64,000 bases of DNA from Spirochaetia bacterium (GCA_965203055.1 OZ241863.1:1312001-1376000); one strand, 5' to 3'. Counted from the stretch's first letter, positions 1 through 64,000 are shown. Notes: generated by a model from the sequence alone, not told the origin. Numbers and translations: made by a program.

Positions 1-1185
1 CTCGGCCTCGGCTTCGATCCAGGCCAGGTCGATCCCGGGCAGCGAGAGCAACTCCAGCAGCGGGCCGCGGCGCGGTTCGGCATACAGCAACTGCAGCAGG
101 TTGAGGGCGGCCCGTCCTATGGCTGAGCGCCGCACCGGCTTGCCGGTGGAGCGGTAGTGGGGCACCCCGGCCCGGTCCAGCACGCCGCAGATCAGTTCGT
201 CGTAGACCGGGTCCATGCGGTGCAGGATGGCGATTTCTCCCGCCGGCACGCCCGCTTCCAGGTCTTCCAGCACGCGGCGCACCGTCTCCTCGGTCTCCGC
301 CTGGCGGTCGGCGCAGGAAAACACCGCGCGGCGGGCGCGCGGCGCGCGCGCGGCCGGGCCGGCGTCCAGCGACACCAGCCGCAGGCCGCACTGCCGCAAC
401 CGCTCGACCGTCTGGTGGGCGAACGCGAACTGCTCGGCGCCGGCGTTCCACGGCAGGAACATGCGCGCCGGCATTGCGCGCACCAGCCGCGCCAGCATCC
501 GGAGCTGCAGGGCGTTGACGTCGTAGATGCCGTAGATCAGGACCTGCCGCGCGCCGGGCGCGCAGCGCTGCAGAATGGCGGCGGTCTGCGCCGGCGCCGC
601 GGCCGCGGCCTGCTCCACGGTGGCGGTGGCGTCGCTGAAGGGGGCGAGCGCCTGCCGGTAGGCGGCGGCGATCGCCGCCAGCGCACGCAGCCACGGGCGC
701 GGCGCGGCCGCGGCTACCAGCGGCGCGGCGATGCCGCCCTCGCGCAGGTCGCGCAGGGTGGCGGCCACGGCGTGCACCATGCTGGCCTCGGCGAGGCGGT
801 GCCCGGGATGGCCGCGGCCGGGCGCGCGTTGCTCGGCGATCACCTGTTCGAGCAGGGGAACGTGCGCGCCGTCGGGCAGCGGCGGCGCGGCGCGGCCGCC
901 GGCCGCTTCCGCGGCGCCGCCCGGCAGCGCCAGTTCGCCGGCCAGGTCCATCAGCGTCACGAAGCGCACGTTGGCCGCCGCCCGCAGCGCGCGCGCCAGC
1001 CGGCGGCGCAGGTAGACGTGCTGCAGGTGCGAACCTGCCACCACCAGCACCGGCGCCACCGGATCGTTCCCCTTGGCGGCGCGCACCGCGGCCACGAACT
1101 CCCGCTCCAGCGCGGCGAGGTCCGCGCTCACCACCAGGGTGGAGCCGGCGCCCGGCGCTGCGTCCGGCGCCGCGTCTCGCGTCAC
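1..1185 (-). CDS. AddB/RecC-like DNA repair helicase-nuclease subunit, N-terminal part (runs off window)
   Basis: Not in the ORF track. GTG at 1185 overlaps the upstream stop (GTGA). Hand translation: MTRDAAPD...DPVAPVLVVAGSHLQHVYLRRRLA...NVRFVTLMDLA...ETEETVRRVLEDL...EIAILHR...LDRAGVPHY, which resembles AddB-like N-terminal motifs. Confidence 0.7.
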   Translation of the reverse strand, partial: MTRDAAPDAAPGAGSTLVVSADLAALEREFVAAVRAAKGNDPVAPVLVVAGSHLQHVYLRRRLARALRAAANVRFVTLMDLAGELALPGGAAEAAGGRAAPPLPDGAHVPLLEQVIAEQRAPGRGHPGHRLAEASMVHAVAATLRDLREGGIAAPLVAAAAPRPWLRALAAIAAAYRQALAPFSDATATVEQAAAAAPAQTAAILQRCAPGARQVLIYGIYDVNALQLRMLARLVRAMPARMFLPWNAGAEQFAFAHQTVERLRQCGLRLVSLDAGPAARAPRARRAVFSCADRQAETEETVRRVLEDLEAGVPAGEIAILHRMDPVYDELICGVLDRAGVPHYRSTGKPVRRSAIGRAALNLLQLLYAEPRRGPLLELLSLPGIDLAWIEAEAE

Positions 1186-3413
1186 GACAACTCGACGATG
1201 GCGTGGACATCGACGCGCGGTACCACGAAGCGCGCGCCGGCCTCCGCGCCGGCACCCGCTTCCGCGCCCGCGGAAGCGGCCGTTACCGCCAGCTCCTCTC
1301 CCGCCGGCTGCAGAACCGCCCGCCGCACCGCGAAGCGGGTGCGCACCTCCAGTTCGTAGACCGGGATCTCTTCGGTGATCACGCTCGCCTTGGTGCGCAC
1401 CGGCCCGCCCGGCGTGCGGTTGACTAGGTGCAGCCAGCGCACCCGCTCCGGCGCGCGCTCCCACAGCACCGCCTCCACGGTGGCCGGACCGCGCACCTCC
1501 AGCGGCGGCGCGGCGCCGGCGGCCCAGCGCACCGCGTTCTCCAACAGCGCGCGAAAGTCGGGGTGGCCGTAGTCGTGGTACGCCTGTCCGAGCGGCTGCG
1601 GGAAGTACACCACCCGGCCCGCGCCGAACTGCTGGCTCACCGCCGCCGGGTAGGGCGTGTCCTCCTGCGGCGGTGAGCCCATCATCATCCCCCGCATCGG
1701 GTTGACGATCACCCCGTGGCCCTGCGCGCCGGCGCGCGGCGCCACCTTGAGCTGCAGCTTGTGCCACAGCGTCATCGGCCAGCCCGGTTCCAGGCCGGCG
1801 GTCAGCGGCCCGGCGCGGTCGTAGCGCATGAAGCCGTAGGTGAACGCGAACGGCTCCAGGTAGTCGCAGCCGAACAGGTCGGCCAGCAGGAAGTTCTCCC
1901 GCGGGCGCCCGAACTCGTCCGCCAGCGAGGTGCGGAAGGTCGCCACCAGCCCGCCGCCGGCCGCCACGAAGCGGCGCAACCCGGCCGCCAGCGCGTCGCT
2001 CATGCACACCACGTTGGGCAGCACCAGCACGCGCGGGCTGCCGGCCCGCCCCTCGGCGATGCGGCGTTCGGTCACCACGCCGTGCAGCACGCGGCGCTCC
2101 AACAGCGCCTCGTGCACGCCCTCCAACCCGGCCAGGTGGGCCTGCGCGTGGTGCTCCTGGGCGAAGTCCTGGCTCCGCTTCGACCATACCAGGTCGGCGT
2201 AGCGCACCCGCCGCGCGCCGGCGGCGCGGTCCGGCAGCCACGGCTCGCGCGCCCGCACCTGCTCGAACGCCGCCTCCATCCGCCGCAGCGAAAGCTGATC
2301 GAGGCCGCCGTCCGGGCGCACCTGGTCGTAGTATTGGATGAAGCCGCCGTTGGCGGTGATGGTCGCCATCTCGGTGAACAGCATCGGCACCGGCTTCACC
2401 TGGTAGCCGCGCACCATGTGCATCGAGCCCGCGCCGCTCCCGCCGCCCGCCCCGCCGGCCGCGCCGCCGTCGCCGGTCGCGGCGCCCCCCTGGCCGCCGG
2501 TGTTGAAGAAGCGCCAGCTTTCGATCTCATAGGGGCGGTCGGGGGTGAAGGCGTCCTGCATGCGGCACCACAGCGCCAACCCGCCGTAGCCGTCGCGGTA
2601 GTGGAACTCGCGGCTCACGTAGTCGTCGCAGTCGTTGAACCAGGCGTCGGCGGCCGCCTGAAAGCCGCTGCCGTTGTGAGTCACCGTCAGGTCCGGGTTC
2701 ACCGCGCGGATCGCGCCGATGATCTCGTGCAGCGCGCGCCGGTTCATGGTCTGGCGCCACCGGTAGTAGCGGCGGAAGCCGGCGTCGCGCCGGTCCGCCG
2801 CGTCCGGCAGCTCGCGCCCGCGGTCCTCGCGGTAGAGCTCGCGGCAGGTCTCGCAGTAGCAGATCGTGGTGCGCCCGAACCAGCCGAACCCGTCCAGCCA
2901 GTAGCCGTCGAAGTCGTAGCGCTGCGCCAGCTCGCGAACGATGTTCTTGATATATTCGCGCGCCGGTCCGAGGAGGCAGATCACCGGCGCCACGTCGCCC
3001 GACGGCACCAGCGGCGCCGTGTTGGTGCGCACCACCGGGCGGCCGTCGGCGTGGCGCGCGGCGTAGGACGCCACCAGGCCGCCGCGCCGCTCGCGCGAAG
3101 TCTGCACGTAGTACAGCAGCGTCATGTCGACTTCGCGGCAGGCGGCGGAGAACTCGCGCATCAGGTCGCGCGCGCCGATGGCGCGGTGCTTGTGGCCGTA
3201 GCGCGTGTCGTAGTAGCAGTTGCCCTGGTTGTCCTTGGCGTGTACGTAGAGCGCCTGGACGCCGGCCCGATGCAGCCGCCGCACGATGGCCGCCGGATCG
3301 ACCGCGCCCAGGTTGCCGGGCTGGCCGATCGGCATCTGGTCGGCCGAATCGGGCATCTGAAAGTCCAGCAGGTAGGCCCTCCTGCGCTCCTCGAACCACT
3401 TGCGCCTGCTCAC
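1182..3413 (-). CDS. Putative glycoside hydrolase (GHL6/alpha-amylase-like barrel plus beta-galactosidase trimerization-like domain)
   Basis: YVHAKDNQGNCYY, YDFDGYWLD, C-x-C-x2-C, VLVLPNVVCMSD...FVAAGGGLVAT, GAGRVVYF; lies in a sugar ABC operon. Confidence 0.75.
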   Translation of the reverse strand: MSRRKWFEERRRAYLLDFQMPDSADQMPIGQPGNLGAVDPAAIVRRLHRAGVQALYVHAKDNQGNCYYDTRYGHKHRAIGARDLMREFSAACREVDMTLLYYVQTSRERRGGLVASYAARHADGRPVVRTNTAPLVPSGDVAPVICLLGPAREYIKNIVRELAQRYDFDGYWLDGFGWFGRTTICYCETCRELYREDRGRELPDAADRRDAGFRRYYRWRQTMNRRALHEIIGAIRAVNPDLTVTHNGSGFQAAADAWFNDCDDYVSREFHYRDGYGGLALWCRMQDAFTPDRPYEIESWRFFNTGGQGGAATGDGGAAGGAGGGSGAGSMHMVRGYQVKPVPMLFTEMATITANGGFIQYYDQVRPDGGLDQLSLRRMEAAFEQVRAREPWLPDRAAGARRVRYADLVWSKRSQDFAQEHHAQAHLAGLEGVHEALLERRVLHGVVTERRIAEGRAGSPRVLVLPNVVCMSDALAAGLRRFVAAGGGLVATFRTSLADEFGRPRENFLLADLFGCDYLEPFAFTYGFMRYDRAGPLTAGLEPGWPMTLWHKLQLKVAPRAGAQGHGVIVNPMRGMMMGSPPQEDTPYPAAVSQQFGAGRVVYFPQPLGQAYHDYGHPDFRALLENAVRWAAGAAPPLEVRGPATVEAVLWERAPERVRWLHLVNRTPGGPVRTKASVITEEIPVYELEVRTRFAVRRAVLQPAGEELAVTAASAGAEAGAGAEAGARFVVPRVDVHAIVELS

Positions 3414-3434
3414 CTGAATCTCTTCCTGTTCTTC

Positions 3435-5021
3435 CTAGAAGAACGGAGCGCGGTTCCAGGCGGCCTGGTATACCCGCTCGTACTCGGCCAGGCCGGCCTG
3501 CCGCAGCTCGGTCAGATACGCCTCCCACTCGGCGTCCGAATCGATATCCTTCTGGCCCATCACGAACTTCAGGGTGTGCTCCTTGAAGGTGTCCTGCATG
3601 ACGGTCTCCAAGTCCACCTTGTCCTCGATTTCCTGCGGCGTGAACCCGCCGTACACGAATCCGACCGCCGGCAGATGGTCGAAGTCCTCCTTGGCGGTGA
3701 GCATCGGCCGGTGGCGCACGTTCATCGCCAGGAATTCGGGGAACTCGCCGGCGTAGCCGCCGAGACCGTAATCCTTCAACGTGCGCTGCGCGTCCGGGTG
3801 CCCGGACGCCTTGATGTCGTCGCGGTAGGTCGGTACGCCGTCCATCCAGGTGAAGGTCTCTCCTTCGATGCCGGCGGTAATGGCCTGGGTCCCCTCGTAG
3901 GTGAGGAGCCATTCGGAGAACTCCATCCAGCGCGCGAACTTGGCGCTCGAAATGTCCATCTTGGCGGTGAACGTGGCGCCGAACGGTTGCCCGGCCGGAT
4001 TCTTGTAAGCCAGCATCGGCCGGTCGGCGTAGGCGCGCACTTCGGTCTTGGGAACCACCCACTTGGCGTCGGGATACTGCGACCGCTGCAACTGATCGAA
4101 GAATCCGGCCCAGCTCAACCAGCCGCCGGCAATGAAGGATTGATTGTTGGCGATGCGCGCTTCCCACTGCTCCAGGGTGATGGTGCCGGCTTCCTTCTCC
4201 ATCAGCTCCTCCTCGTAGAGCGTGCTCAGGTACTTGAGCAGGTCGCGGTACTTGTCGGTCGCCGGCCCGTACACCACGGCTCCCGCGTCCTGATCATAGA
4301 TCGGACCGCCCCAATCGTAGGTGCGGAACGACTCGCGCAAGCCCATGGTGGCGGACCCCGGCCAGCCCCACTTGTGGGTCCACGGCACCGACTCCGGATA
4401 CTCAACCTTGAACGCCCGGAGTACCTCCAGCAGCTCGTCGGTGGTGCTCGGAAACTGCAATCCCAGCTTGTTGAACTCGGTCTCGTTGTACATGTAGCCG
4501 CGGTCGAGCGGCCACGGATACTTGGTCGGCAACACGTACATCTTGCCGTCGCCGGCAGACATCAGAGAGCGCATGAATTCCCATTCTTCGTCGCTCCACT
4601 GCGCCCGGTAATTGGGCATCCGGTCGAGGTAGTCGTCGACCGCGACGAAGAAGCCGCCGGGTATGTGGTTCAACATCATTACCCGCTGCGGGGACACGTT
4701 CCAGTTCCAGTTCATGTGCAGTTGCTCCGGGAAGTCGCCGCTGGCGAACATCACCGGCAACTTGGTGTCCACTTCATTGCGCGGCACGTACACCCACTCG
4801 TATTCGAGCCCGAACCGGTCGCGCAGGATGTCCTGGCGGATGTCCATCACTGCCTTGGGCTCGTTGGCGTGCAGGTCGTAGGTGAGCGCCGTGATGGTGG
4901 CGACTTCCAGCTCCTCGACCGCGCCCGCCTCCTCCGTTCCCGCGGCGAACAGCGGCGCCGCGGCCACGGCCGCCGCCGCGGCCGCCGCCGCGGCCAGTAA
5001 CGATAGCTTCATCTTCTTCAC
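3435..5021 (-). CDS. Carbohydrate ABC transporter solute-binding protein
   Basis: Signal peptide, DGKMYVLP, LGLQFPSTTDELLEVLRAFK; SD AGGAGG upstream of the GTG start. Confidence 0.9.
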   Translation of the reverse strand: MKKMKLSLLAAAAAAAAAVAAAPLFAAGTEEAGAVEELEVATITALTYDLHANEPKAVMDIRQDILRDRFGLEYEWVYVPRNEVDTKLPVMFASGDFPEQLHMNWNWNVSPQRVMMLNHIPGGFFVAVDDYLDRMPNYRAQWSDEEWEFMRSLMSAGDGKMYVLPTKYPWPLDRGYMYNETEFNKLGLQFPSTTDELLEVLRAFKVEYPESVPWTHKWGWPGSATMGLRESFRTYDWGGPIYDQDAGAVVYGPATDKYRDLLKYLSTLYEEELMEKEAGTITLEQWEARIANNQSFIAGGWLSWAGFFDQLQRSQYPDAKWVVPKTEVRAYADRPMLAYKNPAGQPFGATFTAKMDISSAKFARWMEFSEWLLTYEGTQAITAGIEGETFTWMDGVPTYRDDIKASGHPDAQRTLKDYGLGGYAGEFPEFLAMNVRHRPMLTAKEDFDHLPAVGFVYGGFTPQEIEDKVDLETVMQDTFKEHTLKFVMGQKDIDSDAEWEAYLTELRQAGLAEYERVYQAAWNRAPFF

Positions 5022-5113
5022 GTCGGTTCCTCCTGTCGTGAGTCGTTGCCACGGTGCGCCGCGCGGCGCACCCGAATCCGTTTTCCCTCCGGCTCACCTC
5101 CTTCCGGCGGCAA

Positions 5114-6013
5114 TCAATCCTTCAACGATCCGAGCATCACGCCCTTGACCAAGTAGCGTTGGATGAACGGATACAGCACCAGCATCGGCAGCATGGTAAT
5201 CGCGATCAGGCCGTACTTGATGCCCTGGATGGCCACCGCCTCCTGCTCCATCAAGTCGTTGCGGCCATATTGATCCTGCATGAACGACAGGCGCGCCATC
5301 TCGGTGCGCATCACGATGTCGCGCAGCACCAACTGCAGCGGATACTTCCTGGTGTCGTAGAGATAGATCATGGCATCGAAGAACGCGTTCCAGTGGCTCA
5401 CCGCGTAGAACAGCGCGATGGTCGCCACGCCCGCCTTGGCCAGCGGCAGCACGATGCGCACCAGCACCGCGGTCTCCCGCGCCCCCTCCAGGAAGGCCGA
5501 CTCCTCCAGCTCCTCCGGCACCTGCTTGAAGAAGGTGCGCATCACCAGCAGGTTGAACGCGCTGATGGCGATCGGCACCGTGAGCGCCAGGTAGGTATCG
5601 TACATGCCGAGCGCCCGCACCACCATGAAGCGCGGAATCAGGCCGCCGCTGAAGAACATGGTCACCACGATCATCACCGTGAAGGAGCGCCGAAACGGCA
5701 GCCGCCGCTTGGCCAGCGGATAGGCCATGGTCACGGTAAAGGTGAGGTTGATGGCCGTGCCCAACAGCGTGATGGTGATGGAATTGAGAAACGAGCGCGG
5801 GATCATCGGATCGCTGAACAGGATCGAATAGTGCCGGAGCGAGAATCCGACGGGCAGGACCGATACGTGTCCGGCGATGATGTGGTAGGTCTCGCTGACC
5901 GAGTTGGAGAGAATGTTGAGCACCGGGAAGATGGTGGTGAGCAGCACCACGGCGATCACCCCGTGCACCGCCAGCCCGACGAACCGTGACGACAGCGAGC
6001 GGTCGACTACCAC
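5114..6013 (-). CDS. Carbohydrate ABC transporter permease (MalG-like)
   Basis: EAA loop ELEESAFLEGA, FFSGGLIP, C-terminal YPFIQRYLVKGVMLGSLKD. Start trimmed to GTG 6013, which overlaps the upstream stop. Confidence 0.9.
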   Translation of the reverse strand: MVVDRSLSSRFVGLAVHGVIAVVLLTTIFPVLNILSNSVSETYHIIAGHVSVLPVGFSLRHYSILFSDPMIPRSFLNSITITLLGTAINLTFTVTMAYPLAKRRLPFRRSFTVMIVVTMFFSGGLIPRFMVVRALGMYDTYLALTVPIAISAFNLLVMRTFFKQVPEELEESAFLEGARETAVLVRIVLPLAKAGVATIALFYAVSHWNAFFDAMIYLYDTRKYPLQLVLRDIVMRTEMARLSFMQDQYGRNDLMEQEAVAIQGIKYGLIAITMLPMLVLYPFIQRYLVKGVMLGSLKD

Positions 6014-6972
6014 AGGCTTTCGTCCGCTACCTTGCGCGCGCTGTAGTTGGCAATCACCAGCAGCAGCAGATTGACCACCGAATTGAACATGCCGACCGCG
6101 GTGGCGAACGAGTAGTCGAACTTGACGATGCCGCGGCGGTACACGTAGGTGCCGATGACGTCGGCCACTTCGTAGGTGAGCGGGTTGTACATCAGGAGGA
6201 TCTTCTCCACGCCCACGTTGACGAAGCTGCCGATGCGCAGAATGAGCAGGATCATGATGACGGGCAGAATCGACGGCAGCGTGATGCTGCGGATCTTCTG
6301 CCAGCGGGTCGCGCCGTCGATCGCCGCCGACTCGTACAGCGACGCCGGGATGCCGTACATGGCGGCCAGATAGACGATCGCGCCCCAGCCGATGCCGGCC
6401 CAGATGCCGGATCCCACGTAGAGCGGCCGAAACCAAGCCGACTCGGCCATGAAGTAGATCGGTTCGATGCCGAGGCGGCTGAGCAGCCAGTTGACGTAGC
6501 CGTCGCTGGGCGAGAACAGCATCACCATCATGGCGACCACCGAGACGGTGGAGATGAAGTGGGGGAGGAAGCTGATCGTCTGGGCGAACTTGCGGTAGAA
6601 GGTGTTGCTCACCTCATACAGACACACCGCGAACAGGATCGACGCCGGAAACTCGAACAGGACCGAGTAGAAGCCCAGCAGCACGGTGTTGCGCAGCAGC
6701 GGAAAGAACTTCGGGCCGGTGAAGAAGTCGATGAAGTGCCGGAAGCCGATCCAGGGACTGGTGAGGTAGTTGGCGACCACCCCCTGGCCATACTTGGGGG
6801 CATAGTCCACGAATGCGAACGAGATGCCGTAGATCGGGAGATAATGGAAGAGGATGAAGTACAGCGCGCCGGGAGCAATGAGATAGAGCAGCGCGCGGTT
6901 CTTCCTGATCTCGCCCCACAGGGCCGGGCGCTGCCCGCGCGCCGCCGCGGTCGACCCCGGCGCGCTTTGGAT
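6007..6972 (-). CDS. Carbohydrate ABC transporter permease (MalF/LplB-like); start uncertain
   Basis: SFLPHFIS, LYESAAIDGA. The frame stays open with a first TM helix (ALLYLIAPGALYFILFHYLPIYG) upstream of the ORF-track start at 6810, up to a TAG at 7041-7039, with no ATG/GTG/TTG in between. The coordinate given is a candidate ATC. Confidence 0.85.
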   Translation of the reverse strand: MQSAPGSTAAARGQRPALWGEIRKNRALLYLIAPGALYFILFHYLPIYGISFAFVDYAPKYGQGVVANYLTSPWIGFRHFIDFFTGPKFFPLLRNTVLLGFYSVLFEFPASILFAVCLYEVSNTFYRKFAQTISFLPHFISTVSVVAMMVMLFSPSDGYVNWLLSRLGIEPIYFMAESAWFRPLYVGSGIWAGIGWGAIVYLAAMYGIPASLYESAAIDGATRWQKIRSITLPSILPVIMILLILRIGSFVNVGVEKILLMYNPLTYEVADVIGTYVYRRGIVKFDYSFATAVGMFNSVVNLLLLVIANYSARKVADESLW

Positions 6973-7024
6973 TACGTTTACCGCTGTAGGCGTTCCACCG
7001 GATCGAGGCTCGACAATGCGGCTA

Positions 7025-7053
7025 CCGATAGCAGACCCCTATCCGGCTGTCAA
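7025..7053 (-). promoter_or_regulatory. Possible sigma70-type promoter of the ABC operon
   Basis: TTGACA (7053-7048), 17-nt spacer, then TATCGG preceded by TGC; the -10 box is imperfect. Confidence 0.45.
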
Positions 7054-7073
7054 GCTCGCGCCGGGTGGGTGGG

Positions 7074-7262
7074 TCAGGGTGTCGGGTGTGTCAGCGGGTC
7101 AGGTCGTGGATCTTCCAGGACGCCGCGAAACAGCATGCCGTCCGGCCCGCCGCGCAGCTCCAGCGCCGCCGCCGGGGGCAGGGGAGTCCACCCGATCTCC
7201 TCCGCATGCCGCACCATCGGAAACTGCGCCGCCCCCGCCTCCGTGATCCCGCCCCCCGTCAC
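7074..7262 (-). pseudogene. hsdR: Type I restriction subunit R, N-terminal ~50-aa remnant
   Basis: [25 protein letters not shown]...[14 protein letters not shown] resembles HsdR N-termini; similarity stops near 7110. GTGA-coupled to the upstream AIPR remnant. Confidence 0.65.
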
Positions 7263-7820
7263 AAAGCCCTACCGATCCGCCGCCGGAACGCGGCAAGCGC
7301 TGGCTTGGACACGGAGACTTGCCGGTTCATCGCAGCTCCTCTGCTTCCGGCTCCAACAGGTCGACCAGGTCGGCCCGGCGGAAGGCCGCGGCCAGCCGTT
7401 GCAGCGCCGAAGTGGTCGCGGCCCCTGAACCGGGCCTGATGCGGCCGGCGGCGCCAGACTGCGAGCACCGCTTCCGCGACCGCGGCGCTGGTGAACTCGT
7501 CGGCCGCCGGCGCCCGGTCCTCACGCTTGGTCCGGTACCGTACCCCAACCCGGAGATCGACGTAGCGAGGTCCTGTTGGCGCCGGTCGTTCGCGCGCAGG
7601 TCGCGCAGATCGACCGGGTTCTGACTGTTGGTGGCGAACGTGATCGCCTCCACCAGGGCGTCGTCATGCCGCTCCAGCTCGTAGATGCGGACCAGCACCT
7701 CCGCCGCTTCGATCTTCTGCTCGTCGTTGCCCAGCCGAAGCTCGCCGGCAAGAAGGTCGGCATGCCGCTCGACGATGCCCGACACCTGTTGATCGATGAT
7801 CTGCGCCGCCAGGTGAGGTC
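7259..7820 (-). pseudogene. AIPR (abortive infection phage resistance) family remnant, internally deleted and frameshifted
   Basis: N-terminal LAAQIIDQQVSGIV is joined directly to VLVRIYEL...ITFATNSQNPVDLRDLRAND, then shifts frame to AVLAVWRRRPHQARF. Confidence 0.75.
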
Positions 7821-7821
7821 A

Positions 7822-9123
7822 TCATTCATTCCGGCGGGCGGCGGCGCGGGCCGCGTGGCGGTGACGGTAACGGTGATGCGCGGCGCACAGCAGACGGAGA
7901 TTATCGGGCTCGGCGCTGCCGCCGAGCGCATACGGGAAGACGTGATCGACCTGCAGCAGGTAGCGGGAGCCGCAGCGCCGCCCGCTGCCCCGGTCCACGT
8001 AGCTGCAGCGGCCCTGATCGCGCTCCCAGACCTGCCGCTTGACCGCGGCGGGGATAGCGCGGCCGGCTGCGCGCGGCTTCTCCGGCTTGACGGCGGCGGC
8101 ATCCGCCGGCCGCGCCGGCCGCTTCTCCGCCGGCGGGGCCGGCCGTTGCGCGTCGCACTCCGTCTTCGGCGCCGAAGTGCGGGTGGCGGCGGTCGGGGCC
8201 GGCCGTTTCGCTGGCGCGACGGCGGTGCGGGCCTCGTCCGCCCGCTCCATCGCCGGCGAATTCCCGGCACCCGCGGGCAGCGCAGCCGATTCGGCCCGTT
8301 TCTTCGGCGCCGAAGTTTGCGCGGCGTCCGCGGGCCGGTTGGCGGTGCGCCGGCCGCGCGGAGGCCGGGCCGGGTCATGGCGATCCAGCGCCTCCCGTAC
8401 CAACCGGCCCATGAGCTGGCCTGCCGTCAGGTGCGGATCGACGTGGGAAAGAAGGCCCTTGAGCCGCTCCAGCCCATGCCGGCAATCGTCGTCGATTACC
8501 GCCTTGATCTCCCACCGCCCCGCGCCCAGCGGGCGCATCCGCTCCGCCGGCGCCGCCAGCTCGGGAGCGGCGTTCGCCAACAATTCCTGCACCTGCCGCG
8601 TGCTCCTGCCGGCCGCCTGCTCCACCAGCGCCCGCCGCGCCGACGCGTCCAACATCGGCGCCATCGCCGGCCCCGGCGCTGGCCGCGGTTCCGCCGGCCG
8701 GGCCGGTCCCGATGTCGGCGCCGTCGAGCCGGCTCCCGCCCCTGCGCTGCGCCCCGCGCGCCCCCGCTTGCGCTCCTGCTGATCGAAGGCGTTCTGCAAC
8801 TGCGCCGCCGCGTTCAGCGTCAGCGAGCCGTCCCGCAGCCGCTCGCGCGCGCCTTCGACATCCGCGCACAACCGCATCGCCTTGATGCGCCGCCAGGCCG
8901 CCGCGTCGCTGTATCCCAGCTCGCGCACCGCGTAATCGAACAGGCTGGAGAAGCCCAGCGTCAGATACAGACGGCGCCGGTGAAGCTCGCGCAGATGATC
9001 GATGACCACCACCTCAAGTTCGTGTTCCAGCCCGGACAACTCCTTGATCCGCTCCAACAATCGCTGGTCGGAAAGAGCGGAGACCGTGGTCATGATCTCT
9101 ACGTTCGAGCTCGCATTATCCAT
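7822..9123 (-). CDS. HNH endonuclease with DUF222-like N-terminal region
   Basis: C-terminal RDQGRCSY...C...LQVDHVFPYALGG...NLRLLCAAHH; N-terminal LGFSSLFDYAVRELGYS. Start set at ATG 9123 behind a promoter. Confidence 0.85.
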   Translation of the reverse strand: MDNASSNVEIMTTVSALSDQRLLERIKELSGLEHELEVVVIDHLRELHRRRLYLTLGFSSLFDYAVRELGYSDAAAWRRIKAMRLCADVEGARERLRDGSLTLNAAAQLQNAFDQQERKRGRAGRSAGAGAGSTAPTSGPARPAEPRPAPGPAMAPMLDASARRALVEQAAGRSTRQVQELLANAAPELAAPAERMRPLGAGRWEIKAVIDDDCRHGLERLKGLLSHVDPHLTAGQLMGRLVREALDRHDPARPPRGRRTANRPADAAQTSAPKKRAESAALPAGAGNSPAMERADEARTAVAPAKRPAPTAATRTSAPKTECDAQRPAPPAEKRPARPADAAAVKPEKPRAAGRAIPAAVKRQVWERDQGRCSYVDRGSGRRCGSRYLLQVDHVFPYALGGSAEPDNLRLLCAAHHRYRHRHAARAAARRNE

Positions 9124-9129
9124 GAAGAC

Positions 9130-9158
9130 AATATACTCAAGAGATGGATCAGAGGCAA
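9130..9158 (-). promoter_or_regulatory. Sigma70-type promoter, leaderless geometry
   Basis: TTGCCT-17nt-TATATT-6nt-ATG(9123). Confidence 0.65.
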
Positions 9159-9191
9159 GCTTCATTCGATAATAAACTTTGCGAAGTGTGG

Positions 9192-9608
9192 TCACCGTAG
9201 ATCATCTACGCCGATCTCGCTCGTCATCAATATCCGAAGAAGCGATCTGAACAGCTCTTCCAATAATGCGGCCTTACGCCGATGGAAGTCGACGGCTTTG
9301 CGCACCTTGCTCAGCGCTTGCACGATGGCCTGTTGTTCGCGTTTCGGAGGTTGCGGCACGTTGAGCGCGGCCAGCCTGCTGCAGGACAGATTCGGGATCG
9401 TGGTCCTGTTGCCGGCGCCTTCGAAGATGCCGAGCTGCGTGAACGCAGACTGCAGGAAGTACACGTAGAAGCGGGGCTCCACGTCTTCAATCGGGCGCAG
9501 TCGATGCAGGTGATTCTGGAACGACATCGTTTCCACTTCGCCGTTCCAGATCGCCGCGCGGCCGATCTCGCCGCCTTCGCACACCAGCAGGTCGCCGGGC
9601 CGCAGCAG
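9192..9608 (-). pseudogene. hsdS: Type I R-M specificity subunit, C-terminal remnant
   Basis: [20 protein letters not shown]...FQNHLHRLR...TTIPNLS...[12 protein letters not shown]...[11 protein letters not shown]; only part of one TRD plus the conserved helix remains. Confidence 0.85.
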
Positions 9609-9670
9609 CCCGCTGTGTGGATGGTCCTCCTGCGCGGCCCCGCCGCTGGCGTACCGCGTCAGCGGTTAGA

Positions 9671-10390
9671 TTAGAGCCGTTCGGGAACTTCCAGGTAACG
9701 TACCCCGGCGGCCGCGGCGCGTTCCCGGTCGGCGGCATCGATCCGATACCCGGCGATCAGTGGGACCGCCTCCTCGCCGAACACCGCGGCAAGCGTATCC
9801 GCGCTGTTGCGGCTGCGGACGATGTCGTCGGCATCGATCCGATTGGCAACTTCGACGGCGACCCAGACCGGCGTGCGTTCGCGCCGCCGCCGCCCGCGCA
9901 GAATGATGTCGGTAGCGATGACCCGGTGCTCCTGCGCCGCGCTGATACGGCCCTCGTCGGCGGCCGTTGCGACCCGATCGGCAAAATCCTCAGGACACTG
10001 GTGCACGCCGCTCTGGATGATGCGGACGCGCCGCAGCTCCATGAGCTGACTCAGCAGCGGCTGAATCCTGCGGTGCACTTTCATCTCCAGGTCCGAGCCC
10101 TTCAGGTATCCGACGTCGGTCTTGAGGCCTGCCACGTCGGTCTTGAGGACCGTCACGTCGGCCTGGAGGTCCTTCACATCGGCCTGCAGGTTCGTCACCT
10201 TGGCCTGCAGGTCCGTCACGTCCTTCTTGAGCTCGGCAATATCTTTCTCGATGCGGTCCAGCCGTGCGGGCATGCCGAGAAACTCGTTGGTGAGCATGGC
10301 GCGCAACAACATCCGCTGTGCCTCGGGGTTGGCCTGCAGCTCGGCGATGATGCGGGCCACCAGCGATTCCGGTTTCAGTTGTCCAGCCAT
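9671..10390 (-). CDS. Hypothetical protein with heptad coiled-coil repeat and possible PD-(D/E)XK-like C-terminus
   Basis: Seven heptads DIAELKK/DVTDLQA/KVTNLQA/DVKDLQA/DVTVLKT/DVAGLKT/DVGYLKG, then TDIILRG...WVAVEVA...IDADDIVRS. Confidence 0.7.
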   Translation of the reverse strand: MAGQLKPESLVARIIAELQANPEAQRMLLRAMLTNEFLGMPARLDRIEKDIAELKKDVTDLQAKVTNLQADVKDLQADVTVLKTDVAGLKTDVGYLKGSDLEMKVHRRIQPLLSQLMELRRVRIIQSGVHQCPEDFADRVATAADEGRISAAQEHRVIATDIILRGRRRRERTPVWVAVEVANRIDADDIVRSRNSADTLAAVFGEEAVPLIAGYRIDAADRERAAAAGVRYLEVPERL

Positions 10391-10610
10391 GTGTGGTCCC
10401 ACGTCCCGATCGAACCTATATGGCGAGCGCGGCTCCGGTCAAGCCTCCGGCCTCCCTCCGAAGCGCCGGGGTCGGTTGGTTGACAGCATCCGTTGACACG
10501 AAGCCGACCGGAAGGCATCTTCTGACCGTAGGAGGGGAGGCGCCCATGAAGACGGACGACCGAATCCGGCGACGCGCATGGCTCGGTCTCCTGGACCCCG
10601 CCGCCGGGTA

Positions 10611-12191
<1,581 letters not shown>

Positions 12192-12209
12192 GCGCCGCCG
12201 GCGGCCGGC

Positions 12210-13712
12210 ATGGCGACCCGTCCCAACGTACTCCTGATCACCACCGATCACTGGCCCGCGGCGCTGCTCGGCTGCGCCGGCCACCCGGTGATCCAGACTC
12301 CCACCCTCGACGCGCTGGCCGCGAGCGGCGCGCGCTTCACCAACGCCTACTCCGAGTGCCCGGTCTGCATCCCGGCGCGCCGCACCCTGATGACGGGAGT
12401 CAGCCCGCGCACCCACGGCGACCGCAACTTCGGCGAAACGCTGCCGATGCCGGCGCTGCCCACGCTGGCGGGAACCTTCTCCGGCGCCGGCTATCAGGCG
12501 TACGCGGTAGGCAAGCTGCACGTCTACCCGCAGCGCAACCGCATCGGCTTCGACGACGTGATCCTGGACGAGGAGGGGCGCGCGCAGTACGGCGTGACCG
12601 ACGACTACGAGTTGTTCCTCGGCGATGCCGGATACGCCGGGCAGCAGTTCTTCCACGGCATGAGCAACAACCGCTACGTGAGCCGGCCATGGCACCTGCC
12701 GGAGCGCACCCACGCCACCAACTGGGCCACCGCGGAGCTGGTCCGCACCATCAAGCGCCGCGACCCCACCCGCCCGGCGTTCTGGTATCTCTCCTACCGC
12801 CACCCGCATCCGCCGCTGGTGCCGCTGGCCGCCTACCTCGACCTGTACCGCGGGCAGCCGCTCGACGAGCCGCGCTGCGGCGCCTGGGCGGCCGATCCCG
12901 AGCGCCTGCCGCTGGCGTTGCGCGCCGCGCGCGAGCGCGAGGCGTACCTGGCGGCGCCGGAACAGACCGCGGCCGCCCGGCGCGCCTTCTACGCGCTCTG
13001 CACCCATATCGATCATCAGCTCAGCGTGATCCTCGGCACGTTGCGGGAGGAGGGGCTGCTCGACGCCACCGTGATCTGCTTCACCGCCGACCACGGCGAC
13101 ATGCTCGGCAACCACGGGGTGTGGGCCAAGCGGCTGTTCTACGAACCGTCGGCCAACGTGCCGTTGCTGCTGGTGGGGGCCGACGCCGCCGGCGCGCGTG
13201 TGGAGCGCGGGGTGGATCAACGCCTAGTGGGGCTGCAGGACGTGATGCCGACGCTGCTCGGCCTGGCCGGAATCGCAGTCCCGGACAGCGTGGAAGGCCG
13301 CTCGGCGGTGACCGGCGCGCCGCGCCCGTGGCTCTACGGCGAGCTGGGCGAAGATCACTTCGCCGGGCGCATGCTGCGCGCCGGGCGCTACAAACTGATC
13401 TACTACCCGGCCGGCAACCGCTGCCAGCTCTTCGATCTGCAGGCCGATCCCCATGAACTGACCGATCTGGCGGCGGCTCCCGCCGGCCCCGAGGCGGGCG
13501 CGATGCTCGCGCGCCTGCAGCGGCTGCTGATCGAGCAACTGCACGGCGGCGACCGCGCCTGGGTGCGCGCCGGCGAACTGGTGGGGGTGCCCGATCCGGC
13601 CTACCGCGCCGGCCCCAACAAGGGCCTGTCCGGCCAGCGCGGCGGCCACTGGCCGCCGCCCCCGCGCACCGACCAGCAACAGATCCAGTGGTTCACCGGC
13701 ACTACCTGCTGA
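12210..13712 (+). CDS. Cys-type sulfatase
   Basis: PNVLLITTD, CIPARRTLMTG (CxPxR), GKLH, PHPP, ADHGD. Confidence 0.93.
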   Translation: MATRPNVLLITTDHWPAALLGCAGHPVIQTPTLDALAASGARFTNAYSECPVCIPARRTLMTGVSPRTHGDRNFGETLPMPALPTLAGTFSGAGYQAYAVGKLHVYPQRNRIGFDDVILDEEGRAQYGVTDDYELFLGDAGYAGQQFFHGMSNNRYVSRPWHLPERTHATNWATAELVRTIKRRDPTRPAFWYLSYRHPHPPLVPLAAYLDLYRGQPLDEPRCGAWAADPERLPLALRAAREREAYLAAPEQTAAARRAFYALCTHIDHQLSVILGTLREEGLLDATVICFTADHGDMLGNHGVWAKRLFYEPSANVPLLLVGADAAGARVERGVDQRLVGLQDVMPTLLGLAGIAVPDSVEGRSAVTGAPRPWLYGELGEDHFAGRMLRAGRYKLIYYPAGNRCQLFDLQADPHELTDLAAAPAGPEAGAMLARLQRLLIEQLHGGDRAWVRAGELVGVPDPAYRAGPNKGLSGQRGGHWPPPPRTDQQQIQWFTGTTC

Positions 13713-14382
13713 CCGCGCCGGGGCTGTCGGGGTCGCCTGGTCCGCTGCCGGGGCTGCCCGGTCCGCTGCCGGTTTCGCCCGGTCCGCTGCCGGGTTCGCC
13801 CGGTCCGCCGCCGGGGTCGCCGGCCGGTCCGGCGCCCGGCCACGGTTCGCCGGCGGTCTGCAGCTCCTCCTGCTCCACCTTCTCGAGGAACGGGCGGAAG
13901 CCGCGCGCGAGGTAGTTGGGCAGCGCGTGCGGGTGATCGGCGGTGCAGGTGTGCAGCCACACGCGCCCGCCGCCCAGCTCGCGCGCGCGGCGCACCGCGT
14001 CGCACAACAGATGGCCGCCGAGGCCGCGCCCGGTGCAGCGCGGCACCAGTCCGAACTGCGTGATCTCCACGCCGGCCTGATCCGGTTCGCTGCCGGCCAC
14101 CAGCTCGAAGTAGCCGCCGGGGGCGCCGTCTACCCAGGCAACCCAGGTCTCCAGACCGGGGCGCCGCAGGTAGGCTTCCCAGGCGGCGTAGCTCCACGGC
14201 AGGCGCCGCGTCCAGTTCCACCGGTAGCCCACCGCGGTATACAGGAAGCGGCAGAATTCGGGGCTGACCGCGGCTACCCGCCGCAGCTCGCAGGCGGGCC
14301 GCGGCCGGGAGGGCGGGCGCAACGGCGCCCCGGCCGGCAATTCCAGCCAGGTCGTGCGCACCGGGCCGCGGGTCACGGCCAT
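13702..14382 (-). CDS. GNAT family acetyltransferase with Gly/Pro-rich tail
   Basis: FGLVPRCTGRGLGGHLL (acetyl-CoA motif A), RVWLHTC, ALPNYLARGF. Confidence 0.88.
   Translation of the reverse strand: MAVTRGPVRTTWLELPAGAPLRPPSRPRPACELRRVAAVSPEFCRFLYTAVGYRWNWTRRLPWSYAAWEAYLRRPGLETWVAWVDGAPGGYFELVAGSEPDQAGVEITQFGLVPRCTGRGLGGHLLCDAVRRARELGGGRVWLHTCTADHPHALPNYLARGFRPFLEKVEQEELQTAGEPWPGAGPAGDPGGGPGEPGSGPGETGSGPGSPGSGPGDPDSPGAVSR
13739..13822. repeat. Four imperfect 21-bp tandem repeats in the GNAT tail
   Basis: Units of the form ggtccgctgccggnnnngccc start at 13739, 13760, 13781 and 13802 and encode PGSGPGx. Confidence 0.85.
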
Positions 14383-14444
14383 GCGGTTACTTCCATGCGG
14401 TCACCTCCAATCGGCGCCTCGGCGGCGCCGGCTGCCGGCGTTGG

Positions 14445-15314
14445 TCATCTCCAGTCGGTCCACGAATGGCGCGCTTCGTAACCCGCCGCGGCGCGCGCCT
14501 TGGCGCTGCTCACGAACGACTGGCGGCCGGTCAGGTCGACCGGAATCGCGCTCAGCAGCTCCGGGCGCAGCCGCGCCACCAGCTCGCGCGACTCCTCCGG
14601 CGCGCGGTGGTCGGCCGCGGTGAGCAGGTAGCAGGAGGCGGGCGGCAGCCGCTCCGCGGCGTCGAACAGCAGGCGGTGACCGCGCGCCGCGTCGCGGATG
14701 TCGACGTAGTGCCACAGCGCCGGGTCCCACTCGGTGGTGGGGCTGACGGCGCCGGCATGCGCCTGCAGCGCCTGCGGGGTCCAGATCCAGGCCGGCCGGC
14801 AGCCGATGGCGCGGATGCCGTGCGCGCGCCAGAACCACTCCAGCAGCAACTCGCCGGCCTGCTTCGAGAACACGTAGGAGTCGGTGACCCATCCCGGGTG
14901 GTCGTCGTCCAGCGGCAGGTAGCGGTAGGTGGTGGCGCCGCCCTTGACGGTGACGATCGAGCTGGTCTGCACCACCAGCTTGACGCCCGCCTCCGCGGCC
15001 GCGGTGAGCAGGTAGTAGAGTCCGAGCACGTTCACCCGGACGGTGGTGTCGAACGGCGGCGCGGTGTCGTCGCTGCGCTCCGCGCGGTCGGTAGCGTAGG
15101 GGATCGCGCCCAGGGCGACGATCGCCTCGGCGCCGCTCTCGGCGACCACCCGCCGGCAGTCGGCCACGTCGGTCAGGTCGCCCGCCAGAAAGGGCAGGTG
15201 GGCGCGGTCCTCAGGCGGCGGGCGCAGGTCGGTGAGCGCCACCTCGTGATCGGCGAACTCGCGCGCCACGTAGCCGGCCAGCCGGCCGCTGCCGCCGGTT
15301 ATCAGTACCTTCAT
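14445..15314 (-). CDS. NAD-dependent epimerase/dehydratase
   Basis: ITGGSGRLA Rossmann motif, YVFSK (YxxxK), YVDIRDAA. Confidence 0.9.
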   Translation of the reverse strand: MKVLITGGSGRLAGYVAREFADHEVALTDLRPPPEDRAHLPFLAGDLTDVADCRRVVAESGAEAIVALGAIPYATDRAERSDDTAPPFDTTVRVNVLGLYYLLTAAAEAGVKLVVQTSSIVTVKGGATTYRYLPLDDDHPGWVTDSYVFSKQAGELLLEWFWRAHGIRAIGCRPAWIWTPQALQAHAGAVSPTTEWDPALWHYVDIRDAARGHRLLFDAAERLPPASCYLLTAADHRAPEESRELVARLRPELLSAIPVDLTGRQSFVSSAKARAAAGYEARHSWTDWR

Positions 15315-15418
15315 CCCTGCTCGACTCCTTGCCGCCGCTCAACGCCCGGGCGCGGGAACCCGCCGGCCAATCCGCCCGCCGCGGCGCCGCCAACGAGCCG
15401 GCGCCGCGCGGCGCTTGC

Positions 15419-15448
15419 TTGACGCATGTTGTAACCCACCCGTAGGAT
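15419..15448 (+). promoter_or_regulatory. Sigma70-type promoter, leaderless geometry
   Basis: TTGACG-18nt-TAGGAT-7nt-ATG(15456), no SD. Confidence 0.65.
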
Positions 15449-15455
15449 TCGCGCC

Positions 15456-16433
15456 ATGGCCAACCGGATCGAGGCCGCCGCGGTCGCGGTCGCAGTGCCT
15501 CGCCGCCAGCGCTTCATCAAGGTGCTGGTGAAGAAGCGCTACCTGTACCTGATGATGGTGCCGGTGCTGGCCTGGTACGTCATATTCCAGTACCTGCCGA
15601 TGTACGGCATCGTGCTGGCGTTTCAGGACTTCCGCTTCTCGCGCGGCTTCGCCAGCCCGTTCGTCGGCTTCGACAACTTCACCCGGCTGCTTACCGACAA
15701 GAATTTTCAGCTCGCGTTTCGCAATACCGTGGTCATAAACGTGCTGCGCTTCATCTTCGGCGTGCCCGCGCCGGTGCTGTTCGCGCTGCTGCTCAACGAG
15801 GTGTTCCACCCCGGCTACAAGCGGGTGGTGCAGACGGTGACCTACCTGCCGCACTTCGTGTCCTGGGTCGCCCTGGCCGGCATCATCAACACGCTGCTCA
15901 CCAGGGACACCGGCGCCGTCAACGTGGCGCTGGCCGCGCTCGGCTTCGAGCAGGTCGGCTTCCTGATCGACAACCGCTACTTCCGCTGGGTGCTGATCGC
16001 CACCGAGCTGTGGAAGGAGGTCGGCTGGACGTCGATCATCTATCTGGCCGCGATCGCCGGCATCGATCCGACGCTCTACGAATGCGCGCAGGTGGAGGGC
16101 GCGAAACGGCGCCAGATGGCATGGCACATCACCTTGCCATGCATCTCCAATACCGTCGCCATCATGGCGATCATCTTCCTGGGCCATATCCTGGCGATCG
16201 GCTTCGATCAGATCTTCAACCTGTACAATCCGGTGGTCTACGAAACCTCCGACATCCTCGACACCTACATCGTCAGAAACCTGCAGCAGAACCCGAAGTT
16301 CGGGCTGCTGTCCGCGGCCAGCATGATCAAGTCGGTGGTCGGGCTGGCGCTGCTGATCGCCGCCAACAACGCGGTCAAGCTGTTCGGTCTGGAAGGCATC
16401 TACGCGTCGCGCGGCGTGGGGGCGGTGCGCTGA
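15456..16433 (+). CDS. Carbohydrate ABC permease (LplB-like)
   Basis: YLPMYG, YLPHFVSWV, LYECAQVEGA. Confidence 0.92.
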   Translation: MANRIEAAAVAVAVPRRQRFIKVLVKKRYLYLMMVPVLAWYVIFQYLPMYGIVLAFQDFRFSRGFASPFVGFDNFTRLLTDKNFQLAFRNTVVINVLRFIFGVPAPVLFALLLNEVFHPGYKRVVQTVTYLPHFVSWVALAGIINTLLTRDTGAVNVALAALGFEQVGFLIDNRYFRWVLIATELWKEVGWTSIIYLAAIAGIDPTLYECAQVEGAKRRQMAWHITLPCISNTVAIMAIIFLGHILAIGFDQIFNLYNPVVYETSDILDTYIVRNLQQNPKFGLLSAASMIKSVVGLALLIAANNAVKLFGLEGIYASRGVGAVR

Positions 16434-16435
16434 AC

Positions 16436-17287
16436 ATGGCCCGCCGGCGGATGGAACCGTTCGACCTGTTCAACTATTTCCTGTTGCTGCTGGCGACGCT
16501 GGTCACGCTGTATCCGTTCTGGTACATCCTGGTGATCGCGACCGCCACCGAGCGCGGCTTCTTCGCCGACTATTACCACGTCATTCCCAAGAGCTTCACG
16601 CTGGCCAGCTTCCAGACCGCGCTGTCGCGGCCGCTGGTGTACGTCGCCTTCTTCATCAGCGTGGTGGTGACCACGGCCGGCACCGCGCTGAGCCTGCTGC
16701 TCACCTCGATGGGCGCCTACGTCCTCTCCAAGAACGACCTTCCGGGCCGCAACTTCTTCTTCCGGCTGATCATCTTCACCATGTTCTTCAGCGGCGGGCT
16801 GGTGCCGCTGTACATCCTGCTGACCTCGATGGGCATGCGCAACTCGCTGCTGGTGCTGTTCGTGCCCAACGCCATCAACACCTTCAACCTGATCCTGATG
16901 AAGAACTACTTCGCCACCTCAGTGCCGCAAAGTCTCGAAGATTCGGCCAAGATCGACGGCTACAACGAGATCCAGATCCTGTTCCTGATCGTGCTGCCCA
17001 CCTCGATGCCGATCGTGGCCACCATGGGGCTGTTCTACGCCGTGTTCTTCTGGAACGACTGGTTCTTTCCGATGCTGTTCATCTCCGACGCCAAGCTCTA
17101 TCCCCTGTCGATGGTGATGCGCAACCTGGTGGTGAACGCCTCCTCGATCTTCGTGCCGAGCGACGTCGTGCCGCAGATGCTCAAGGCCGCGGTGATCGTC
17201 ATCAGCATCGTCCCCATCATGATGGTCTATCCGTTCATTCAGAAGCACTTCGTGAAGGGCATCATGCTCGGCGCGGTCAAGGAGTAG
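16436..17287 (+). CDS. Carbohydrate ABC permease (MalG-like)
   Basis: FFSGGLVP, LEDSAKIDG, YPFIQKHFVKGIMLGAVKE; start trimmed to ATG 16436. Confidence 0.92.
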   Translation: MARRRMEPFDLFNYFLLLLATLVTLYPFWYILVIATATERGFFADYYHVIPKSFTLASFQTALSRPLVYVAFFISVVVTTAGTALSLLLTSMGAYVLSKNDLPGRNFFFRLIIFTMFFSGGLVPLYILLTSMGMRNSLLVLFVPNAINTFNLILMKNYFATSVPQSLEDSAKIDGYNEIQILFLIVLPTSMPIVATMGLFYAVFFWNDWFFPMLFISDAKLYPLSMVMRNLVVNASSIFVPSDVVPQMLKAAVIVISIVPIMMVYPFIQKHFVKGIMLGAVKE

Positions 17288-17387
17288 CGGTGCGCGGCGC
17301 GCGTCGGCCCGGCCCCGCACGACACGGCTCTGCAAGAATCAGCGCAGCGTTGTCTGCAATCTTCATATTTTCAGAAGGAGGTGTCGA

Positions 17388-19049
17388 ATGACATCAACAT
17401 CACGAACCTTTTTCAGGCGGGCAGGCGCCCGCGCCGCGGCGCGGCGGCGCCCGCGCCGCGGCGCGGCGGCGGCGGCGTGCGCCGCTCTGCTGGTCACCAT
17501 GGGCGGGGCGGTCTGGGCTGCCGGCGAGGGAGAAGCCGGAGCCGCGGGCGGCGCCGTCGAGATCGTTCCGATCAAGGTGTTCGTGCCCGGTCCGCTGCGC
17601 ATGGACCCGGAGGCCGATCCGAGCATCATGGAGATGGAGCGGCGCCTGAACATCGACTTGCAGATCGAGGGCGGCCCCTGGGATCAGGTGTGGTCGAAGC
17701 TCAATCTGATGGTCGCGTCGGGCGATCCGCTGGATATCATGCACGTCTCCAATCAGGGGCAGAACGCGTGGCAGCAGTGGGCCCAGGAGGGACTGGTCGT
17801 CAACCTCGACGAGCACGTCACCCCGGAGGAACATCCCTACAGCTACAAGGTGATGAACGCCGACACGTTCAAGCCGCTGGCGATCGATGGCGCGCACTAT
17901 TACGTGCCTGGTACCCATCACGGCGGCGACTGGCAGTTCCGCATCCGCCGCGACTGGCTGGACAACCTGGGGATGGAGATGCCGACGACGCCGGATGAGT
18001 TGTACGCGGTGCTCAAGGCGTTCAGCGAGGGCGATCCGGACGGCAACGGCAAGGACGACACCACCGGATTCGTCGCCAATGGCGACCGCAACGGCTGGGG
18101 CCTGGGGCCGATCTTCATGGCCTACAACGCCAGCGGCGGGATCAAGGATCTGGAGCTGCAGGATGACGGCACGGTGATTTCGCTGGCCACCCACGACGGC
18201 ACCCTGGAGGCGATCAAGTTCGCCAACCGGCTCTACCGCGAAGGCGCCCTGAACACCGACTTCATCAACCACGCCACCAACGAGGAGGCTTCCAATCAGT
18301 GGATCTACTCCAACCGCGGCGGCGCGTTCTGGGCGCCGGGAGCGTACGTCTTCCCGGACCGCGTGGCGCGCATCGGCGTGGCGGAGGCGCAGTTCGCGTC
18401 GCCCAATCCGCCGGTGGTCGCTCCCGGCTACAAGCTCAACGGCGGCGGCGTGGCGTGGTGGCTGCTGCTCGGCATCTCCGCCGACTCCGAGTACGTCGAC
18501 AAGTCGCTGGAGACCATCGAGTTCGCCAACAGCCGCGCGGGCCGCGAACTGTTCGTGGCCGGGGTCGAAGGCCGCCACTGGAGCAACATGGTCGACGGGC
18601 TGTACGACCTCGACTTCGAGGCCTGGAAGCAGGATTACGACGTCGACCTGGTGAACAAGTCGTGGCCGCGCTGGTGGGGCTTCTTCACCACCACCCACGG
18701 CTACATCCCGGTGGCCGAGCATCCCACTTTCGAAGAGGCGATGGCCAACGTCGAGATCTGGGCCAACCGCGCCGACTACGAGTTGGGCGGCACCTTCCGC
18801 CACGCGGTTTCGGAGTCGAAGACGTTGTTCCGGCCCAACCCGATGGATCAGGTCACCCTGGGCGAGGTGGAGGATATCCGGGTGAACCTGGACGAGAACG
18901 TGCGCGCCCCGCTGTTCGCGAAGATGCTGATCGCCGGCACCGAGGCGGAGATCGACGCGCTGTGGGCGGAGTATCAGCAGGCATTGCAGGACAACCGCTA
19001 CGCCGAGTTCCTGCAGGCCTACCAGGACTACGCCGACGCCAACCTGTAG
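17388..19049 (+). CDS. Carbohydrate ABC solute-binding protein
   Basis: SD AAGGAGG, signal peptide, IRRDWLDNLGMEMPTTPDELYAVLKAF...DPDGNGKDDT. Confidence 0.92.
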   Translation: MTSTSRTFFRRAGARAAARRRPRRGAAAAACAALLVTMGGAVWAAGEGEAGAAGGAVEIVPIKVFVPGPLRMDPEADPSIMEMERRLNIDLQIEGGPWDQVWSKLNLMVASGDPLDIMHVSNQGQNAWQQWAQEGLVVNLDEHVTPEEHPYSYKVMNADTFKPLAIDGAHYYVPGTHHGGDWQFRIRRDWLDNLGMEMPTTPDELYAVLKAFSEGDPDGNGKDDTTGFVANGDRNGWGLGPIFMAYNASGGIKDLELQDDGTVISLATHDGTLEAIKFANRLYREGALNTDFINHATNEEASNQWIYSNRGGAFWAPGAYVFPDRVARIGVAEAQFASPNPPVVAPGYKLNGGGVAWWLLLGISADSEYVDKSLETIEFANSRAGRELFVAGVEGRHWSNMVDGLYDLDFEAWKQDYDVDLVNKSWPRWWGFFTTTHGYIPVAEHPTFEEAMANVEIWANRADYELGGTFRHAVSESKTLFRPNPMDQVTLGEVEDIRVNLDENVRAPLFAKMLIAGTEAEIDALWAEYQQALQDNRYAEFLQAYQDYADANL

Positions 19050-19060
19050 CGGCGGCCCGC

Positions 19061-19104
19061 CAAGCCCGCCGCCGCAGCGTCAGCGCGGCGCGGCGGCGGG
19101 CTTG
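19061..19104. terminator. GC-rich stem-loop between convergent genes
   Basis: Perfect 15-bp inverted repeat CAAGCCCGCCGCCGC / GCGGCGGCGGGCTTG; no U-tract. Confidence 0.55.
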
Positions 19105-19239
19105 AGGCGCCGGACGGGGAGGGTCCCGCGGCCGCGCGCGGATCAGGCGGACGGATGCGGCGGTCCGGCGGCGCCGGTCGAGAGGGCTGCGGGCAGCGCG
19201 GGCGCTCTCAGCGGCGCCGCCCGGCTCACCTGGCCAGGG

Positions 19240-20232
19240 CTAGGCGGTCGGTTGCGGCGCCGGCGCCCGCTGCGGGCGCCGGTCGTAGGGCGTCCAGCCG
19301 CGCTGCGGGCCGGGCGGCCGGCGGCGTTCGTAGCTTTGGCGGAGGCGGTTGAATGCCTCCGCCGAGCGCACCTCCGAGTCGGGGGCGCGGGCGCTGCGCA
19401 CGACGAAGTCGGCCTCCGGCGGGTAGCAGGCGATCTCGCCCTCCGGCCGGTCCCAGGTGAAGTCCTGCGGGGCCTCGCCGACGTTGTTGGGCACCGCGGC
19501 GTCCTGGTAGCGCAGGTCCAGGCTCCAGCGCACCACGCCGGAGCGGTTGGGCGTCGAGCAGTGCGGCGTGAGATTGGTGAGCAGCAGGACGCCGCCGAGG
19601 GGCACCGGCACCGCGAGCGGCGCCGCCGTGGGCGGCAGGTCGGGGTCGTCGATGGCCAGGTAGCCGTGGGGGCCGTTGGCGTAGTGGCGCACCACGCCGC
19701 GGCGGTGGGCGCGCGGCATCACTTCCAGGCAGCCGTTCTCCACGGTCGCGTTCACCAGCGGGATCCAGCAGGTCACGATCAGGTCGCGGTCGCAGTGCGG
19801 GTTGAAGTACCCCGAGTCCTGGTGCCAGGGAACCACCCCGCGCCCCATGCCAGGTATCTTGGGGCGCACGCGGTAGACTGACGACGCCACGATCTCCGGC
19901 CCGATGAGGGACTCCACCACCGCCAGCAACCGGGGGTGGGTGATGACGCCGAACAGCGCCGGCCCGCTGTGCCCGCCGCCGCCCGCGCCCACGATCGGTT
20001 CGAGGATCTCCTCGGTTTCCCGGTAGATGCAGGTGAGGCGCCGTTCGAACGGTTCTTCCTCGTACAGCCGCGAGAGCTTGCCGGCGGCCTGCAGGTCGAC
20101 CGCGGCGCGGTGAATCACCGCGGTGAATTCGTCCCGCAGCGGCTCCAGATCGGCCGCCGCGAACACGTCGGGCACCAGGAGATACCCCTCGCGCTCGAAG
20201 AACTCGGTCTGCCGCCCGCTGAGTACGCTCAT
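19240..20232 (-). CDS. Phytanoyl-CoA dioxygenase (PhyH) family 2OG-Fe(II) oxygenase
   Basis: FFEREGYL, PWHQDSGY, ENGCLEVMP, PHCS...NRS...RWS; SD GGAGGAG before ATG 20232. Confidence 0.9.
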   Translation of the reverse strand: MSVLSGRQTEFFEREGYLLVPDVFAAADLEPLRDEFTAVIHRAAVDLQAAGKLSRLYEEEPFERRLTCIYRETEEILEPIVGAGGGGHSGPALFGVITHPRLLAVVESLIGPEIVASSVYRVRPKIPGMGRGVVPWHQDSGYFNPHCDRDLIVTCWIPLVNATVENGCLEVMPRAHRRGVVRHYANGPHGYLAIDDPDLPPTAAPLAVPVPLGGVLLLTNLTPHCSTPNRSGVVRWSLDLRYQDAAVPNNVGEAPQDFTWDRPEGEIACYPPEADFVVRSARAPDSEVRSAEAFNRLRQSYERRRPPGPQRGWTPYDRRPQRAPAPQPTA

Positions 20233-20372
20233 GCTCCTCCCCCTCTGCGCGCAAACTATGGTCCACATTCGCGGGCTCCGGCAACCGACACGTCCGCCGC
20301 GCGGGCGCCCACCCCCTGCGCGCGGATTGCATGCTACGATTGCGGCCGCCCAATTACAGGGAGGAGTGACCG

Positions 20373-20795
20373 GTGACCGAGGAGTGGCTGCAGTTCCTGC
20401 GCGACCTCGCGCAGCGAAGAACCGCGCAGGCGCGGCGCGAGGCGCATCGAGCGGAGCGGTTGCGGTGGCGGTGGCTGGCGGCCGGACTTGCGGAAGCGCA
20501 GCGGCTCGCGCTGACCTTTGCCGTGGTGGACCCCGATCTGCACCAAGTGGTGCTGTTCGGCTCGCTGGCCACCGGCGAGTTGGGCAACCGGCAGCCGGAC
20601 GTCGATCTGGCGGTGGAGTCCTCCCGCTACCTGCAACTGGTGGCAATCGCACTGGACAGCCCGTTCAAGGTCGATGTCGTCGATCTTGCGACCGCCCGTC
20701 CGGCCATCCGCCAGGCGGTCGCCCGCTACGGTAAGGTGATATTCGATGCACGATCGAACGCGAATCGAGACGTTGCTGGCCGAGCTGGACGCTGA
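20373..20795 (+). CDS. Minimal nucleotidyltransferase (MNT) antitoxin-like protein
   Basis: VVLFGSLA...DVDLAVE...VDVVDL (GS, DxD and third Asp). Confidence 0.85.
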   Translation: MTEEWLQFLRDLAQRRTAQARREAHRAERLRWRWLAAGLAEAQRLALTFAVVDPDLHQVVLFGSLATGELGNRQPDVDLAVESSRYLQLVAIALDSPFKVDVVDLATARPAIRQAVARYGKVIFDARSNANRDVAGRAGR

Positions 20796-20985
20796 CATCG
20801 GCGATTTGGGCGGCCCGGTCGCGGCCAACCGCAAGGCCGCCGGCCGCAACCTCTACGGCTCGCGGCTCGACCCCGACCGGGTGCGCGGCGTGCAATCTCG
20901 CGTGCCGTCCGCGGTGGCCGCGTTGCGCGCGGCGCACGACCGCTTCAGCGCCGCACTGCGAATCATTGCCGAGGCACTCGACTGA
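20746..20985 (+). pseudogene. HEPN (HepT-like) toxin remnant with central deletion
   Basis: 79 aa. The N-terminal helix is joined to RNLYGSRLDPDRV, the tail of the RH-x-x-RN-x-Y-type motif, while the preceding RH residues are absent. Overlaps the MNT gene. Confidence 0.6.
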
Positions 20986-21006
20986 CCGCCGCAAACCGGG
21001 TATCGT
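20978..21006 (+). promoter_or_regulatory. Probable tRNA promoter
   Basis: TCGACT-17nt-TATCGT, 24 nt upstream of the tRNA. Confidence 0.5.
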
Positions 21007-21030
21007 AGCGTCGTTGCCGGAGCCGTTTCG

Positions 21031-21104
21031 GGGCAATTAGCTCAGCTGGATAGAGCGCTGGCCTCCGGAGCCAGAGGTCGTGGGTTCGAATCCCGCATTG
21101 CCCG
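21031..21104 (+). tRNA. tRNA-Arg (anticodon CCG), CCA not encoded
   Basis: Acceptor stem GGGCAAT/ATTGCCC, D-arm GCTCAGCTGGATAGAGC, anticodon arm CTGGC-CTCCGGA-GCCAG, T-loop TTCGAAT. Confidence 0.97.
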
Positions 21105-21140
21105 ACTACCCGCGCCGCTCGTACGCCCGCGTCACGCGCG

Positions 21141-22559
21141 TCAGCGGGCTGGTTGAGCTTCCTGCGCTTGCCGGCGCAGGGCCTGATTGCGCAACGCCTG
21201 CTCGCTGACCCGTTCCGGGTCGACGATGTTCAACAGCTCCCGGTGCAGGGCGGCCCGCAGTGGGCGCCGGCCCTCGGCGGCGGCCAGGTCGGTGAACTCG
21301 CCGGGATCTTCGCGCAGGTCGAAGAGCTGCGGCGCGTGTCCTGCGTAGTAGTTGTACTTGTAGTCGCCGCGCCGGATCATGAACCCGCCGGTGAGCATGC
21401 CCTGGGCGTGGTACTCGCTGAACACCGCCCGGTTCGCGGCCTCCGCTCCCGGCCTCGGCCCGTCGAGAAGCTCCTTGAGACTGATGCCCGGCAGACCGTC
21501 CGGCGGCTCCAGGCCGGCGAGGTCGAGGATGGTCGGCAGCAGATCGACCAGCGACACGTTGGCGCCAATCCGCTGCCCGCCGGCCACGTGCGGCGCGCTG
21601 ACGATCAGCGGTACGCGCACCGACGACTCGTAGAAGCACTGCTTCTGCCAGATGCCGTGCCGGCCGGCCATCTCGCCGTGGTCGCTGAGGTAGATCACCA
21701 CCGTGTCGTCGCGCAGCGCGCTGCCTTCGACGACGCGCAGCATCCTCCCCACCAGGTCGTCGGTAAGGGTCACCAGCCCGTAGTAGCTGGCCAGCGCGCG
21801 CCGCTGCAGCGGCTCCGGCAACACCTCGTCATTGCGGAAGAAGTAGCGCAGTTGGCGGATCGCCGGGTGCTGATCCTGCAGGGTCTCGCCGCGCAGGTCA
21901 GCGGGAGTCACGCGCTCCGGGTCGTACTGCCGGTAGTAGCGCGGCGGGCAGGTGAGCGGAAAGTGCGGGTACATCAGGCCGCATACCAGCAGCCACGGGC
22001 GGCCGGAAGGGCAGGCCGCCTTGCCCTCCAGGAAGCGGGTGCTCAGGTCGGTCGCCGTGCGGTCGTAGTCGTACCAGGCGCCGCGCCCGGGACCGCACTC
22101 GGTGACGTGGGAATTGCTCGCGCGCCGCGCCTCCGGGGTGCGCCGCGGCGCGCCCCGGCCCGTCCACGAGTCCAGGTCATCGAGCAGCCGGGTGGTAAAG
22201 CCGCGCAGCCGGTCGCGGCCTACCAGGTGCGTGCGCCCGCACAGTACGGTTTCGTATCCGGCGGCGGTGAGGTAGTGGCCGAACGTCGGGACCTCGGCGG
22301 GCAGCGGCGCACCGTTGTCCCACACCCCGATCCGGTGGCTGTACTGCCCGGTGAGGAAGGACATGCGCGACGGACCGCAGATCGGGTTGTTGCAGTAGGC
22401 GCTGTCGAACACGGTTCCGCCGGCGGCGAGGCGGTCCAGGTTGGGGGTGCGCGCGAGCGGATGGCCGGCGCACCCCATCGCCGCCGGATCGTGCTCGTCC
22501 GACATGATGATGAGCAGGTTGGGCCGGCGTCCAGGTGTGGGAACGGGCTCCGGTGCCAC
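21141..22559 (-). CDS. Cys-type sulfatase (choline-sulfatase-like)
   Basis: PNLLIIMSDEH, ICGPSRMSFLTG, SDHGEM, WQKQCFYESSVRVP; start trimmed to GTG 22559 (uncertain). Confidence 0.9.
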   Translation of the reverse strand: MAPEPVPTPGRRPNLLIIMSDEHDPAAMGCAGHPLARTPNLDRLAAGGTVFDSAYCNNPICGPSRMSFLTGQYSHRIGVWDNGAPLPAEVPTFGHYLTAAGYETVLCGRTHLVGRDRLRGFTTRLLDDLDSWTGRGAPRRTPEARRASNSHVTECGPGRGAWYDYDRTATDLSTRFLEGKAACPSGRPWLLVCGLMYPHFPLTCPPRYYRQYDPERVTPADLRGETLQDQHPAIRQLRYFFRNDEVLPEPLQRRALASYYGLVTLTDDLVGRMLRVVEGSALRDDTVVIYLSDHGEMAGRHGIWQKQCFYESSVRVPLIVSAPHVAGGQRIGANVSLVDLLPTILDLAGLEPPDGLPGISLKELLDGPRPGAEAANRAVFSEYHAQGMLTGGFMIRRGDYKYNYYAGHAPQLFDLREDPGEFTDLAAAEGRRPLRAALHRELLNIVDPERVSEQALRNQALRRQAQEAQPAR

Positions 22560-22645
22560 TTCCGGCGGCGACCGTAGGTAAGCGTCAGGCCGCTTGGCGG
22601 CCAAGCCCGGTCCCAGGGTAAGGTGACGTTTCTCGGCGATCTTGA

Positions 22646-23428
22646 TCACCGGTCTACCGGCTCCTGCCGATCCTCGCCGGGGCGGCCGAATCCGGCGCCG
22701 GCGTGGCGGTAGCGATGATGGGCGGCGCACAGCAGCCGGAGATTGTTCGGCTCGGCGCCGCCGCCGCAGGCATACGGCACGACGTGATCGATCTGCAGCA
22801 GGTGTTGGGAGCCGCAGCGGCGCCCGCTGATGCGGTCCACGTAGCGGCAGCGGCCCCGGTCGCGCCGCCACACCTCGCGCTTGACCGCCGCCGGGATGGC
22901 GCGGCCGGTCACGCCGCCCGGCTTCGCTGCCGAAGTTTCGGTCCGCGGCGGCGCAGCCGGCTGCGCGCACGCCGCAGCCGGCCGGCCGAGGCGCCGCGTC
23001 TTCGGCGCCGAAGTGGCGTCGGTCGCCGGCTTCGCTGCCGAAGTGTCCGGGCGGTCAGCGGCTTCGTCTCCCGGCTGCGCCGCCGCCTGAGCCGATGCCT
23101 TCGCCGCCGAAGGAGCGGCGCTGTCCGCGCCGGCCTCCTGCTTCGCTGCCGAGGCAGCGCCGCGAGCCGAGGCCGCCTGCGTCTTCGGCGCCGAAGTTTG
23201 CTCGGCGCCTTTGGCCGGCGCGGCGCGCCGCCCGCGCGGCGGTCGGGCCGGGTCGTGGCGGTCGAGCCCTTCCCGCACCAGCCGCCCCATGAGCTGCCCC
23301 AGGCGGCGCTTCTGAATCTCGCGCAGGTGGTCGATGCGGGAAAGTTCCTTGGTCCGCTCCAGCAAGCGGTCGTCTGAGAGGGCGGAAACGGTAGTGGTGA
23401 CGGCCCCGGCGGAAGCCTGATTGTTCAT
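22646..23428 (-). CDS. HNH endonuclease, paralogue of 7822-9123 with two in-frame internal deletions (possibly a pseudogene)
   Basis: Shares TTVSALSD.RLLER.KELS, GQLMGRLVRE and the HNH domain (LQIDHVVPYACGG...NLRLLCAAHH), but lacks EHELEVVVI and the whole segment between RRL and GQLMG. Confidence 0.8.
   Translation of the reverse strand: MNNQASAGAVTTTVSALSDDRLLERTKELSRIDHLREIQKRRLGQLMGRLVREGLDRHDPARPPRGRRAAPAKGAEQTSAPKTQAASARGAASAAKQEAGADSAAPSAAKASAQAAAQPGDEAADRPDTSAAKPATDATSAPKTRRLGRPAAACAQPAAPPRTETSAAKPGGVTGRAIPAAVKREVWRRDRGRCRYVDRISGRRCGSQHLLQIDHVVPYACGGGAEPNNLRLLCAAHHRYRHAGAGFGRPGEDRQEPVDR
22922..23196. repeat. Six dispersed copies of a 14-bp palindromic motif CTTCG(GC/CT/CC)GCCGAAG in the HNH linker
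   Basis: Copies start at 22922, 23000, 23030, 23099, 23141 (ends GAGG) and 23183. Perfect copies also lie at 8164 and 8302 in the other HNH gene. Confidence 0.85.
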
Positions 23429-23434
23429 GACATA

Positions 23435-23463
23435 AGTATAATCATGGAAACTACTTGAGTCAA
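23435..23463 (-). promoter_or_regulatory. Near-consensus sigma70 promoter, leaderless geometry
   Basis: TTGACT-17nt-TATACT-6nt-ATG(23428). Confidence 0.8.
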
Positions 23464-23609
23464 GTTTCGTCGGGCTAGGAAACCGCAAGCGGCGTGATTC
23501 AGGGAGCATTTCCAAGCGACTGGACGTTCCATCAGATGCTACTGCCGAGAATGTCGCGGTCGGCAAAAGGGCGCGATCTGCCGGGTACCGAGGGGCCGGC
23601 TTTCGGCGC

Positions 23610-23760
23610 CCGCAGCGGGCTTCGGCGCTGGCGCGGGCGGCGTTGAGGGCAAGCAGGCGGGCGAGCACTTCGTCGCGGACTCCGGCGCGGTCCATGGCGG
23701 CGTGCAGCGCGGCGCGGTACTCGTAGTACGCCTTGCCGGCGGCTTCGAGGGCGGGATCGG
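23610..23760 (-). pseudogene. Collapsed C-terminal remnant of a type IIG/IIL (Eco57I/MmeI-like) restriction-modification enzyme
   Basis: PALEAAGKAYYEYRAAL|HAAMDRA|GVRDEVLARLLALNAARA: three motifs that, as I recall them, are separated by tens of residues in intact enzymes, fused here. Confidence 0.6.
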
Positions 23761-23849
23761 TACCAACAAATTGGAAGCGCGCCCCCGCGCCTGGAGGCGC
23801 AAGACCGCCCACGGGAATTCCTGATAACCCGGTTTCGCGGCGCGAAGGC

Positions 23850-23877
23850 TTGACCTGATCGGCGGACCTGCTAAGAT
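23850..23877 (+). promoter_or_regulatory. Probable promoter of the NHLP precursor
   Basis: TTGACC-16nt-TAAGAT with TGC before the -10 box; SD GAGGAGAGG before ATG 23947. Confidence 0.5.
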
Positions 23878-23946
23878 TCGATGACCTAGTGAGCGGCACG
23901 CCGTCTCGCCTTGAGCGACGTCGCGTGAGCTGCCGAGGAGAGGAAC

Positions 23947-24224
23947 ATGGGCGAGAAAACGATGACCGCCAGTGCTCTGCGCCAGCACCTGATCGACAAG
24001 GCGACCGCGGACAGCGAGTTTCGCAACCAACTGGTAGCGGAACCCAAGGCCGCGATCGAGGCGGAAACCGGCCTCACCGTGCCCTCCGAGTTCAACGTCG
24101 AGGTGCACCAGGACACGGCGACTACCGGTCACCTGGTCCTGCCGCCTCCGCCGAGCTCGGAGAAGCCGATCTGGCGCAGGCCGCCGGCGGCTACGACTGG
24201 TCCACTTTTGGACAAAACTGGTAG
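23947..24224 (+). pseudogene. NHLP (nitrile hydratase-like leader, proteusin-type) RiPP precursor, 1-nt frameshift near 24146
   Basis: Leader LIDKATADSEFRNQLVAEPKAAIEAETG...VEVHQD...HLVLPP continues in another frame as SAELGEADLAQAAGG|YDWSTFGQNW* (double-glycine site followed by a 10-aa core). Confidence 0.85.
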
Positions 24225-24335
24225 CCGCCGGCCGCTACGGGTGTCCTGCCCCACCGGCGGGCACACTCAGCGCTATAGGCCGCCCCCGCCTGGTCTTGAT
24301 TGCCGCTCTCCGGATCATACTGCTACGATGCGGTA

Positions 24336-25412
24336 ATGAGCCCCGGACGCGAGTCCCGCCCCCGCTACGACGAGCGGTACAAGATGCTGTTCGCCTTCCC
24401 GCGCATGGTCCAAGACCTCGTGCGCGCCTTCTTCAGCGGCGAGCAGCTCGCTACCGTTGACTTCTCGACGCTGCAGAAGCTGTCGGCGGAGTACGTCAGC
24501 GACGAGTTGCTGAAGCGCCACGGGGACGCCGTATGGCGGCTGCGGGTGGGAGACGAGTGGGCCTATCTGCTGGTGCTGCTGGAGTTCCAGTCGCGCGATG
24601 ACTACTACATGGCGTTGCGCATCCTGGTCTACGTCAGCCTGATGTACCAGGAGTGGTTGCGCAACGAGAGTCGGAGGAGGCGGGACGGACAGGACGGGCA
24701 GGAGGCGCGCCGCTTGCCGGCGGTGCTGCCGGTAGTGCTCTACAACGGCACGGCGCCGTGGGACGCGCCGCAGGAAGTGGGCGAGTTGATCGCGCCGGTG
24801 GGGCAGTGGCTGGCGGCGTACCAGCCGGCGCAGCGCTACTTCGTAGTGGACGAGCAGCGGGTCGGGGCGGACACGGTGCCGCGCGGGAATCTGATGCGGG
24901 CGGTGGTGGGGCTGGAGCAGAGTCGGTCGCCGGAGGACTTGTTGCGGGTAGCGAACGCGCTGGCGGAGTGGCTGGCGGGGTCGGAACACGAGGAGTTGCG
25001 ACGGGTGTTCGAGGACTGGCTGCGGAGTTCGATGGAGCGGATCAAGCGGAAGGGGGAGAAGCTGCCGGAGATGAAGAACCTGGAGGAGGTACGGATGACG
25101 CTGGAAGATCGAGTGAAGGAGTGGCCGGCGCAGTGGATGCGGGAAGGCCGCGAGCAAGGCCTTGCGCAGGGACTTGAGCAAGGACTTGCGCAGGGACTTG
25201 AGCAAGGCCGCGAGCAGGGACTTGAACACGAACGAGCGCTGTTGCGCCGTATGGCAGCGTTGCGGTTCGGTGCGGAGGCCGGCGAGCGTGCGGCGGCTCT
25301 GATGGCGGATATCGGGGAAGCGGATCAACTGGCCGACGTCGGCGACTGCCTGGTGCAGTCCGGCGACGGCGACCAATTTCTGGCACGAGTAGCGTCTATC
25401 GCGCAGGCGTGA
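24336..25412 (+). CDS. Rpn family recombination-promoting nuclease / putative transposase (PD-(D/E)XK)
   Basis: DERYKMLF, HGDAVWRL, LLEFQS, MALRILVY, LPAVLPVVLYNG, C-terminal xEQG repeats; TACGAT-6nt-ATG start. Confidence 0.93.
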   Translation: MSPGRESRPRYDERYKMLFAFPRMVQDLVRAFFSGEQLATVDFSTLQKLSAEYVSDELLKRHGDAVWRLRVGDEWAYLLVLLEFQSRDDYYMALRILVYVSLMYQEWLRNESRRRRDGQDGQEARRLPAVLPVVLYNGTAPWDAPQEVGELIAPVGQWLAAYQPAQRYFVVDEQRVGADTVPRGNLMRAVVGLEQSRSPEDLLRVANALAEWLAGSEHEELRRVFEDWLRSSMERIKRKGEKLPEMKNLEEVRMTLEDRVKEWPAQWMREGREQGLAQGLEQGLAQGLEQGREQGLEHERALLRRMAALRFGAEAGERAAALMADIGEADQLADVGDCLVQSGDGDQFLARVASIAQA

Positions 25413-25532
25413 TGGCAGTCAGATCGTGCTCGGTGAGACGGAACCGCGCGAGTTGCGAGCGGACGAAGCTGTCGTAGACGTCGCCCAGGCGCTCCTGGTA
25501 TTCCTCGTCGAGGTCGTTGTGCCACTGCTTGA
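25396..25532 (-). pseudogene. pglX: Last ~44 codons of pglX (duplicate tail)
   Basis: KQWHNDLDEEYQERLGDVYDSFVRSQLARFRLTEHDLTAITPAR* matches the end of 30279-33920 with Q>E and F>Y changes. Confidence 0.92.
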
Positions 25533-25645
25533 CGAGTACCGGCAGCTCAGGAGCCAACCCAACGGCACGGCTGCGGCGGGCGGCGACGGGACCTGACGAC
25601 GCGCCCGAATCTGCCTGCGACCGCGGTGAACGAGGAGAATCCTGC

Positions 25646-26839
25646 ATGCCGGTGAATGCTCAGTGGCGCCCGTTGGCGGAGGTGCGCAAGGAGTTGCGGG
25701 TGCGGTGGTACCGCAGCCCGATCGAACCGGCGAAGCTGCGCGAGTTGATGCGACGCAGCGACCTGCGCGGCGCGTTCCAGGCCGTGGGGCACTTGGCGCT
25801 GGCCGCCGGCACCGGCGCGCTGACCTACTATCTGTTCACCCAGCGGCTGTGGGCGGCGTTCGCGCTGGCGCTGCTGTTCCACGGCGGCGTGACCAGCTTC
25901 TTCTTTGCCGCCTGCCACGAGCTGGATCACGGCACGGTGTTCAAGACCAAGTGGCTCAACCGCTTGTTCCTGCGCATCTACGCGTTTCTGGCGTGGTTCA
26001 ACTACCACGACTACGCGCTCAGCCACACCTATCATCACCGTTACACGCTGCACCCGGACGGCGACCGCGAAGTGGTGCTGCCCAAGACGCCGTCGCTGCG
26101 CGCGCTCTACCTGCTGCAGTTGTGCACCTTCAGCGTCACCGGCGGCTTCGAGTCCAACGGATTGATCCCGCTGCTGCACGGCGTGGGCGGCACCGCCTTC
26201 GGCTTCTTCCCCGGCCCTTCGGCGCGGAGCGCCCCGGGGGCTGCCGGGCGCGTCGGCGAGGCGTGGGTGCGGGCGCTGTACGAAGCTCACCCCGAGGAGC
26301 GCGCCAAGTCGGTGCGCTGGGCGCGGCTGACGCTGCTGGGCCATGCCCTGGTGATCGTTGCCGGGGCGGCGTCCGGACTCTGGCTGCTGCCGCTGCTGGT
26401 GAGCTTCCCGCTGCTGTTCGGCAACGTGTGGCGCTACTTCGTGGGCGTGCCGATGCACTGCGGTCTGCGCGACAACGTGCCCGACTTCCGCAAGTGCGTG
26501 CGTTCGATCACGTTGGACCCGCTGTCCACGTTCGTGTACTGGCGCATGAACTGGCACCTGGAGCACCACATGTACGCGGGCGTGCCGTGCTACAACCTGC
26601 GCCGCCTGCGCCGCGCGCTGGCTGCCGACCTGCCGCCGGCGCGCACGTTGTTCGGCGCCTGGCGCGAGATGCGCGCCATCTGGAAGCGGCAGCAGAGTGA
26701 GCCCGGCTACCAGTACGACACCCCGGTGCCGGCGCCGGCGCGCGCCGCGGCGTCCGCCGGCCGCAACGACGACGATGATGATCTCGGCGCCTCGATCGGC
26801 GACCTGGCGCCCGGGATCCTGGCCCGCGCCGGCGCTTAG
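25646..26839 (+). CDS. Fatty acid desaturase family membrane di-iron protein
   Basis: Histidine boxes HELDH, HTYHH, HLEHH and TM segments; SD GAGGAG before ATG 25646. Confidence 0.88.
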   Translation: MPVNAQWRPLAEVRKELRVRWYRSPIEPAKLRELMRRSDLRGAFQAVGHLALAAGTGALTYYLFTQRLWAAFALALLFHGGVTSFFFAACHELDHGTVFKTKWLNRLFLRIYAFLAWFNYHDYALSHTYHHRYTLHPDGDREVVLPKTPSLRALYLLQLCTFSVTGGFESNGLIPLLHGVGGTAFGFFPGPSARSAPGAAGRVGEAWVRALYEAHPEERAKSVRWARLTLLGHALVIVAGAASGLWLLPLLVSFPLLFGNVWRYFVGVPMHCGLRDNVPDFRKCVRSITLDPLSTFVYWRMNWHLEHHMYAGVPCYNLRRLRRALAADLPPARTLFGAWREMRAIWKRQQSEPGYQYDTPVPAPARAAASAGRNDDDDDLGASIGDLAPGILARAGA

Positions 26840-26872
26840 CCGGCCGCCCGGCGCAGGCTTACTCTAATCTAA

Positions 26873-27694
26873 CTAACGGTCGCCGCCGCCGATGGAGGCC
26901 AGCCCCCTGCGGAAGTAGGCCCCGACCGTGAAGTAGAGCACGATGACCGGCAGCATGTAGATCAGGCACATGGTCGCCAGCTTGGGGAAGTCCACGTCCT
27001 CGTCCAGTCCGAAGGCGGTGAACAGCCCCACGGAGACCGGGTACCGGTCGGTACTGCTGAGCAGCACCAGGGGCATGATGAAGCCGCCCCACGCGGCATC
27101 GAACGACAACACGCCCACCGCGCCGATTCCGGGCACGATGAGCGGCAGGACCACCGCGCGGAGGATCTTCAGCCGGGTGGCCCCGTCGAGTTGCGCCGCC
27201 TCCTCCAGTTCGACCGGCACGGCGTCGATCGAGCCCTTCATGATCCACAGGTTGAACGGCGTGGTGATGCCGACGTACACCAGGATCAGGCCGAAGTGAG
27301 TGTCGAGCAGCCCCAGCGCCAGCATCATCCCGAACACCGGTACGATGATCAGCGTCGATGGAATGACGCGGGTGAGGATGATCGCGTACATCAGCGTCGC
27401 CTTGCCGCGGAACGTGCCCCGCGACAGGGCGTAGCCGCCGGTCACGCTGGCGGCCAGCGCGAGCACGGTGGTGGAGCCGGCGATGAGCAGGCTGTTGCGC
27501 GTCCAGCGCAGGGTCTGTCCGGTGAACGCCGCGCGCAGATTGTCGAACGTGGGCTGCGCCGGGAGGCGCAACCGCAGATTCGCCTGCGTCGAGAGTGAGG
27601 TGAAGATCAGCCACAGGTAGGGCGCGAACACGTAGATCAGCAGGACCGCGAACGCCAGATAGACGGCGCCGCGCAGCAGCCTAGACCGCAACAC
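26873..27694 (-). CDS. Carbohydrate ABC permease
   Basis: ELEEAAQLDGA; multiple TM segments. Confidence 0.9.
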   Translation of the reverse strand: MLRSRLLRGAVYLAFAVLLIYVFAPYLWLIFTSLSTQANLRLRLPAQPTFDNLRAAFTGQTLRWTRNSLLIAGSTTVLALAASVTGGYALSRGTFRGKATLMYAIILTRVIPSTLIIVPVFGMMLALGLLDTHFGLILVYVGITTPFNLWIMKGSIDAVPVELEEAAQLDGATRLKILRAVVLPLIVPGIGAVGVLSFDAAWGGFIMPLVLLSSTDRYPVSVGLFTAFGLDEDVDFPKLATMCLIYMLPVIVLYFTVGAYFRRGLASIGGGDR

Positions 27695-28550
27695 GGTTCA
27701 GCCTGATGTAGAGCAGCCCCAGTCCCACCGTCAGCGCCAGAATCACGGTGCTCGCCGCGCCGGCGTAGCCGAGGGCCATCTGCTGGAACGCCTCGTTGTA
27801 GAGGTAGATGGCGAATACCTCGGTGCGCCCGAGCGGACCGCCGCCGGTCAGCCCGTACACCATGTCGAACGCCAGCAGGGTGCCGAAGGTGCTCATCAGC
27901 ACGGTCAGCAGGATGCTGTAGCGGATCATCGGGAGCTTGATTCGCAGGAAGGTCTGCCAGGCGGAGGCGCCGTCGATCTTGGAGGCGTCGTAGACGGTTG
28001 AGGGAATGCTCTCCAGACCTGACGACAGCAGGATGAACGCCACCGCCATGCCGCGCGACCAGTTGGCCATGAGAATGGAGATCAGCGGGTAGTTGCGCAG
28101 CCAGTCGATGCGCGTCAGGCCGATGAGCTGCAGCAGATCGTTGAGCGAGCCGTAGTCGACGTTCAGTACGCTGCGCCACATGTAGCCGACCACCAGGCCC
28201 GGCGTCAGCCACGGAATGAGCATGCTCACCGAGATCACCTTGGTGAAGCGGATGCGCGGCACTCTGATCAGGTTGGCATACAGCAGGCCAAGCGCGACGT
28301 GCCCGATCACGGCCAGCAGCACGAAGGAAAAGGTGACCGCGGCGCTGTTGTAGAAGTCGCGGTCCTGCAGCAGGCGCGCGAAGTTGCGCAGGCCGACGAA
28401 GCTCACCCCGCGGGTTGCATCGGCCCACAGGTTGAAGTCGGTGAACCCGAGGGCGAAGGTCCAGAAGAACGGCGCCACGAACACGGCCATGATCATGGCC
28501 AGTCCCGGCACGAGAAACAGATAGGGTTGTCGCCGCAGTCGTTGCGCCAC
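27681..28550 (-). CDS. Carbohydrate ABC permease
   Basis: FVGLRNF, VYDASKIDGA, LTGGGP. Confidence 0.9.
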   Translation of the reverse strand: MAQRLRRQPYLFLVPGLAMIMAVFVAPFFWTFALGFTDFNLWADATRGVSFVGLRNFARLLQDRDFYNSAAVTFSFVLLAVIGHVALGLLYANLIRVPRIRFTKVISVSMLIPWLTPGLVVGYMWRSVLNVDYGSLNDLLQLIGLTRIDWLRNYPLISILMANWSRGMAVAFILLSSGLESIPSTVYDASKIDGASAWQTFLRIKLPMIRYSILLTVLMSTFGTLLAFDMVYGLTGGGPLGRTEVFAIYLYNEAFQQMALGYAGAASTVILALTVGLGLLYIRLNRVAV

Positions 28551-28576
28551 CGGCGCGCCTTCAGCTTCCTCCCGCG

Positions 28577-29989
28577 CTAGAACTCGTAGTCCAGCTTGAC
28601 CCTGTCCGGCCCCATGAGCTGCTCCATCTCACGCGCGAAGTTGCGCATTGCCTCGACTGCGGTCCACTCGCCGATGATGATCCGGCCCACCGCTTCGCGG
28701 ATCGCATTGTCGGGGCCGCCGGCAAAGCCGGCCACGAAGTGCGGCTTCATGTAGGTGTATTCCAGCCAGGTGCTGGTCTCGGCGAGGAACTCGTTCGCCT
28801 GGAAGGTGGGGTGCCGCATCACGTCCCAGCGGGTCGCCGCCTGCCCCTTGGTGGCGTTGTACTTGGCCTGGCGCTCGGTGGCGGAGAGAAATTCGATCAG
28901 TTGCCACGCGAGGTCGGCCCGCTCGGTGCTGCTGGCGGGTATCATGTAGTTCCAGCCGCCCGACTGCGACACCCAGTCCTGCCCGCGGAAGCTGGCGCCG
29001 GGTTCCTTGGCCGGCATCCTGGCGTAGCCCACGGTCTCTTGCAGGTCGGGGATCGGGTGCGACCGGCCTTCGCTCCAGTGGAACATGTAGGCCCACGAAC
29101 CGTACAGGTTGATCGCGCCGGCGCCACTCTGGAAGGCCTCGATCGACCAGTCGTTGGCCTGTCCGCCAACCGCGCGCTCGGGATCGAGCAGGCCGCGCTC
29201 GGTCATGGTCTGGTAGAACTCGAACACGTCCAGGAGCGGCTGGCTGGCGACGATCCACTTGTCGTCGTCGTAGTCGTAGAGCTGGCCGCCGGCGCCGTTG
29301 AACAGCAGGTTGAAGCGGCTGAACGTTACCTGCCCGCCGGCTTCCTTGCCGCCGATGAACAGCAGCGGCGTGACCTCGGGGAGGGCGGCCTTGATCTGCT
29401 CCGCGGCGGCGAGGATCTCGTCCCAACTGGTCGGCTGCCAGTCGCGGTCGAGCCCGGCCTGGGCGAACAGGTCCTTGCGGTAGTAGAGGGGAATGGCGCT
29501 GGACTGAATCGGGATCATGTAGACGTGGCCGTCGTGGCCCATCCAGCGGACGAACGGGTCGATCACCTGATCCCACAGCTCCCAATCCGCCACGTAGTCG
29601 TCGAGCGGCATCAGAAACCCGGCGCGCATGTAGTTCTGCGAGCGGCCCGTTTCCTCGAACAACAGATCGGGCCCCTGGCCGGAGCGCAGCTCCAGGGTGT
29701 TCTTGGTGGCGTATTCCGCGTTCGGACCCGCGAACCGCTGCAGATCGACGGTTACCGGGGTACCGGCGGCGGCCATCATCCGCTCGAACTCCGCGACGTC
29801 GGCGTCGGTGTCGGCGTCGAAACCGGGTGTGTTGGGCCGCAGCTTGAAGGTGAGCACCACCGGCTCGCCCGGCTCGGCAGGCTCGGCCGCGGTTCCCTCC
29901 TGGCCGGCCGCGCCCAGCGGGATGGCGGCCACCCCGGCCAGCAACAACGCGGTCACTACGTACTTCGCGAGCTTGGCATTCATCATCAA
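28577..29989 (-). CDS. Carbohydrate ABC solute-binding protein
   Basis: Signal peptide, LYYRKDLFAQAG, PTSWDEI. Confidence 0.9.
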   Translation of the reverse strand: MMMNAKLAKYVVTALLLAGVAAIPLGAAGQEGTAAEPAEPGEPVVLTFKLRPNTPGFDADTDADVAEFERMMAAAGTPVTVDLQRFAGPNAEYATKNTLELRSGQGPDLLFEETGRSQNYMRAGFLMPLDDYVADWELWDQVIDPFVRWMGHDGHVYMIPIQSSAIPLYYRKDLFAQAGLDRDWQPTSWDEILAAAEQIKAALPEVTPLLFIGGKEAGGQVTFSRFNLLFNGAGGQLYDYDDDKWIVASQPLLDVFEFYQTMTERGLLDPERAVGGQANDWSIEAFQSGAGAINLYGSWAYMFHWSEGRSHPIPDLQETVGYARMPAKEPGASFRGQDWVSQSGGWNYMIPASSTERADLAWQLIEFLSATERQAKYNATKGQAATRWDVMRHPTFQANEFLAETSTWLEYTYMKPHFVAGFAGGPDNAIREAVGRIIIGEWTAVEAMRNFAREMEQLMGPDRVKLDYEF

Positions 29990-30050
29990 TCGCCTCCCTT
30001 ACGCTCTGCGCCGCCGTCCGGCAGCACTACACTGTCCGGCGGCGCCGCCT

Positions 30051-30079
30051 ATTGTGAACCGTGATCCGCGGTCTTGCAA
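30051..30079 (-). promoter_or_regulatory. Probable promoter of the ABC operon
   Basis: TTGCAA-17nt-CACAAT on the minus strand upstream of 29989. Confidence 0.45.
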
Positions 30080-30278
30080 ATGCGGGTAGGCGTTGGGGGG
30101 CGTCGGGCGGCTGGCGGCCGCGAACCGGACGTGACCCCTTGCGAAGATCTGCCGTAGATTGTCGGATCAACGGAATGCCGCCGCTATCTGATCGGAGCGG
30201 AGACGCCGCTCCGTCGCTGCTCACCCATTATCTGAGCGAGGCCATCGACATCCTTGATGGCCGAACCGGGGCTCGCTG

Positions 30279-33200
30279 ATGCCGATCGATCGGCGGGAGC
30301 TGCTGAGCGATCTGCGGCGGCAGCTCCGGCTGCTGGAGCGGGACCTGGCCGCGCGCGCCGACAGCGTGCCGGAAATGGCCGCGGCGCTGGAAGCGGAGTA
30401 TCAGGCGGCGCGCGCCGCCGAGCGCACCGCCGCCACCTTCCGCGTCTGGCGCGCCGGCGAACTCACCCAGGCCGCAGTCGCGTGGCTGCTCGGCGCCGTG
30501 TTCGTGCGCTTCATCGAGGACAACGGGCTGATCGACGAGCCGCTGATCAGCGGCCCGCACCGTGCCATCGATCGGGCGGAGGAGCGCCAGCTACGCTACT
30601 TTCGCTCCCATCCCACCGCGACCGACCGCGACTACCTGCTACACGGGTTCGCCGCCGTCGCCCGCCTGCCGGCGCTGGCCATGCTCTACGACCGCGCCCG
30701 CAACCCGGTGTGGCGCCTCGGCATCTCCGGCGACGCCGCGCGCGGCCTGCTGGAGTTCTGGCGCACCGTGAACCCGGACACCGGCGTGCTGCGCCACGAC
30801 TTCACCGACCCCGAATGGGACACTCGCTTCCTGGGCGACCTGTACCAGGACCTGTCCGACGACGCCAGGAAGCGCTACGCCCTGTTGCAGACGCCGGAGT
30901 TCGTCGAGGAGTTCATCCTGGAGCGCACGCTGACGCCGGCGCTGGAACAGTTCGGGCTGGCCGCAGTGCGCCTGATCGACCCGGCCTGCGGGTCCGGTCA
31001 CTTCCTGCTCGGCGCGTTCCAGCGGCTGCTGCGCCGGTGGCGCGCGCGCGAGCCCGAAGCGCCGAAACAGGAACTGGCGCAGCGCGCGCTGGGCGCCGTG
31101 CACGGCGTGGACGTCAACCCGTTCGCCGCGGCGATCGCGCGCTTCCGGCTGGTGGTGGCGGCGCTGCGGGCGAGCGGCATCAGGCGCCTGCAAGAGGCGC
31201 CGGCGTTCCCGCTCAACGTGGCCGCGGGCGACAGCCTGCTCCACGGACGCCGCTTCGGCGAGCTGGACCTGGGCAGCGGCGCGGAACAGCACGCGCTCAC
31301 CGGCCAGGCGGAGTTCGCGCACGCCTTCCAGTCCGAGGACCTCGAGGCCCTGAACCGCATCCTCGGCCGGCAGTATCACGTGGTGGTAGGGAATCCGCCC
31401 TACATCACGGTGAAGGACAAGGCGGTCAACCAGTTGTACCGCGCACGCTACACGACCTGCCACATGAAATATGCCTTGAGCGTGCCATTCGCCGAGCGAT
31501 TGTTCGATTTGGCGCTGCGCGGCGAGTCGGCCGGGTACGTCGGACAGATCACCTCCAACTCGTTCATGAAGCGCGAGTTCGGAAGAAAGCTCATAGAACG
31601 TCTCATGCCGTCGGTCGATCTCACCCACGTAATAGATACCTCGGGCGCGTACATTCCGGGGCATGGGACTCCGACGGTAATCCTCATCGGTCGAAATCAG
31701 GCGCCTGCTTCCGAAACGGTTCGTGCAGCGCTTGGAGTAAGGGGTGAACCGGAACCGCCGACCGATCCTGCAAACGGGAAGGTCTGGACTGCGGTTGTCG
31801 ACCAGATCGACTTACCCGGAAGCGAATCGGAATGGATGAGCGTGTCTGACGTATACCGCAAGACATTTTACGATCATCCCTGGTCGATCAGGGGCGGAAT
31901 AGCTCGAGAATTACAGAGTCACTTGGAGTCGGAGTCGCCGCTAGTACTCGATGAGATTGTTACCGACGTGGGTATTACGGCGGTTACCGGAGAGGACGGA
32001 TTATTCATCATCGGCGGCGATATGCTGGCTGCCCGGCGTCTTGGGGTAGAATCCGTACGCCCTTTGGTGATTGGAGACAACGTTCGCGACTGGACTACGG
32101 GTGGTTTGATCGCCGTCTGGCCCTATGGTGAGAATTACAGACTTCGTGACCTGAACGACATGCCTGGTGTAGCCCGGCTCTTTTGGTCATACAGAACGTC
32201 GATTTCATCCCGAAAACGATTTGGTACTCCGATGCTTGAGAAGGGCCTGTCGTGGTACGAATACCAAGAATTATATTTCAAGAAGCTTCGTTCCAATCTC
32301 TGTGTAGCATTTGCCTTCGTCGCTACTCACAATCACTTCGTACTTGACCGTGGTGGTAAGGTGTTCAACCGTTCCGCGCCGGTCATCAAGCTGCCGGACG
32401 ACGCAACCGAAGCAGATCACTTGGCGCTTGTCGGCTTGCTCAACAGTTCCGCGGCGTGCTTTTGGATGAAGCAAGTGTTTCACAATAAGGGAAGCACGGT
32501 AGACGTTCGCGGAGCTCGCCAAACGACCGATGAATATGAGAATTTCTATGAATACACCGGTACCGGATTGAAGCAGTTTCCGCTTCCACCGGAGCGGCCA
32601 GCGGACATCGCAGAGCAAATAGACCGTCTTGCCGCGGAGCGCCAATCTCATCTGCCGGCGCAACTGGCCGACCGCTTTCCCCTGACGCCGGAGGAACTGG
32701 ATGCTCACTGCGACGTTGCAGCTTCTCTGCAGGCGCGCATGATCGCCCTGCAGGAGGAGCTCGACTGGGAGTGCTACCGCCTCTACGGCCTCATCGACGA
32801 AGACTGCCGGTACTCCGCCGGCACGGGTGACCGCTCCGAACCCCCGCCGCTGGCGCTGGGCGAGCGCGCCTTCGAGATCGTCATGGCGCGGCGGATGGCG
32901 GCCGGCGAACTGCAAACCCGGTGGTTCGAGCGCCACGGTTCCACGCCGATCACCGAGGCGCCGGCCCACTGGCCGGAGGACTACCGCGCCCTGGTCGCGC
33001 GGCGCATCGAGCTGATCGGTTCCGACCGCTTCATCGGCCTGCTGGAAAAGCCGGAGTACAAGCGCCGCTGGAACACCGAACCGTGGGAGGATCAGGAACG
33101 GCGCGCCCTCCGCGCCTGGCTGCTCGACCGGCTGGAGTCGCCCGCCTACTGGCCGGAACCGCGGCTCACCACCGTCGGCGAGCTCGCCGCGCGGGCGGCT

Positions 33201-33920
33201 GCGGATGCCGACTTCCAGCAGGCCGCGGTCCGCTTCTCCTATCGCGCCTACGGCTACCTCGACGCGCTGGTCGCCGAGCTGGTGGAGTCCGAAAGCGTGC
33301 CGGCGCTGACGGCGCTGCGCTACAAGCCCTCCGGCCTGGCCAAGCGCGCCGACTGGGAGGCGGTCTGGGCCGCGCAGCGGCGCGAGGACGAAATCGACGC
33401 CGAAACGGCCGCCGCGACCCCTCGACTAGCCGGCGAGACCGAAGATCAGCATGCCGCCCGTCTCAAGGCTGAACAGGACCGCCGCAAGCGGGACGAGCTC
33501 GGCGACCTGGCGGCGCCGCCCAAGTACCGCGCGGCGGACTTTCTGAAAGCCGGCTACTGGCGCCTGCGCGGCGCCCTCGACGTGCCGAAGGAGCGCTTCT
33601 TCAGCTTGCCGGGCGTGAGCGGCGACGACGATCCCACGCTCCTGGTGGGCTGCGCCGGTTGGGATCACTTGACCCTCTGCCAGGCGCTGGCCGCCTACTA
33701 CAACGAGGCCAACGAGCGCGACGGTTGGAACGCGGCCCGGGCCGCCCCGCTGCTGGCGACGATCCGGGAGCACGTACCGTGGCTCAAGCAGTGGCACAAC
33801 GACCTCGACGAGGAATACCAGCAGCGCCTGGGCGACGTCTTCGACAGCTTCGTTCGCTCGCAACTCGCGCGGTTCCGTCTGACCGAGCACGATCTGACTG
33901 CCATCACGCCTGCGCGATAG
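30279..33920 (+). CDS. pglX: BREX-2 (Pgl) type adenine DNA methyltransferase PglX
   Basis: DTRFLGDLYQDLS...YALLQTPEFVE, DPACGSGHFL (SAM binding), GNPPY (catalytic), NSFMKREFG, VATHNHF, LDVPKERF, PWLKQWH. Confidence 0.92.
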   Translation: MPIDRRELLSDLRRQLRLLERDLAARADSVPEMAAALEAEYQAARAAERTAATFRVWRAGELTQAAVAWLLGAVFVRFIEDNGLIDEPLISGPHRAIDRAEERQLRYFRSHPTATDRDYLLHGFAAVARLPALAMLYDRARNPVWRLGISGDAARGLLEFWRTVNPDTGVLRHDFTDPEWDTRFLGDLYQDLSDDARKRYALLQTPEFVEEFILERTLTPALEQFGLAAVRLIDPACGSGHFLLGAFQRLLRRWRAREPEAPKQELAQRALGAVHGVDVNPFAAAIARFRLVVAALRASGIRRLQEAPAFPLNVAAGDSLLHGRRFGELDLGSGAEQHALTGQAEFAHAFQSEDLEALNRILGRQYHVVVGNPPYITVKDKAVNQLYRARYTTCHMKYALSVPFAERLFDLALRGESAGYVGQITSNSFMKREFGRKLIERLMPSVDLTHVIDTSGAYIPGHGTPTVILIGRNQAPASETVRAALGVRGEPEPPTDPANGKVWTAVVDQIDLPGSESEWMSVSDVYRKTFYDHPWSIRGGIARELQSHLESESPLVLDEIVTDVGITAVTGEDGLFIIGGDMLAARRLGVESVRPLVIGDNVRDWTTGGLIAVWPYGENYRLRDLNDMPGVARLFWSYRTSISSRKRFGTPMLEKGLSWYEYQELYFKKLRSNLCVAFAFVATHNHFVLDRGGKVFNRSAPVIKLPDDATEADHLALVGLLNSSAACFWMKQVFHNKGSTVDVRGARQTTDEYENFYEYTGTGLKQFPLPPERPADIAEQIDRLAAERQSHLPAQLADRFPLTPEELDAHCDVAASLQARMIALQEELDWECYRLYGLIDEDCRYSAGTGDRSEPPPLALGERAFEIVMARRMAAGELQTRWFERHGSTPITEAPAHWPEDYRALVARRIELIGSDRFIGLLEKPEYKRRWNTEPWEDQERRALRAWLLDRLESPAYWPEPRLTTVGELAARAAADADFQQAAVRFSYRAYGYLDALVAELVESESVPALTALRYKPSGLAKRADWEAVWAAQRREDEIDAETAAATPRLAGETEDQHAARLKAEQDRRKRDELGDLAAPPKYRAADFLKAGYWRLRGALDVPKERFFSLPGVSGDDDPTLLVGCAGWDHLTLCQALAAYYNEANERDGWNAARAAPLLATIREHVPWLKQWHNDLDEEYQQRLGDVFDSFVRSQLARFRLTEHDLTAITPAR

Positions 33921-35134
33921 ACGCTACTCGTGCCAGAAATTGGTCGCCGTCGCCGGACTGCACCAGGCAGTCGCCGACGTCGGCCAGTTGATCCGCTTCC
34001 CTGATATCCGCCATCAGAGCCGCCGCACGCTCGCCGGCCTCCGCACCGAACCGAAACGCTGCCATACGGCGCAACAGCGCTCGTTCGTGTTCAAGTCCCT
34101 GCTCGCGGCCTTCCTCGCGGCCCTGCTCGCGGCCCTGCTCGCGGCCTTGCTCAAGTCCCTGCTCAAGTCCTTGCTCAAGTCCCTGCGCAAGGCCTTGCTC
34201 GCGGCCTTCCCGCATCCACTGCGCCGGCCACTCCTTCACTCGATCTTCCAGCGTCATCCGTACCTCCTCCAGGTTCTTCATCTCCGGCAGCTTCTCCCCC
34301 TTCCGCTTGATCCGCTCCATCGAACTCCGCAGCCAGTCCTCGAACACCCGTCGCAACTCCTCGTGCTCCGACCCCGCCAGCCACTCCGCCAGCGCGTTCG
34401 CTACCCGCAACAAGTCCTCCGGCGACCGACTCTGCTCCAGCCCCACCACCGCCCGCATCAGATTCCCGCGCGGCACCGTGTCCGCCCCGACCCGCTGCTC
34501 GTCCACTACGAAGTAGCGCTGCGCCGGTTGGTACGCCGCCAGCCACTGCCCCACCGGCGCGATCAACTCGCCCACCTCCTGCGGCGCGCCCCACGGGTCC
34601 GTGCCGTTGTAGAGCACTACCGGCAGCACCGCCGGCAAGCGGCGCGCCTCCTGCCCGTCCTGTCCGTCCCGCCTCCTCCGACTCTCGTTGCGCAGCCACT
34701 CCTGGTACATCAGGCTGACGTAGACCAGGATGCGCAACGCCATGTAGTAGTCATCGCGCGACTGGAACTCCAGCAGCACCAGCAGATAGGCCCACTCGTC
34801 TCCCACCCGCAGCCGCCATACGGCGTCCCCGTGGCGCTTCAGCAACTCGTCGCTGACGTACTCCGCCGACAGCTTCTGCAACGTCGAGAAGTCAACGGTA
34901 GCGAGCTGCTCGCTGCTGAAGAAGGCGCGCACGAGGTCTTCGACCATGCGCGGGAAGGCGAACAGCATCTTGTACCGCTCGTCGTAGCGGGGGCGGGACT
35001 CGCGTCCGGGGCTCATTACCGCATCGTAGCAGTACGATCCGGAGAGCGGCAATCAAGACCAGGCGGGGGCGGGCTATAGCGCTGAGTGCGGCCCGCCGGT
35101 GGGGCAGGACACCCGTAGCGGCCGGCTGCTACCA
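33784..35134 (-). repeat. Right arm of ~1.3-kb inverted repeat
   Basis: See 24219-25532. This arm is 37 nt longer (three extra 12-bp units plus 1 nt). Confidence 0.95.
33904..35016 (-). CDS. Rpn family nuclease, second copy
   Basis: Nearly identical to 24336-25412; its 3' end overlaps the pglX 3' end by 17 nt. Confidence 0.93.
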   Translation of the reverse strand: MSPGRESRPRYDERYKMLFAFPRMVEDLVRAFFSSEQLATVDFSTLQKLSAEYVSDELLKRHGDAVWRLRVGDEWAYLLVLLEFQSRDDYYMALRILVYVSLMYQEWLRNESRRRRDGQDGQEARRLPAVLPVVLYNGTDPWGAPQEVGELIAPVGQWLAAYQPAQRYFVVDEQRVGADTVPRGNLMRAVVGLEQSRSPEDLLRVANALAEWLAGSEHEELRRVFEDWLRSSMERIKRKGEKLPEMKNLEEVRMTLEDRVKEWPAQWMREGREQGLAQGLEQGLEQGLEQGREQGREQGREEGREQGLEHERALLRRMAAFRFGAEAGERAAALMADIREADQLADVGDCLVQSGDGDQFLARVASIAQA

Positions 35135-36679
35135 CGTGGTGTGCGGGTCGGTGTAGGGGGAACGTTCGAAGCGGCAGTCCGGCTCGGTGACGCGGGGATC
35201 CTGCTGCGCGCGCAACGCCGCCAGCAGGCGGGAGGAAAGCTGCTCCCGGGTGGCGTCGCAGGCCGGGTCGCCGGCGATGTTGGTGAGGTAGTGGGGGTCG
35301 CGCTCCAGGTCGTACAGCTCCTCGGCGGGGAACTTGCCGAACCCCATCTCGAACAGCGCGCGCACCTCCGGCTCGGCGCGGTGATGCACCATCCACGCCT
35401 TCGACGGCGAACCGTCCAGGTCGGCGTAGGCGATCATGGTGTCCTCGCACAGCGACTCGAACGACGGCGGCGCGGCGCCGGGGTCGTCCAGGCCGCGCGG
35501 GTCGCCCATCGGCCAGCGCTCCGGCGCGAAGTTGCGAACGTAGAGATAGCGCCCGGTGCGAATGGCGCGTTGCGGGTAGGGCAGATTGCCGGCGCGCGCC
35601 CGCGCGACGTGGCGCTCGCGGCCGAGCACCACGTGGTCGCGGGCCGGGTCCACCAGCCCGGCGGCGGGCGATTCCAGCACCGGCAGCAGGCTGCGCGCCG
35701 TCATGCCCTCCGGCCGCGCGACCTGCGCCGCGTCGAGGAACGTCGGCGCCAGGTCCATCAGGTTGACGAAGTCGTGCACGATCCTGCCGCCCGGCACGCG
35801 GCCGGGCCAGCGCGCCGCCAGCGCCACCTCGCAGCCAAGGTCGTACAGGTTGCACTTGCCGCGCGGGAAGCCGGGAATGCCGTGGTCGCCGCTCACCACC
35901 AGCAGGGTGTCGTCCAGTTCGCCGATCTCCTCCAGCTTGGCGAGCAGGACGCCCAGGCCGGCGTCGACGGCCTGACACTCGCCGAGGTAGTCGCAGAAAT
36001 CCTCGCGCACGGCGTGCGCGTCGGGCAGGAAGGCGGGCAGACGCCCCTTGAGATCGTCCGGCTCCAGCCCCCAGAGCTGCTTGCCGGAGCCGCGCTGCCA
36101 CTTGCGGTGGGTGTTGGTCGGACCCCACCAGTAGCAGAACGGGCGCCCCGGCTCGCGCGCGTCGAGAAACGCCTGGAAGTTGTCGCGGGTCTCGTCGTAC
36201 AGGACCTGCTTGGCGCCCTCCACGCCGCGCTGCGGCGCAAGCTCGGAGGCGACGAACGAGAACTGGCCGAATCTGGTGCCGGCGGGGGCGTAGCGGGTGC
36301 GGTCGCCGCCGTAGGGGGCGTCGCGCGGGGTGCCCGGCGACCACACCTTGTAGGTGTAGCCAATGTGATAGCCGGCCGCCTCCAGCGCCAGCGGGTAGGA
36401 GGGGATGGAGGCGTCCCACTCGGCGCCCTGCAGGATCGCGCCGCGCCCGGTCTGCCAGAAGTAGCGGCCGCTCAGGATCGAGCTGCGGCAGGGGGTGCAG
36501 GAGGGCGCCGGCACGAACGCGTTGCTGAACAACGCCCCCTCGCGCGCCACCCGGTCGAAGTTGGGCGTGTCGATGACCGCGTTGGGCGTGCCGCCGCCCT
36601 GCAGTTGGCGGTAGGCGCCGGCGTAGCGCCCCCAATCGTCGGCGAACGCGAACACGATGTTGGGCCGGCGCCGCGCCAT
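35129..36679 (-). CDS. Cys-type sulfatase
   Basis: PNIVFAFADD, SCTPCRSSILSG, GDHG, KCNLYDLG; start trimmed to ATG 36679. Confidence 0.92.
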   Translation of the reverse strand: MARRRPNIVFAFADDWGRYAGAYRQLQGGGTPNAVIDTPNFDRVAREGALFSNAFVPAPSCTPCRSSILSGRYFWQTGRGAILQGAEWDASIPSYPLALEAAGYHIGYTYKVWSPGTPRDAPYGGDRTRYAPAGTRFGQFSFVASELAPQRGVEGAKQVLYDETRDNFQAFLDAREPGRPFCYWWGPTNTHRKWQRGSGKQLWGLEPDDLKGRLPAFLPDAHAVREDFCDYLGECQAVDAGLGVLLAKLEEIGELDDTLLVVSGDHGIPGFPRGKCNLYDLGCEVALAARWPGRVPGGRIVHDFVNLMDLAPTFLDAAQVARPEGMTARSLLPVLESPAAGLVDPARDHVVLGRERHVARARAGNLPYPQRAIRTGRYLYVRNFAPERWPMGDPRGLDDPGAAPPSFESLCEDTMIAYADLDGSPSKAWMVHHRAEPEVRALFEMGFGKFPAEELYDLERDPHYLTNIAGDPACDATREQLSSRLLAALRAQQDPRVTEPDCRFERSPYTDPHTTW

Positions 36680-36683
36680 GGGT

Positions 36684-37415
36684 TCAGCGTCCCTGGACGC
36701 GGTGCATCTCCGCAATCAGCTCCGCGGTCGGCGGATAGTAGCGGCCGGGGACCGCTCCCTCGGCGCGAATCTTCTCCTTGGCGTAGTTCTCGGCCGCTTC
36801 GTGCTCCAGCGCCCACTCCAGCGCCGCCGCGGCCATCCACGACGGCACCACCAGGACGCCGTCGTTGTCGCCGACCAGCACGTCGCCGGGCCGCACCAGC
36901 GCGCCGCCGCACTGGATCTGGCCGTTCTCCTCGGCCGGCGCGGCCGCCAGGCCGCCGTGGAAGCTGCGCTGCCGGGCGTACACCGTCAGCCCGTACTCCT
37001 CGTCGACGATCACGTCGAGGTCGCGGATGGCGCCGTCCACCACCACCCCGTCGGCGCGGTTCAGCGCGAGCTGCAGCAGCTTGACGTCGCCGGCGACCAC
37101 GTCCTGGCGGGAGCCCATGATGTCCGCCACCAGCACGTCGCCCGGCCCGCAGCGGCCCATTGCCCGGTACTCCAGCTCGTCTTCCCCGCCGGTCCGCTCG
37201 CTCATCAGGTCGGGGCGCACCGGGAGAAACCTGAGGGTGCGCGCCCGCGCCGCGAACCGCTGCCGGCCCGGCGTGAGGTTGATCACTCCCTCGCAGACGT
37301 TGAGCGGGGAGCCGAAGTGGCACACGGCGCCGTACACCGTCGCGGTCGGAATCGACTTCAGCCCGTCCAGCACGGGCTGCGGCACTTGCGCCGGTCGCAT
37401 GTCGAATGCTGGCAT
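36684..37415 (-). CDS. RraA-like / HMG-CHA aldolase family protein
   Basis: [45 protein letters not shown]; start trimmed to ATG 37415. Confidence 0.87.
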
Positions 37416-37421
37416 TCCGCG

Positions 37422-37451
37422 ATGATAGGCGGCCCCCGGCGGCGCGGTCAA
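37422..37451 (-). promoter_or_regulatory. Sigma70-type promoter, leaderless geometry
   Basis: TTGACC-18nt-TATCAT-6nt-ATG(37415). Confidence 0.7.
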
Positions 37452-37514
37452 ATCGCGCCGCCGGCGCGCGGCCGCCGCTATCGGCTCCGCCCCGGCCGGC
37501 GCCGGCGGCGTTGC

Positions 37515-37543
37515 TTGACGGCCGCCCGCAACGCTTCTACGAT
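37515..37543 (+). promoter_or_regulatory. Divergent sigma70-type promoter of the ABC-GH32 operon
   Basis: TTGACG-17nt-TACGAT; SD GAGGT before ATG 37563. Confidence 0.7.
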
Positions 37544-37562
37544 GCCATGCCGTGAGGTAGAA

Positions 37563-38510
37563 ATGATGACGCGGGCTCAAACAACGACGCGAGCTTTCCC
37601 GCAGCGGTCCGCCCTGGCCGCGCACGTCGTCAAGCACCGCTACCTCTATCTGCTGCTGTTGCCGGGCCTGATCTTCTACATTCTGTTCAAGTACCTGCCG
37701 ATGTACGGCGTCATCATCGCCTTCAAGCAGTTTACGCCCGTCAAAGGAATCCTGGGCAGCCCCTGGATCGGGTTGGAGAACTTCCAGCGGCTGGTGACGG
37801 CGCGTGACTTCCCGCTGATCTTTCGCAACACCATGCTGCTCGGGTTCTATCAGCTCGCGTTCGGCTTCCCGGTGCCGATCGTTCTTGCGTTGCTGCTCAA
37901 CGAAGTGAGCTACGCGCCCTTCAAGCGCAGCGTGCAGACGATCATCTACCTGCCCCACTTCATCTCCTGGATCGTCGTGGCCGGACTGGTGTTCCGGCTC
38001 ACGACGGTGGACGGCGGTCCGATCAACGAGGTGATCAAGGCGTTCGGCGGGGACCCGGTGATCTTCCTGGCCAGCAAGCCGCACTTTCGCGGTCTGCTGG
38101 TGATCTCCGACATCTGGAAGAGCTCGGGCTGGCGCACCATCATCTTCCTGGCCGCGCTCAGCACCGTCGATCCTACGCTCTACGAGTCGGCCGTCATCGA
38201 CGGCGCCAACCGCTGGCAGCAGACGTGGCGCATCACCCTGCCGAGCATGGCGGAGGTAATCGCCATAGTGCTGATCCTGCAGGTCGGCGACATACTCCGC
38301 GTCGGCTTCCAGCAGGTAATCGCCATGTACAACCCCGCGGTCTACGAGGTGGCTGACATCTTCCAGACCTACGTCTACCGGACCGGTCTGTTGCAGGGGC
38401 AGTTCGGCTACGCCACCGCGGTCGGGCTGTTCAACTCGATCATCGCGCTGGCGCTGGTGCTGGTCGCCAACTGGGGCGCCAAGCGGCTCGGCACCGACGG
38501 GCTGTTCTAG
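37563..38510 (+). CDS. Carbohydrate ABC permease (LplB-like)
   Basis: [24 protein letters not shown]. Confidence 0.92.
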
Positions 38511-38535
38511 CGGCGCGAGACTGCGGAGACGCTGC

Positions 38536-39420
38536 ATGGCCCTGAAGAAGAGCCCCTCGCGCATCCTCTTCGAGGTGTTTCTCTACGGCTTCTTCGTGGT
38601 GGCCGCGCTCGGCTGCGTGTACCCGTTCTGGACCGTGGTGGTCACCTCCATTCTGCCCTACGAAGTCTACCTCAAGAATCCGCTGATGCCGATTCCGAGC
38701 GCCTTCAGCATCAACGCCTACCGGCTGGTGTTCCTCCAGGAGGACATCCTGCGAGCCGTCGGCGTGTCCGTATACATCACCGTGTTCGGCACCCTGTTGA
38801 GTCTGCTGGTGACGACCGCCACCGCCTACGTGCTCTCCAAGCGCTACCTGATGGGACAGCGCCTGTTCCTGCTTCTGTTCTTCTTCACCATGCTGTTCGA
38901 GGGCGGCATCATCCCCCTCTACTTCGTGGCGCGCTCACTGGGCATCGTCAACACTCTGTGGGCGCTGATGCTGCCGCTGCTGATCAACACCTTCTTCCTG
39001 CTGATCATGCGCGCCTTCTTCATCTCCTTTCCCGTCAGCCTGGAGGAATCCGCCAAGATCGAGGGCGCCAACGATATCGTCATCCTGCTGCGCATCGTCA
39101 TGCCGCTGTCCAAGGCGGTAATCGCGGTGATCGGTCTGTTCTATGCGGTGGAGCGCTGGAACGACTTCTTCTACGCGTTGATGTTCATCAACCGTGAGCG
39201 GCTGCAGCCGCTGCAGCTTCTGGTCTACAGCCTGATCTCGCCCGGCAGCGGCGCTTCCTTCGCGCAGATTACCGAGACCTATCTGCAATCGCTCGGGGTG
39301 GTGCTGGAAACCATCAAGATGGCGGCCGTGGTGATTGCCGTGGTTCCGATCCTGATCGTCTATCCGTTCATTCAGCGCCACTTCACCAAGGGAATTCTGA
39401 TCGGCTCGATCAAGGGCTGA
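38536..39420 (+). CDS. Carbohydrate ABC permease
   Basis: [29 protein letters not shown]. Confidence 0.92.
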
Positions 39421-39537
39421 GGAATTATGTGATGTGAGGAGGATACCGGAATGTAGACGAACCAGCGGATCGACGCGGCTGGGTTGCAGCCCGCCGATGG
39501 AGCGCAAGCGAGTGGCGAATATGAAAGGGAGCCTATC

Positions 39538-41067
39538 GTGAAGAAAATACTGGTACTGGTGATGGCCGGGGCGGCCATGATGGTCGTTGCGGCCGGCGCA
39601 TGGGCGGCCGCGGGCGCGGAGAGCGCAGGCGCGGAGAGCGCAGCGACGGAGCGCGTCCACGTGACCGGGTTCTGGTCGGACGGCGTGCCGCCTCCCAAGG
39701 GCCGCATGCTGGACTATATCAACGACCGCTTCAACATCGATTTCGAAATAGTCGTGATCCCGATTGCCGAGTACACCGAGAAGCTGACGCTGGCGATGAC
39801 GGCCGGCGAGCTGGCCGATCTGATCCAGGTGCGCGCACCGACCGGACCCGGCGCCCGGCTGGTGCGGCAGATGATCGACGGCGAGATGGTGATCCCGCTG
39901 GATCCGTTTCTGGACGACTATCCCAATCTGAAGGCGTATCTGGAGATACCGGAGGCGAGCCGGTTCTCGAAGTGGGACGGACAGCACTACGTGGTGCCAA
40001 AGCGCTACTTCTACCACACCACCGGCTTCTACTATCGCAAGGATCTGCTGGACAAGTACAACCAGCAGATCCCGGAGACCATCGACGAATACGGCGAGGT
40101 GCTGAAGGTGGTGGCGCAGGGAGAAGGGATTCCGGGATATATCTCGCTTGGCCTCTACTTCGGCAACCACTACTTCTACGGCGCCTACACCGACGTTGGC
40201 TGGGGGCTGCCCGCGTGGCGCTGGGACGGCGGCAAGTACGTGGACATGTCGATCTCCGACGAGTGGCGCAAAGGCGTCGAGCTGCTGCGCCGGTTCTACG
40301 CCGACGGCGTGCTGGATCCGGAGTTCGTGGTGATGAGCGACTTCGCCAAGTTTCGGGAGAAGTTCACCACCGGCAAGGTGGCGGCGATACCGATTCACGT
40401 GGAGGCGAACTATTTCTACGATGAGATGGTGGGATTGACGGAAGACAGCATTCCGGGCGCCGACGTGTTCGTGACCCCGCCGCCGATGGCGCCGGGGGGA
40501 GCGCACAACGCGCTCACCGGATCGCCGTACGGGACCGTGGACATGCTGATCTCGTCGCAGGCGAAGCACCCCGATCGCATTCTGGCGCTGTGGGACTTCC
40601 TGTTCTCCGAGGATGGTGACTTGTTCAACTTCTACGGTATCGAGGGCGTCCACTGGACGCGCGACGCGGACGGCAACATCGTCCCCAACGAGGAGGAGTT
40701 GGCCAAGGACACGGGCAGTCCCTCCGATCCGATCTCGAAGTGGCGCTGGTTCTCGAACATCATGCCTGACTGGGTGCCGTCCTATTCGATCGAAATCGAG
40801 CGTCAGGAGGAGTTGATCGCCTGGGGCCAGAAACATGGCGTGTCGCCCTACGTGATCGGCTTCGCGTCTCCCACGCTGCAGCGCGCGCAGGCCGATCTGC
40901 AGAAGATACGAGATGAGTTCTACACCGGCTTCATCACCGGCGAGCGCGAGATGTCCGACTGGGACGAGTTCGTCAGCGAGTACCGGCGGGCCGGCTACGA
41001 CGAGCTGGAAGTGGAGGTGCAGGAGTACTGCGCCGACGACGCGTCCGGCAAGTGCCGGCGCCGGTAG
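39538..41067 (+). CDS. Carbohydrate ABC solute-binding protein
   Basis: MKKILVLV signal peptide (GTG 39538), YYRKDLLDKY...PETIDE, YGIEGVHW. Confidence 0.9.
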   Translation: MKKILVLVMAGAAMMVVAAGAWAAAGAESAGAESAATERVHVTGFWSDGVPPPKGRMLDYINDRFNIDFEIVVIPIAEYTEKLTLAMTAGELADLIQVRAPTGPGARLVRQMIDGEMVIPLDPFLDDYPNLKAYLEIPEASRFSKWDGQHYVVPKRYFYHTTGFYYRKDLLDKYNQQIPETIDEYGEVLKVVAQGEGIPGYISLGLYFGNHYFYGAYTDVGWGLPAWRWDGGKYVDMSISDEWRKGVELLRRFYADGVLDPEFVVMSDFAKFREKFTTGKVAAIPIHVEANYFYDEMVGLTEDSIPGADVFVTPPPMAPGGAHNALTGSPYGTVDMLISSQAKHPDRILALWDFLFSEDGDLFNFYGIEGVHWTRDADGNIVPNEEELAKDTGSPSDPISKWRWFSNIMPDWVPSYSIEIERQEELIAWGQKHGVSPYVIGFASPTLQRAQADLQKIRDEFYTGFITGEREMSDWDEFVSEYRRAGYDELEVEVQEYCADDASGKCRRR

Positions 41068-41156
41068 CGCCGGCGTTGGCTTGATTCAGGCGCCGCCGGC
41101 GGGGCGCCCCCCCGGCCGCCCTGCCGTCGGCACCGCGTGAGCAAGGAGGCGCACCG

Positions 41157-42719
41157 ATGCAAGGGGAATTCGATCCGCGGCGCCGGGAGTTGGCCGCCGA
41201 CCCCCACCGGCCGGCGTACCACTACCTGGCGCCGGCCAACTGGATGAACGACCCGAACGGCACGCTGTTCTGGCGCGGCCGTTATCACCTGTTCTATCAA
41301 TACAACCCCTACGGCGCGTACCATGGCGGTGACCGCGGTACCATGCACTGGGGCCACGCGGTGAGCGAAGATCTGGTGCACTGGCGCGACCTGCCGGTGG
41401 CGCTGGCGCCGGAGCCGGGTTCGCCCGACCGGGACGGCTGCTACAGCGGGGCCGCGTTCATTGACCGCAACGGCGTTCCCACGGCCATCTACCATGGCGT
41501 AGCGCCGGGCAGGGAGGGCGGGATCTGCATCGCCAGCAGCGGCGGCGAGCTGCTGGAGCGCTGGACCAAGCATCCCGCCAACCCGGTGATCCCCAACCCG
41601 ACGGCCGCCGACGAGTATCAGGTGGCCGGCGCTCCCTGCGCCTGGGTCGAGGGCGACGCCTACTACGCGGTCACCGGCGGGACCACGCCGCCGCGAGTGC
41701 GCCCGCCGATCACCCCGGGGGACTACCTGGGACGGGCCGACAGCCGCGACGTGGCGTACCTGTTTCGGTCTCGCGACCTGGAGCACTGGGAGTATCTGCA
41801 CCCGTTCTGCGAGGGCGGCCGCTTCACCGAAGGGGGCGAGGATATCGGCTGCCCCGACTTCTTCCCGCTCGGCGACCGCCACGTGCTGCTGTTCACCAGC
41901 CACCTGCGGGGCGCCCAGTATTACGTGGGCCGGTACGCCGGCCGGCGCTTCACGGCGCAGCGGCACAAGCGCTTTACCGTCGCCGAGACCGAACGTCTGG
42001 GGGTGTTCGCCGAGGGTCTCACCCTGCGCGACGAACAGGGCCGGCGGATCCTGTTCGGGCGCGTTCATGAAGGGGTGTACGGTCACGTGCAGCGCGCCTG
42101 GGGTTGGGCCGGCGTCATCACCCTGCCGATGGTGTTGACCCTGGCGGAGCGCGGCCGGGTGCACGTGGCTCCGGTGCCCGAGCTGCGGACCCTGCGCCGC
42201 GAGCATCGGGAGGTGGCCGGCGTGGACCTCGCGGCCGAGGCGGACTTGCCGCTGGAGGCGGTAAGCGGCGACCGGCTGGAGCTCGCGGTGAGCTTCCAGT
42301 GGCAGGACGCCGAGGAGTTTGGCCTCAAGGTGCGCTGCTCGCCGGATGATCGGGAGCAGACCCTGATCCGGATCCGCGCAACCGATTGGACCGCTTGGCG
42401 CGACCCCCGGCAGCCGCGCCGGCGCCAGGCGGAGTTGATTCTCGATGCCAGCCGTTCCAGCGTCAGCCCGCAGGTGGCCGACCGCGGGACGCAGCGTTGT
42501 CCGCTGGAGGTGGGCGGCGACGGGAACGTCGAACTGCGCGTGTTCGTGGACCGAAGCATGGTCGAGGTGTTCGCCGGCGGGGAGCATTACCTGGTGAAGC
42601 GCGTCTACCCGGCCAGCCGCGGCGCCACCGGGGTGCGGCTCTTTGCCCGCGGCGGCGGCGCCAGGGTGCGCCGGCTCGATGCCTGGCAGATGGAGCCGAT
42701 ATGGCCGCTTCAGGCGTGA
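41157..42719 (+). CDS. Glycoside hydrolase family 32 protein (atypical active site)
   Basis: WMNDPNG, YHLFYQYNP, HWGHAVSEDLVHW, C-terminal RVFVDRSMVEVF; the RDP and EC motifs are altered. Confidence 0.9.
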   Translation: MQGEFDPRRRELAADPHRPAYHYLAPANWMNDPNGTLFWRGRYHLFYQYNPYGAYHGGDRGTMHWGHAVSEDLVHWRDLPVALAPEPGSPDRDGCYSGAAFIDRNGVPTAIYHGVAPGREGGICIASSGGELLERWTKHPANPVIPNPTAADEYQVAGAPCAWVEGDAYYAVTGGTTPPRVRPPITPGDYLGRADSRDVAYLFRSRDLEHWEYLHPFCEGGRFTEGGEDIGCPDFFPLGDRHVLLFTSHLRGAQYYVGRYAGRRFTAQRHKRFTVAETERLGVFAEGLTLRDEQGRRILFGRVHEGVYGHVQRAWGWAGVITLPMVLTLAERGRVHVAPVPELRTLRREHREVAGVDLAAEADLPLEAVSGDRLELAVSFQWQDAEEFGLKVRCSPDDREQTLIRIRATDWTAWRDPRQPRRRQAELILDASRSSVSPQVADRGTQRCPLEVGGDGNVELRVFVDRSMVEVFAGGEHYLVKRVYPASRGATGVRLFARGGGARVRRLDAWQMEPIWPLQA

Positions 42720-42741
42720 GGGCGTCTACCATGGAGCGGGC

Positions 42742-43659
42742 ATGAAGGTGCTCGGCTTCGGGGCCGTCCTGTGGGACGACATTGTCGATCCCGCGGCACC
42801 CGCGACCGACTCGGTCGCGGGTGAGGCCAACATCGGCGGCGCAGTGTTCAACGTGGTCGTGCACCTGCAGCGCCTCGGTCATAGCGGCTACATGCTGAGC
42901 GCCATCGGCAATGACGCGCTCGGCGAGCGCACTTGGCGGGAGCTCGACCGGCTCGGTATCCGGCGCGACTTCATCGGCAGCGTGGCCGAGCCCACCTGCC
43001 TGATCGAGGTGACCTTCGACCGTGCCGGCCAGCCCGGCTACCGCATCCCCGGCCTGGTGTCGTGGGATCGGATCGAAGCGCCGGCCAACCTGGCCGCGGA
43101 AGTCGACGCCCTGGCCTTCGACGTACTGGTCTTCGGCACCCTGGAACAGCGTAGCGGCACCTCCCGGGCCACCCTCCGCAGCGTACTGGAGGGTGCCCGC
43201 TTCGGGCAGGTCTTCCTGGACCTGACTCTGCGCGGCGGTTGCTACGACCGCGATCTGCTCGACTATTCCATGCGCCGCGCCGACGTCATCAAGATGAACG
43301 ACCACGAGGCGCGGGTGGTGAATGAGCTGTTCGGCTTCGGGCGGCAGGATCTGCGGCAACTGCTTCCGGTGATCGCCCGCGAGTTCGGCAGCGAGCTGGT
43401 GTGCATTACCCTCGGCGCGGCGGGCGCGTTGGCGGGCGGCCGCGCCGAGGTGATCCATGCCCCGGGTTACCGCGTCGCGGTGCTCGACACGGTGGGCTGC
43501 GGCGACGCCTTCAGCGCCGGTCTGCTCCATCGCCTTGGCGCCGGGGCCTCACTCGCTGACGCGTGCGACTTCGCCAACCGGATGGGAGCGCTGATCTCCA
43601 CGAGGCGCAGCTCGATCCCGGACTATGATCTCGCCGAGATGGACCGCTTCCTGCGCTGA
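42742..43659 (+). CDS. PfkB family carbohydrate kinase (fructokinase-like)
   Basis: IGGAVFNV, IGNDALG, DTVGCGDAF. Confidence 0.92.
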   Translation: MKVLGFGAVLWDDIVDPAAPATDSVAGEANIGGAVFNVVVHLQRLGHSGYMLSAIGNDALGERTWRELDRLGIRRDFIGSVAEPTCLIEVTFDRAGQPGYRIPGLVSWDRIEAPANLAAEVDALAFDVLVFGTLEQRSGTSRATLRSVLEGARFGQVFLDLTLRGGCYDRDLLDYSMRRADVIKMNDHEARVVNELFGFGRQDLRQLLPVIAREFGSELVCITLGAAGALAGGRAEVIHAPGYRVAVLDTVGCGDAFSAGLLHRLGAGASLADACDFANRMGALISTRRSSIPDYDLAEMDRFLR

Positions 43660-43802
43660 GAAGCAGGAAGAAGGAGCGGTCCGTTGCCGACAATCAAGGT
43701 GGCATGGTGTACTATCGGCGCCGTTACGGCGTGGGTCGGGTGGTCAGGAGGATTACCTTCGTCAGCGAAGTTGCGACGGCTACTGAAGGGAAGAAGGCCG
43801 AA

Positions 43803-44376
43803 TTGATAGAGCTTTCGAAGAAGGCGTCGGTCGTGGTCGCCGCGGCGCTGTTCGCGCTGTTGCTGGCAGCGTGCGTCGAAGTGGTAAAGACCGGACCGAA
43901 GGGCGACCCGGGGGAACCCGCCGCCCCTGCTCCGGTATTATCCGTCTGCGTTCCCGGAGACGACCCCATTGCGGTACCCACCACGATCGGCGCGGGCGGT
44001 TTCGTCAGGCGCCCGGGGAGCCCGCACGAGGGTACCTACGAACATCGGTTCACCCTGCCGGCGGACGACGTGCTGCGCGCTCGGGTGTGGATTCAGCGTC
44101 CCGGAGAGACTCACCCCAGCGCTCGCCGCCACATTGTCGGCGGGGACCACGCACGGCACCACCTACACGCTGGAAGTGACTCCCATGACCGGCAAGGTGC
44201 AACTGCATCTCGTTGGCCACGGATACGGCCACGAATTGCCCCCCTCGCCGCCGCCGATAGTGGAGCGGATCGAGCAGCGTCTCGCAAGCTCGCACCCCGG
44301 CGCCGCGGTACTGGATTACGCGGTGGCCGCGCTCGCCGGCGTCAGGGTGTACGTACGCGTCTGTCCCCCCGCATGA
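43803..44376 (+). pseudogene. Putative lipoprotein with apparent frameshift near 44080-44110
   Basis: Lipobox LLLAAC and short GPKGDPG. Protein-like sequence continues in a second frame (LTPALAATL...VRVYVRVCPPA*). Confidence 0.4.
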
Positions 44377-44416
44377 CGGCCACGCCGGCGCGGCGCCTCA
44401 TGCGCGCCGGCGCGGG

Positions 44417-45280
44417 CTACCGCAGTCCGGGCACCCAGTTCAGCGCGATCGGCTCGGCCGCGCCGGCGTAGTCGATCTCGAACGGGCGCAACGCCGCGGC
44501 CAGTTCCGGCGCGGCGCCGGGCGGCAGCCGGTTGCCGCGCTCCACCGACGCCACCGTGGCTTGCGTGCGTTCCGGGAGGTCGGGGAACGCCGGGTAGTAC
44601 CACATGGTGAGGCAGGTGCGGCGCGCGCCGCTGCCATTGGCGTGGGAGGCGTGAAACAGGGTGCCGTACCCGACCACGAAGTCGCCGGCGCGCAGCGGTA
44701 CGTCCACTTCGTCGGCGTAGCGCGCGAACGCCGGATTGGCGCCGGGCGCCCGGTACTTGCGGTTCTCGTCGGTGTGCTGCTCCGGCACCAAGTCATGCAG
44801 CGCGTGGCGTCGCAGGTGGGAGCCGGGGACCACGCGCAGGCAGCCGTTCTCCGGGGTGGTGTCGGTCAGGTAGAACATCAGGAACGCCTGGATCGGGACG
44901 GGGGTGTAGCTCACCGGGTCGTTCCAGAAGCGGCCATCCTCGTGCCAGAACAGCGGCGGGCTGTGCGGCGGCTTGCTGATTACCCGCCCGTGGCCGAACT
45001 TGGGGGCGTGGAACCCCAGCCTCGCCAGCGCCTGCAGGATCGGCGGATAGGCGATGAACTCCGCGAACACCGGGTAGCGTTCGATGAACGGGCCGTTCAC
45101 CAGGATCATGCTGCCGGTAGCCACCTGCTCGGCAAAGTGGCGCTCGTCCTGCTCCGCCAGACTGGCGTCACTGGCCTCCCGGAGGCGGTCCAGGAGCCCC
45201 GCGTCCAACACGTCACGAAAGATGAAGAATCCGTCCCGATCGAACCGAGCCCGTTCCGCGCTCACGGTCGCCGCAGCCAT
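44417..45280 (-). CDS. PhyH family dioxygenase
   Basis: FDRDGFF, FWHEDG, ENGCLRVVPGSH, FHASHAN...RRT. Confidence 0.9.
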   Translation of the reverse strand: MAAATVSAERARFDRDGFFIFRDVLDAGLLDRLREASDASLAEQDERHFAEQVATGSMILVNGPFIERYPVFAEFIAYPPILQALARLGFHAPKFGHGRVISKPPHSPPLFWHEDGRFWNDPVSYTPVPIQAFLMFYLTDTTPENGCLRVVPGSHLRRHALHDLVPEQHTDENRKYRAPGANPAFARYADEVDVPLRAGDFVVGYGTLFHASHANGSGARRTCLTMWYYPAFPDLPERTQATVASVERGNRLPPGAAPELAAALRPFEIDYAGAAEPIALNWVPGLR

Positions 45281-45286
45281 GGCCAC

Positions 45287-45315
45287 ACCATACCGCCCCG
45301 CGCTCTCTCAATCAA
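45287..45315 (-). promoter_or_regulatory. Sigma70-type promoter, leaderless geometry
   Basis: TTGATT-17nt-TATGGT-6nt-ATG(45280). Confidence 0.65.
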
Positions 45316-45339
45316 TGCAGACGTTGCGACGCGGCGGGG

Positions 45340-45958
45340 ATTGAACTTGCGGTATCGCAGGACGCGCTGGCCCCGGCGGCCTCCGGCAGGCGCAGCACGG
45401 TGGTCGGACGGGTGGTGGTGACCAGCCAATCGATCAACTCGACGCGCAGCTCCTCCACCGCGGCGCAGTGCCGCGGCAGCGGGGCCAGGTTCTCCTGCTC
45501 CCACGGGTCTGCCCCCAGGTCGTACAACTCGGCGAAGCCGCGCTCCTCCCACTCGGCGCCGAAGCGGGCGAACATTCCGGCCGGGTAGTGCACGTAGCGG
45601 TAGGGGCCGTTGGGTGCGAACTCGGTCACCGCGATGTGGCGCACGGCGCCGCTCCGCCACGCAGCAGAAGGCCCAGGTCGTGGCCGTCGCCGGTCTCCAG
45701 GGCGTCCACTCCGGCCAGGGCGCTGACGGTGGCGGCGAAGTCGACGCTCTCCACCAGCTCGCCGGCCACGTGACCGGCGGGAAAGCGGCCCGGCCAGCGC
45801 CAGATGAACGGCACCCGGGTAATGGCGTCGGAGCATATCCCGGCGCCTTCTCCATGATCCCGAACTCGGCGGCGTAATCGCCGTGGTCGGACGAGTAGAC
45901 CACGATGGTGTCGTCCGCCAACCCGGCGTCATCCAGGAACTGCAGAAACTCGCCGTCA
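45340..45958 (-). pseudogene. Sulfatase C-terminal remnant, 5'-truncated and frameshifted
   Basis: DDTIVVYSSDHGD...EKAPG, RVPFIWRWPG...ESVDFAAT and ELYDLGADPWEQENLA are spread over three frames; the CxPxR-containing half is missing. Confidence 0.85.
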
Positions 45959-45968
45959 ATGGCTATGT

Positions 45969-45998
45969 TTTACAACGGACAAACCTTACACTTACGTT
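45969..45998 (+). promoter_or_regulatory. Sigma70-type promoter of the island, leaderless geometry
   Basis: TTTACA-18nt-TACGTT-6nt-GTG(46005) in an AT-rich patch. Confidence 0.55.
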
Positions 45999-46004
45999 CT
46001 ACCT

Positions 46005-49000
46005 GTGATAACCACGCATTTCGAGAAGTCCCCTAGCCCGCGTATCGTTCGGTCTGCGGAGGACGAGATCACGGCGATTCAGAGGCTTCTCTCTGATGTT
46101 TACCGGGACACCGGTGATGGGCGAACGCTTCTGCGCGAACTCATGCAGAATGCCGATGACGCGCAGGCGTCGCGGCTGGCGTTTGCCGTGGTCGATCAGG
46201 GGCTGCGTAATCCCCAAAACACTCTGCTTGGGGGGCCAGGGCTGATGGTCGTGAACGACGGCTCGTTTCTCGAGCGAGACCAGCGTGCCCTGCATCAAGC
46301 CATAGGAGACGCCAAGTCCGCCGACACGGAGAAGATCGGCCGGTTCGGGGTGGGTCTCAAGAGCGTGTTCCACGTCTGTGAGGCGTTCGTCTACCTCGGA
46401 GCAGAACCCAGAGAACCCGGACCCCCTACGCTCAGGCCGGGCGCCCTGAATCCATGGGCCGGCACCGGACAGGACGGCGACCAGGACCTGCTCCACCCCG
46501 ACTGGGACACCTTGGAACCCAGCGATGCGCAGGTCCTGTTGGACGCCGCCCGAGCAATCATCGGGTTCTTCACTTGCGGACTGCTGTTGTGGATTCCGCT
46601 GCGACGCCGGGCGCATCTCGACCGAGCCCAAGAGGGAGAGCAGGACGGTTTGGGGACAGACCTCGTCGATCCCAAACATGTTGTTACCTGGTTCAGGCAT
46701 CCAGATTCCCTGGCCCTGGTCCTCGCCCAGTGCGGACACCTGCGCTGTGTGGAGGCATTCCGCGCCGACACGATACCGGCATTGGACCCGCGCACCGCTC
46801 TGGTTCGCATCGACCGGCCCTGTTTCGAGAGGCGTTCGTGGGTAGGACGGTACCGTGATGATGACGTTCGTCGTACACGCACACGCACGTTCAAGGGGAT
46901 TATCCGCGCTGGCGACCAGAAGTGGTCCGTGGCGGGCGTCGATGCCGTTGGTCACAAGCGCCTGCGCGAAATCAGAGTGGCGTCAGATTGGCCAAAAGAT
47001 CGGGTTTATGTCGACGGCCGCCGTGATCGGGTTCCGCGCAAGGCGTTAGCTCACGCAGCTATAACCGTGCTGCACCGGCCGGCGGCTGCAACCGGCGGAG
47101 TACGCCTGCGCTGGGCCGTGTTTCTGCCGCTTGATGATGCTGTTAAACAGCCTTACGGGCCCCTCATTGAGACGGTAGAATGCGCCTCCAGCACGGGTTG
47201 GTGGGACATCATCATGCACGGCTACTTCTGGCCGTCCCACGACCGAAGATCGATCCCAGGCGTCACGGACGACGAATCGAGCGTACGAGGCCGGTGGAAC
47301 CGCGGCATCCGCGACGATCTGATGTTGCCGCTGCTTCCGCAAGCGCTCGAATTTGCGGTCCGCGATGTTCCGCAGGATGTCGCGGGCAGGCTGCTGGGTG
47401 CGGTCGACCGTACGGAGATCGTACGGAGAAACAACGCCGCCATCACGAAGAACCATGTGCTTCTGCCTGTTGTTACGGAATGTGGTATGAGGTGGAAGAC
47501 CTACCGTACCGATGAGGCGCGTGTGGTGGCCATTCCGTGGAAGGACGCTCCGAGCAGCGTGCGCAAGGCGTTCGTACGGCGAATCGACAGAGCCTCCGAC
47601 GTCATCTGCATCGACGACGCCGCACCGAGGATCGGGGGAACCCCGCGCGCTTGGCCCGCGGATTTGCTATGCGGTCTGTTGAGCTGCGTGTCCGTTGACT
47701 TGCTGCGAACGCCGCTGGGGTTAGCCTGGGTAGAGCATTGCATTAAGTCCGTCCTTGAGCGGCAGCACGACGATGACGACGACGCACGCCGTACGTCTGC
47801 GCGGCATCTGCGCCTTGCAGGTGGACGTCAGCGGACCGGGCAGGTTGCGGACTGGCTTGCAGAGAGGATCGGAGAAGGTGCGCTGACCGCTTGCTTCGAC
47901 AGCCCACCGGACACTCGACAGAATCTAAGGAAAACATGGCGGCGAGTGTACGAACGCCTGCCGAAAGAGTGGCTGATACCCGCTCCTGTCGAGAGCCAGC
48001 GCGCGGTTGTCGAACTCGCGGACGCGAAAGCTGTGGGTGCCGGGTTGTTGCCGATTCCGTTTGGGGTTCCGCGGGAGACGGCTGCGGCACACCCTGATCC
48101 GGAGCGACTGGACGGCGCCCTGCGGACCTTGGGGATTCTCTTGAGAAGAGAAGGGCTGCAAAGCGAGCATGACGCCCGGCTGATTCTGGCCGAGACCCTC
48201 CTCGCCATCCGTGATGCCCGGACCCTCGGTAATCAACTCGCCCAGTTGCCGCTGATTCGGGCGCTCTGCCTTCCCGAAGGAAGATACGAAGCGTGGTCCC
48301 AAGGCGATCTGCATCGGCGGGTCGCAGAACATCGTGTGTTCGCCCGCGGAGACGAACCATCGTCCGATCAAGTGGACGCCGGAGGTGGGGACGGTGTCGA
48401 TCCCGCTGGGGTACGGACCGGACGAGCTGGGCGGGCGGCCCGGCAACCCCGGCAGGCCGTCAAAGAACTCGCCGAGGCAGTCTGCAGCAGCTTCTGGCTT
48501 GTCCGTAGCATGCCCGCAACAGCGAAGGTGCGTCCGGTCAGTAATGAGGCTCTGGCCGGCGCACTGCTCCATGCCAAGGCGATCAGCAAGGACCCGGAGC
48601 CGAGAAAATCACTCTTAAGCGCTTTGGCCGCCGGAGCCGTAGGCTCGCTGGTCGGACGTGCCATGCGTGTGCTGCTCACCGGCGTGATGGCGGGTGGCTT
48701 AGAAGAGTGCGACATCTACCACGTTCGCAGCCGGGATAATCGAAGAACGCTGGACATTCTGCTCGGCGTCCGGCGCGAGTCATGGCGCGTCGCAGAGCCG
48801 AAACTGATCGATGCCCTTCCCCAACTGTTCGCCAGTCTGAGAATAAAGGAGATTGATCCGGGGGTGCTGCAAGAATTACTCCGGGAGACGTTGGATAAAT
48901 CCTCCGATGATGACTGGCAGCTCCTTCCGGAACCGGACGTGCTCCATCTGCTAAAGCACTTGTATGGGACAGATCGCGCGTTGTGGCGCGCAATGCCGCT

Positions 49001-52000
49001 GCACAAGAGGATCACGGGCGACCGCGGGCGCCTCGACGACCAGACCGCGCGCGCAACGGGAGGAGGTCGGCTGCCGTCCGAGCTTGAAACGGAAGTTATC
49101 CTATTGGAGCCCGATGATGAAGTCGCGGGCCTGTACCTCGACGTTCCGAAACTCGATGATGACGGCGTCCTGCGCATGATGTTGGAGAACGAGCATCCGC
49201 AGCGGTTCGTCAGATATATTATCGATCGACTCCGGTCGGACGGAGACCAGATCATTCTGCCGAATAACCGGCAGCTGCGCGATCTGCTCAAGAGCTGCCC
49301 GTGGCTCCCCGACCGTGACGCATACCTCGGCATCGCTCCGGGGCGACTCCTGTGTATTCCGCCGGAGCTACTGGCCTTGGTCGCCCCTCTATCCGCGGCG
49401 CTTGACGGGCATCGGCTTTCTTCACATGTTGCCCCCGATTGCTGGTCCGTCGCCAAGGACGTTGTGCACGAGATACTCGGGAGACCTAGCTCCGCGACGC
49501 AGGTTGAACGCTTGGCCGATGGGCTCGATACGGACGCTGTCGCTCAAGTTGAATCAGGAGCCTACCTCATTCTGCCTCACGCCGGCGATGTTGACCAACA
49601 GTTGATCGAGGATGCACTTCGGTCTCCGCTCGTCGAATCTCACCCCGGCTGGAAGATCGTACGAACCGCGGCGAATCTCGCGGGAATTACGGGCGGCCGG
49701 GTGCCTCGCGCCGTTTCGCGCCTGGCATGCGCTCTCTGTGCCCCGGTCCCTTCTGACCGCCAGTTGTCTACGCTGCAGCAAATTGCAGACTCGTGTCCCG
49801 GCAAGGACTCTCCCCCCGGCCGTCTGTTCCGCCGCTTGGTCGAGAAGTACGCCGAGGCCGATAACTTATTCTTCCAGAAAGTATTACCGTGTATCATGTT
49901 GCCGACTCAGGACGGCAAATGGCGGCGGGCTTCGAAAATAGCCCAATCGTCGTTCGGTGTCGCGCGGCACCACCGGATATTGAAGGACCTTCGCCGCGCC
50001 CTTCGACTTGATGACGGCGAGTCGGTCGGGAAGGAAGCCTCCGGTAAAACAGTGGTCAGGTCGGGAGAGACATCGGACTACGTGTTCGATCAGTACTTCA
50101 AGCCGTGGAAGGGGCGTCTCAACCGCGGCGCCGTCGGGGCGCTATTGAGTCTGTTCGGGAATGGCAACAGGATCGAGTTGCGCAGCGCCGACAACGAAGG
50201 CGCTATGCGACGGCTTGCCCAGAGTTGGCTCGGCGAAGTGGACGTTTCAGAAGTGCGGCGAAATTTGACCGGCGCCGATGAAGCTCCTTTTTCTACCGTC
50301 CCCGTGTTCGTTGTAGGGAGCAAGGAAGACGGGCGGGTCACGGCGGTCAATATCCTGGGCAACTCGGTAAGTATGACGGCTGACCGGGACAACAAAACCA
50401 TCTTCGCGACCGCCCCTAAGCGGGACAGGGCGGGTTTCTGGGAGGTCACACTGCGCCACGTGGAGCCCGCGAAGCACAGCGCGCAAAAACTCTACGAGAT
50501 GCTTGGCACGACCATCGAACTATGGGCAGTTAAGTACCTTAAAATCGACCGTCGCCGGATGCTGGAGTGGTGGCGGCGGTGGGGGACAGGCTCGCAGGCT
50601 CAGGTGGAACCGGTGAGAGCCCTGATTCTGGCCAATCTTCCCCTTACGCTCAGGAGGCTCGACGTGCGCGAGTGCCCAGCGTTGCAGGCCGCCGTCACAG
50701 ACGCGGAGCGGGCGCAGAGAAGGCGTGGACAGGCGGCCGGGCAGGAGCCGTATGCCGACCCCGCGAAGCGGGCGCTTGATCGTCTTGCATCGCTCATAGG
50801 CAAGCCCGAGCACAGCGATTTCCTGAGGGGACGAGTCCGGGACCGGATGGAAAGTTCCGGCTACACGGCCGAAAGCACCTTGCTGGAACTGGTGCAGAAT
50901 GCGGATGACGCGCTGGCGCAGGCGCGCGAGATCGCGGGACGCGAGCTATCGAAGGACGCGCGCAGCGTTGTGGTTCGCGTCGATGAACACGTCGGGCAGC
51001 CAACTGTCGACCTCAAGCACTTCGGGCGCCCGATCAACGACACCGGCGACGCCGAGTTTCTCGCCAGGCAGGATCGGGATCGGGAATGGGATCAGGACCT
51101 CTATTTCATGATGCTGATGGATCTAACCGCAAAGCCGGGCGAAGCCTCGGGGTCAGGAGCAGTGGCGTCGACGACCGGATGCTTCGGTCTCGGATTCAAG
51201 TCAGTCCACTTGGTTTCCGACGCTCCATCGGTGGTCAGTGGGTATATCGCCTTCTCCATCGCTGGCGGCCTGCTGCCAAAAGAGGAGCAAATCCCGGACG
51301 ATCCGGACCTGGAGTCGGTGGACGGCCAGCAGGTTACGCGTATCCGTCTGCCCCTGCGCCACGACGATGACTTGATTACCCGGATGTTCTGTCGCTTCTG
51401 CCACACCCGGTTCTTGTTACCCGCCTTTGCTAGAGAACTCCGGGAGATCGTGGTCGAGGGTGGGCCGTGGCCTGGAGTCAGTGTCTTCGACTGCGAACCG
51501 GTCGCAGGAGCACCGGGATGGTCCGTCGCCAGAACACCTGCCGAGCTCCCGAACGGCGGGTCGTGGCGCATCCTGCGCTTCCGGCCCGGCGGCGCGGAAA
51601 CCGGCACCGCGGCGCTCGTCCTGGGCCTCTGCGATGAGATGCCGGCTCCGTTCCCGCCCGACGTGTCGTTCCTCTGGAACGTAACTCCCACCACGGAGCT
51701 CTGGGGCTGCGGGTACGCAGTCAACGGACCATTCAAGCTCGACCACGGCAGGACACACGTCGCGCTGGATCACGAGAACACCCGGCGCGCGGCCATTCAG
51801 CTCGGCGAAGCGCTTGGAAAGGGGCTTGTGGCACTGCACGATGCGCTCGCCAATGATGCGGGGCCGGCATGCGGCCTGCCCGGAAGAGAGGGCGTCGCGA
51901 CCTTTACCGCGGCCCTCTGGAATGTGCTTTCTTCCGGAGTCGACACCGAAGATACCCTCCGCCGCGACTTCCTTGGCTGGCTACAAGGTCTGGGCAGCGG

Positions 52001-53690
52001 AATCTCGGCGTGGATGTTCGCCCGCTCTGTGGTGCCGTCGAAACTCCCGGCACCCTTCGGCAAACAGCTTCCGCCGTTGGCGTCGGTCAGGCGGCTGGAG
52101 GACATGCGGATCGAGTTCGTGGAGAACGGCGACTTGTGGCGCGCTGTCGCCGGTATCGAGGATCTGGCCCAGCTGGCGCGGAACCATCTGGTTGTTTCGG
52201 ATGCGGTAGCGGAGCGTCTGCGCCGGCTGTTGCCGAGGATCGAGATTAACCCGCTACAACCGATGGATCTCTTCAGGGAGCTGGTGGAGAGTTGGAGCCA
52301 CTGCCTTACACCGGAACGGCTGCATGCGCTGCGGCCAATCGAGCCGGAGCATGTCTGGAAGATGATCGGCGCCGAGTGGCCCACGAATCTTGTCGCTCAA
52401 TCGGTCGCCGGGGCGTTCGTTCCTTTGCGCGAGCTGTTGCTTCCACCGGGCCCGGAGACATCGGACGACGAGCCGAAACGCGCGGCGTTCGCTCCCGACG
52501 CGCACGTCCTGGACAGCGCCTACACACCCGAGGACGCGGCGGTGTTCCGCCGGCTGCGGATGCGGCTCCAAATCGATTCCGCCACCATGGCCGCCTGGTT
52601 CACCGACATCGACGACTCCAAGCGTCCCGCTGCGCTGCGATATCTGTTACACGGCAACCTTCAAAACGAAATCCTGGAGAAGCTCGTCCCATCCGAGACC
52701 CGGCCGCCATGGCTGAGCGACCATAGCGACGTAAGCCGTATGGTCGATGGCCTGAGCGACCCCTGGCGATGTGAATCTCTCCTTATCGCTCTGTTCCCTG
52801 ACCACGGGCGAAGCGCACCGGACACCCCAGGCGACCCTGAGACCGACTTCGCGCTCCACACTCACCCGCCGCCCGAGGACTTCTTTGAACGACTCCAGGA
52901 TTGGTGGGACGATTCGAGCAACCGACAAGTCGTCCTCGGCCGTCACGAGACGGAGACTTGGCCCGATTGGCTCAGAAGGGGCCGTATCGACCGTGATCTC
53001 GGTCAGGACTCCCACGACCATTGGCTTGCGCTGCTCGTCTTGGGTGCCTGCCAGGGACTTGGCCGCTCGGGGCTAAAACAGCACCGGGGTTTTCTCGAGG
53101 CTGCCCACCGCAAAGGATGGTGGAAGGTGTTCAAGCGGCCCAGCGAACCCGCAGACTGGATGGAAGTGCTTCGCTCCTGGCATGACAGCGCCGTGGACAC
53201 CTTAGAGTACTCATACTGGATGTCACTCTTTCCGACCATCTACTTGCTCAGTCGCTATCTGCGCAAATACCGGGACTTGTTGCGTACAGCAGATCAACGT
53301 CCGAATCTCGACGATCTGACACGGCTTCTGGCCCCTCGGAGCGATTCAGCGCTGAGCGGCGCCGGCCGCATCTTCGATGCGCCGCCAGCGCCGCTCAACA
53401 TGGGTTTACACTGGATCCTGCGCGAACTCGTACGGCTTGATGTTCTCGGCCGCGTTGAACACCTCTTGCCTTACTGCTGGGTGCCGTCGGACCAGGTACT
53501 CCGCTTCCTCGAGCGTCTTGGTCTTCCGTATCCTGAGAGCAACGCCTCCAACTCCGACAAAGCGCGGGCAGTGTACAACTTTCTTGAGCCGAGATTGAGG
53601 ACGCCACATCTTCATTACGCATTCGACATTCCGCTGCGCTACGTTGCCACCAATAAATACCTGCAGCGAAAGCTCGGTTTGTCGGACTGA
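46005..53690 (+). CDS. 2561-aa sacsin-like protein with two GHKL/HSP90-type ATPase modules
   Basis: Module 1: LRELMQNADDA...VVNDG...IGRFGVGLKSVFH...MHGYF. Module 2 (about 50880-51210): LLELVQNADDA...HFGRPIND...TGCFGLGFKSVH...VNGPF. Confidence 0.85.
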   Translation: MITTHFEKSPSPRIVRSAEDEITAIQRLLSDVYRDTGDGRTLLRELMQNADDAQASRLAFAVVDQGLRNPQNTLLGGPGLMVVNDGSFLERDQRALHQAIGDAKSADTEKIGRFGVGLKSVFHVCEAFVYLGAEPREPGPPTLRPGALNPWAGTGQDGDQDLLHPDWDTLEPSDAQVLLDAARAIIGFFTCGLLLWIPLRRRAHLDRAQEGEQDGLGTDLVDPKHVVTWFRHPDSLALVLAQCGHLRCVEAFRADTIPALDPRTALVRIDRPCFERRSWVGRYRDDDVRRTRTRTFKGIIRAGDQKWSVAGVDAVGHKRLREIRVASDWPKDRVYVDGRRDRVPRKALAHAAITVLHRPAAATGGVRLRWAVFLPLDDAVKQPYGPLIETVECASSTGWWDIIMHGYFWPSHDRRSIPGVTDDESSVRGRWNRGIRDDLMLPLLPQALEFAVRDVPQDVAGRLLGAVDRTEIVRRNNAAITKNHVLLPVVTECGMRWKTYRTDEARVVAIPWKDAPSSVRKAFVRRIDRASDVICIDDAAPRIGGTPRAWPADLLCGLLSCVSVDLLRTPLGLAWVEHCIKSVLERQHDDDDDARRTSARHLRLAGGRQRTGQVADWLAERIGEGALTACFDSPPDTRQNLRKTWRRVYERLPKEWLIPAPVESQRAVVELADAKAVGAGLLPIPFGVPRETAAAHPDPERLDGALRTLGILLRREGLQSEHDARLILAETLLAIRDARTLGNQLAQLPLIRALCLPEGRYEAWSQGDLHRRVAEHRVFARGDEPSSDQVDAGGGDGVDPAGVRTGRAGRAARQPRQAVKELAEAVCSSFWLVRSMPATAKVRPVSNEALAGALLHAKAISKDPEPRKSLLSALAAGAVGSLVGRAMRVLLTGVMAGGLEECDIYHVRSRDNRRTLDILLGVRRESWRVAEPKLIDALPQLFASLRIKEIDPGVLQELLRETLDKSSDDDWQLLPEPDVLHLLKHLYGTDRALWRAMPLHKRITGDRGRLDDQTARATGGGRLPSELETEVILLEPDDEVAGLYLDVPKLDDDGVLRMMLENEHPQRFVRYIIDRLRSDGDQIILPNNRQLRDLLKSCPWLPDRDAYLGIAPGRLLCIPPELLALVAPLSAALDGHRLSSHVAPDCWSVAKDVVHEILGRPSSATQVERLADGLDTDAVAQVESGAYLILPHAGDVDQQLIEDALRSPLVESHPGWKIVRTAANLAGITGGRVPRAVSRLACALCAPVPSDRQLSTLQQIADSCPGKDSPPGRLFRRLVEKYAEADNLFFQKVLPCIMLPTQDGKWRRASKIAQSSFGVARHHRILKDLRRALRLDDGESVGKEASGKTVVRSGETSDYVFDQYFKPWKGRLNRGAVGALLSLFGNGNRIELRSADNEGAMRRLAQSWLGEVDVSEVRRNLTGADEAPFSTVPVFVVGSKEDGRVTAVNILGNSVSMTADRDNKTIFATAPKRDRAGFWEVTLRHVEPAKHSAQKLYEMLGTTIELWAVKYLKIDRRRMLEWWRRWGTGSQAQVEPVRALILANLPLTLRRLDVRECPALQAAVTDAERAQRRRGQAAGQEPYADPAKRALDRLASLIGKPEHSDFLRGRVRDRMESSGYTAESTLLELVQNADDALAQAREIAGRELSKDARSVVVRVDEHVGQPTVDLKHFGRPINDTGDAEFLARQDRDREWDQDLYFMMLMDLTAKPGEASGSGAVASTTGCFGLGFKSVHLVSDAPSVVSGYIAFSIAGGLLPKEEQIPDDPDLESVDGQQVTRIRLPLRHDDDLITRMFCRFCHTRFLLPAFARELREIVVEGGPWPGVSVFDCEPVAGAPGWSVARTPAELPNGGSWRILRFRPGGAETGTAALVLGLCDEMPAPFPPDVSFLWNVTPTTELWGCGYAVNGPFKLDHGRTHVALDHENTRRAAIQLGEALGKGLVALHDALANDAGPACGLPGREGVATFTAALWNVLSSGVDTEDTLRRDFLGWLQGLGSGISAWMFARSVVPSKLPAPFGKQLPPLASVRRLEDMRIEFVENGDLWRAVAGIEDLAQLARNHLVVSDAVAERLRRLLPRIEINPLQPMDLFRELVESWSHCLTPERLHALRPIEPEHVWKMIGAEWPTNLVAQSVAGAFVPLRELLLPPGPETSDDEPKRAAFAPDAHVLDSAYTPEDAAVFRRLRMRLQIDSATMAAWFTDIDDSKRPAALRYLLHGNLQNEILEKLVPSETRPPWLSDHSDVSRMVDGLSDPWRCESLLIALFPDHGRSAPDTPGDPETDFALHTHPPPEDFFERLQDWWDDSSNRQVVLGRHETETWPDWLRRGRIDRDLGQDSHDHWLALLVLGACQGLGRSGLKQHRGFLEAAHRKGWWKVFKRPSEPADWMEVLRSWHDSAVDTLEYSYWMSLFPTIYLLSRYLRKYRDLLRTADQRPNLDDLTRLLAPRSDSALSGAGRIFDAPPAPLNMGLHWILRELVRLDVLGRVEHLLPYCWVPSDQVLRFLERLGLPYPESNASNSDKARAVYNFLEPRLRTPHLHYAFDIPLRYVATNKYLQRKLGLSD

Positions 53691-53692
53691 CT

Positions 53693-56368
53693 ATGCGACT
53701 TCCACCGGATTCAGTGGTCCGGCACGCGCGGTTCGGCCGGGGTCAGGTCATTATAGACGATGGCCGGAGCGTGGTGGTCCGTTTCGAACACAGTATCGAG
53801 GATTGCCTTCGGACCGACCTGGAATTGCTGCCCGGCTTATCCGAACGGGCAGCAACTGCCCAATTCGACCCCGCCGTCAACGTGGTAACCCGCATTCTGG
53901 GCAACTGCATCCTGTCGGTGAACGACTCGTGGGGCGTCTTTTCCTGTTCCCGAATTACGCTGCTTCCGCACCAGCTTTGGGTGTGTAAGCGCGTGCTCGA
54001 GTCGTGGCCGACGCGCTGGCTCGTCGCCGACGATGTCGGCCTTGGCAAGACCATCGAGGCAGGCCTGATTCTTACGCCCTTGCTGTCTTCCGGTCGTGTC
54101 CGTCGCCTTCTTATCCTCGCTCCGGCAAGTCTGGTAGAGCAGTGGCAGATGCGTCTGCGGGAGATGTTCGACATCCGCATCCCGATATACGCCGCCGCAG
54201 CCGACACGCCGAGGTCCGACTACTGGAACACGACCGACAAGGTAATAGCTTCTGCGCATACGCTGCGCATGAACACTGGCAACCGCTGGGAGCGGCTCAC
54301 GGAGGCGGCGCCTTGGGACTTGATACTGGTAGACGAGGCGCATCACATGAACGTCGACGAACAGCACGGACGTACGCTGTCCTTTCAGCTCATGGAGCGC
54401 CTCCATCGGCATGCCCGCGTCCGGTCACTGGTCCTGTTCACGGGTACCCCGCATCGCGGCAAAGATTACGGATTTCTCTCTTTGCTCAAGCTGCTGCGCC
54501 CCGCCGAATTCGACCCGCAGAAGCCGCTCGAAGCGCAGTTGGGAAAGCTCCGCAGTGTGATGATCCGCAACAACAAGCAGCGCGTCACGGACATGGAGGG
54601 TCGGTCGGTCTTCCTGCCGGTACGGCCGCGCAGCGAAACCTACTCCTATTCTCCGGAGGAGGAGCGGTTCTACGCGATGCTCACCAATTTCATCCTCAAA
54701 GGAAAGGCATACGCTGCCGGCCTTGGTCAGCGGCAGCGGCGTATGGCGATCTTGGTACTGATCACGATGCAGAAACTGGCCTCTAGCTCGATCGCTGCCG
54801 TGCGGCGTGCCCTCGCCGGGCGCCTGGCGCGACTTCACGGCACCAAATCGAAGTTGGAGAATGCCGTTCGATACCGGCGGCGTATCGAGGAGCTGGAGGC
54901 CGAAGACGACGCCGCCAATCAGGACGAAATATCCTGGCTGGAGGAGCTGTTCCTCGACAGTGTCGGCGATGCGATCAAGCTGAACCCGAACGAAATTCCG
55001 GCGATTGAAGAACTTCTTGCCGCCGCCGACGACGTAGACCAGGAGACAAAGGTAGCGCGCATCCTGAACGTGGTTGACCAGCAATTCCCAGGTCGCTCGG
55101 TGTTGTTCTTTACCGAGTACAAGGCGACCCAGGCACTGCTGATGAGCGCCTTGCATGCCCGATACGGCGACCGCTGCGTCACTTTCATCAACGGCGACGG
55201 ATTTATCGACGGAGTAAAGGATGCGACGGGACGCGAGTCGAAGATAACCGACGATCGACGTGAGGCCGCACGTCGGTTCAACGGTGGAGAGGTCCGCTTC
55301 CTCGTCTCTACCGAGGCAGCGGGCGAGGGTATCGACCTGCAGGAGTGCTGCAGCGCACTGATCCATGTCGATCTGCCCTGGAACCCGACGCGTCTGCATC
55401 AGCGGGTCGGGCGGCTGAGCCGTTACGGGCAGACCGAGCCGGTCGACGTGGTGACGGTACGCAACCCGGAAACTGTTGAGAGCCGGGTCTGGGAGTGCCT
55501 GGACCGGAAGCTCGATCGGATTACGCTAGCCTTTCAGGGAGCGATGGAAGACCCGGAAGACATGCGCCAACTTGTGATCGGCATGGCGTCGCCGAGGATG
55601 TACACGGACGTGTTCGCCAGCGCCCCCGATCTGCGCGGCGAGCGTCTGGAAGAGTGGTTCGATTCGAAGACTGCGACCTTCGGCGGCGAAGATGCGGTGA
55701 AGACCGTCGCCAGCATGTTCGGGAACGTCGCTCGGTTTGATTTCGGGGAGGCGGCCGCCCAGATTCCCAAAGTAGACCTCCCTGACCTGATCCCGTTCTT
55801 CAAATCGCTATGCGCCATGCTGCGTCGGCGGCCGACGCGGATCGACGACGTTCGCCTGGAATTTCATACGCCGCAGGAGTGGACGAAGGACGACTTTACG
55901 ATCGCTGATCACTACGCGCTACTGTTCGCCCGAGAGTCGCGCCCACGGGAGGGGGAAGACATCGCCGGGATCGGGCTTCGGGTGGTGGACCGGGCGCTGC
56001 GTGCGGCCGTTGACGCTACGGAATCGCTGGCGGCCATGCGAGATTTGGCCGGCCCCTTGGTCGTGTTCGCCCTTCGGGATCGGATCACCGGTTCGGAGCG
56101 CACGGTGCGTAAAACTGTCGTTGGCATGCAACGCGCTCACGATGGAGCCTGGGGGTTGCTGAGAGACTGGGAAGTGCTGAAACTCTTGAACCCGGCTGCC
56201 GACAGACCGCGCAGTACCGTGTTCGATGCCAAGCCCTCAGGGCAGGTGGGTGTAGCGGCGCTCCTGACCGAGGCCGAGCAGCACCTGGAGGCGCGGCTCG
56301 ACGACCTGAATTTACCGTTTCAGCTGCCTGTGATGGAGCATCTCGCCTGTCTGATTCCCGGACACTGA
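53693..56368 (+). CDS. SNF2/RapA-family SF2 helicase
   Basis: LLPHQ, LVADDVGLGKT, DEAHH, TGTPH, STEAAGEGIDLQ, LPWNPTRLHQRVGRLSRYGQ; starts 2 nt after the upstream stop. Confidence 0.93.
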   Translation: MRLPPDSVVRHARFGRGQVIIDDGRSVVVRFEHSIEDCLRTDLELLPGLSERAATAQFDPAVNVVTRILGNCILSVNDSWGVFSCSRITLLPHQLWVCKRVLESWPTRWLVADDVGLGKTIEAGLILTPLLSSGRVRRLLILAPASLVEQWQMRLREMFDIRIPIYAAAADTPRSDYWNTTDKVIASAHTLRMNTGNRWERLTEAAPWDLILVDEAHHMNVDEQHGRTLSFQLMERLHRHARVRSLVLFTGTPHRGKDYGFLSLLKLLRPAEFDPQKPLEAQLGKLRSVMIRNNKQRVTDMEGRSVFLPVRPRSETYSYSPEEERFYAMLTNFILKGKAYAAGLGQRQRRMAILVLITMQKLASSSIAAVRRALAGRLARLHGTKSKLENAVRYRRRIEELEAEDDAANQDEISWLEELFLDSVGDAIKLNPNEIPAIEELLAAADDVDQETKVARILNVVDQQFPGRSVLFFTEYKATQALLMSALHARYGDRCVTFINGDGFIDGVKDATGRESKITDDRREAARRFNGGEVRFLVSTEAAGEGIDLQECCSALIHVDLPWNPTRLHQRVGRLSRYGQTEPVDVVTVRNPETVESRVWECLDRKLDRITLAFQGAMEDPEDMRQLVIGMASPRMYTDVFASAPDLRGERLEEWFDSKTATFGGEDAVKTVASMFGNVARFDFGEAAAQIPKVDLPDLIPFFKSLCAMLRRRPTRIDDVRLEFHTPQEWTKDDFTIADHYALLFARESRPREGEDIAGIGLRVVDRALRAAVDATESLAAMRDLAGPLVVFALRDRITGSERTVRKTVVGMQRAHDGAWGLLRDWEVLKLLNPAADRPRSTVFDAKPSGQVGVAALLTEAEQHLEARLDDLNLPFQLPVMEHLACLIPGH

Positions 56369-56450
56369 TCAAGTAATTGGGTCGATGAGCAGAGCGTATC
56401 CGCAGATACCCTACCTTGGCTGCCCCCGTGACGTGGAGGAGTAACCGGTA

Positions 56451-58043
56451 GTGGCGCGTACGTTCAATACCGCAGGTCCGGTGGTGGCCGCGGACCATTA
56501 TTGCATCCCGCCGCTGGAACGGATCGATCTCGCCACCGTGCTCGGCTTGATCCGCGACAAGAAGTACTTCGTGCTGCACGCGCCGCGCCAGACCGGCAAG
56601 ACCTCGGCGCTGCTGGCGCTACGCGATCTGCTGAACGGCGGCGAGCACGGCGATTTTCGCTGCGTGTACGCCAACGTCGAAGCCGGCCAGGCGATGCGCG
56701 AGAACGTGGCGGAAGGCATGCGCACGGTGCTTGCCGAACTGGCGCTCCAGGCCAGCGTGACGCTGGGCGACGAGACGCTCGACGAACTCTGGCCCGGCGT
56801 GTTGGAGCGCGTGGGGCCGGGCGCGGCATTGCGGCACGCGCTGCTGCGCTGGAGCATGGCCGACAGGCGCCCGCTGGTGTTGCTGATCGACGAGATCGAC
56901 GCGCTGGTCGGGGACACCCTGCTGGCGGTCCTGCGCCAGTTGCGCGCCGGCTACGCCGACCGCCCGGCGCGCTTTCCGCACAGCATCATCCTGTGCGGGG
57001 TGCGCGACGTGCGCGACTACCGCATCCATTCAAGCGCCGAGAACCGGGCCGTGCTCGGCGGCAGCGCCTTCAACATCAAATCCGAATCGCTGCGGCTGGG
57101 CGATCTTTCGCCGCAGGAGACGCGGGCGCTGCTGGCGCAGCACACCGCGGCGACCGGGCAGGGGTTCACGGAGGGGGCGCAGGCGCTGGTCGGCGCGCGC
57201 ACCGCCGGCCAGCCGTGGCTGGTGAACGCGCTCTGCTACGACGCCTGCTTCCGCCACCCGCCGGGGTGCGACCGCTCGCGTCCCATCACCGCGGCCGCGG
57301 TCCTGGAGGCGCAGGAGCGGCTGATCCTGCGCCGCGACACCCACATCGACGATCTGGGTCACAAGCTGCGCGAAGAGCGCGTGCGGCGCGTGGTGGAGCC
57401 GATTCTGACCGGCGCCGACCGGCAGGCATGGTCGGCCGAGGATGTCGCCTACGCGCGCGACCTGGGACTGGTGGCGCAGGACGCCGCCGGCACGCCGCGC
57501 ATCGCCAATCCGATCTACGCCGAAGTGGTGCCGCGGCACCTCAACTACGCGGTGCAGGCGGGGCTGACGCAACAGATGGCGTGGTACGTAGGCGCGGACG
57601 GCGCGCTGGACGTGGCAGGCCTGGTCGCGGCGTTCCAGGAGTTCTTCCGCGAGCACTCCGAGCACTGGGTGCAGCGCTTCGAGCGGTACCACGAGGCCGG
57701 GCCGCAGTTGCTGCTGCAGGCGCACCTGCAGCGCATCGTCAACGGCGGCGGGCGGATCGAGCGGGAGTACGCGCTGGGGCGCGGGCGCACCGACCTGCTG
57801 ATCGTGTGGCCGCAGGGCGGGCGCGAACGCCGCTTCGTGGTGGAGTGCAAACTGCTGCGCAAGGACCTGGAACGAACCATCGCCGAGGGGGTGGAGCAGA
57901 CCCGCGGCTACATGGACCGCTGCGGCGCGGAGGCAGGACACCTGATCGTGTTCGACCGCGCCCCGAACCGAACCTGGGCCGACAAGATCTTCCGGCGCGC
58001 GCCGGCGGGCGGCGGCGCTCCGGTCACGGTCTGGGGAATGTAG
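56451..58043 (+). CDS. AAA-type ATPase with C-terminal PD-(D/E)XK nuclease-like domain
   Basis: Walker A APRQTGKTS, Walker B LLIDEID, C-terminal REY...GRTDLLI...VVECK. Confidence 0.87.
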   Translation: MARTFNTAGPVVAADHYCIPPLERIDLATVLGLIRDKKYFVLHAPRQTGKTSALLALRDLLNGGEHGDFRCVYANVEAGQAMRENVAEGMRTVLAELALQASVTLGDETLDELWPGVLERVGPGAALRHALLRWSMADRRPLVLLIDEIDALVGDTLLAVLRQLRAGYADRPARFPHSIILCGVRDVRDYRIHSSAENRAVLGGSAFNIKSESLRLGDLSPQETRALLAQHTAATGQGFTEGAQALVGARTAGQPWLVNALCYDACFRHPPGCDRSRPITAAAVLEAQERLILRRDTHIDDLGHKLREERVRRVVEPILTGADRQAWSAEDVAYARDLGLVAQDAAGTPRIANPIYAEVVPRHLNYAVQAGLTQQMAWYVGADGALDVAGLVAAFQEFFREHSEHWVQRFERYHEAGPQLLLQAHLQRIVNGGGRIEREYALGRGRTDLLIVWPQGGRERRFVVECKLLRKDLERTIAEGVEQTRGYMDRCGAEAGHLIVFDRAPNRTWADKIFRRAPAGGGAPVTVWGM

Positions 58044-58048
58044 CGCGA

Positions 58049-58909
58049 ATGGCCCTTGCGGCAACGGAAGCGCTCGGCAAGCGAGATGAGCTGGTAGCGC
58101 GCGGCTACACCTCGATTCCTGGGGTAATGCCGCCGGCGATGGTGGCGGAGTTGCGCGCGTGGTCGGACGCCATCTTCGCCCGCACTCACGTGCGCTACTC
58201 GATCCGCTATCAGGGCAGCGATCTGTTCGCGCACACCGGGCGCGGGTGGGCGGCCATGGCGCCGGAGCGGAGGCGGCAGGCCGAGGCTGATCCGCGCCGG
58301 TTTCGCGATCCCTGGGCGGAACGGATCATCGGCCTGCCGGCGCAGGCGGCCGCCTGCCGCGCGCTCGGACTGGAGGAGCTGCGCGCCGATGAGGTGGTGA
58401 TCATCCTGTCCAAGCCGGCCCACGGCCCGCCGCTCTATTGGCATCAGGATTTCATGCAGTGGCACAGCCCGAGGGCGGCCACGCCGTGGCCGACGCGCAT
58501 CTTCCTTTCCTACTACCTGGTGGACACGACGCGGGAGAACGGCTGCCTGCGGGTCATCCCCGGCAGTCACCGCAAGCGCCACCGACTGCACGATCTCCCT
58601 GACGCCCACGGCGAGGAGCTGCAGGCGCTGGAGGACCTGTCCCATCCGGCGTTCTCCGACGACCCCGACGCGGTGGACGTGCCGTTGCGCGCCGGCGACC
58701 TGCTGATTGCCGATGCCCGCCTGCTGCACGCCGCCTGGCCCAATCGCACCGACCGGCGCCGCACGCTGCTCCTGGCTTGGCACGACGTGTTCTCGTTTCC
58801 GCGCCCGCCGAGCTGGTGGCGCGGCGACGTTCCCGCCGCCGTCCGCAACGCCGATCCCGCCGCGCGCTACGAGAACAGCGTCCGCACCCCCAGCCACTAC
58901 CTCACCTGA
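58049..58909 (+). CDS. PhyH family dioxygenase
   Basis: LYWHQD, ENGCLRVIPGSH, LLHAAWPN...RRT; start trimmed to ATG 58049. Confidence 0.9.
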   Translation: MALAATEALGKRDELVARGYTSIPGVMPPAMVAELRAWSDAIFARTHVRYSIRYQGSDLFAHTGRGWAAMAPERRRQAEADPRRFRDPWAERIIGLPAQAAACRALGLEELRADEVVIILSKPAHGPPLYWHQDFMQWHSPRAATPWPTRIFLSYYLVDTTRENGCLRVIPGSHRKRHRLHDLPDAHGEELQALEDLSHPAFSDDPDAVDVPLRAGDLLIADARLLHAAWPNRTDRRRTLLLAWHDVFSFPRPPSWWRGDVPAAVRNADPAARYENSVRTPSHYLT

Positions 58910-58922
58910 AAGTCGCTGCATT

Positions 58923-59138
58923 CTACGAGAGCCGTTGGCGTAGCTCCTCGAATACCTGGTCGGCGGGACGATCGGCGGATTCCGGGTCCAGATCGCGCCT
59001 GGCAGCCTCCTCCGCCCAGACTTCCTCGGTTTGCTCCGCCGTAAGCTGATCGAGGCTTTGCAACAGCGTTCCGGCCAACTGCGCGCGTGATCGTGGGCTG
59101 AGTTTGAGTGCTTCCGTTACGATTTCTTCGAGCTGCAT
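58923..59138 (-). CDS. Addiction-module antitoxin-like small protein (TIGR02574-like)
   Basis: EALKLSPRSRAQLAGTLLQSLD...EVWAEEAARR...PADQVFEELR; TACACT-6nt-ATG start. Confidence 0.8.
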   Translation of the reverse strand: MQLEEIVTEALKLSPRSRAQLAGTLLQSLDQLTAEQTEEVWAEEAARRDLDPESADRPADQVFEELRQRLS

Positions 59139-59152
59139 CCACCGAGTGTACA

Positions 59153-60811
59153 CTACGGGGCGGCGCGCTGAATGGTGAGCAGGGTGTTGGCGGCGGGGGC
59201 CGGCAGCGTGGAGCGGGCGCCGTCGGGCCAGGTTATCTCCAGGCGCTGCAGTTCGGCGCCTGCCGGGAAGCCGAAGTGGACGCGGTTGGGGTCGCCGGAG
59301 AGGAAGCCGCTGGAGCTGCGGGTCTCGCGCACGTAGCTGCCGGTCGATGCGCGCAGCGTGAGGCGCGCGCCGACGGCGAACGTGTTGCCGCTCGCCGGCC
59401 AGCGCAGGTCCACCTGCAGGCTGGCGCCGCCGCACAGCCGGTTCTCCAGCAGCTCCGCCGGGGCGCGCAGGTTGTTCACCACGACGTCGAGGTCGCCGTC
59501 GCCGTCGAGGTCGGCGCTGCTCATGCCGCGCCCGCCGGCGGCGCTGCCCAGGCCCCACTCCGGCGCGCGGCGGAAGCGGCCGCCCCCCTCGTTGCGGAAC
59601 GCCTGGTTGCGTTCGATCAGCTCGGCGCCGGGAAGGTGGCCAAAGGAGCGCTCGCTGTACATGCCGTTGACGACGTAGAGATCCTGCAGCCCATCGTTGT
59701 CCAGGTCGGCGAACTTGGCCGACCAGCTCCAGCCGCTGGCGTCCACCCCGCGCTCGACGGCCTGGTTCTCGAGGCCCTCGGCGGCGCTCCCCACCAGCAG
59801 CACGTTTTCCTCGATCTGCGGATCGTCCGCCGGCAGCTCGTCGTAGTTGCCGCTCAGCGCCTGCCACGCCGCGCGCGTGGCGGCATCGTCGGCGTAGGGC
59901 TTCATGTCGGCGCTGAACAGCTCGAAGCGGCCGTCGTTGTCGATGTCGGCGGCGTCGAGGCTCATGGTGTTGCGCGGCATGCGCGGCAGCAGGTCGTCGA
60001 GCCGGAAGCCGGCGGGGGTCCACAGAAACAGGTAGTCGGGCAGCTCGAAGTCGTTGCCGACCAGGATGTCGAGCCGTCCGTCGCCGTTGAAGTCGGTCAG
60101 CAGCAGCGCCAGCGCCTGCGCGTGGCGCACCAGCTCGCGCCCGCGCAGCTTGCCGCCGGCGTTCTCGTAGTAGGCGACGCCGCCGCCGATCGCGAAGCCG
60201 TCGTAGAGCTCGGCGATCTCGGCGTCGTAGCTGGCGCCCGCCAGGTCCAGGTCGCCGTCGCGGTCCAGGTCCGCCAGGGCGATGGCGTTCAGGACGTGCC
60301 AGGCGCCGAACCCCTCGGTCCGGCTGAAGGCGCGGGCGGCGCCGCCGCCCGCCCCCGCGCCGGCCGCGGCAGCGCTCAGCCACAGGCTTGGCGGGCTGCC
60401 GGGGTGGGAGAGGATCAGGTCGAGCCAGCCGTCGCCGTCGAAGTCGACGACGTTGACGCCGCGCGCGCTGCCGGCAGCCAGCTCCTCGCGGGCGAACGTG
60501 AGCCCGCCGGTATTCCACAGGATGGTGCTCGGGCCGTCCAGGTTGGCCAGCACGAGGTCCAGGTCGCCGTCGTCGTCCAGGTCGTTGACGCCGAGCGCGG
60601 AGCCTACGCCGGCGAAGATCGGCTTGCGCTGCGGCGAGACGATGGTGGTGTGAGGCAGGGCATGGGACACGAACGCCCCGGTGCACGCCGCCCCCGCGGC
60701 GACCGGCCGCGCCAGATGGCTGATCGCCGGTTCCGCCGGTTCCGCCGGCGCCGGGAGCGCGCCCGCCGCGCCGGCCAACAGCGCCAGCCCGACGATTCGC
60801 GGCCAGGTCAT
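59153..60811 (-). CDS. Secreted CRTAC1/ASPIC-UnbV family FG-GAP repeat protein
   Basis: Signal peptide, repeated DxDxDGxLD motifs, C-terminal SSGFLS...VHFGF...ITWPDG. Confidence 0.88.
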   Translation of the reverse strand: MTWPRIVGLALLAGAAGALPAPAEPAEPAISHLARPVAAGAACTGAFVSHALPHTTIVSPQRKPIFAGVGSALGVNDLDDDGDLDLVLANLDGPSTILWNTGGLTFAREELAAGSARGVNVVDFDGDGWLDLILSHPGSPPSLWLSAAAAGAGAGGGAARAFSRTEGFGAWHVLNAIALADLDRDGDLDLAGASYDAEIAELYDGFAIGGGVAYYENAGGKLRGRELVRHAQALALLLTDFNGDGRLDILVGNDFELPDYLFLWTPAGFRLDDLLPRMPRNTMSLDAADIDNDGRFELFSADMKPYADDAATRAAWQALSGNYDELPADDPQIEENVLLVGSAAEGLENQAVERGVDASGWSWSAKFADLDNDGLQDLYVVNGMYSERSFGHLPGAELIERNQAFRNEGGGRFRRAPEWGLGSAAGGRGMSSADLDGDGDLDVVVNNLRAPAELLENRLCGGASLQVDLRWPASGNTFAVGARLTLRASTGSYVRETRSSSGFLSGDPNRVHFGFPAGAELQRLEITWPDGARSTLPAPAANTLLTIQRAAP

Positions 60812-60821
60812 GGCGGCGCGC

Positions 60822-61952
60822 TCAGCTCTTGTAGGGGTCCGCGGCGTCGCGCAGCCCGTCGCCGACGAAGTTGTAGCACAGCACGGTGACGATCACCAGC
60901 GTGCCGGGGAGCATCAACCAGGGATGGAGCGCGATGGTGCGCACGTTCTGCGCTTCTATGAGCAGCACGCCCCAGCTCACGGTAGGCGGGCGCAGCCCCA
61001 GGCCGAGGAAGCTCAATGCGGTCTCGCCCAGGATCATGCTCGGTATCGACAGCGTCAGGTTGACGATCAGGTAGCTCATGAAGGAGGGCAGCAGGTGGCG
61101 GACGATGATGCGGGGGGAGGTCGAGCCGGCGATCATCGCCGCCATCACGAAGTCCTCCTCGCGCAGTTGCAACAGCTTGCCGCGCACCACCCGGGCCAGC
61201 CCGGTCCATCCCAACAGCGACAGAATGACGGTGATCGAGAGGTACACCTCGAGCGGACCCCACTCGCGCGGCACCGCGGCCGACAGCGCCATCCACAGCG
61301 GGATCGACGGAATCGACTGCATGAACTCGATCAACCGCTGAATCACCATGTCGGCGCTGCCTCCGAAGAAGCCGGAGATGCCGCCGAGCGCGCAGCCGAG
61401 CACGAAGGTCACCACCACCCCGACCAGGCCGATCGACAGCGAGGTGCGCGCGGCGTAGAGCATTCGGGAGTAGTTGTCGCGCCCGAACTTGTCGGCGCCC
61501 AGCAGGAACAGGGTGCCTTCGTCGACCCCGAACAGATGTATGCGGCTCGGAAACAGACTCCACAGCTTGTATTCGTCGCCCTGGGCGAAGAACCGCAGGT
61601 AGGTCTTGCGCGAGGTGTCCGGGGTGTAGCGGTTGCGGAACGTCTCCAGGTCGAGCTCGACCCGCCACGGATACACGAAGGGACGCAGCGAGAGACCATC
61701 TTCGCCGGCGAAGCGGACGCGCTGCGGCGGCGCGTACAGGTGGTCGGAATCGCGCCGGTAGATGTCCTGGGTGGAGAAGAACTCCGCGAACAGGGCCACG
61801 AAGTAGAGCGAGCCCAGCACCGCCAGCCCGACGACTGCGAGCCGATGGCGCTTGAAGCGGCGCCGCATCAGGGTCCACTGCGAGGCGATGAAGTAGCTTT
61901 CGTCGGTTGCGTCGGCCGCGGCCGTGGTGAGTGCCGTCCCGCGGTCGCTCAT
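60822..61952 (-). CDS. Peptide ABC permease (OppC/DppC-like)
   Basis: LGADKFGRD, LREEDFVMAA, ETALSFLGLG, GDGLRDAADP. Confidence 0.93.
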   Translation of the reverse strand: MSDRGTALTTAAADATDESYFIASQWTLMRRRFKRHRLAVVGLAVLGSLYFVALFAEFFSTQDIYRRDSDHLYAPPQRVRFAGEDGLSLRPFVYPWRVELDLETFRNRYTPDTSRKTYLRFFAQGDEYKLWSLFPSRIHLFGVDEGTLFLLGADKFGRDNYSRMLYAARTSLSIGLVGVVVTFVLGCALGGISGFFGGSADMVIQRLIEFMQSIPSIPLWMALSAAVPREWGPLEVYLSITVILSLLGWTGLARVVRGKLLQLREEDFVMAAMIAGSTSPRIIVRHLLPSFMSYLIVNLTLSIPSMILGETALSFLGLGLRPPTVSWGVLLIEAQNVRTIALHPWLMLPGTLVIVTVLCYNFVGDGLRDAADPYKS

Positions 61953-62950
61953 GCGCTGCTCTTTTCCCCTTCGTAGCGAATGCGCGGATCGATCCACAGC
62001 AGCAGCATGTCGGACACGAACACGCCGAAGATGGTGAGCATCGACAGCACCATCACGATGCTCGACGCGAGCTGCATGTCTTCCATGGTGAGCGCCCTGA
62101 GCAGCAGCGGCCCCACGGTCGGCAGGTTGAGCACGATCGCCGTGATGATGGTGCCGGAGACGATCTCCGGGAACACGCCGCCGATGCCGCTGATGATCGG
62201 GTTGATGGCGATGCGCACCGGGTACTTGAAGCGCAGCGTTTGCTCCGGCAGTCCCTTCGAGCGGGCGGTAATGACGTACTGCTTTTGCAGCTCATCCAGC
62301 AGCGAGCCCCGCATCACCCGGATCAGTCCCGCGGTCCCCGCGGTAGCCACCACCAAGATCGCGACCGGCAGGTGCAGCATCATGTCCAGAACCTTGGCCA
62401 CGCTCCACGGCTGATCGAGGTATTCGGAGGAAAACAGACCGGTGATCGGGAAATTGAACCAGGCGAGCGAAATCCACATCAGCAGCAGCGCGAGCATGAA
62501 GTTGGGCGTGGCCAGACCGACGAAGCCGAACACGGTGGCCGTGTAGTCTCCGAACGAGTACTGGTGAGTCGCCGAGTAGATGCCGATCGGGATGGCCAGC
62601 AGGAAGGTGAGGGCGATGGTCAGCACCGACACCAGCACCGTGAGGGGCAGCCGCGCTCCTAACAGCTCCGCGACCGGGATGCGAAACGCATACGACTCGC
62701 CGAGATCGCCGCGCAGGAGATTGCCGACCCACACGAAGTACTGCATGTAGCCCGGTTTATCCAACCCGTAGTAGGCGCGCATTTCCTGCAGTACCGCCTC
62801 GCTCAGGTTGGTTCCGGTGAGCCCGAGCTGCCGCAGGTGGGTTGACAGAAAGTCGCCCGGCGGCAGGGTGATGATGGCGAACCCCACCACCGACACCAGC
62901 GCCAGGGTGATCACCATGTAGAACAATCGGCGCACGATGTACGCGGTCAT
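61949..62950 (-). CDS. Peptide ABC permease (OppB/DppB-like)
   Basis: YIVRRL, LPPGD, GDLGES, YVITARSKGL, IDPRIR. Confidence 0.93.
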   Translation of the reverse strand: MTAYIVRRLFYMVITLALVSVVGFAIITLPPGDFLSTHLRQLGLTGTNLSEAVLQEMRAYYGLDKPGYMQYFVWVGNLLRGDLGESYAFRIPVAELLGARLPLTVLVSVLTIALTFLLAIPIGIYSATHQYSFGDYTATVFGFVGLATPNFMLALLLMWISLAWFNFPITGLFSSEYLDQPWSVAKVLDMMLHLPVAILVVATAGTAGLIRVMRGSLLDELQKQYVITARSKGLPEQTLRFKYPVRIAINPIISGIGGVFPEIVSGTIITAIVLNLPTVGPLLLRALTMEDMQLASSIVMVLSMLTIFGVFVSDMLLLWIDPRIRYEGEKSSA

Positions 62951-62977
62951 GCCGGTACTGTCCCGCTATACGTATAC

Positions 62978-63007
62978 GCAAGAGGCCCGCCGGAGCGGGC
63001 CCCTTGC
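62978..63007 (-). terminator. Stem-loop between the binding-protein and permease genes
   Basis: GCAAG-A-GGCCCGC-CGGA-GCGGGCC-C-CTTGC; may attenuate or stabilise the transcript. Confidence 0.5.
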
Positions 63008-63027
63008 AGCGCTGAGCGCCGGTACCG

Positions 63028-64000
63028 CTACTGCCGGAAGTACCACTGATCGGGTTTGACGTCGCGGAAGAATTGCACGTCGTCGCCGGCGAAGCGGGTG
63101 TCGCGCGGGAAGTTGCCGACCTCGTTGCTCACCACGACCGGCACCGGAGCGTAGCCGACGGTGCCGATCAGCAGCACCTGCTCGGAGGCGAAGTCGAACA
63201 ACTGCGTGGCGATGCGGTCGCGCTCGGTACGGTCGGCGGTGATGTACCACCGGTCGGCCAGCTTGAAGTACTCCTTGAACTCCTCGGGCGGCTCCTCGCC
63301 CTGCTCGCCGCCCGACTCGTGCCACCTCCACCAGGGGAACGCGTAGTTGCCGTCGGCGGAGGTGAACTTGTTCGACGGCAGGTAGCCCTTGCTCTGGTTG
63401 GTGCGGCGCAGGAACCACACCGCTACGTCATACTCGTTGGCGCCCACCCGCTCGAACACCAGGTCGATGTTGTTCGAGCGCGGGTCGGTCTTGATGCCGA
63501 CGTCGTTCCAGTACTCGGCGACCAGTTCGCTGACGGCGACGTGGCTCGGCCACTCCAGCGGGATCGGGATCTGGATATCCAGCGCCTTGCCGTCGGGCCG
63601 CAGGCGAAATCCGTCGGCGCCGCGCTGCAGGCCCAGTTCGTCGAGCAGCCGGTTGGCGGTGTCAGGATCGTACTCCGCGTAGCGGGTGGCCCATTCCTCC
63701 TTGTAGAAGGAGTTCTCCGGGTCCATCGCCGCCTGCCGCGGGACCGCCAGCCCGAAGAACAGCACCTTGTTGATCTCCTCGCGGTTGATGGCCAGCGACA
63801 TCGCCTGCCGGAAGCGCACGTCCTGGAAGATCTCGCGCACCACCGGGTCGGGGTGGGTGAGGTTGAAGGCGTAGAAGCTCTCGGCGCCGGCCGCGCGCGG
63901 CCACATCAGCGTCTCGTAGTTGCCCGCTTCCTCGTTCTCCTTGAACAGCGGGAAGTCGGGCGTCGACAGGCCGATGGCGGCCACCGACAGCTCGCCGGAG
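63028..64000 (-). CDS. Peptide ABC solute-binding protein, family 5 (5' end outside window)
   Basis: FRQAMSLAINREEI, YDPDTANRLLDELGL, DGFRLRPDG. Confidence 0.92.
   Translation of the reverse strand, partial: SGELSVAAIGLSTPDFPLFKENEEAGNYETLMWPRAAGAESFYAFNLTHPDPVVREIFQDVRFRQAMSLAINREEINKVLFFGLAVPRQAAMDPENSFYKEEWATRYAEYDPDTANRLLDELGLQRGADGFRLRPDGKALDIQIPIPLEWPSHVAVSELVAEYWNDVGIKTDPRSNNIDLVFERVGANEYDVAVWFLRRTNQSKGYLPSNKFTSADGNYAFPWWRWHESGGEQGEEPPEEFKEYFKLADRWYITADRTERDRIATQLFDFASEQVLLIGTVGYAPVPVVVSNEVGNFPRDTRFAGDDVQFFRDVKPDQWYFRQ

Follow-up and report, generated by a model that had tools for sequence, protein, structure and literature searches.

A 1.3-kb inverted repeat as the probable footprint of illegitimate duplication at the end of a pglX-rpn defence cassette in a Spirochaetia chromosome

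Template-switch inverted duplications consist of an ectopic inverted copy with microhomology at its junctions; in classical snap-back products, the arms adjoin around a palindrome. Allelic exchange at Type I hsdS and Type III mod loci leaves old lineages of swapped recognition domains between conserved flanks that recombination homogenises. Rpn nucleases, whose PD-(D/E)XK catalytic residues are D11, D63, E82, and Q84 in RpnA, increase RecA-independent recombination, and Kingston et al. (2017) propose that islands are assembled by template switching and microhomology (PMC5350276). In the account of rpn genes given by Zhong et al. (2023), these are without terminal repeats or target duplications and have variable ends; in RpnS frames, variable repeats of four residues begin 8-20 residues past the Met, and in E. 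coli the repeat region sets antitoxin-toxin pairing and RpnS/RpnL specificity (PMC10400941). The BREX type 1 pglX inversions described in PMC9881135 have short repeats in the variable middle of the gene, a recombinase lies next to them, and several variants are seen in reads.

The window, the whole 64,000-nt stretch of Spirochaetia DNA that was analysed, contains two inverted 1.3-kb arms separated by 8.25 kb (Table 1). We regard this repeat, with a probability of about 0.72, as what an illegitimate, non-programmed duplication left behind at one end of an inserted defence cassette; to judge from its genes, the cassette is most likely a phage-defence pair encoding a PglX DNA methylase and an Rpn nuclease. 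The arms are reverse complements, ~98% identical over aligned bases, with 21 substitutions, one 36-nt indel within the 12-nt tandem repeat, and one 1-nt indel (MAFFT). A repeat search returned three matched blocks: 24259-25228/34124-35093 (970 nt, 98%), 25128-25532/33784-34188 (405 nt, 92%, shifted by the tandem repeat), and 24219-24262/35091-35134 (44 nt, 98%), which MAFFT merges into a single repeat of 1351 columns, 37 of them gap columns. Both analyses bear out the preliminary description of reverse-complement arms with real divergence, and the translations show each residue difference quoted there (VQD/VED, SGE/SSE, TAPWDAP/TDPWGAP, 6 versus 9 repeat units). Each arm comprises 75 nt of outer flank, an intact rpn, and the last 45 codons of pglX, matching the full Rpn gene and ~44-codon pglX end described earlier. 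The arm portion of pglX corresponds to DUF7008 positions 312-360 of 368. Across the 4.56-Mb genome, the left arm finds a full-length match in the right arm only. The promoter attributed to each arm did not emerge from a consensus sigma-70 scan, which gave 0 sites; all close rpn copies do have, at their sharp 5' edge, a conserved TTGCCG-18 nt-TACGAT-like box.

Table 1. Coordinates of the inverted repeat, the cassette, and adjoining features in the window
Feature	Position	Strand	Remarks
NHLP-type precursor gene	23947..24224	+	-1 frameshift at 24144 in this assembly
Left arm	24219..25532	.	75-nt outer flank, rpn, last 45 pglX codons (minus strand)
TGGTAG and near-palindrome GTAGCCGCCGGCCGCTAC	24219..24238	+	Trp-stop of NHLP-type core peptide YDWSTFGQNW
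Left rpn	24336..25412	+	358 aa from ATG 24336; open frame from TTG 24300; PF04754 E 2e-22
Candidate internal RpnS-type antitoxin frame, left	25095..25412	+	105 aa, MTLEDRV...; rule as given in PMC10400941
12-nt repeat units, left rpn	25149..25220	+	n=6: REQG LAQG LEQG LAQG LEQG REQG
pglX tail remnant	25396..25532	-	45 codons and stop; cut at ~PglX residue 1170; matches DUF7008 and PADLOC PglX
End of different-subfamily rpn	25534..25600	+	Last 22 codons and TGA; fused to pglX tail at an illegitimate junction
Ancestral block	25663..29989	.	Fatty-acid desaturase (+), two ABC permeases (-), solute-binding protein (-); Pfam
pglX-rpn cassette	30080..35127	.	~5.05 kb; lacking at this site in four congeners
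pglX paralog X1	30279..33920	+	1213 aa, orphan BREX type 2/Pgl-type adenine methyltransferase
Right arm	33784..35134	.	Runs on into full-length pglX
Right rpn	33904..35016	-	370 aa from ATG 35016; PF04754 E 2e-22
Candidate internal RpnS-type frame, right	33904..34257	-	117 aa; Shine-Dalgarno identical to that of left copy
12-nt repeat units, right rpn	34096..34203	-	n=9
TGGTAG and near-palindrome	35115..35134	-	Trp-stop of sulfatase; G010 sulfatase end likewise TGGTAG
Sulfatase	35129..36715	-	Ancestral upstream neighbour of solute-binding-protein gene

The products of both rpn genes belong to the YhgA-like PD-(D/E)XK nuclease family (Transposase_31, PF04754), each scoring 80 bits, where the cut-off is 21, over profile positions 3-197 of 203. 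YDERYK, HGDAVW, and LLEFQS are candidate catalytic motifs, present in the left and right translations. The candidate RpnS-type frame of the left copy is preceded by the Shine-Dalgarno sequence GGAGGAGG, which stops 5 nt before ATG 25095, and the Met at 34257 on the right is likewise preceded by GGAGGAGG. The four-residue repeats start 18 residues past the internal Met in both arms, an offset within the published 8-20 residues, with separate translation of these frames predicted. Because the repeat number (6 versus 9) differs in the published specificity region, the left and right rpn are probably two toxin-antitoxin defence genes that do not cross-react. In all, rpn occupies ~67 places in 4.56 Mb.

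On the right, rpn is convergent with pglX, the 3' ends overlapping by 17 nt, and the preliminary claim that this arm alone is attached to a full pglX holds: the 1213-aa product matches the PADLOC PglX model (PDLC02529) over residues 3-1212 with 1627 bits. It contains Eco57I/MmeI methylase domains, a C-terminal DUF7008 (E 3e-140), and an N372-P-P-Y375 motif invariant in an alignment of 10 sequences. NPPY together with the C-terminal DUF7008 fits a PglX-type gamma-class adenine methyltransferase.

Comparison with relatives that lack the repeat, as the preliminary description had proposed, identifies pglX and the right arm (~30080-35127) as a 5-kb insertion, since the solute-binding-protein gene adjoins the sulfatase gene in four congeners without the cassette. 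In congener G010, the positions equivalent to 30079 and 35128 are separated by 27 nt; the gap is ~147 nt in G009 and ~96 nt in G005, and in G003 it is filled by an unrelated 1-kb gene. Read in the orientation of the window, the G010 region, at 89-91% nucleotide identity, runs left sulfatase, desaturase paralog, desaturase, permeases, solute-binding protein, 27-nt spacer, and right sulfatase. The order and orientation of the block relative to both flanking sulfatases are unchanged, and the block between the arms is thus in its ancestral orientation. An insertion sequence or composite transposon was considered and rejected: the desaturase-ABC "cargo" is native and syntenic in the congeners, and the outer ends show no duplication beyond TGGTAG, itself native on the right.

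Inversion of the 8.25-kb block by RecA through the arms is formally possible, and nothing indicates a functional use for it. The segment had been termed potentially invertible, which the length and ~98% identity of the arms and a recA gene in the genome favour, but it retains the ancestral orientation and has no recombinase nearby. A programmed, phase-variable segment, whose flip would exchange one PglX tail allele for the other or alter how pglX or the operon is expressed, draws on the same arms and recA and on the place of pglX among the gene families with the strongest enrichment in programmed inversions (Milman et al. 2023, PMC9881135), yet we consider it very improbable. A recombinase is encoded by none of the 38 ORFs scanned in the window; genome-wide, serine recombinases (PF00239) gave 0 matches and tyrosine recombinases (PF00589) two, both at 2.39 Mb, >1 Mb from the repeat. 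The pglX switches described in PMC9881135 swap the middle of the protein and have a recombinase, whereas the arms here hold PglX residues ~1170-1213, a constant part, and the variable part lies at ~480-800. The start of pglX, its upstream region/promoter, and its recognition domain all lie inside the segment. The proposed swap of C-terminal alleles would alter no more than two residues, Q/E and F/Y. Ancestral orientation, a locus without a recombinase, the internal position of promoter and recognition domain, and the two-residue change thus argue against a functional switch. A shufflon-type pglX switch was likewise rejected, as the locus has no recombinase and the arms hold the constant tail instead of a variable coding segment.

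The left arm is probably the derived copy: here the pglX tail runs directly into the end of another rpn, and the outer junction falls on TGGTAG at the stop of the NHLP-type gene. One base separates the pglX tail, ending at 25532, from the 3' end of a subfamily-B rpn, and seven full-length subfamily-B genes elsewhere align from exactly the 25534 junction at ~90%. This inner junction has <=3 nt of homology and the outer one 6-7 nt of microhomology, TGGTAG[C]; both appear non-homologous. The earlier suggestion that a pglX-rpn unit was duplicated and one copy then mostly deleted is supported insofar as a pglX-rpn junction was duplicated, most of pglX being either lost from one copy or never part of it. 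Two precedents for decay of such pairs come from this genome: a third copy, at genome positions 258520-259804, retains an rpn with an in-frame TAG and 78 nt of pglX tail, and beside paralog X2 just 50 nt of an rpn 3' end are left.

Such decay would also be part of two independent outside acquisitions of related pglX-rpn cassettes, the left one since degraded. Defence cassettes are often gained repeatedly and five pglX paralogs sit at scattered sites, but the arms share a 75-nt outer flank absent from the rest of the genome and differ by 21 substitutions in 1314 aligned bases, against ~5-14% nucleotide difference between the constant regions of the pglX paralogs. Twin insertions at one hexamer would further require an unknown site-specific mechanism, and we judge this account quite unlikely. 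An assembly artefact, with a strain variant of the right arm misplaced as the left one, is given very little weight. The genome was assembled from a metagenome as one contig, the organism is rich in repeats, a probable 1-nt error lies 75 nt from the arm, and none of the public-run contigs listed, which are short and break in repeats, bridges the left junctions or spans an arm. Against this, the substitutions are accompanied by an in-frame 36-nt indel with both rpn frames intact, and the left arm has two unique junctions, including the truncated-gene fusion, which are not what collapse or an erroneous duplication would produce. Run X12 supplies a contig that covers 35013-35700 and so crosses the right outer junction; a further contig covers 26567-30341, over the left end of the cassette, with no difference.

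The outer ends lie, as described previously, at TGGTAG (Trp-stop) of the flanking genes over a near-palindrome: GTAGCnGCCGGCnGCTAC overlaps TGGTAG at both arms and occurs at these 2 places only in the 4.56-Mb genome. The left neighbour, taken earlier for an NHLP precursor, does end in Trp-stop at TGGTAG, but in this assembly it is frameshifted, with its leader ATG at 23947 and CC at 24144 where paralogs have CCC. The additional C is seen in contigs of four public runs, which may be derived from paralogs. Trp-stop ends three of the five NHLP-type paralogs, one of which has TGGTAGC. On the right, TGGTAG is native to the sulfatase, because the insertion-free G010 gene has the same end. An origin of the outer 75 nt in the native sulfatase flank found no support, since 349 of 3000 shuffles aligned to the 27-nt G010 spacer at least as well. 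It is a striking coincidence that an in-frame Trp-stop lies at each outer end. Microhomology accounts for the twin ends only if the NHLP-type gene previously ended in Trp-stop.

An autonomous mobile Rpn that copied itself with flanking DNA into a TGGTAG/hairpin target would explain both outer ends, and it could draw on the many rpn places and on sharp unit ends (24294 and 25416-25420) common to copies in three separate contexts. However, these shared ends lie inside the arm. All six other close rpn copies (three in tandem between hsdR and hsdM, one at genome 258520, and two at ~74% identity) begin at TCTTGATTG, 75 nt inside the arm; none of the six carries the TGGTAG/hairpin end or the outer 75 nt. 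Comparison of flanks in eight copies revealed no terminal inverted repeats or target-site duplications, with variable region ends, and the published family analysis concurs in its account of these features (PMC10400941). With the shared ends inside the arm and the hairpin limited to the two arms, the repeat is not a defined mobile element; the native right TGGTAG likewise speaks against movement into such a site, and the six other close copies lack the boundary, an outcome that the preliminary description had named as refuting. Self-copying of this kind therefore seems improbable.

In the account by illegitimate duplication, the ~5-kb cassette of orphan pglX and convergent rpn first entered between the sulfatase and solute-binding-protein genes of a conserved operon, as the congener comparison shows. 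Its outer 1.3 kb, made up of the 75-nt flank, rpn, and the final 113 nt of pglX homology, would then have been placed again, inverted, 8.25 kb away, at a variable spot across the ancestral desaturase-ABC block. This may have occurred through a partial copy patched in by template switching or break repair, or through a whole inverted cassette later trimmed by deletion. The arms have since diverged, most conspicuously in three added four-residue repeats in the region common to long Rpn and the internal short form. A role for Rpn in making the duplication is circumstantial.

The locus resembles Pgl/BREX type 2 (pglW-pglX-pglY-pglZ, Streptomyces coelicolor) in that X1 matches PADLOC PglX over its full length and paralog X3 lies between PglW and BrxC-PglY/PglZ genes. 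It differs in that X1 is an orphan among metabolic genes, with no pglW, pglY (brxC-like), or pglZ in the window, 1.8 Mb from the sole Pgl core (PglW, BrxC-PglY, PglZ) at genome 3.15-3.18 Mb; of the five PglX copies, which all belong to a set with swapped recognition domains, four are orphans. An additional PglZ-domain match lies at genome 530823-531344. Among non-spirochaete relatives, the homolog adjoins PglW and/or PglY in 60 of 62. As at hsdS/mod loci, old recognition-domain lineages lie swapped between conserved flanks homogenised by recombination, but swapping here involves whole, dispersed, intact genes in one chromosome, neither alleles between strains nor silent partial cassettes beside an expression locus. 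As in the BREX type 1 inversions reported for Lacticaseibacillus rhamnosus and Brevibacterium casei, inverted repeats involve pglX coding sequence and the protein has constant N- and C-termini and a variable middle (PMC9881135). Here, in contrast, the repeat consists of the constant tail and a neighbouring gene, there is no recombinase, and inversion would leave the recognition domain as it is.

With RpnL/RpnS nucleases (Kingston 2017; Zhong 2023), the locus shares PF04754, a gene-within-gene layout with an internal Met and Shine-Dalgarno, 12-nt repeats 18 residues past the Met whose number varies by copy, a location beside defence genes, the lack of terminal repeats or target duplications, and tandem-duplication arrays (here the three between hsdR and hsdM). 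The comparison is one of genes, from which nuclease activity, toxicity, and RpnS translation are predicted. The duplications described in PMC10400941 are tandem and direct, whereas the copy here is inverted and 8 kb off with 113 nt of pglX and 75 nt of flank, and ~67 members share one genome. Unlike in snap-back products, the arms are kept apart by 8.25 kb of native DNA, and each palindrome is at an outer end. The inverted ectopic copy, the 0-7-nt junction homology, and the quasi-palindrome at the junction are features in common with template-switch products.

The inverted repeat reported in the preliminary description is recovered as three collinear repeat-search pieces of 970 nt (98% identity), 405 nt (92%) and 44 nt (98%), which direct alignment joins into one. 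Aligned to each other, the arms occupy 1351 columns and show 21 substitutions; the 37 gap columns come from a 36-nt indel within a 12-nt tandem repeat and from a single 1-nt indel. Both arms contain an open Transposase_31/YhgA-like frame (rpn; PF04754, scoring 80 bits where the cut-off is 21) together with the terminal part of a PglX gene. Only the right arm is continuous with a complete PglX (1213 aa), which scores 1627 bits with the PADLOC PglX model and contains Eco57I/MmeI methylase domains and DUF7008. The residue differences between the arms quoted in that description all appear in the translations, and TGGTAG is indeed the Trp-stop of the flanking gene at both outer ends, where it overlaps GTAGCnGCCGGCnGCTAC. 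This sequence occurs twice in the whole 4.56-Mb genome (a single contig of 4,557,819 bp), both times at an arm outer end. The promoter assigned to the arms was not recovered, a sigma-70 promoter scan of the left arm returning 0 sites. We read the repeat, with a probability of roughly 0.7, as the end of an inserted pglX-rpn defence cassette that a non-programmed event duplicated in inverted form.

Coordinates of the repeat, its surroundings and related loci in the genome and in the relative G012
Feature	Reference	Coordinates	Strand	Locus
Left arm	window	24219-25532		
Right arm	window	33784-35134		
Repeat piece 1	window	24259-25228/34124-35093		
Repeat piece 2	window	25128-25532/33784-34188		
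Repeat piece 3	window	24219-24262/35091-35134		
Cassette (pglX, right-arm rpn, 75-nt outer flank)	window	30080-35127		
X1 pglX	window	30279-33920		
Four other pglX paralogs	genome	1969838-1973488, 3160119-3163790, 3530346-3533999 (-), 2761868-2765578		L044-L047
NHLP-type precursor gene	window	23947-24224		
HNH-domain gene, two copies	window	22646-23899, 7822-9195		
tRNA-Arg(CCG)	window	21031-21104		
Lower-GC stretch	window	46005-58043		
Run X12 contig across cassette left end	window	26567-30341		
Run X12 contig across right outer junction	window	35013-35700		
Three tandem rpn genes	genome	1713897-1717739	minus	L063:8497-12339
rpn copy with pglX tail	genome	258520-259804		
rpn fragment in Pgl locus	genome	3168499-3168891	minus	L058:17499-17891
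pglX fragment, residues 1110-1207	G012	143058-144364		
pglX fragment, residues 640-741	G012	1881895-1883045		

The divergence of the arms, together with their intact frames, argues against an assembly duplication. The stretch is matched by assembled contigs in 17 run entries from 7 studies (sponge and marine metagenomes plus two coded organisms); contigs of four runs, aligned to the window, are short and end inside repeats. One public sequencing run, X12, provides a contig that crosses the cassette left end with no difference and another that crosses the right outer junction. Apparent joints in the run contigs, with 20-30-nt sides of 92% likeness in multicopy genes, were discarded.

Comparison with congeners delimits the cassette. 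The gene order of G010, a congener 89-91% identical to the window at the nucleotide level, is, in window orientation, left sulfatase, desaturase paralog, desaturase, two permeases, solute-binding protein and right sulfatase, with a 27-nt spacer between the solute-binding protein (ending at window 30079) and the right sulfatase (starting at window 35128). The congeners G009 (gap of about 147 nt) and G005 (about 96 nt) keep this adjacency, and an unrelated 1-kb gene fills the gap in G003. It follows from this gene order that pglX, the rpn of the right arm and its 75-nt outer flank are an insert of about 5.05 kb within a conserved sulfatase-ABC operon. The G010 sulfatase also terminates in TGGTAG, so the right-hand motif is native. 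Relative to both flanks, the 8.25-kb segment that the arms enclose has the orientation found in genomes lacking the repeat; if it can flip, the assembly shows its ancestral state. Two comparisons with the G010 spacer were set aside: an assignment of the outer 75 nt to native sulfatase flank, whose score 349 of 3000 shuffles equalled, and one with the cassette left end, equalled by 2170 of 3000 and dropped as evidence.

The right arm is taken as the source because it is continuous with a complete pglX, and the left arm, whose junctions are ragged, is read as derived from it. On the left, the pglX tail stops at 25532 and is followed, after one base, by the last 22 codons and TGA of an rpn of another subfamily; seven full-length genes of this kind at other genomic sites start to align precisely there, at about 90%. 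In the assembly, this inner junction is a non-homologous fusion of two truncated genes. At the outer end, the arm starts at the TGGTAG closing the core peptide YDWSTFGQNW of an NHLP-type precursor. Three of the five paralogous precursors also have a Trp-stop end, one with TGGTAGC, which makes a 6-7-nt microhomology plausible here and a reasonable explanation of the junction. The interval between left sulfatase and desaturase is variable across the genus and in this genome also contains a multicopy HNH-gene element and the precursor gene.

The precursor family comprises six members with a leader kept up to ...AQAAGG and hypervariable, Trp-rich core peptides (besides that of the window, IDWSFTPPALPYG, MGWSFQW, FSWDNVGW and others). 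As assembled, the copy in the window has a frameshift at 24144; contigs from four runs have an extra C at this position and may derive from paralogs. The 417-aa HNH-domain gene is part of the multicopy element, and window 23000-23300 has 37 other full-length matches in the genome at 82-98%. A tRNA-Arg(CCG), with ~75 nt identical in two congeners, lies one gene from the variable zone that took in the left arm.

One origin previously offered, movement of rpn to a TGGTAG/hairpin site, is contradicted by its relatives, as both the outer 75 nt and the hairpin are absent from all six close rpn copies. Rpn-family frames occur at about 67 places in the genome (74 ORFs of at least 150 aa); the six close relatives are three tandem genes (87-95% nucleotide identity), the copy at genome 258520 (88% to the arm copy, with an in-frame TAG) and two at about 74%. 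All six start at TCTTGATTG (window 24294), 75 nt inside the arm, and end 8-12 nt past the stop codon. The flanks of the compared copies contain no terminal inverted repeats or target duplications, in agreement with Zhong et al. 2023 (PMC10400941), who describe rpn genes without either, with variable ends and with arrays formed through tandem duplication. The three tandem genes here (413, 362 and 390 aa, with different repeat numbers) occupy exactly the gap between type I restriction hsdR and hsdM, the expected position of hsdS.

The other origin, duplication of a pglX-rpn unit with one copy then mostly deleted, is upheld as far as the duplication goes; a full copy with later deletion has precedent. 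A whole inverted cassette may have been copied to the left site and then trimmed, as decayed pglX-rpn pairs exist elsewhere in the genome: the rpn copy at 258520 is followed by a 74-nt spacer, which encodes the natural pglX end, and 78 nt of pglX tail, and downstream of the paralog X2 the rpn 3' end is reduced to 50 nt. Alternatively, a partial copy of the cassette end may have been patched in at the left site. According to Kingston et al. 2017 (PMC5350276), overproduced Rpn proteins increase RecA-independent recombination; polymerase template switching at Rpn-made 3' ends is proposed, and a role of Rpn in microhomology-mediated assembly of genome islands is suggested. Such a mechanism would suit the ragged junctions of the left arm, although the link is circumstantial. 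The left arm offers a clean natural case of rpn duplicated with ragged, microhomology-type junctions, as Kingston et al. suggested Rpn might promote.

The interest of the repeat lies in its two diverged Rpn copies and its multi-PglX background. The left rpn encodes 358 aa from the ATG at 24336 and the right 370 aa from 35016. Seven residue positions and three repeat units distinguish the two proteins (left, REQG LAQG LEQG LAQG LEQG REQG; right, REQG LAQG LEQG LEQG LEQG REQG REQG REEG REQG). An internal Met lies at 25095 on the left and 34257 on the right; GGAGGAGG stops 5 nt ahead of it, and 18 residues past it the repeats begin. Zhong et al. (PMC10400941) describe a separately translated C-terminal antitoxin, RpnS, with repeats 8-20 residues after its Met, and a long toxin, RpnL, blocked only by RpnS of equal repeat number. 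From this layout and rule, we infer that the arm copies are two putative, non-interchangeable toxin-antitoxin defence genes, and the pair of 6 and 9 repeats offers a ready natural test of the rule.

Five intact PglX paralogs are present in the genome, the other four 82-86% identical to the window copy (X1). Residues 1-470 and 801-1206 share 91-97% identity between paralogs, and residues 480-800 share 48-60%, except for one pair at 82%. X3 is the only one inside a Pgl/BREX type 2 locus, composed of PglW (1363 bits), PglX, a type IIG-like methylase, a GmrSD-type enzyme, an rpn fragment, BrxC-PglY (1473 bits) and PglZ (684 bits). The 130-aa C-terminal rpn fragment, located between the GmrSD-type gene and pglY and 70% identical to residues 239-366 of the arm copy, could be a free-standing RpnS-like remnant. 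Among the relatives, G012 has one in-locus pglX and four orphans, G010 one and two, and G011 one, each genome with a single PglW and PglZ. At PglX-relative loci of other phyla, PglW and/or PglY adjoins pglX in 60 of 62, the exceptions being a 1.8-kb contig and an 8.7-kb locus.

Trees of 13 PglX copies place the constant N and C parts by genome and the variable part across genomes. In the variable part, X1 joins two copies from G012 (about 69%), X4 one from G010 (69%), X5 that of G011 (79%), and X2 and X3 one from G012 (70-75%). This pattern is the hallmark of constant parts evolving in concert around recognition-domain lineages that are old, and it also accounts for the 96-97% identity of the 113-nt pglX tail at all copies. 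One Pgl core with up to four orphan PglX paralogs of different recognition domains occurs in three related genomes; were all of these copies active, one defence engine would recognise several motifs. A full-text search of the literature found no description of this arrangement.

Three of the five pglX copies have an Rpn ORF no more than 1.5 kb away, a count that 102 of 20000 random placements reach. A general PglX-Rpn two-gene module was ruled out by the rarity of rpn beside pglX in other genomes, which makes the pairing local to this one: an HMM built from the 74 Rpn ORFs matches 2 of 72 PglX-relative loci elsewhere within plus/minus 4 kb (one strongly, one weakly), and tblastn finds rpn within plus/minus 1.5 kb of pglX at 0 of 8 loci in three related genomes. 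G012 has two pglX fragments, each less than 500 nt from an rpn, and four tandem rpn genes 6-10 kb from a TAG-broken pglX, which hints that the fragment association recurs there. A broader scheme seems to us improbable: one Pgl core would serve dispersed, intact PglX specificity paralogs, gene conversion would homogenise the constant N and C parts per genome while old recognition-domain lineages last across species, Rpn at pglX 3' ends would supply breaks that seed exchanges and duplications, and the inverted repeat would be a fresh by-product whose stray pglX tail is a usable recombination handle.

Elsewhere in the window, the lower-GC stretch (59-64%) encodes three proteins: one of 2561 aa whose N-terminus is sacsin/TmtA-like, an SNF2 helicase of 891 aa with a full-length PADLOC DrmD match (948 bits), and an AAA_22 protein of 530 aa. 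The stretch has no adjoining methylase and is probably another defence system.

The arms are unlikely to form a programmed inversion switch. The pglX start and upstream region fall inside the 8.25-kb segment, no recombinase is found among the 38 window ORFs scanned, and the genome-wide recombinase matches are two tyrosine, both at 2.39 Mb, and zero serine. Of the proposed recombination between the arms, occasional homologous inversion is possible, as recA is present, but would have no obvious consequence. The proposed swap of C-terminal alleles would alter only two residues (Q/E and F/Y), at which the left tail has variants found in other paralogs. The MANTIS system (2026 preprint) was rejected as a relevant parallel because its methylase class differs. 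Milman et al. 2023 (PMC9881135) count pglX with the gene families in which programmed inversions are most enriched, an adjacent recombinase exchanging short repeats within the variable middle, whereas the arms here span the constant tail only. For annotation, a large inverted repeat touching pglX should not be taken for a phase-variation switch unless a recombinase and an exchangeable variable segment accompany it; the present repeat is a new example of already known Rpn behaviour.

Follow-up and report, generated by a model that had tools for sequence, protein, structure and literature searches.

In Tiamat TmtA, as described, a GHL ATPase precedes DUF3684 and a NOV_C / PD-(D/E)xK nuclease; genes for Tiamat-like proteins frequently have helicase genes, Swi/Snf included, as neighbours, and the accessible text of the same 2026 preprint attributes multiple ATPase domains to SACSIN and Tiamat-like SACSIN homologues only (10.64898/2026.09.30.754977). 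The MORC/paraMORC loci reported by Iyer, Abhiman and Aravind in 2008 are laterally mobile and comprise a GHKL ATPase adjoining a superfamily II helicase, SWI2/SNF2 included, for which a role in the ATP-driven looping or clamping of DNA, assisted by the helicase, was proposed; the R-M-like operons of this kind usually also encode nucleases and methylases, and sacsin has 0 occurrences in the accessible text of that paper (PMC2292703). Among the motors, ArmA and DrmD are counted among the RapA-like Swi2/Snf2 ATPases (PMC13463889; 10.1101/2025.09.15.676423) and HmaA is fused to NOV_C (PMC11232893), while DISARM is defined by the triplet of DrmA (helicase), DrmB (DUF1998) and DrmC (PLD) (10.1101/2021.12.28.474362).

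The window analysed here is the whole stretch of 64,000 nucleotides from a Spirochaetia bacterium (GCA_965203055.1 OZ241863.1:1312001-1376000), in which a gene for a giant protein with two GHKL modules is followed by a gene for an SNF2 ATPase. The locus is read, with a probability of about 0.6, as one copy, intact and gained by horizontal transfer, of a two-gene cassette that is widespread and most likely acts in defence against phage or plasmid DNA. The features referred to below are as follows:

9192-9584: type I S-subunit fragment, 130 aa
21031-21104: tRNA, the single one in the window
30279-33920: PglX-type methyltransferase, full length (BREX-2 PglX), 12 kb upstream of the pair
35129-36715: intact sulfatase of the window, used as tblastn query
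45290..45960, minus strand: truncated sulfatase pseudogene, left edge of the inserted block (tblastn)
46005..53690, plus strand: giant double-GHKL protein, 2561 aa, GTG start (ORF call, Pfam SACS)
46095..46394, plus strand: GHKL module 1 ATP-binding core, residues about 31-130 (Pfam, PDB sacsin SR1, Foldseek, motifs)
50862..51254, plus strand: GHKL module 2 ATP-binding core, residues about 1620-1750 (hhalign, SACS, Foldseek, invariant residues)
52452..53687, plus strand: predicted all-helical C-terminal domain, giant residues 2150-2561 (model pLDDT, profile A4)
53693..56368, plus strand: RapA/DrmD-like SNF2 ATPase, 891 aa, ATG start (Pfam, PADLOC, PDB, motifs)
56451..58043, plus strand: AAA_22/AAA_35 ATPase gene with a weak PD-(D/E)xK-like C-terminus (Pfam)

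Sugar, sulfatase and transport genes are the neighbours of the pair in the window.

Architecture of the giant protein and the SNF2 ATPase

The original prediction had described a 2561-aa open reading frame followed 2 nt later by an intact SNF2 gene, and the two ORFs, the 2-nt spacer (TGA-CT-ATG) and the motifs were all confirmed; translation of the SNF2 gene is probably coupled to that of the giant gene. The promoter-like element that had been assigned to the pair was not recovered, as a sigma-70 consensus scan of 45700-58300 returned a single site, intragenic at 47896 (shuffles gave a mean of 1.8), and none upstream of 46005.

Two GHKL modules had been placed about 1580 aa apart in the giant protein; the ExxQNAxDA box was found at residue 45 and again, 1583 aa further on, at residue 1628, and the GxFGxG(L/F)KSV box at residues 112 and 1725. 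When 20 full-length relatives were aligned, neither box varied, the key residues being E45, N49 and G112-S120 in module 1 and E1628, N1632 and G1725-S1733 in module 2, which has an insertion in comparison with module 1. The giant protein matches the sacsin N-terminal ATP-binding domain (Pfam SACS, residues 31-126, scoring 93.4 bits where the cutoff is 32.8) and, over two stretches, the NCBIfam model P_loop_sacsin (103.4 bits against a cutoff of 50). Module 2 alone scores 31.5 bits with SACS in the window protein, just below the cutoff of 32.8, and its SACS match is present in 29/29 family members of A2 (E<=1; best 1e-9). Human sacsin SR1 (5v44-5v47) is the best match of the giant protein in sequence (residues 32-130, E 4e-15) and in structure, ranking best in Foldseek with the model of module 1 in the N segment, where MORC2 (9cdh) appears at rank 47 with E 2.7e-5 and Hsp90 and sacsin score higher. 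The module 2 segment matches Hsp90/TRAP1 N+M with E 1e-8, and this Hsp90/TRAP1 N+M likeness is common to both folded segments. Comparison of the N half with the C half by hhalign gave a probability of 91% over 81 columns and no other similarity; because the ATP-binding core alone is common to both, the halves are not whole repeat regions, and a whole-repeat duplication was ruled out.

Besides its two divergent GHKL modules the giant protein has long helical regions. Its C-terminal domain (residues 2150-2561) is modelled as all-helical with pLDDT mostly 80-95, and has no Pfam family and no PDB sequence match (best E 0.66). Profile A4 of this domain retrieved 1068 representatives at 50% identity (E<=1e-3), and in all of the 150 listed among them the domain lies at the C-terminus; this predicted helical domain is a hallmark of the family. 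Atlas leads for this region were AGOG, in 10% of members, and DUF2400, in 33%, with scores of 0.90-0.91 and low recognition, both of which we take to be HhH-type glycosylase-like families; the DNA-glycosylase lead was dropped, given no PDB sequence match and no Pfam family. There are 495 relatives of the giant protein, the 120 listed being mostly about 2560 aa long, and in cyanobacterial loci the protein is encoded as two ORFs, a natural split. Like eukaryotic sacsin, which has three Hsp90-like repeat regions, a DnaJ and a HEPN domain, the giant protein carries repeated sacsin-type ATPase modules in one chain; unlike it, the giant protein is bacterial and SNF2-paired, and no DnaJ, HEPN, UbL or XPCB domain was found.

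The SNF2 protein is intact, with Pfam SNF2-rel_dom and Helicase_C, and exhibits GLGKT at 116, DEAH at 214 and QRVGRLSRYGQ at 570, motor motifs that are conserved among 39 aligned family members. The PADLOC DrmD model PDLC02634 matches it over its full length with 948 bits, whereas the scores of the NCBIfam equivalogs stay below their cutoffs (DISARM_DrmD, 269.8 bits, cutoff 610; DrmD_b, 148.3 bits, cutoff 950). The BrxHI/BrxHII models match with 242 bits over the helicase core alone (positions 87-609 of 933), the HmaA model with 214 bits, and DpdE models also match over the helicase core. The closest solved structure is RapA, the RNA-polymerase-associated ATPase of E. coli (E 6e-46, residues 87-283), the N- and C-terminal accessory regions being unmatched by sequence; the NCBIfam RapA equivalog scores 164.9 bits against a cutoff of 576, on the helicase N-lobe alone, and RapA_C is a weak lead for the C-terminus in 22% of one cluster's members. 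A complex prediction of SNF2 residues 1-95 and 610-891 with giant residues 2150-2561 scored 0.00, which is uninformative on binding. In neither protein was a nuclease, methylase, toxin or other effector domain detected by Pfam, PADLOC, NCBIfam or PDB sequence searches, the structural models covering the giant protein outside residues 1001-1590.

Conservation and transfer of the pair

The SNF2 gene lies directly 3' of the giant gene on the same strand in 37/39 evaluable loci, an independent count of 36/38 because L032 and L036 are near-duplicates, and in one of the two exceptions (L037) an IS with a DDE transposase is inserted between the two genes. Plasmid records that match the window SNF2 protein (P0002) at >=80% coverage carry a giant homologue directly upstream in 5/5 cases, beyond which the next-best plasmid matches fall to 33% identity; PGAP names these five SNF2 homologues 'DEAD/DEAH box helicase', 'helicase-related protein' or 'SNF2-related protein'. 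The spacing of the two genes across loci is mostly -4, -1 or +2 nt, the 4-nt overlap being frequent. Pairwise identities of the giant and SNF2 proteins are correlated with r of 0.97 (29 loci) and 0.88 (25 main-clade loci), and a Mantel test gave 0/2000 permutations. No conserved third gene was observed, the largest cluster of flank genes being present in 6/55 regions. The two-gene unit that had been proposed therefore stands, and giant plus SNF2 is a real, widespread cassette.

The lower GC of the pair had been noted from hand counts of 37/60 and 49/60, which were reproduced exactly. The pair has a GC of 0.623, lower than both the left flank (0.675) and the right flank (0.687), and GC3 is 0.711 for the giant gene and 0.75 for the SNF2 gene, most neighbouring genes having 0.84-0.95. 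With the intact sulfatase as query, tblastn matched 45954-45880 (residues 255-279) and 45799-45647 (residues 302-352), with E 1.3e-5 against the whole window and no Pfam match even at E<=0.1; the two matches lie in different frames, which identifies the remnant as a minus-strand pseudogene that has lost its 5' part, carries a frameshift and ends at about 45960, in agreement with the claim that the pair abuts a sulfatase without its 5' half. A 12-kb block (46029-58047) aligns with locus L001 at 79% nucleotide identity, the flanks of the two being unrelated, and the transferred block of this lineage comprises three genes, the AAA_22 gene included, the third of which the original prediction had missed. 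The composition, the truncated sulfatase at the left edge and the L001-like block bear out the proposed horizontal acquisition, and the patchy spread of the family across phyla, distant ones included, points to horizontal transfer of the pair. Selection on the pair had also been proposed, and the dN/dS values, 0.38 in the giant gene and 0.13 in the SNF2 gene, indicate purifying selection. The claim that nearby R-M genes had decayed holds for the type I S-subunit fragment and fails for PglX, which is full length.

Large plasmids carry copies of the pair, and two of these plasmids have been typed as conjugative; IS3 transposases flank it on both sides in pC33, and in the window it moved as a block between unrelated flanks, all of which would suit a cassette that serves a mobile element through plasmid maintenance, exclusion of competing elements or counter-defence. 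Most loci, however, are chromosomal contigs of 1-7 Mb, 50,697 phage records contained no match to the pair, and the edges of the window block showed no integrase, no tRNA, and no target-site duplication or inverted repeats of at least 9 nt; moreover, exclusion of competing elements would in practice equal defence, and we hold service to a mobile element to be very improbable.

Genomic context and known defence systems

PADLOC models matched 27/145 nearest ORFs, taken as two on each side of the pair, in 14/39 loci (E<=1e-10), a raw rate, background included. Some of these matches are generic, such as methyltransferases, an IscS/DndA-like protein and a reverse transcriptase. BREX loci contain or adjoin the pair in L003, L032, L036, L041 and L049, the same five that form the BrxL-type neighbour cluster; the pair lies between PglZ and BrxL, inside the BREX operon, in L032 and adjoins BrxL and PglZ in L049. 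DrmA, DUF1998 and DrmC lie 5-11 kb from the pair in Trichormus plasmid C, with a C5 methyltransferase also nearby, the flanks of the pair in pDrdI carry NucS-like and type I R-M genes, HEPN, HicB, WYL and RecB-like genes are near it in pC33, and methyltransferases occur near it in L002, L016 and pDrdI. These neighbours agree with the defence-island context of the original prediction. The defence activity claimed there is put more weakly here: the context fits, and the pair looks like a candidate bacterial defence against foreign DNA, as judged from its genomic surroundings. No phage or plasmid phenotype was found for any family member.

The same neighbours would be expected if the pair were a non-autonomous plug-in of BREX, DISARM or type I R-M systems, supplying motor and clamp and needing the methyltransferase and nuclease of its partner, a reading that also draws on the full-length DrmD match in PADLOC, on the BrxHI/BrxHII, HmaA and DpdE matches over the helicase core, and on the PglX gene of the window. 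Nevertheless, no partner gene is kept beside the pair, 25/39 loci have no PADLOC match among the two nearest ORFs per side, and DrmA/B/C, PglZ, BrxL and other BREX core genes, PglX apart, were not found among the 40 window ORFs scanned. Defence systems can nest inside BREX loci without belonging to BREX, which also counts against the plug-in, and we consider it unlikely.

For DISARM, none of the core triplet was found among the 40 window ORFs (PADLOC, E<=1e-5), no full DrmA, DrmB or DrmC match was found among the 145 nearest ORFs of the 39 loci, where the sole Drm matches are weak helicase-C matches of one L007 protein to the DrmD and DrmA models, and the triplet is near the pair in 1/4 plasmid loci inspected (Trichormus plasmid C). 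As regards a DrmMI counterpart, no methyltransferase adjoins the pair in the window, PglX being the nearest. For BREX, the giant protein has no match and the SNF2 protein matches within the helicase core. The SNF2 protein falls in the same clade as DISARM class 1 DrmD, ARMADA ArmA, BREX BrxHII and Hma HmaA; whereas these methylation-linked motors partner a methyltransferase and a YprA/DrmAB-type helicase or nuclease, its constant partner is the giant protein. ARMADA, whose models are absent from the PADLOC and NCBIfam output, comprises the ArmA SNF2, the ArmB methyltransferase, the ArmC YprA helicase-nuclease and the UvrD-like ArmD; no methyltransferase, DUF1998 or UvrD-like gene is conserved beside the pair among the flank clusters of 55 regions. 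HmaC was rejected as a GHKL partner, PADLOC describing it as an AAA+ ATPase.

Tiamat, a single-gene anti-phage system, shares with the giant protein an N-terminal sacsin/Hsp90-type module, on which PADLOC TmtA models score up to 76 bits (residues 25-126), yet these models align over about 90 of their 1300-1650 positions, within residues about 18-128. Pfam detected SACS alone in the giant protein, with no DUF3684, NOV_C or PD-(D/E)xK nuclease, and the protein differs further in its second GHKL module, its other C-terminus and its nearly double length. In contrast to MORC/paraMORC, the GHKL of the pair is of the sacsin/Hsp90 type and occurs twice in one chain of about 2560 aa. The pair had been called undescribed, and no paper describing giant plus SNF2 was found in the searched text of the literature; the label calls for qualification, since PADLOC already models the SNF2 subfamily as DrmD, GHKL-plus-SWI2/SNF2 operons have been in print since 2008 (PMC2292703) and the 2026 preprint places Swi/Snf genes next to those of Tiamat-like proteins (10.64898/2026.09.30.754977). 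The pair is classed as a variant of the known GHKL-plus-SF2-helicase theme.

The top structural matches (Hsp90/TRAP1 and sacsin SR1), RapA as closest solved SNF2 with the RapA_C lead, the lack of a detected nuclease or methylase in either protein, and the metabolic neighbours that dominate the window and many loci would also be in keeping with an accessory stress or housekeeping machine, either a remodeller of the nucleoid or an Hsp90/sacsin-like chaperone teamed with a RapA-like ATPase that recycles RNA polymerase. RapA itself is a solitary housekeeping gene. Such a machine is quite improbable in view of the patchy phylum spread, the plasmid copies, one of them between IS3 copies, the foreign GC of the pair in the window, the copies disrupted or decayed in L023, L037 and L039, the defence-gene neighbours, and the RapA equivalog score far below its cutoff on the N-lobe only.

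Possible modes of action and the neighbouring ATPase gene

For the preferred reading, defence against foreign DNA, we infer the mechanism by analogy because no nuclease or methylase was detected, and a clamp is proposed. The SNF2 motor would track along double-stranded DNA, and the two GHKL modules would pair upon ATP binding, as in Hsp90, MutL and MORC dimers, either in the same chain or, where the giant gene is naturally split, across two. Once paired, the modules would encircle DNA, or a target bound to it, like a closed clamp, and invading DNA would be trapped or remodelled, with its replication or expression blocked, or passed to a nuclease encoded elsewhere; self/non-self marks may perhaps be borrowed from neighbouring BREX, DISARM or R-M systems. 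A non-DNA target is possible, since sacsin and Hsp90 serve as chaperones of proteins and the target of RapA is RNA polymerase.

In a bolder and rather doubtful form, the pair would be a new kind of nuclease-free, methylase-free immune machine in which a GHKL clamp and a RapA-like motor silence or eject invading DNA by trapping or remodelling it, without cleavage; the clamp would, tentatively, be a single-chain (in cyanobacteria two-chain) heterodimer-like structure loaded or driven by SNF2. If that were true, prokaryotes would have in this pair their own counterpart of the silencing by MORC plus SNF2 in eukaryotes, and the bacterial protein, as a relative, could illuminate the role of the tandem ATPase modules of sacsin. 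The giant family is large, spans many phyla to judge from record titles, and is annotated almost wholly as hypothetical; if it acts in defence, it would represent a common two-gene module that present catalogues would miss or mislabel as a lone 'DrmD', and the fact that neither a nuclease nor a methylase can be recognised in it would suggest that foreign DNA is halted by another route. The giant protein is also a tractable bacterial tandem sacsin-type ATPase protein that could inform how multi-module sacsin works.

The gene 3' of the pair matches Pfam AAA_22 (E 3e-8) and, under the cutoff, PDDEXK_9 (E 0.007), with no PADLOC or NCBIfam match. Its homologues occur in L001 and L039 alone among 54 loci and in 0 of L055-L058, and its GC3 of 0.911 is host-like, so that it was rejected as a general third component on its restriction to the window, L001 and L039 and on this composition. 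Given the weak PDDEXK_9 match, it is possibly a lineage-specific add-on to the pair.

The two genes and their products

The original prediction of a two-gene locus proved largely right in its ORFs, motifs, GC counts and sulfatase remnant, and the features concerned are as follows (1-based positions within the window).

46005..53690, + strand: giant protein with two sacsin/Hsp90-type GHKL modules, 2561 aa, GTG start
53693..56368, + strand: SNF2 protein (P0002), a RapA/DrmD-like ATPase, 891 aa, ATG start
~45960 down to ~45290, - strand: C-terminal part of a sulfatase (pseudogene), in more than one frame (tblastn)

The predicted 2-nt gap between giant and SNF2 reads TGA-CT-ATG at the junction. 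The motif pairs of giant were recovered at residues 45 and 1628 (ExxQNAxDA) and 112 and 1725 (GxFGxG(L/F)KSV), as were the SNF2 motor motifs GLGKT (116), DEAH (214) and QRVGRLSRYGQ (570), and Pfam assigned SNF2-rel_dom and Helicase_C to the latter protein. The earlier hand counts of GC (37/60 and 49/60) were reproduced exactly, and the pair has a lower GC content than its flanks (0.623 vs 0.675 and 0.687), with GC3 values of 0.71 and 0.75 and of 0.84–0.95 in most neighbours. The promoter-like element once ascribed to the pair was not borne out, as a consensus scan detected no sigma-70-like site upstream of 46005.

The giant protein matched SACS alone in Pfam (93.4 bits) and P_loop_sacsin in two stretches in NCBIfam, and its halves have only the ATP-binding core in common (hhalign probability 91%, 81 columns). 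AlphaFold2 models of residues 1–1000 and 1591–2561 showed mean pLDDT values of 82.6 and 82.9, respectively, and both segments match the N-terminal and middle domains of Hsp90/TRAP1 in structure comparison, with sacsin SR1 as the best match of the N segment and MORC2 also listed. The last ~410 residues are predicted to be all-helical; this C-terminal domain matched neither a Pfam family nor a PDB sequence, its profile retrieved 1068 representatives at E ≤ 1e-3 and 714 at ≤ 1e-30, and the giant-type domain lies at the C-terminal end in 150/150 matches listed. Domain-profile scans, complemented by the structure models of giant residues 1–1000 and 1591–2561, detected no nuclease, methylase, DUF3684, NOV_C, HEPN or DnaJ domain. 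The closest solved structure to SNF2 is RapA (E 6e-46), with eukaryotic remodelers at ~1e-19, and the conserved N-terminal motif of SNF2, V-x-H-x-x-x-G-x-G-x-V ... R-F (window 53693–53850, residues ~8–50), may be similar to the small Tudor-like domain with which PcrA/UvrD binds RNA polymerase. By analogy with the Hsp90, MutL and MORC clamps, the pair would combine a GHKL clamp with a DNA motor and have no effector of its own, and the interest of the family lies in its being large, uncharacterised and without the usual effector.

Among the loci carrying giant homologues (L001–L058, of which L055–L058 are on plasmids), the cyanobacterial giant is encoded by two ORFs of ~800–860 and 1780–1940 aa (L042–L044, L050, L051 and L055), which means that the first GHKL module can exist as a polypeptide of its own. 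The two ORFs overlap slightly in L050, L051 and L055 (~800–830 and 1785–1870 aa) and also in the Sphingomonas plasmid pC33 (L058), where the annotated lengths are 1607 and 799 aa with the break just before the second GHKL module; such two-ORF giants may have arisen by natural splitting, or may reflect frameshifts in some of the records. The Microcoleus loci L042–L045 represent a distant variant (for example L043 9974–20929, giant split into 812 and 1941 aa), which carries, instead of SNF2, a DarG-like macrodomain ORF (169 bits, cutoff 250), and also another ORF, of 550 aa, that matches DEDD exonuclease very weakly.

Conservation and genomic context of the pair

Giant relatives numbered 495 at E ≤ 1e-3 among 8000 candidates scored, and the 120 matches listed are mostly ~2500–2700 aa long with 41–87% identity, nearly all being unnamed or 'hypothetical'. 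When a 20-sequence alignment was used to scan one genome per species, 54 loci were obtained, 39 of which were evaluable, containing the giant 3' end and at least 2.7 kb downstream. The adjacency that the prediction had proposed to check was conserved, with a SNF2 homologue directly downstream on the same strand in 37 of the 39 loci (36/38 when the near-duplicates L032 and L036 are counted once), 4.6 kb downstream beyond an inserted DDE transposase in L037, and upstream and divergent in L054. The other 15 loci comprise nine cut by contig ends, two with shortened giants where SNF2 is still present (L020 and L039) and the four SNF2-less Microcoleus variants. Where both ORFs are whole, their spacing is mostly -4, -1 or +2 nt. 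In the reverse test on plasmids, all five records matched by P0002 at ≥ 80% coverage (47–49% identity) carry a giant homologue directly upstream, and the next-best SNF2 matches drop to 33% identity and 69% coverage. Pairwise identities of giant and SNF2 are correlated (r 0.97 for 29 loci and 0.88 for the 25 of the main clade), a level reached by 0/2000 permutations in a Mantel test. After removal of ORFs overlapping the pair, no third conserved gene was found among the flank-ORF clusters of 55 regions, the largest cluster occurring in only six and the second, BrxL, in five. Disrupted cassettes were observed in L023 (10711–12618, an ORF-bearing insert within giant), L037 (17650–22261, the transposase between the genes) and L039 (13192–14903, both genes truncated), and in some genomes, therefore, the cassette is subject to decay.

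The genomic context makes a defence role of the pair likely. PADLOC (E ≤ 1e-10) was run on 145 ORFs from 39 loci, L036 and L045 being left out as duplicates, taking, on each side, the two ORFs of ≥ 200 aa closest to the pair, plus any between giant and SNF2; 27/145 ORFs in 14/39 loci matched, a raw rate, uncorrected for background, that includes some generic matches. The matches include PglZ, BrxL, DndD/PbeC, DndH, LeoA/LeoBC, AbiEii and DUF499, together with HamB-like, NucC-like, type I and type III R-M parts and several PDC candidates. L032 has the pair sandwiched between PglZ and BrxL, all on one strand, and in L049 the pair adjoins BrxL and PglZ; in pDrdI its neighbours are type I M and S genes and one for a NucS-domain endonuclease, and in pC33 it is bracketed by IS3 copies with HEPN, HicB, WYL and RecB-like genes nearby. 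In Trichormus variabilis plasmid C, the 11 kb beyond the pair contain a C5 methyltransferase, with DrmC, DUF1998 and DrmA after it. The Deinococcus sp. QL22 locus has no obvious defence neighbour, in the window the pair is surrounded by genes for sulfatase, PhyH, GH32, PfkB and ABC transporters, and no phage record matched giant. The whole of L032 122–22678 (near-duplicate L036) resembles a BREX operon on one strand, in the order PglX C-terminal part, UvrD-like helicase, DraG-like ADP-ribosylglycohydrolase, unknown ORF, PglZ, giant, SNF2 and BrxL.

Comparison with known systems, transfer and selection

PADLOC detected no DISARM core triplet among the 40 window ORFs scanned and the nearest ORFs of the 39 loci, SNF2 failed the NCBIfam equivalogs for both DrmD and RapA, and the PADLOC label 'DrmD', a full-length match to SNF2, is probably explained by the DISARM neighbours on plasmid C. 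The TmtA models of Tiamat cover only the ATP-binding core of giant, in which the Tiamat-defining downstream domains (DUF3684 and NOV_C) were not found. The general pairing of a GHKL ATPase with an adjacent SWI2/SNF2 helicase on mobile R-M-like loci was described for MORC and paraMORC in 2008 (PMC2292703), and a 2026 preprint reports that Tiamat-like proteins have helicase neighbours, Swi/Snf included, and notes SACSIN homologues with multiple ATPase domains (10.64898/2026.09.30.754977). RapA-like SNF2 motors appear in class 1 DISARM (10.1101/2021.12.28.474362), ARMADA (10.1101/2025.09.15.676423, PMC13463889) and ietHAS (PMC13069673), and HmaA has one that is fused to NOV_C (PMC11232893). Literature searches turned up no description of a double-GHKL giant with an SNF2 partner.

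There is good support for the proposal that the pair is a two-gene module acquired horizontally and kept under selection. In blastn, window 46029–58047 aligns with L001, the closest genomic locus, as a single colinear block at 78.9% nucleotide identity, with unrelated flanks, and homology with L018 ends at 56362, the SNF2 end. The truncated sulfatase adjoining the pair was confirmed by tblastn with the window sulfatase 35129–36715, of which residues 255–279 and 302–352 matched, and the remnant has no Pfam match. No repeats of at least 9 nt were found at the block boundaries and no tRNA at its edges; the sole tRNA of the window, tRNA-Arg (CCG), lies away from them at 21031–21104 (+). As the block extends to 58047, the gene at 56451–58043 also belongs to it in this lineage; its product is an AAA_22/AAA_35 ATPase whose C-terminus is weakly PD-(D/E)xK-like (PDDEXK_9, E 0.007, below cutoff). 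This gene was rejected as a core component and treated as a lineage-specific neighbour, because L001 and L039 alone among the 54 loci, and 0/4 plasmid loci, have a homologue of it alongside the pair, and its GC3 (0.911) is host-like. L001 has two convergent paralogous AAA_22 copies after the pair (20401–23924) and the window has one.

Purifying selection acts on both genes, with dN/dS values of 0.38 for giant and 0.13 for SNF2 against L001, and 0.39 and 0.14 against L018. Non-synonymous change is ~3–4 times faster in giant than in SNF2, and the least constrained part of giant is its middle (residues ~150–1540, dN/dS roughly 0.3–0.6).

Other features of the window

30279–33920, +: full-length BREX-2 type PglX (NCBIfam NF033451 1615 bits vs cutoff 400; PADLOC PglX 1627 bits)
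24300–25412, +, and 33904–35052, -: YhgA-like (Transposase_31/Rpn-family) paralogues, the second adjoining PglX
9192–9584, -: 130-aa type I R-M specificity-subunit fragment
7822–9195, -: 457-aa ORF with C-terminal HNH domain, adjoining that fragment
22646–23899, -: HNH ORF paralogous to 7822–9195
12210–13712, 21141–22970 and 35129–36715: intact sulfatases
45290–45960: sulfatase pseudogene
19240–20652, 44417–45286 and 58052–58909: PhyH-family dioxygenases

No other Pgl/BREX gene was found in the window, and PglX looks like an orphan or a Pgl-system remnant. Both HNH ORFs have weak IscB-HNH-region matches, far below cutoff, and the two YhgA-like paralogues suggest repeated mobile-element activity in the region. 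The sulfatases and PhyH genes are interspersed with ABC sugar transporters, GH32 and PfkB, and the surrounding host DNA has the appearance of a locus for utilisation of sulfated glycans. The PhyH genes on either side of the block are paralogues that share 50% identity.
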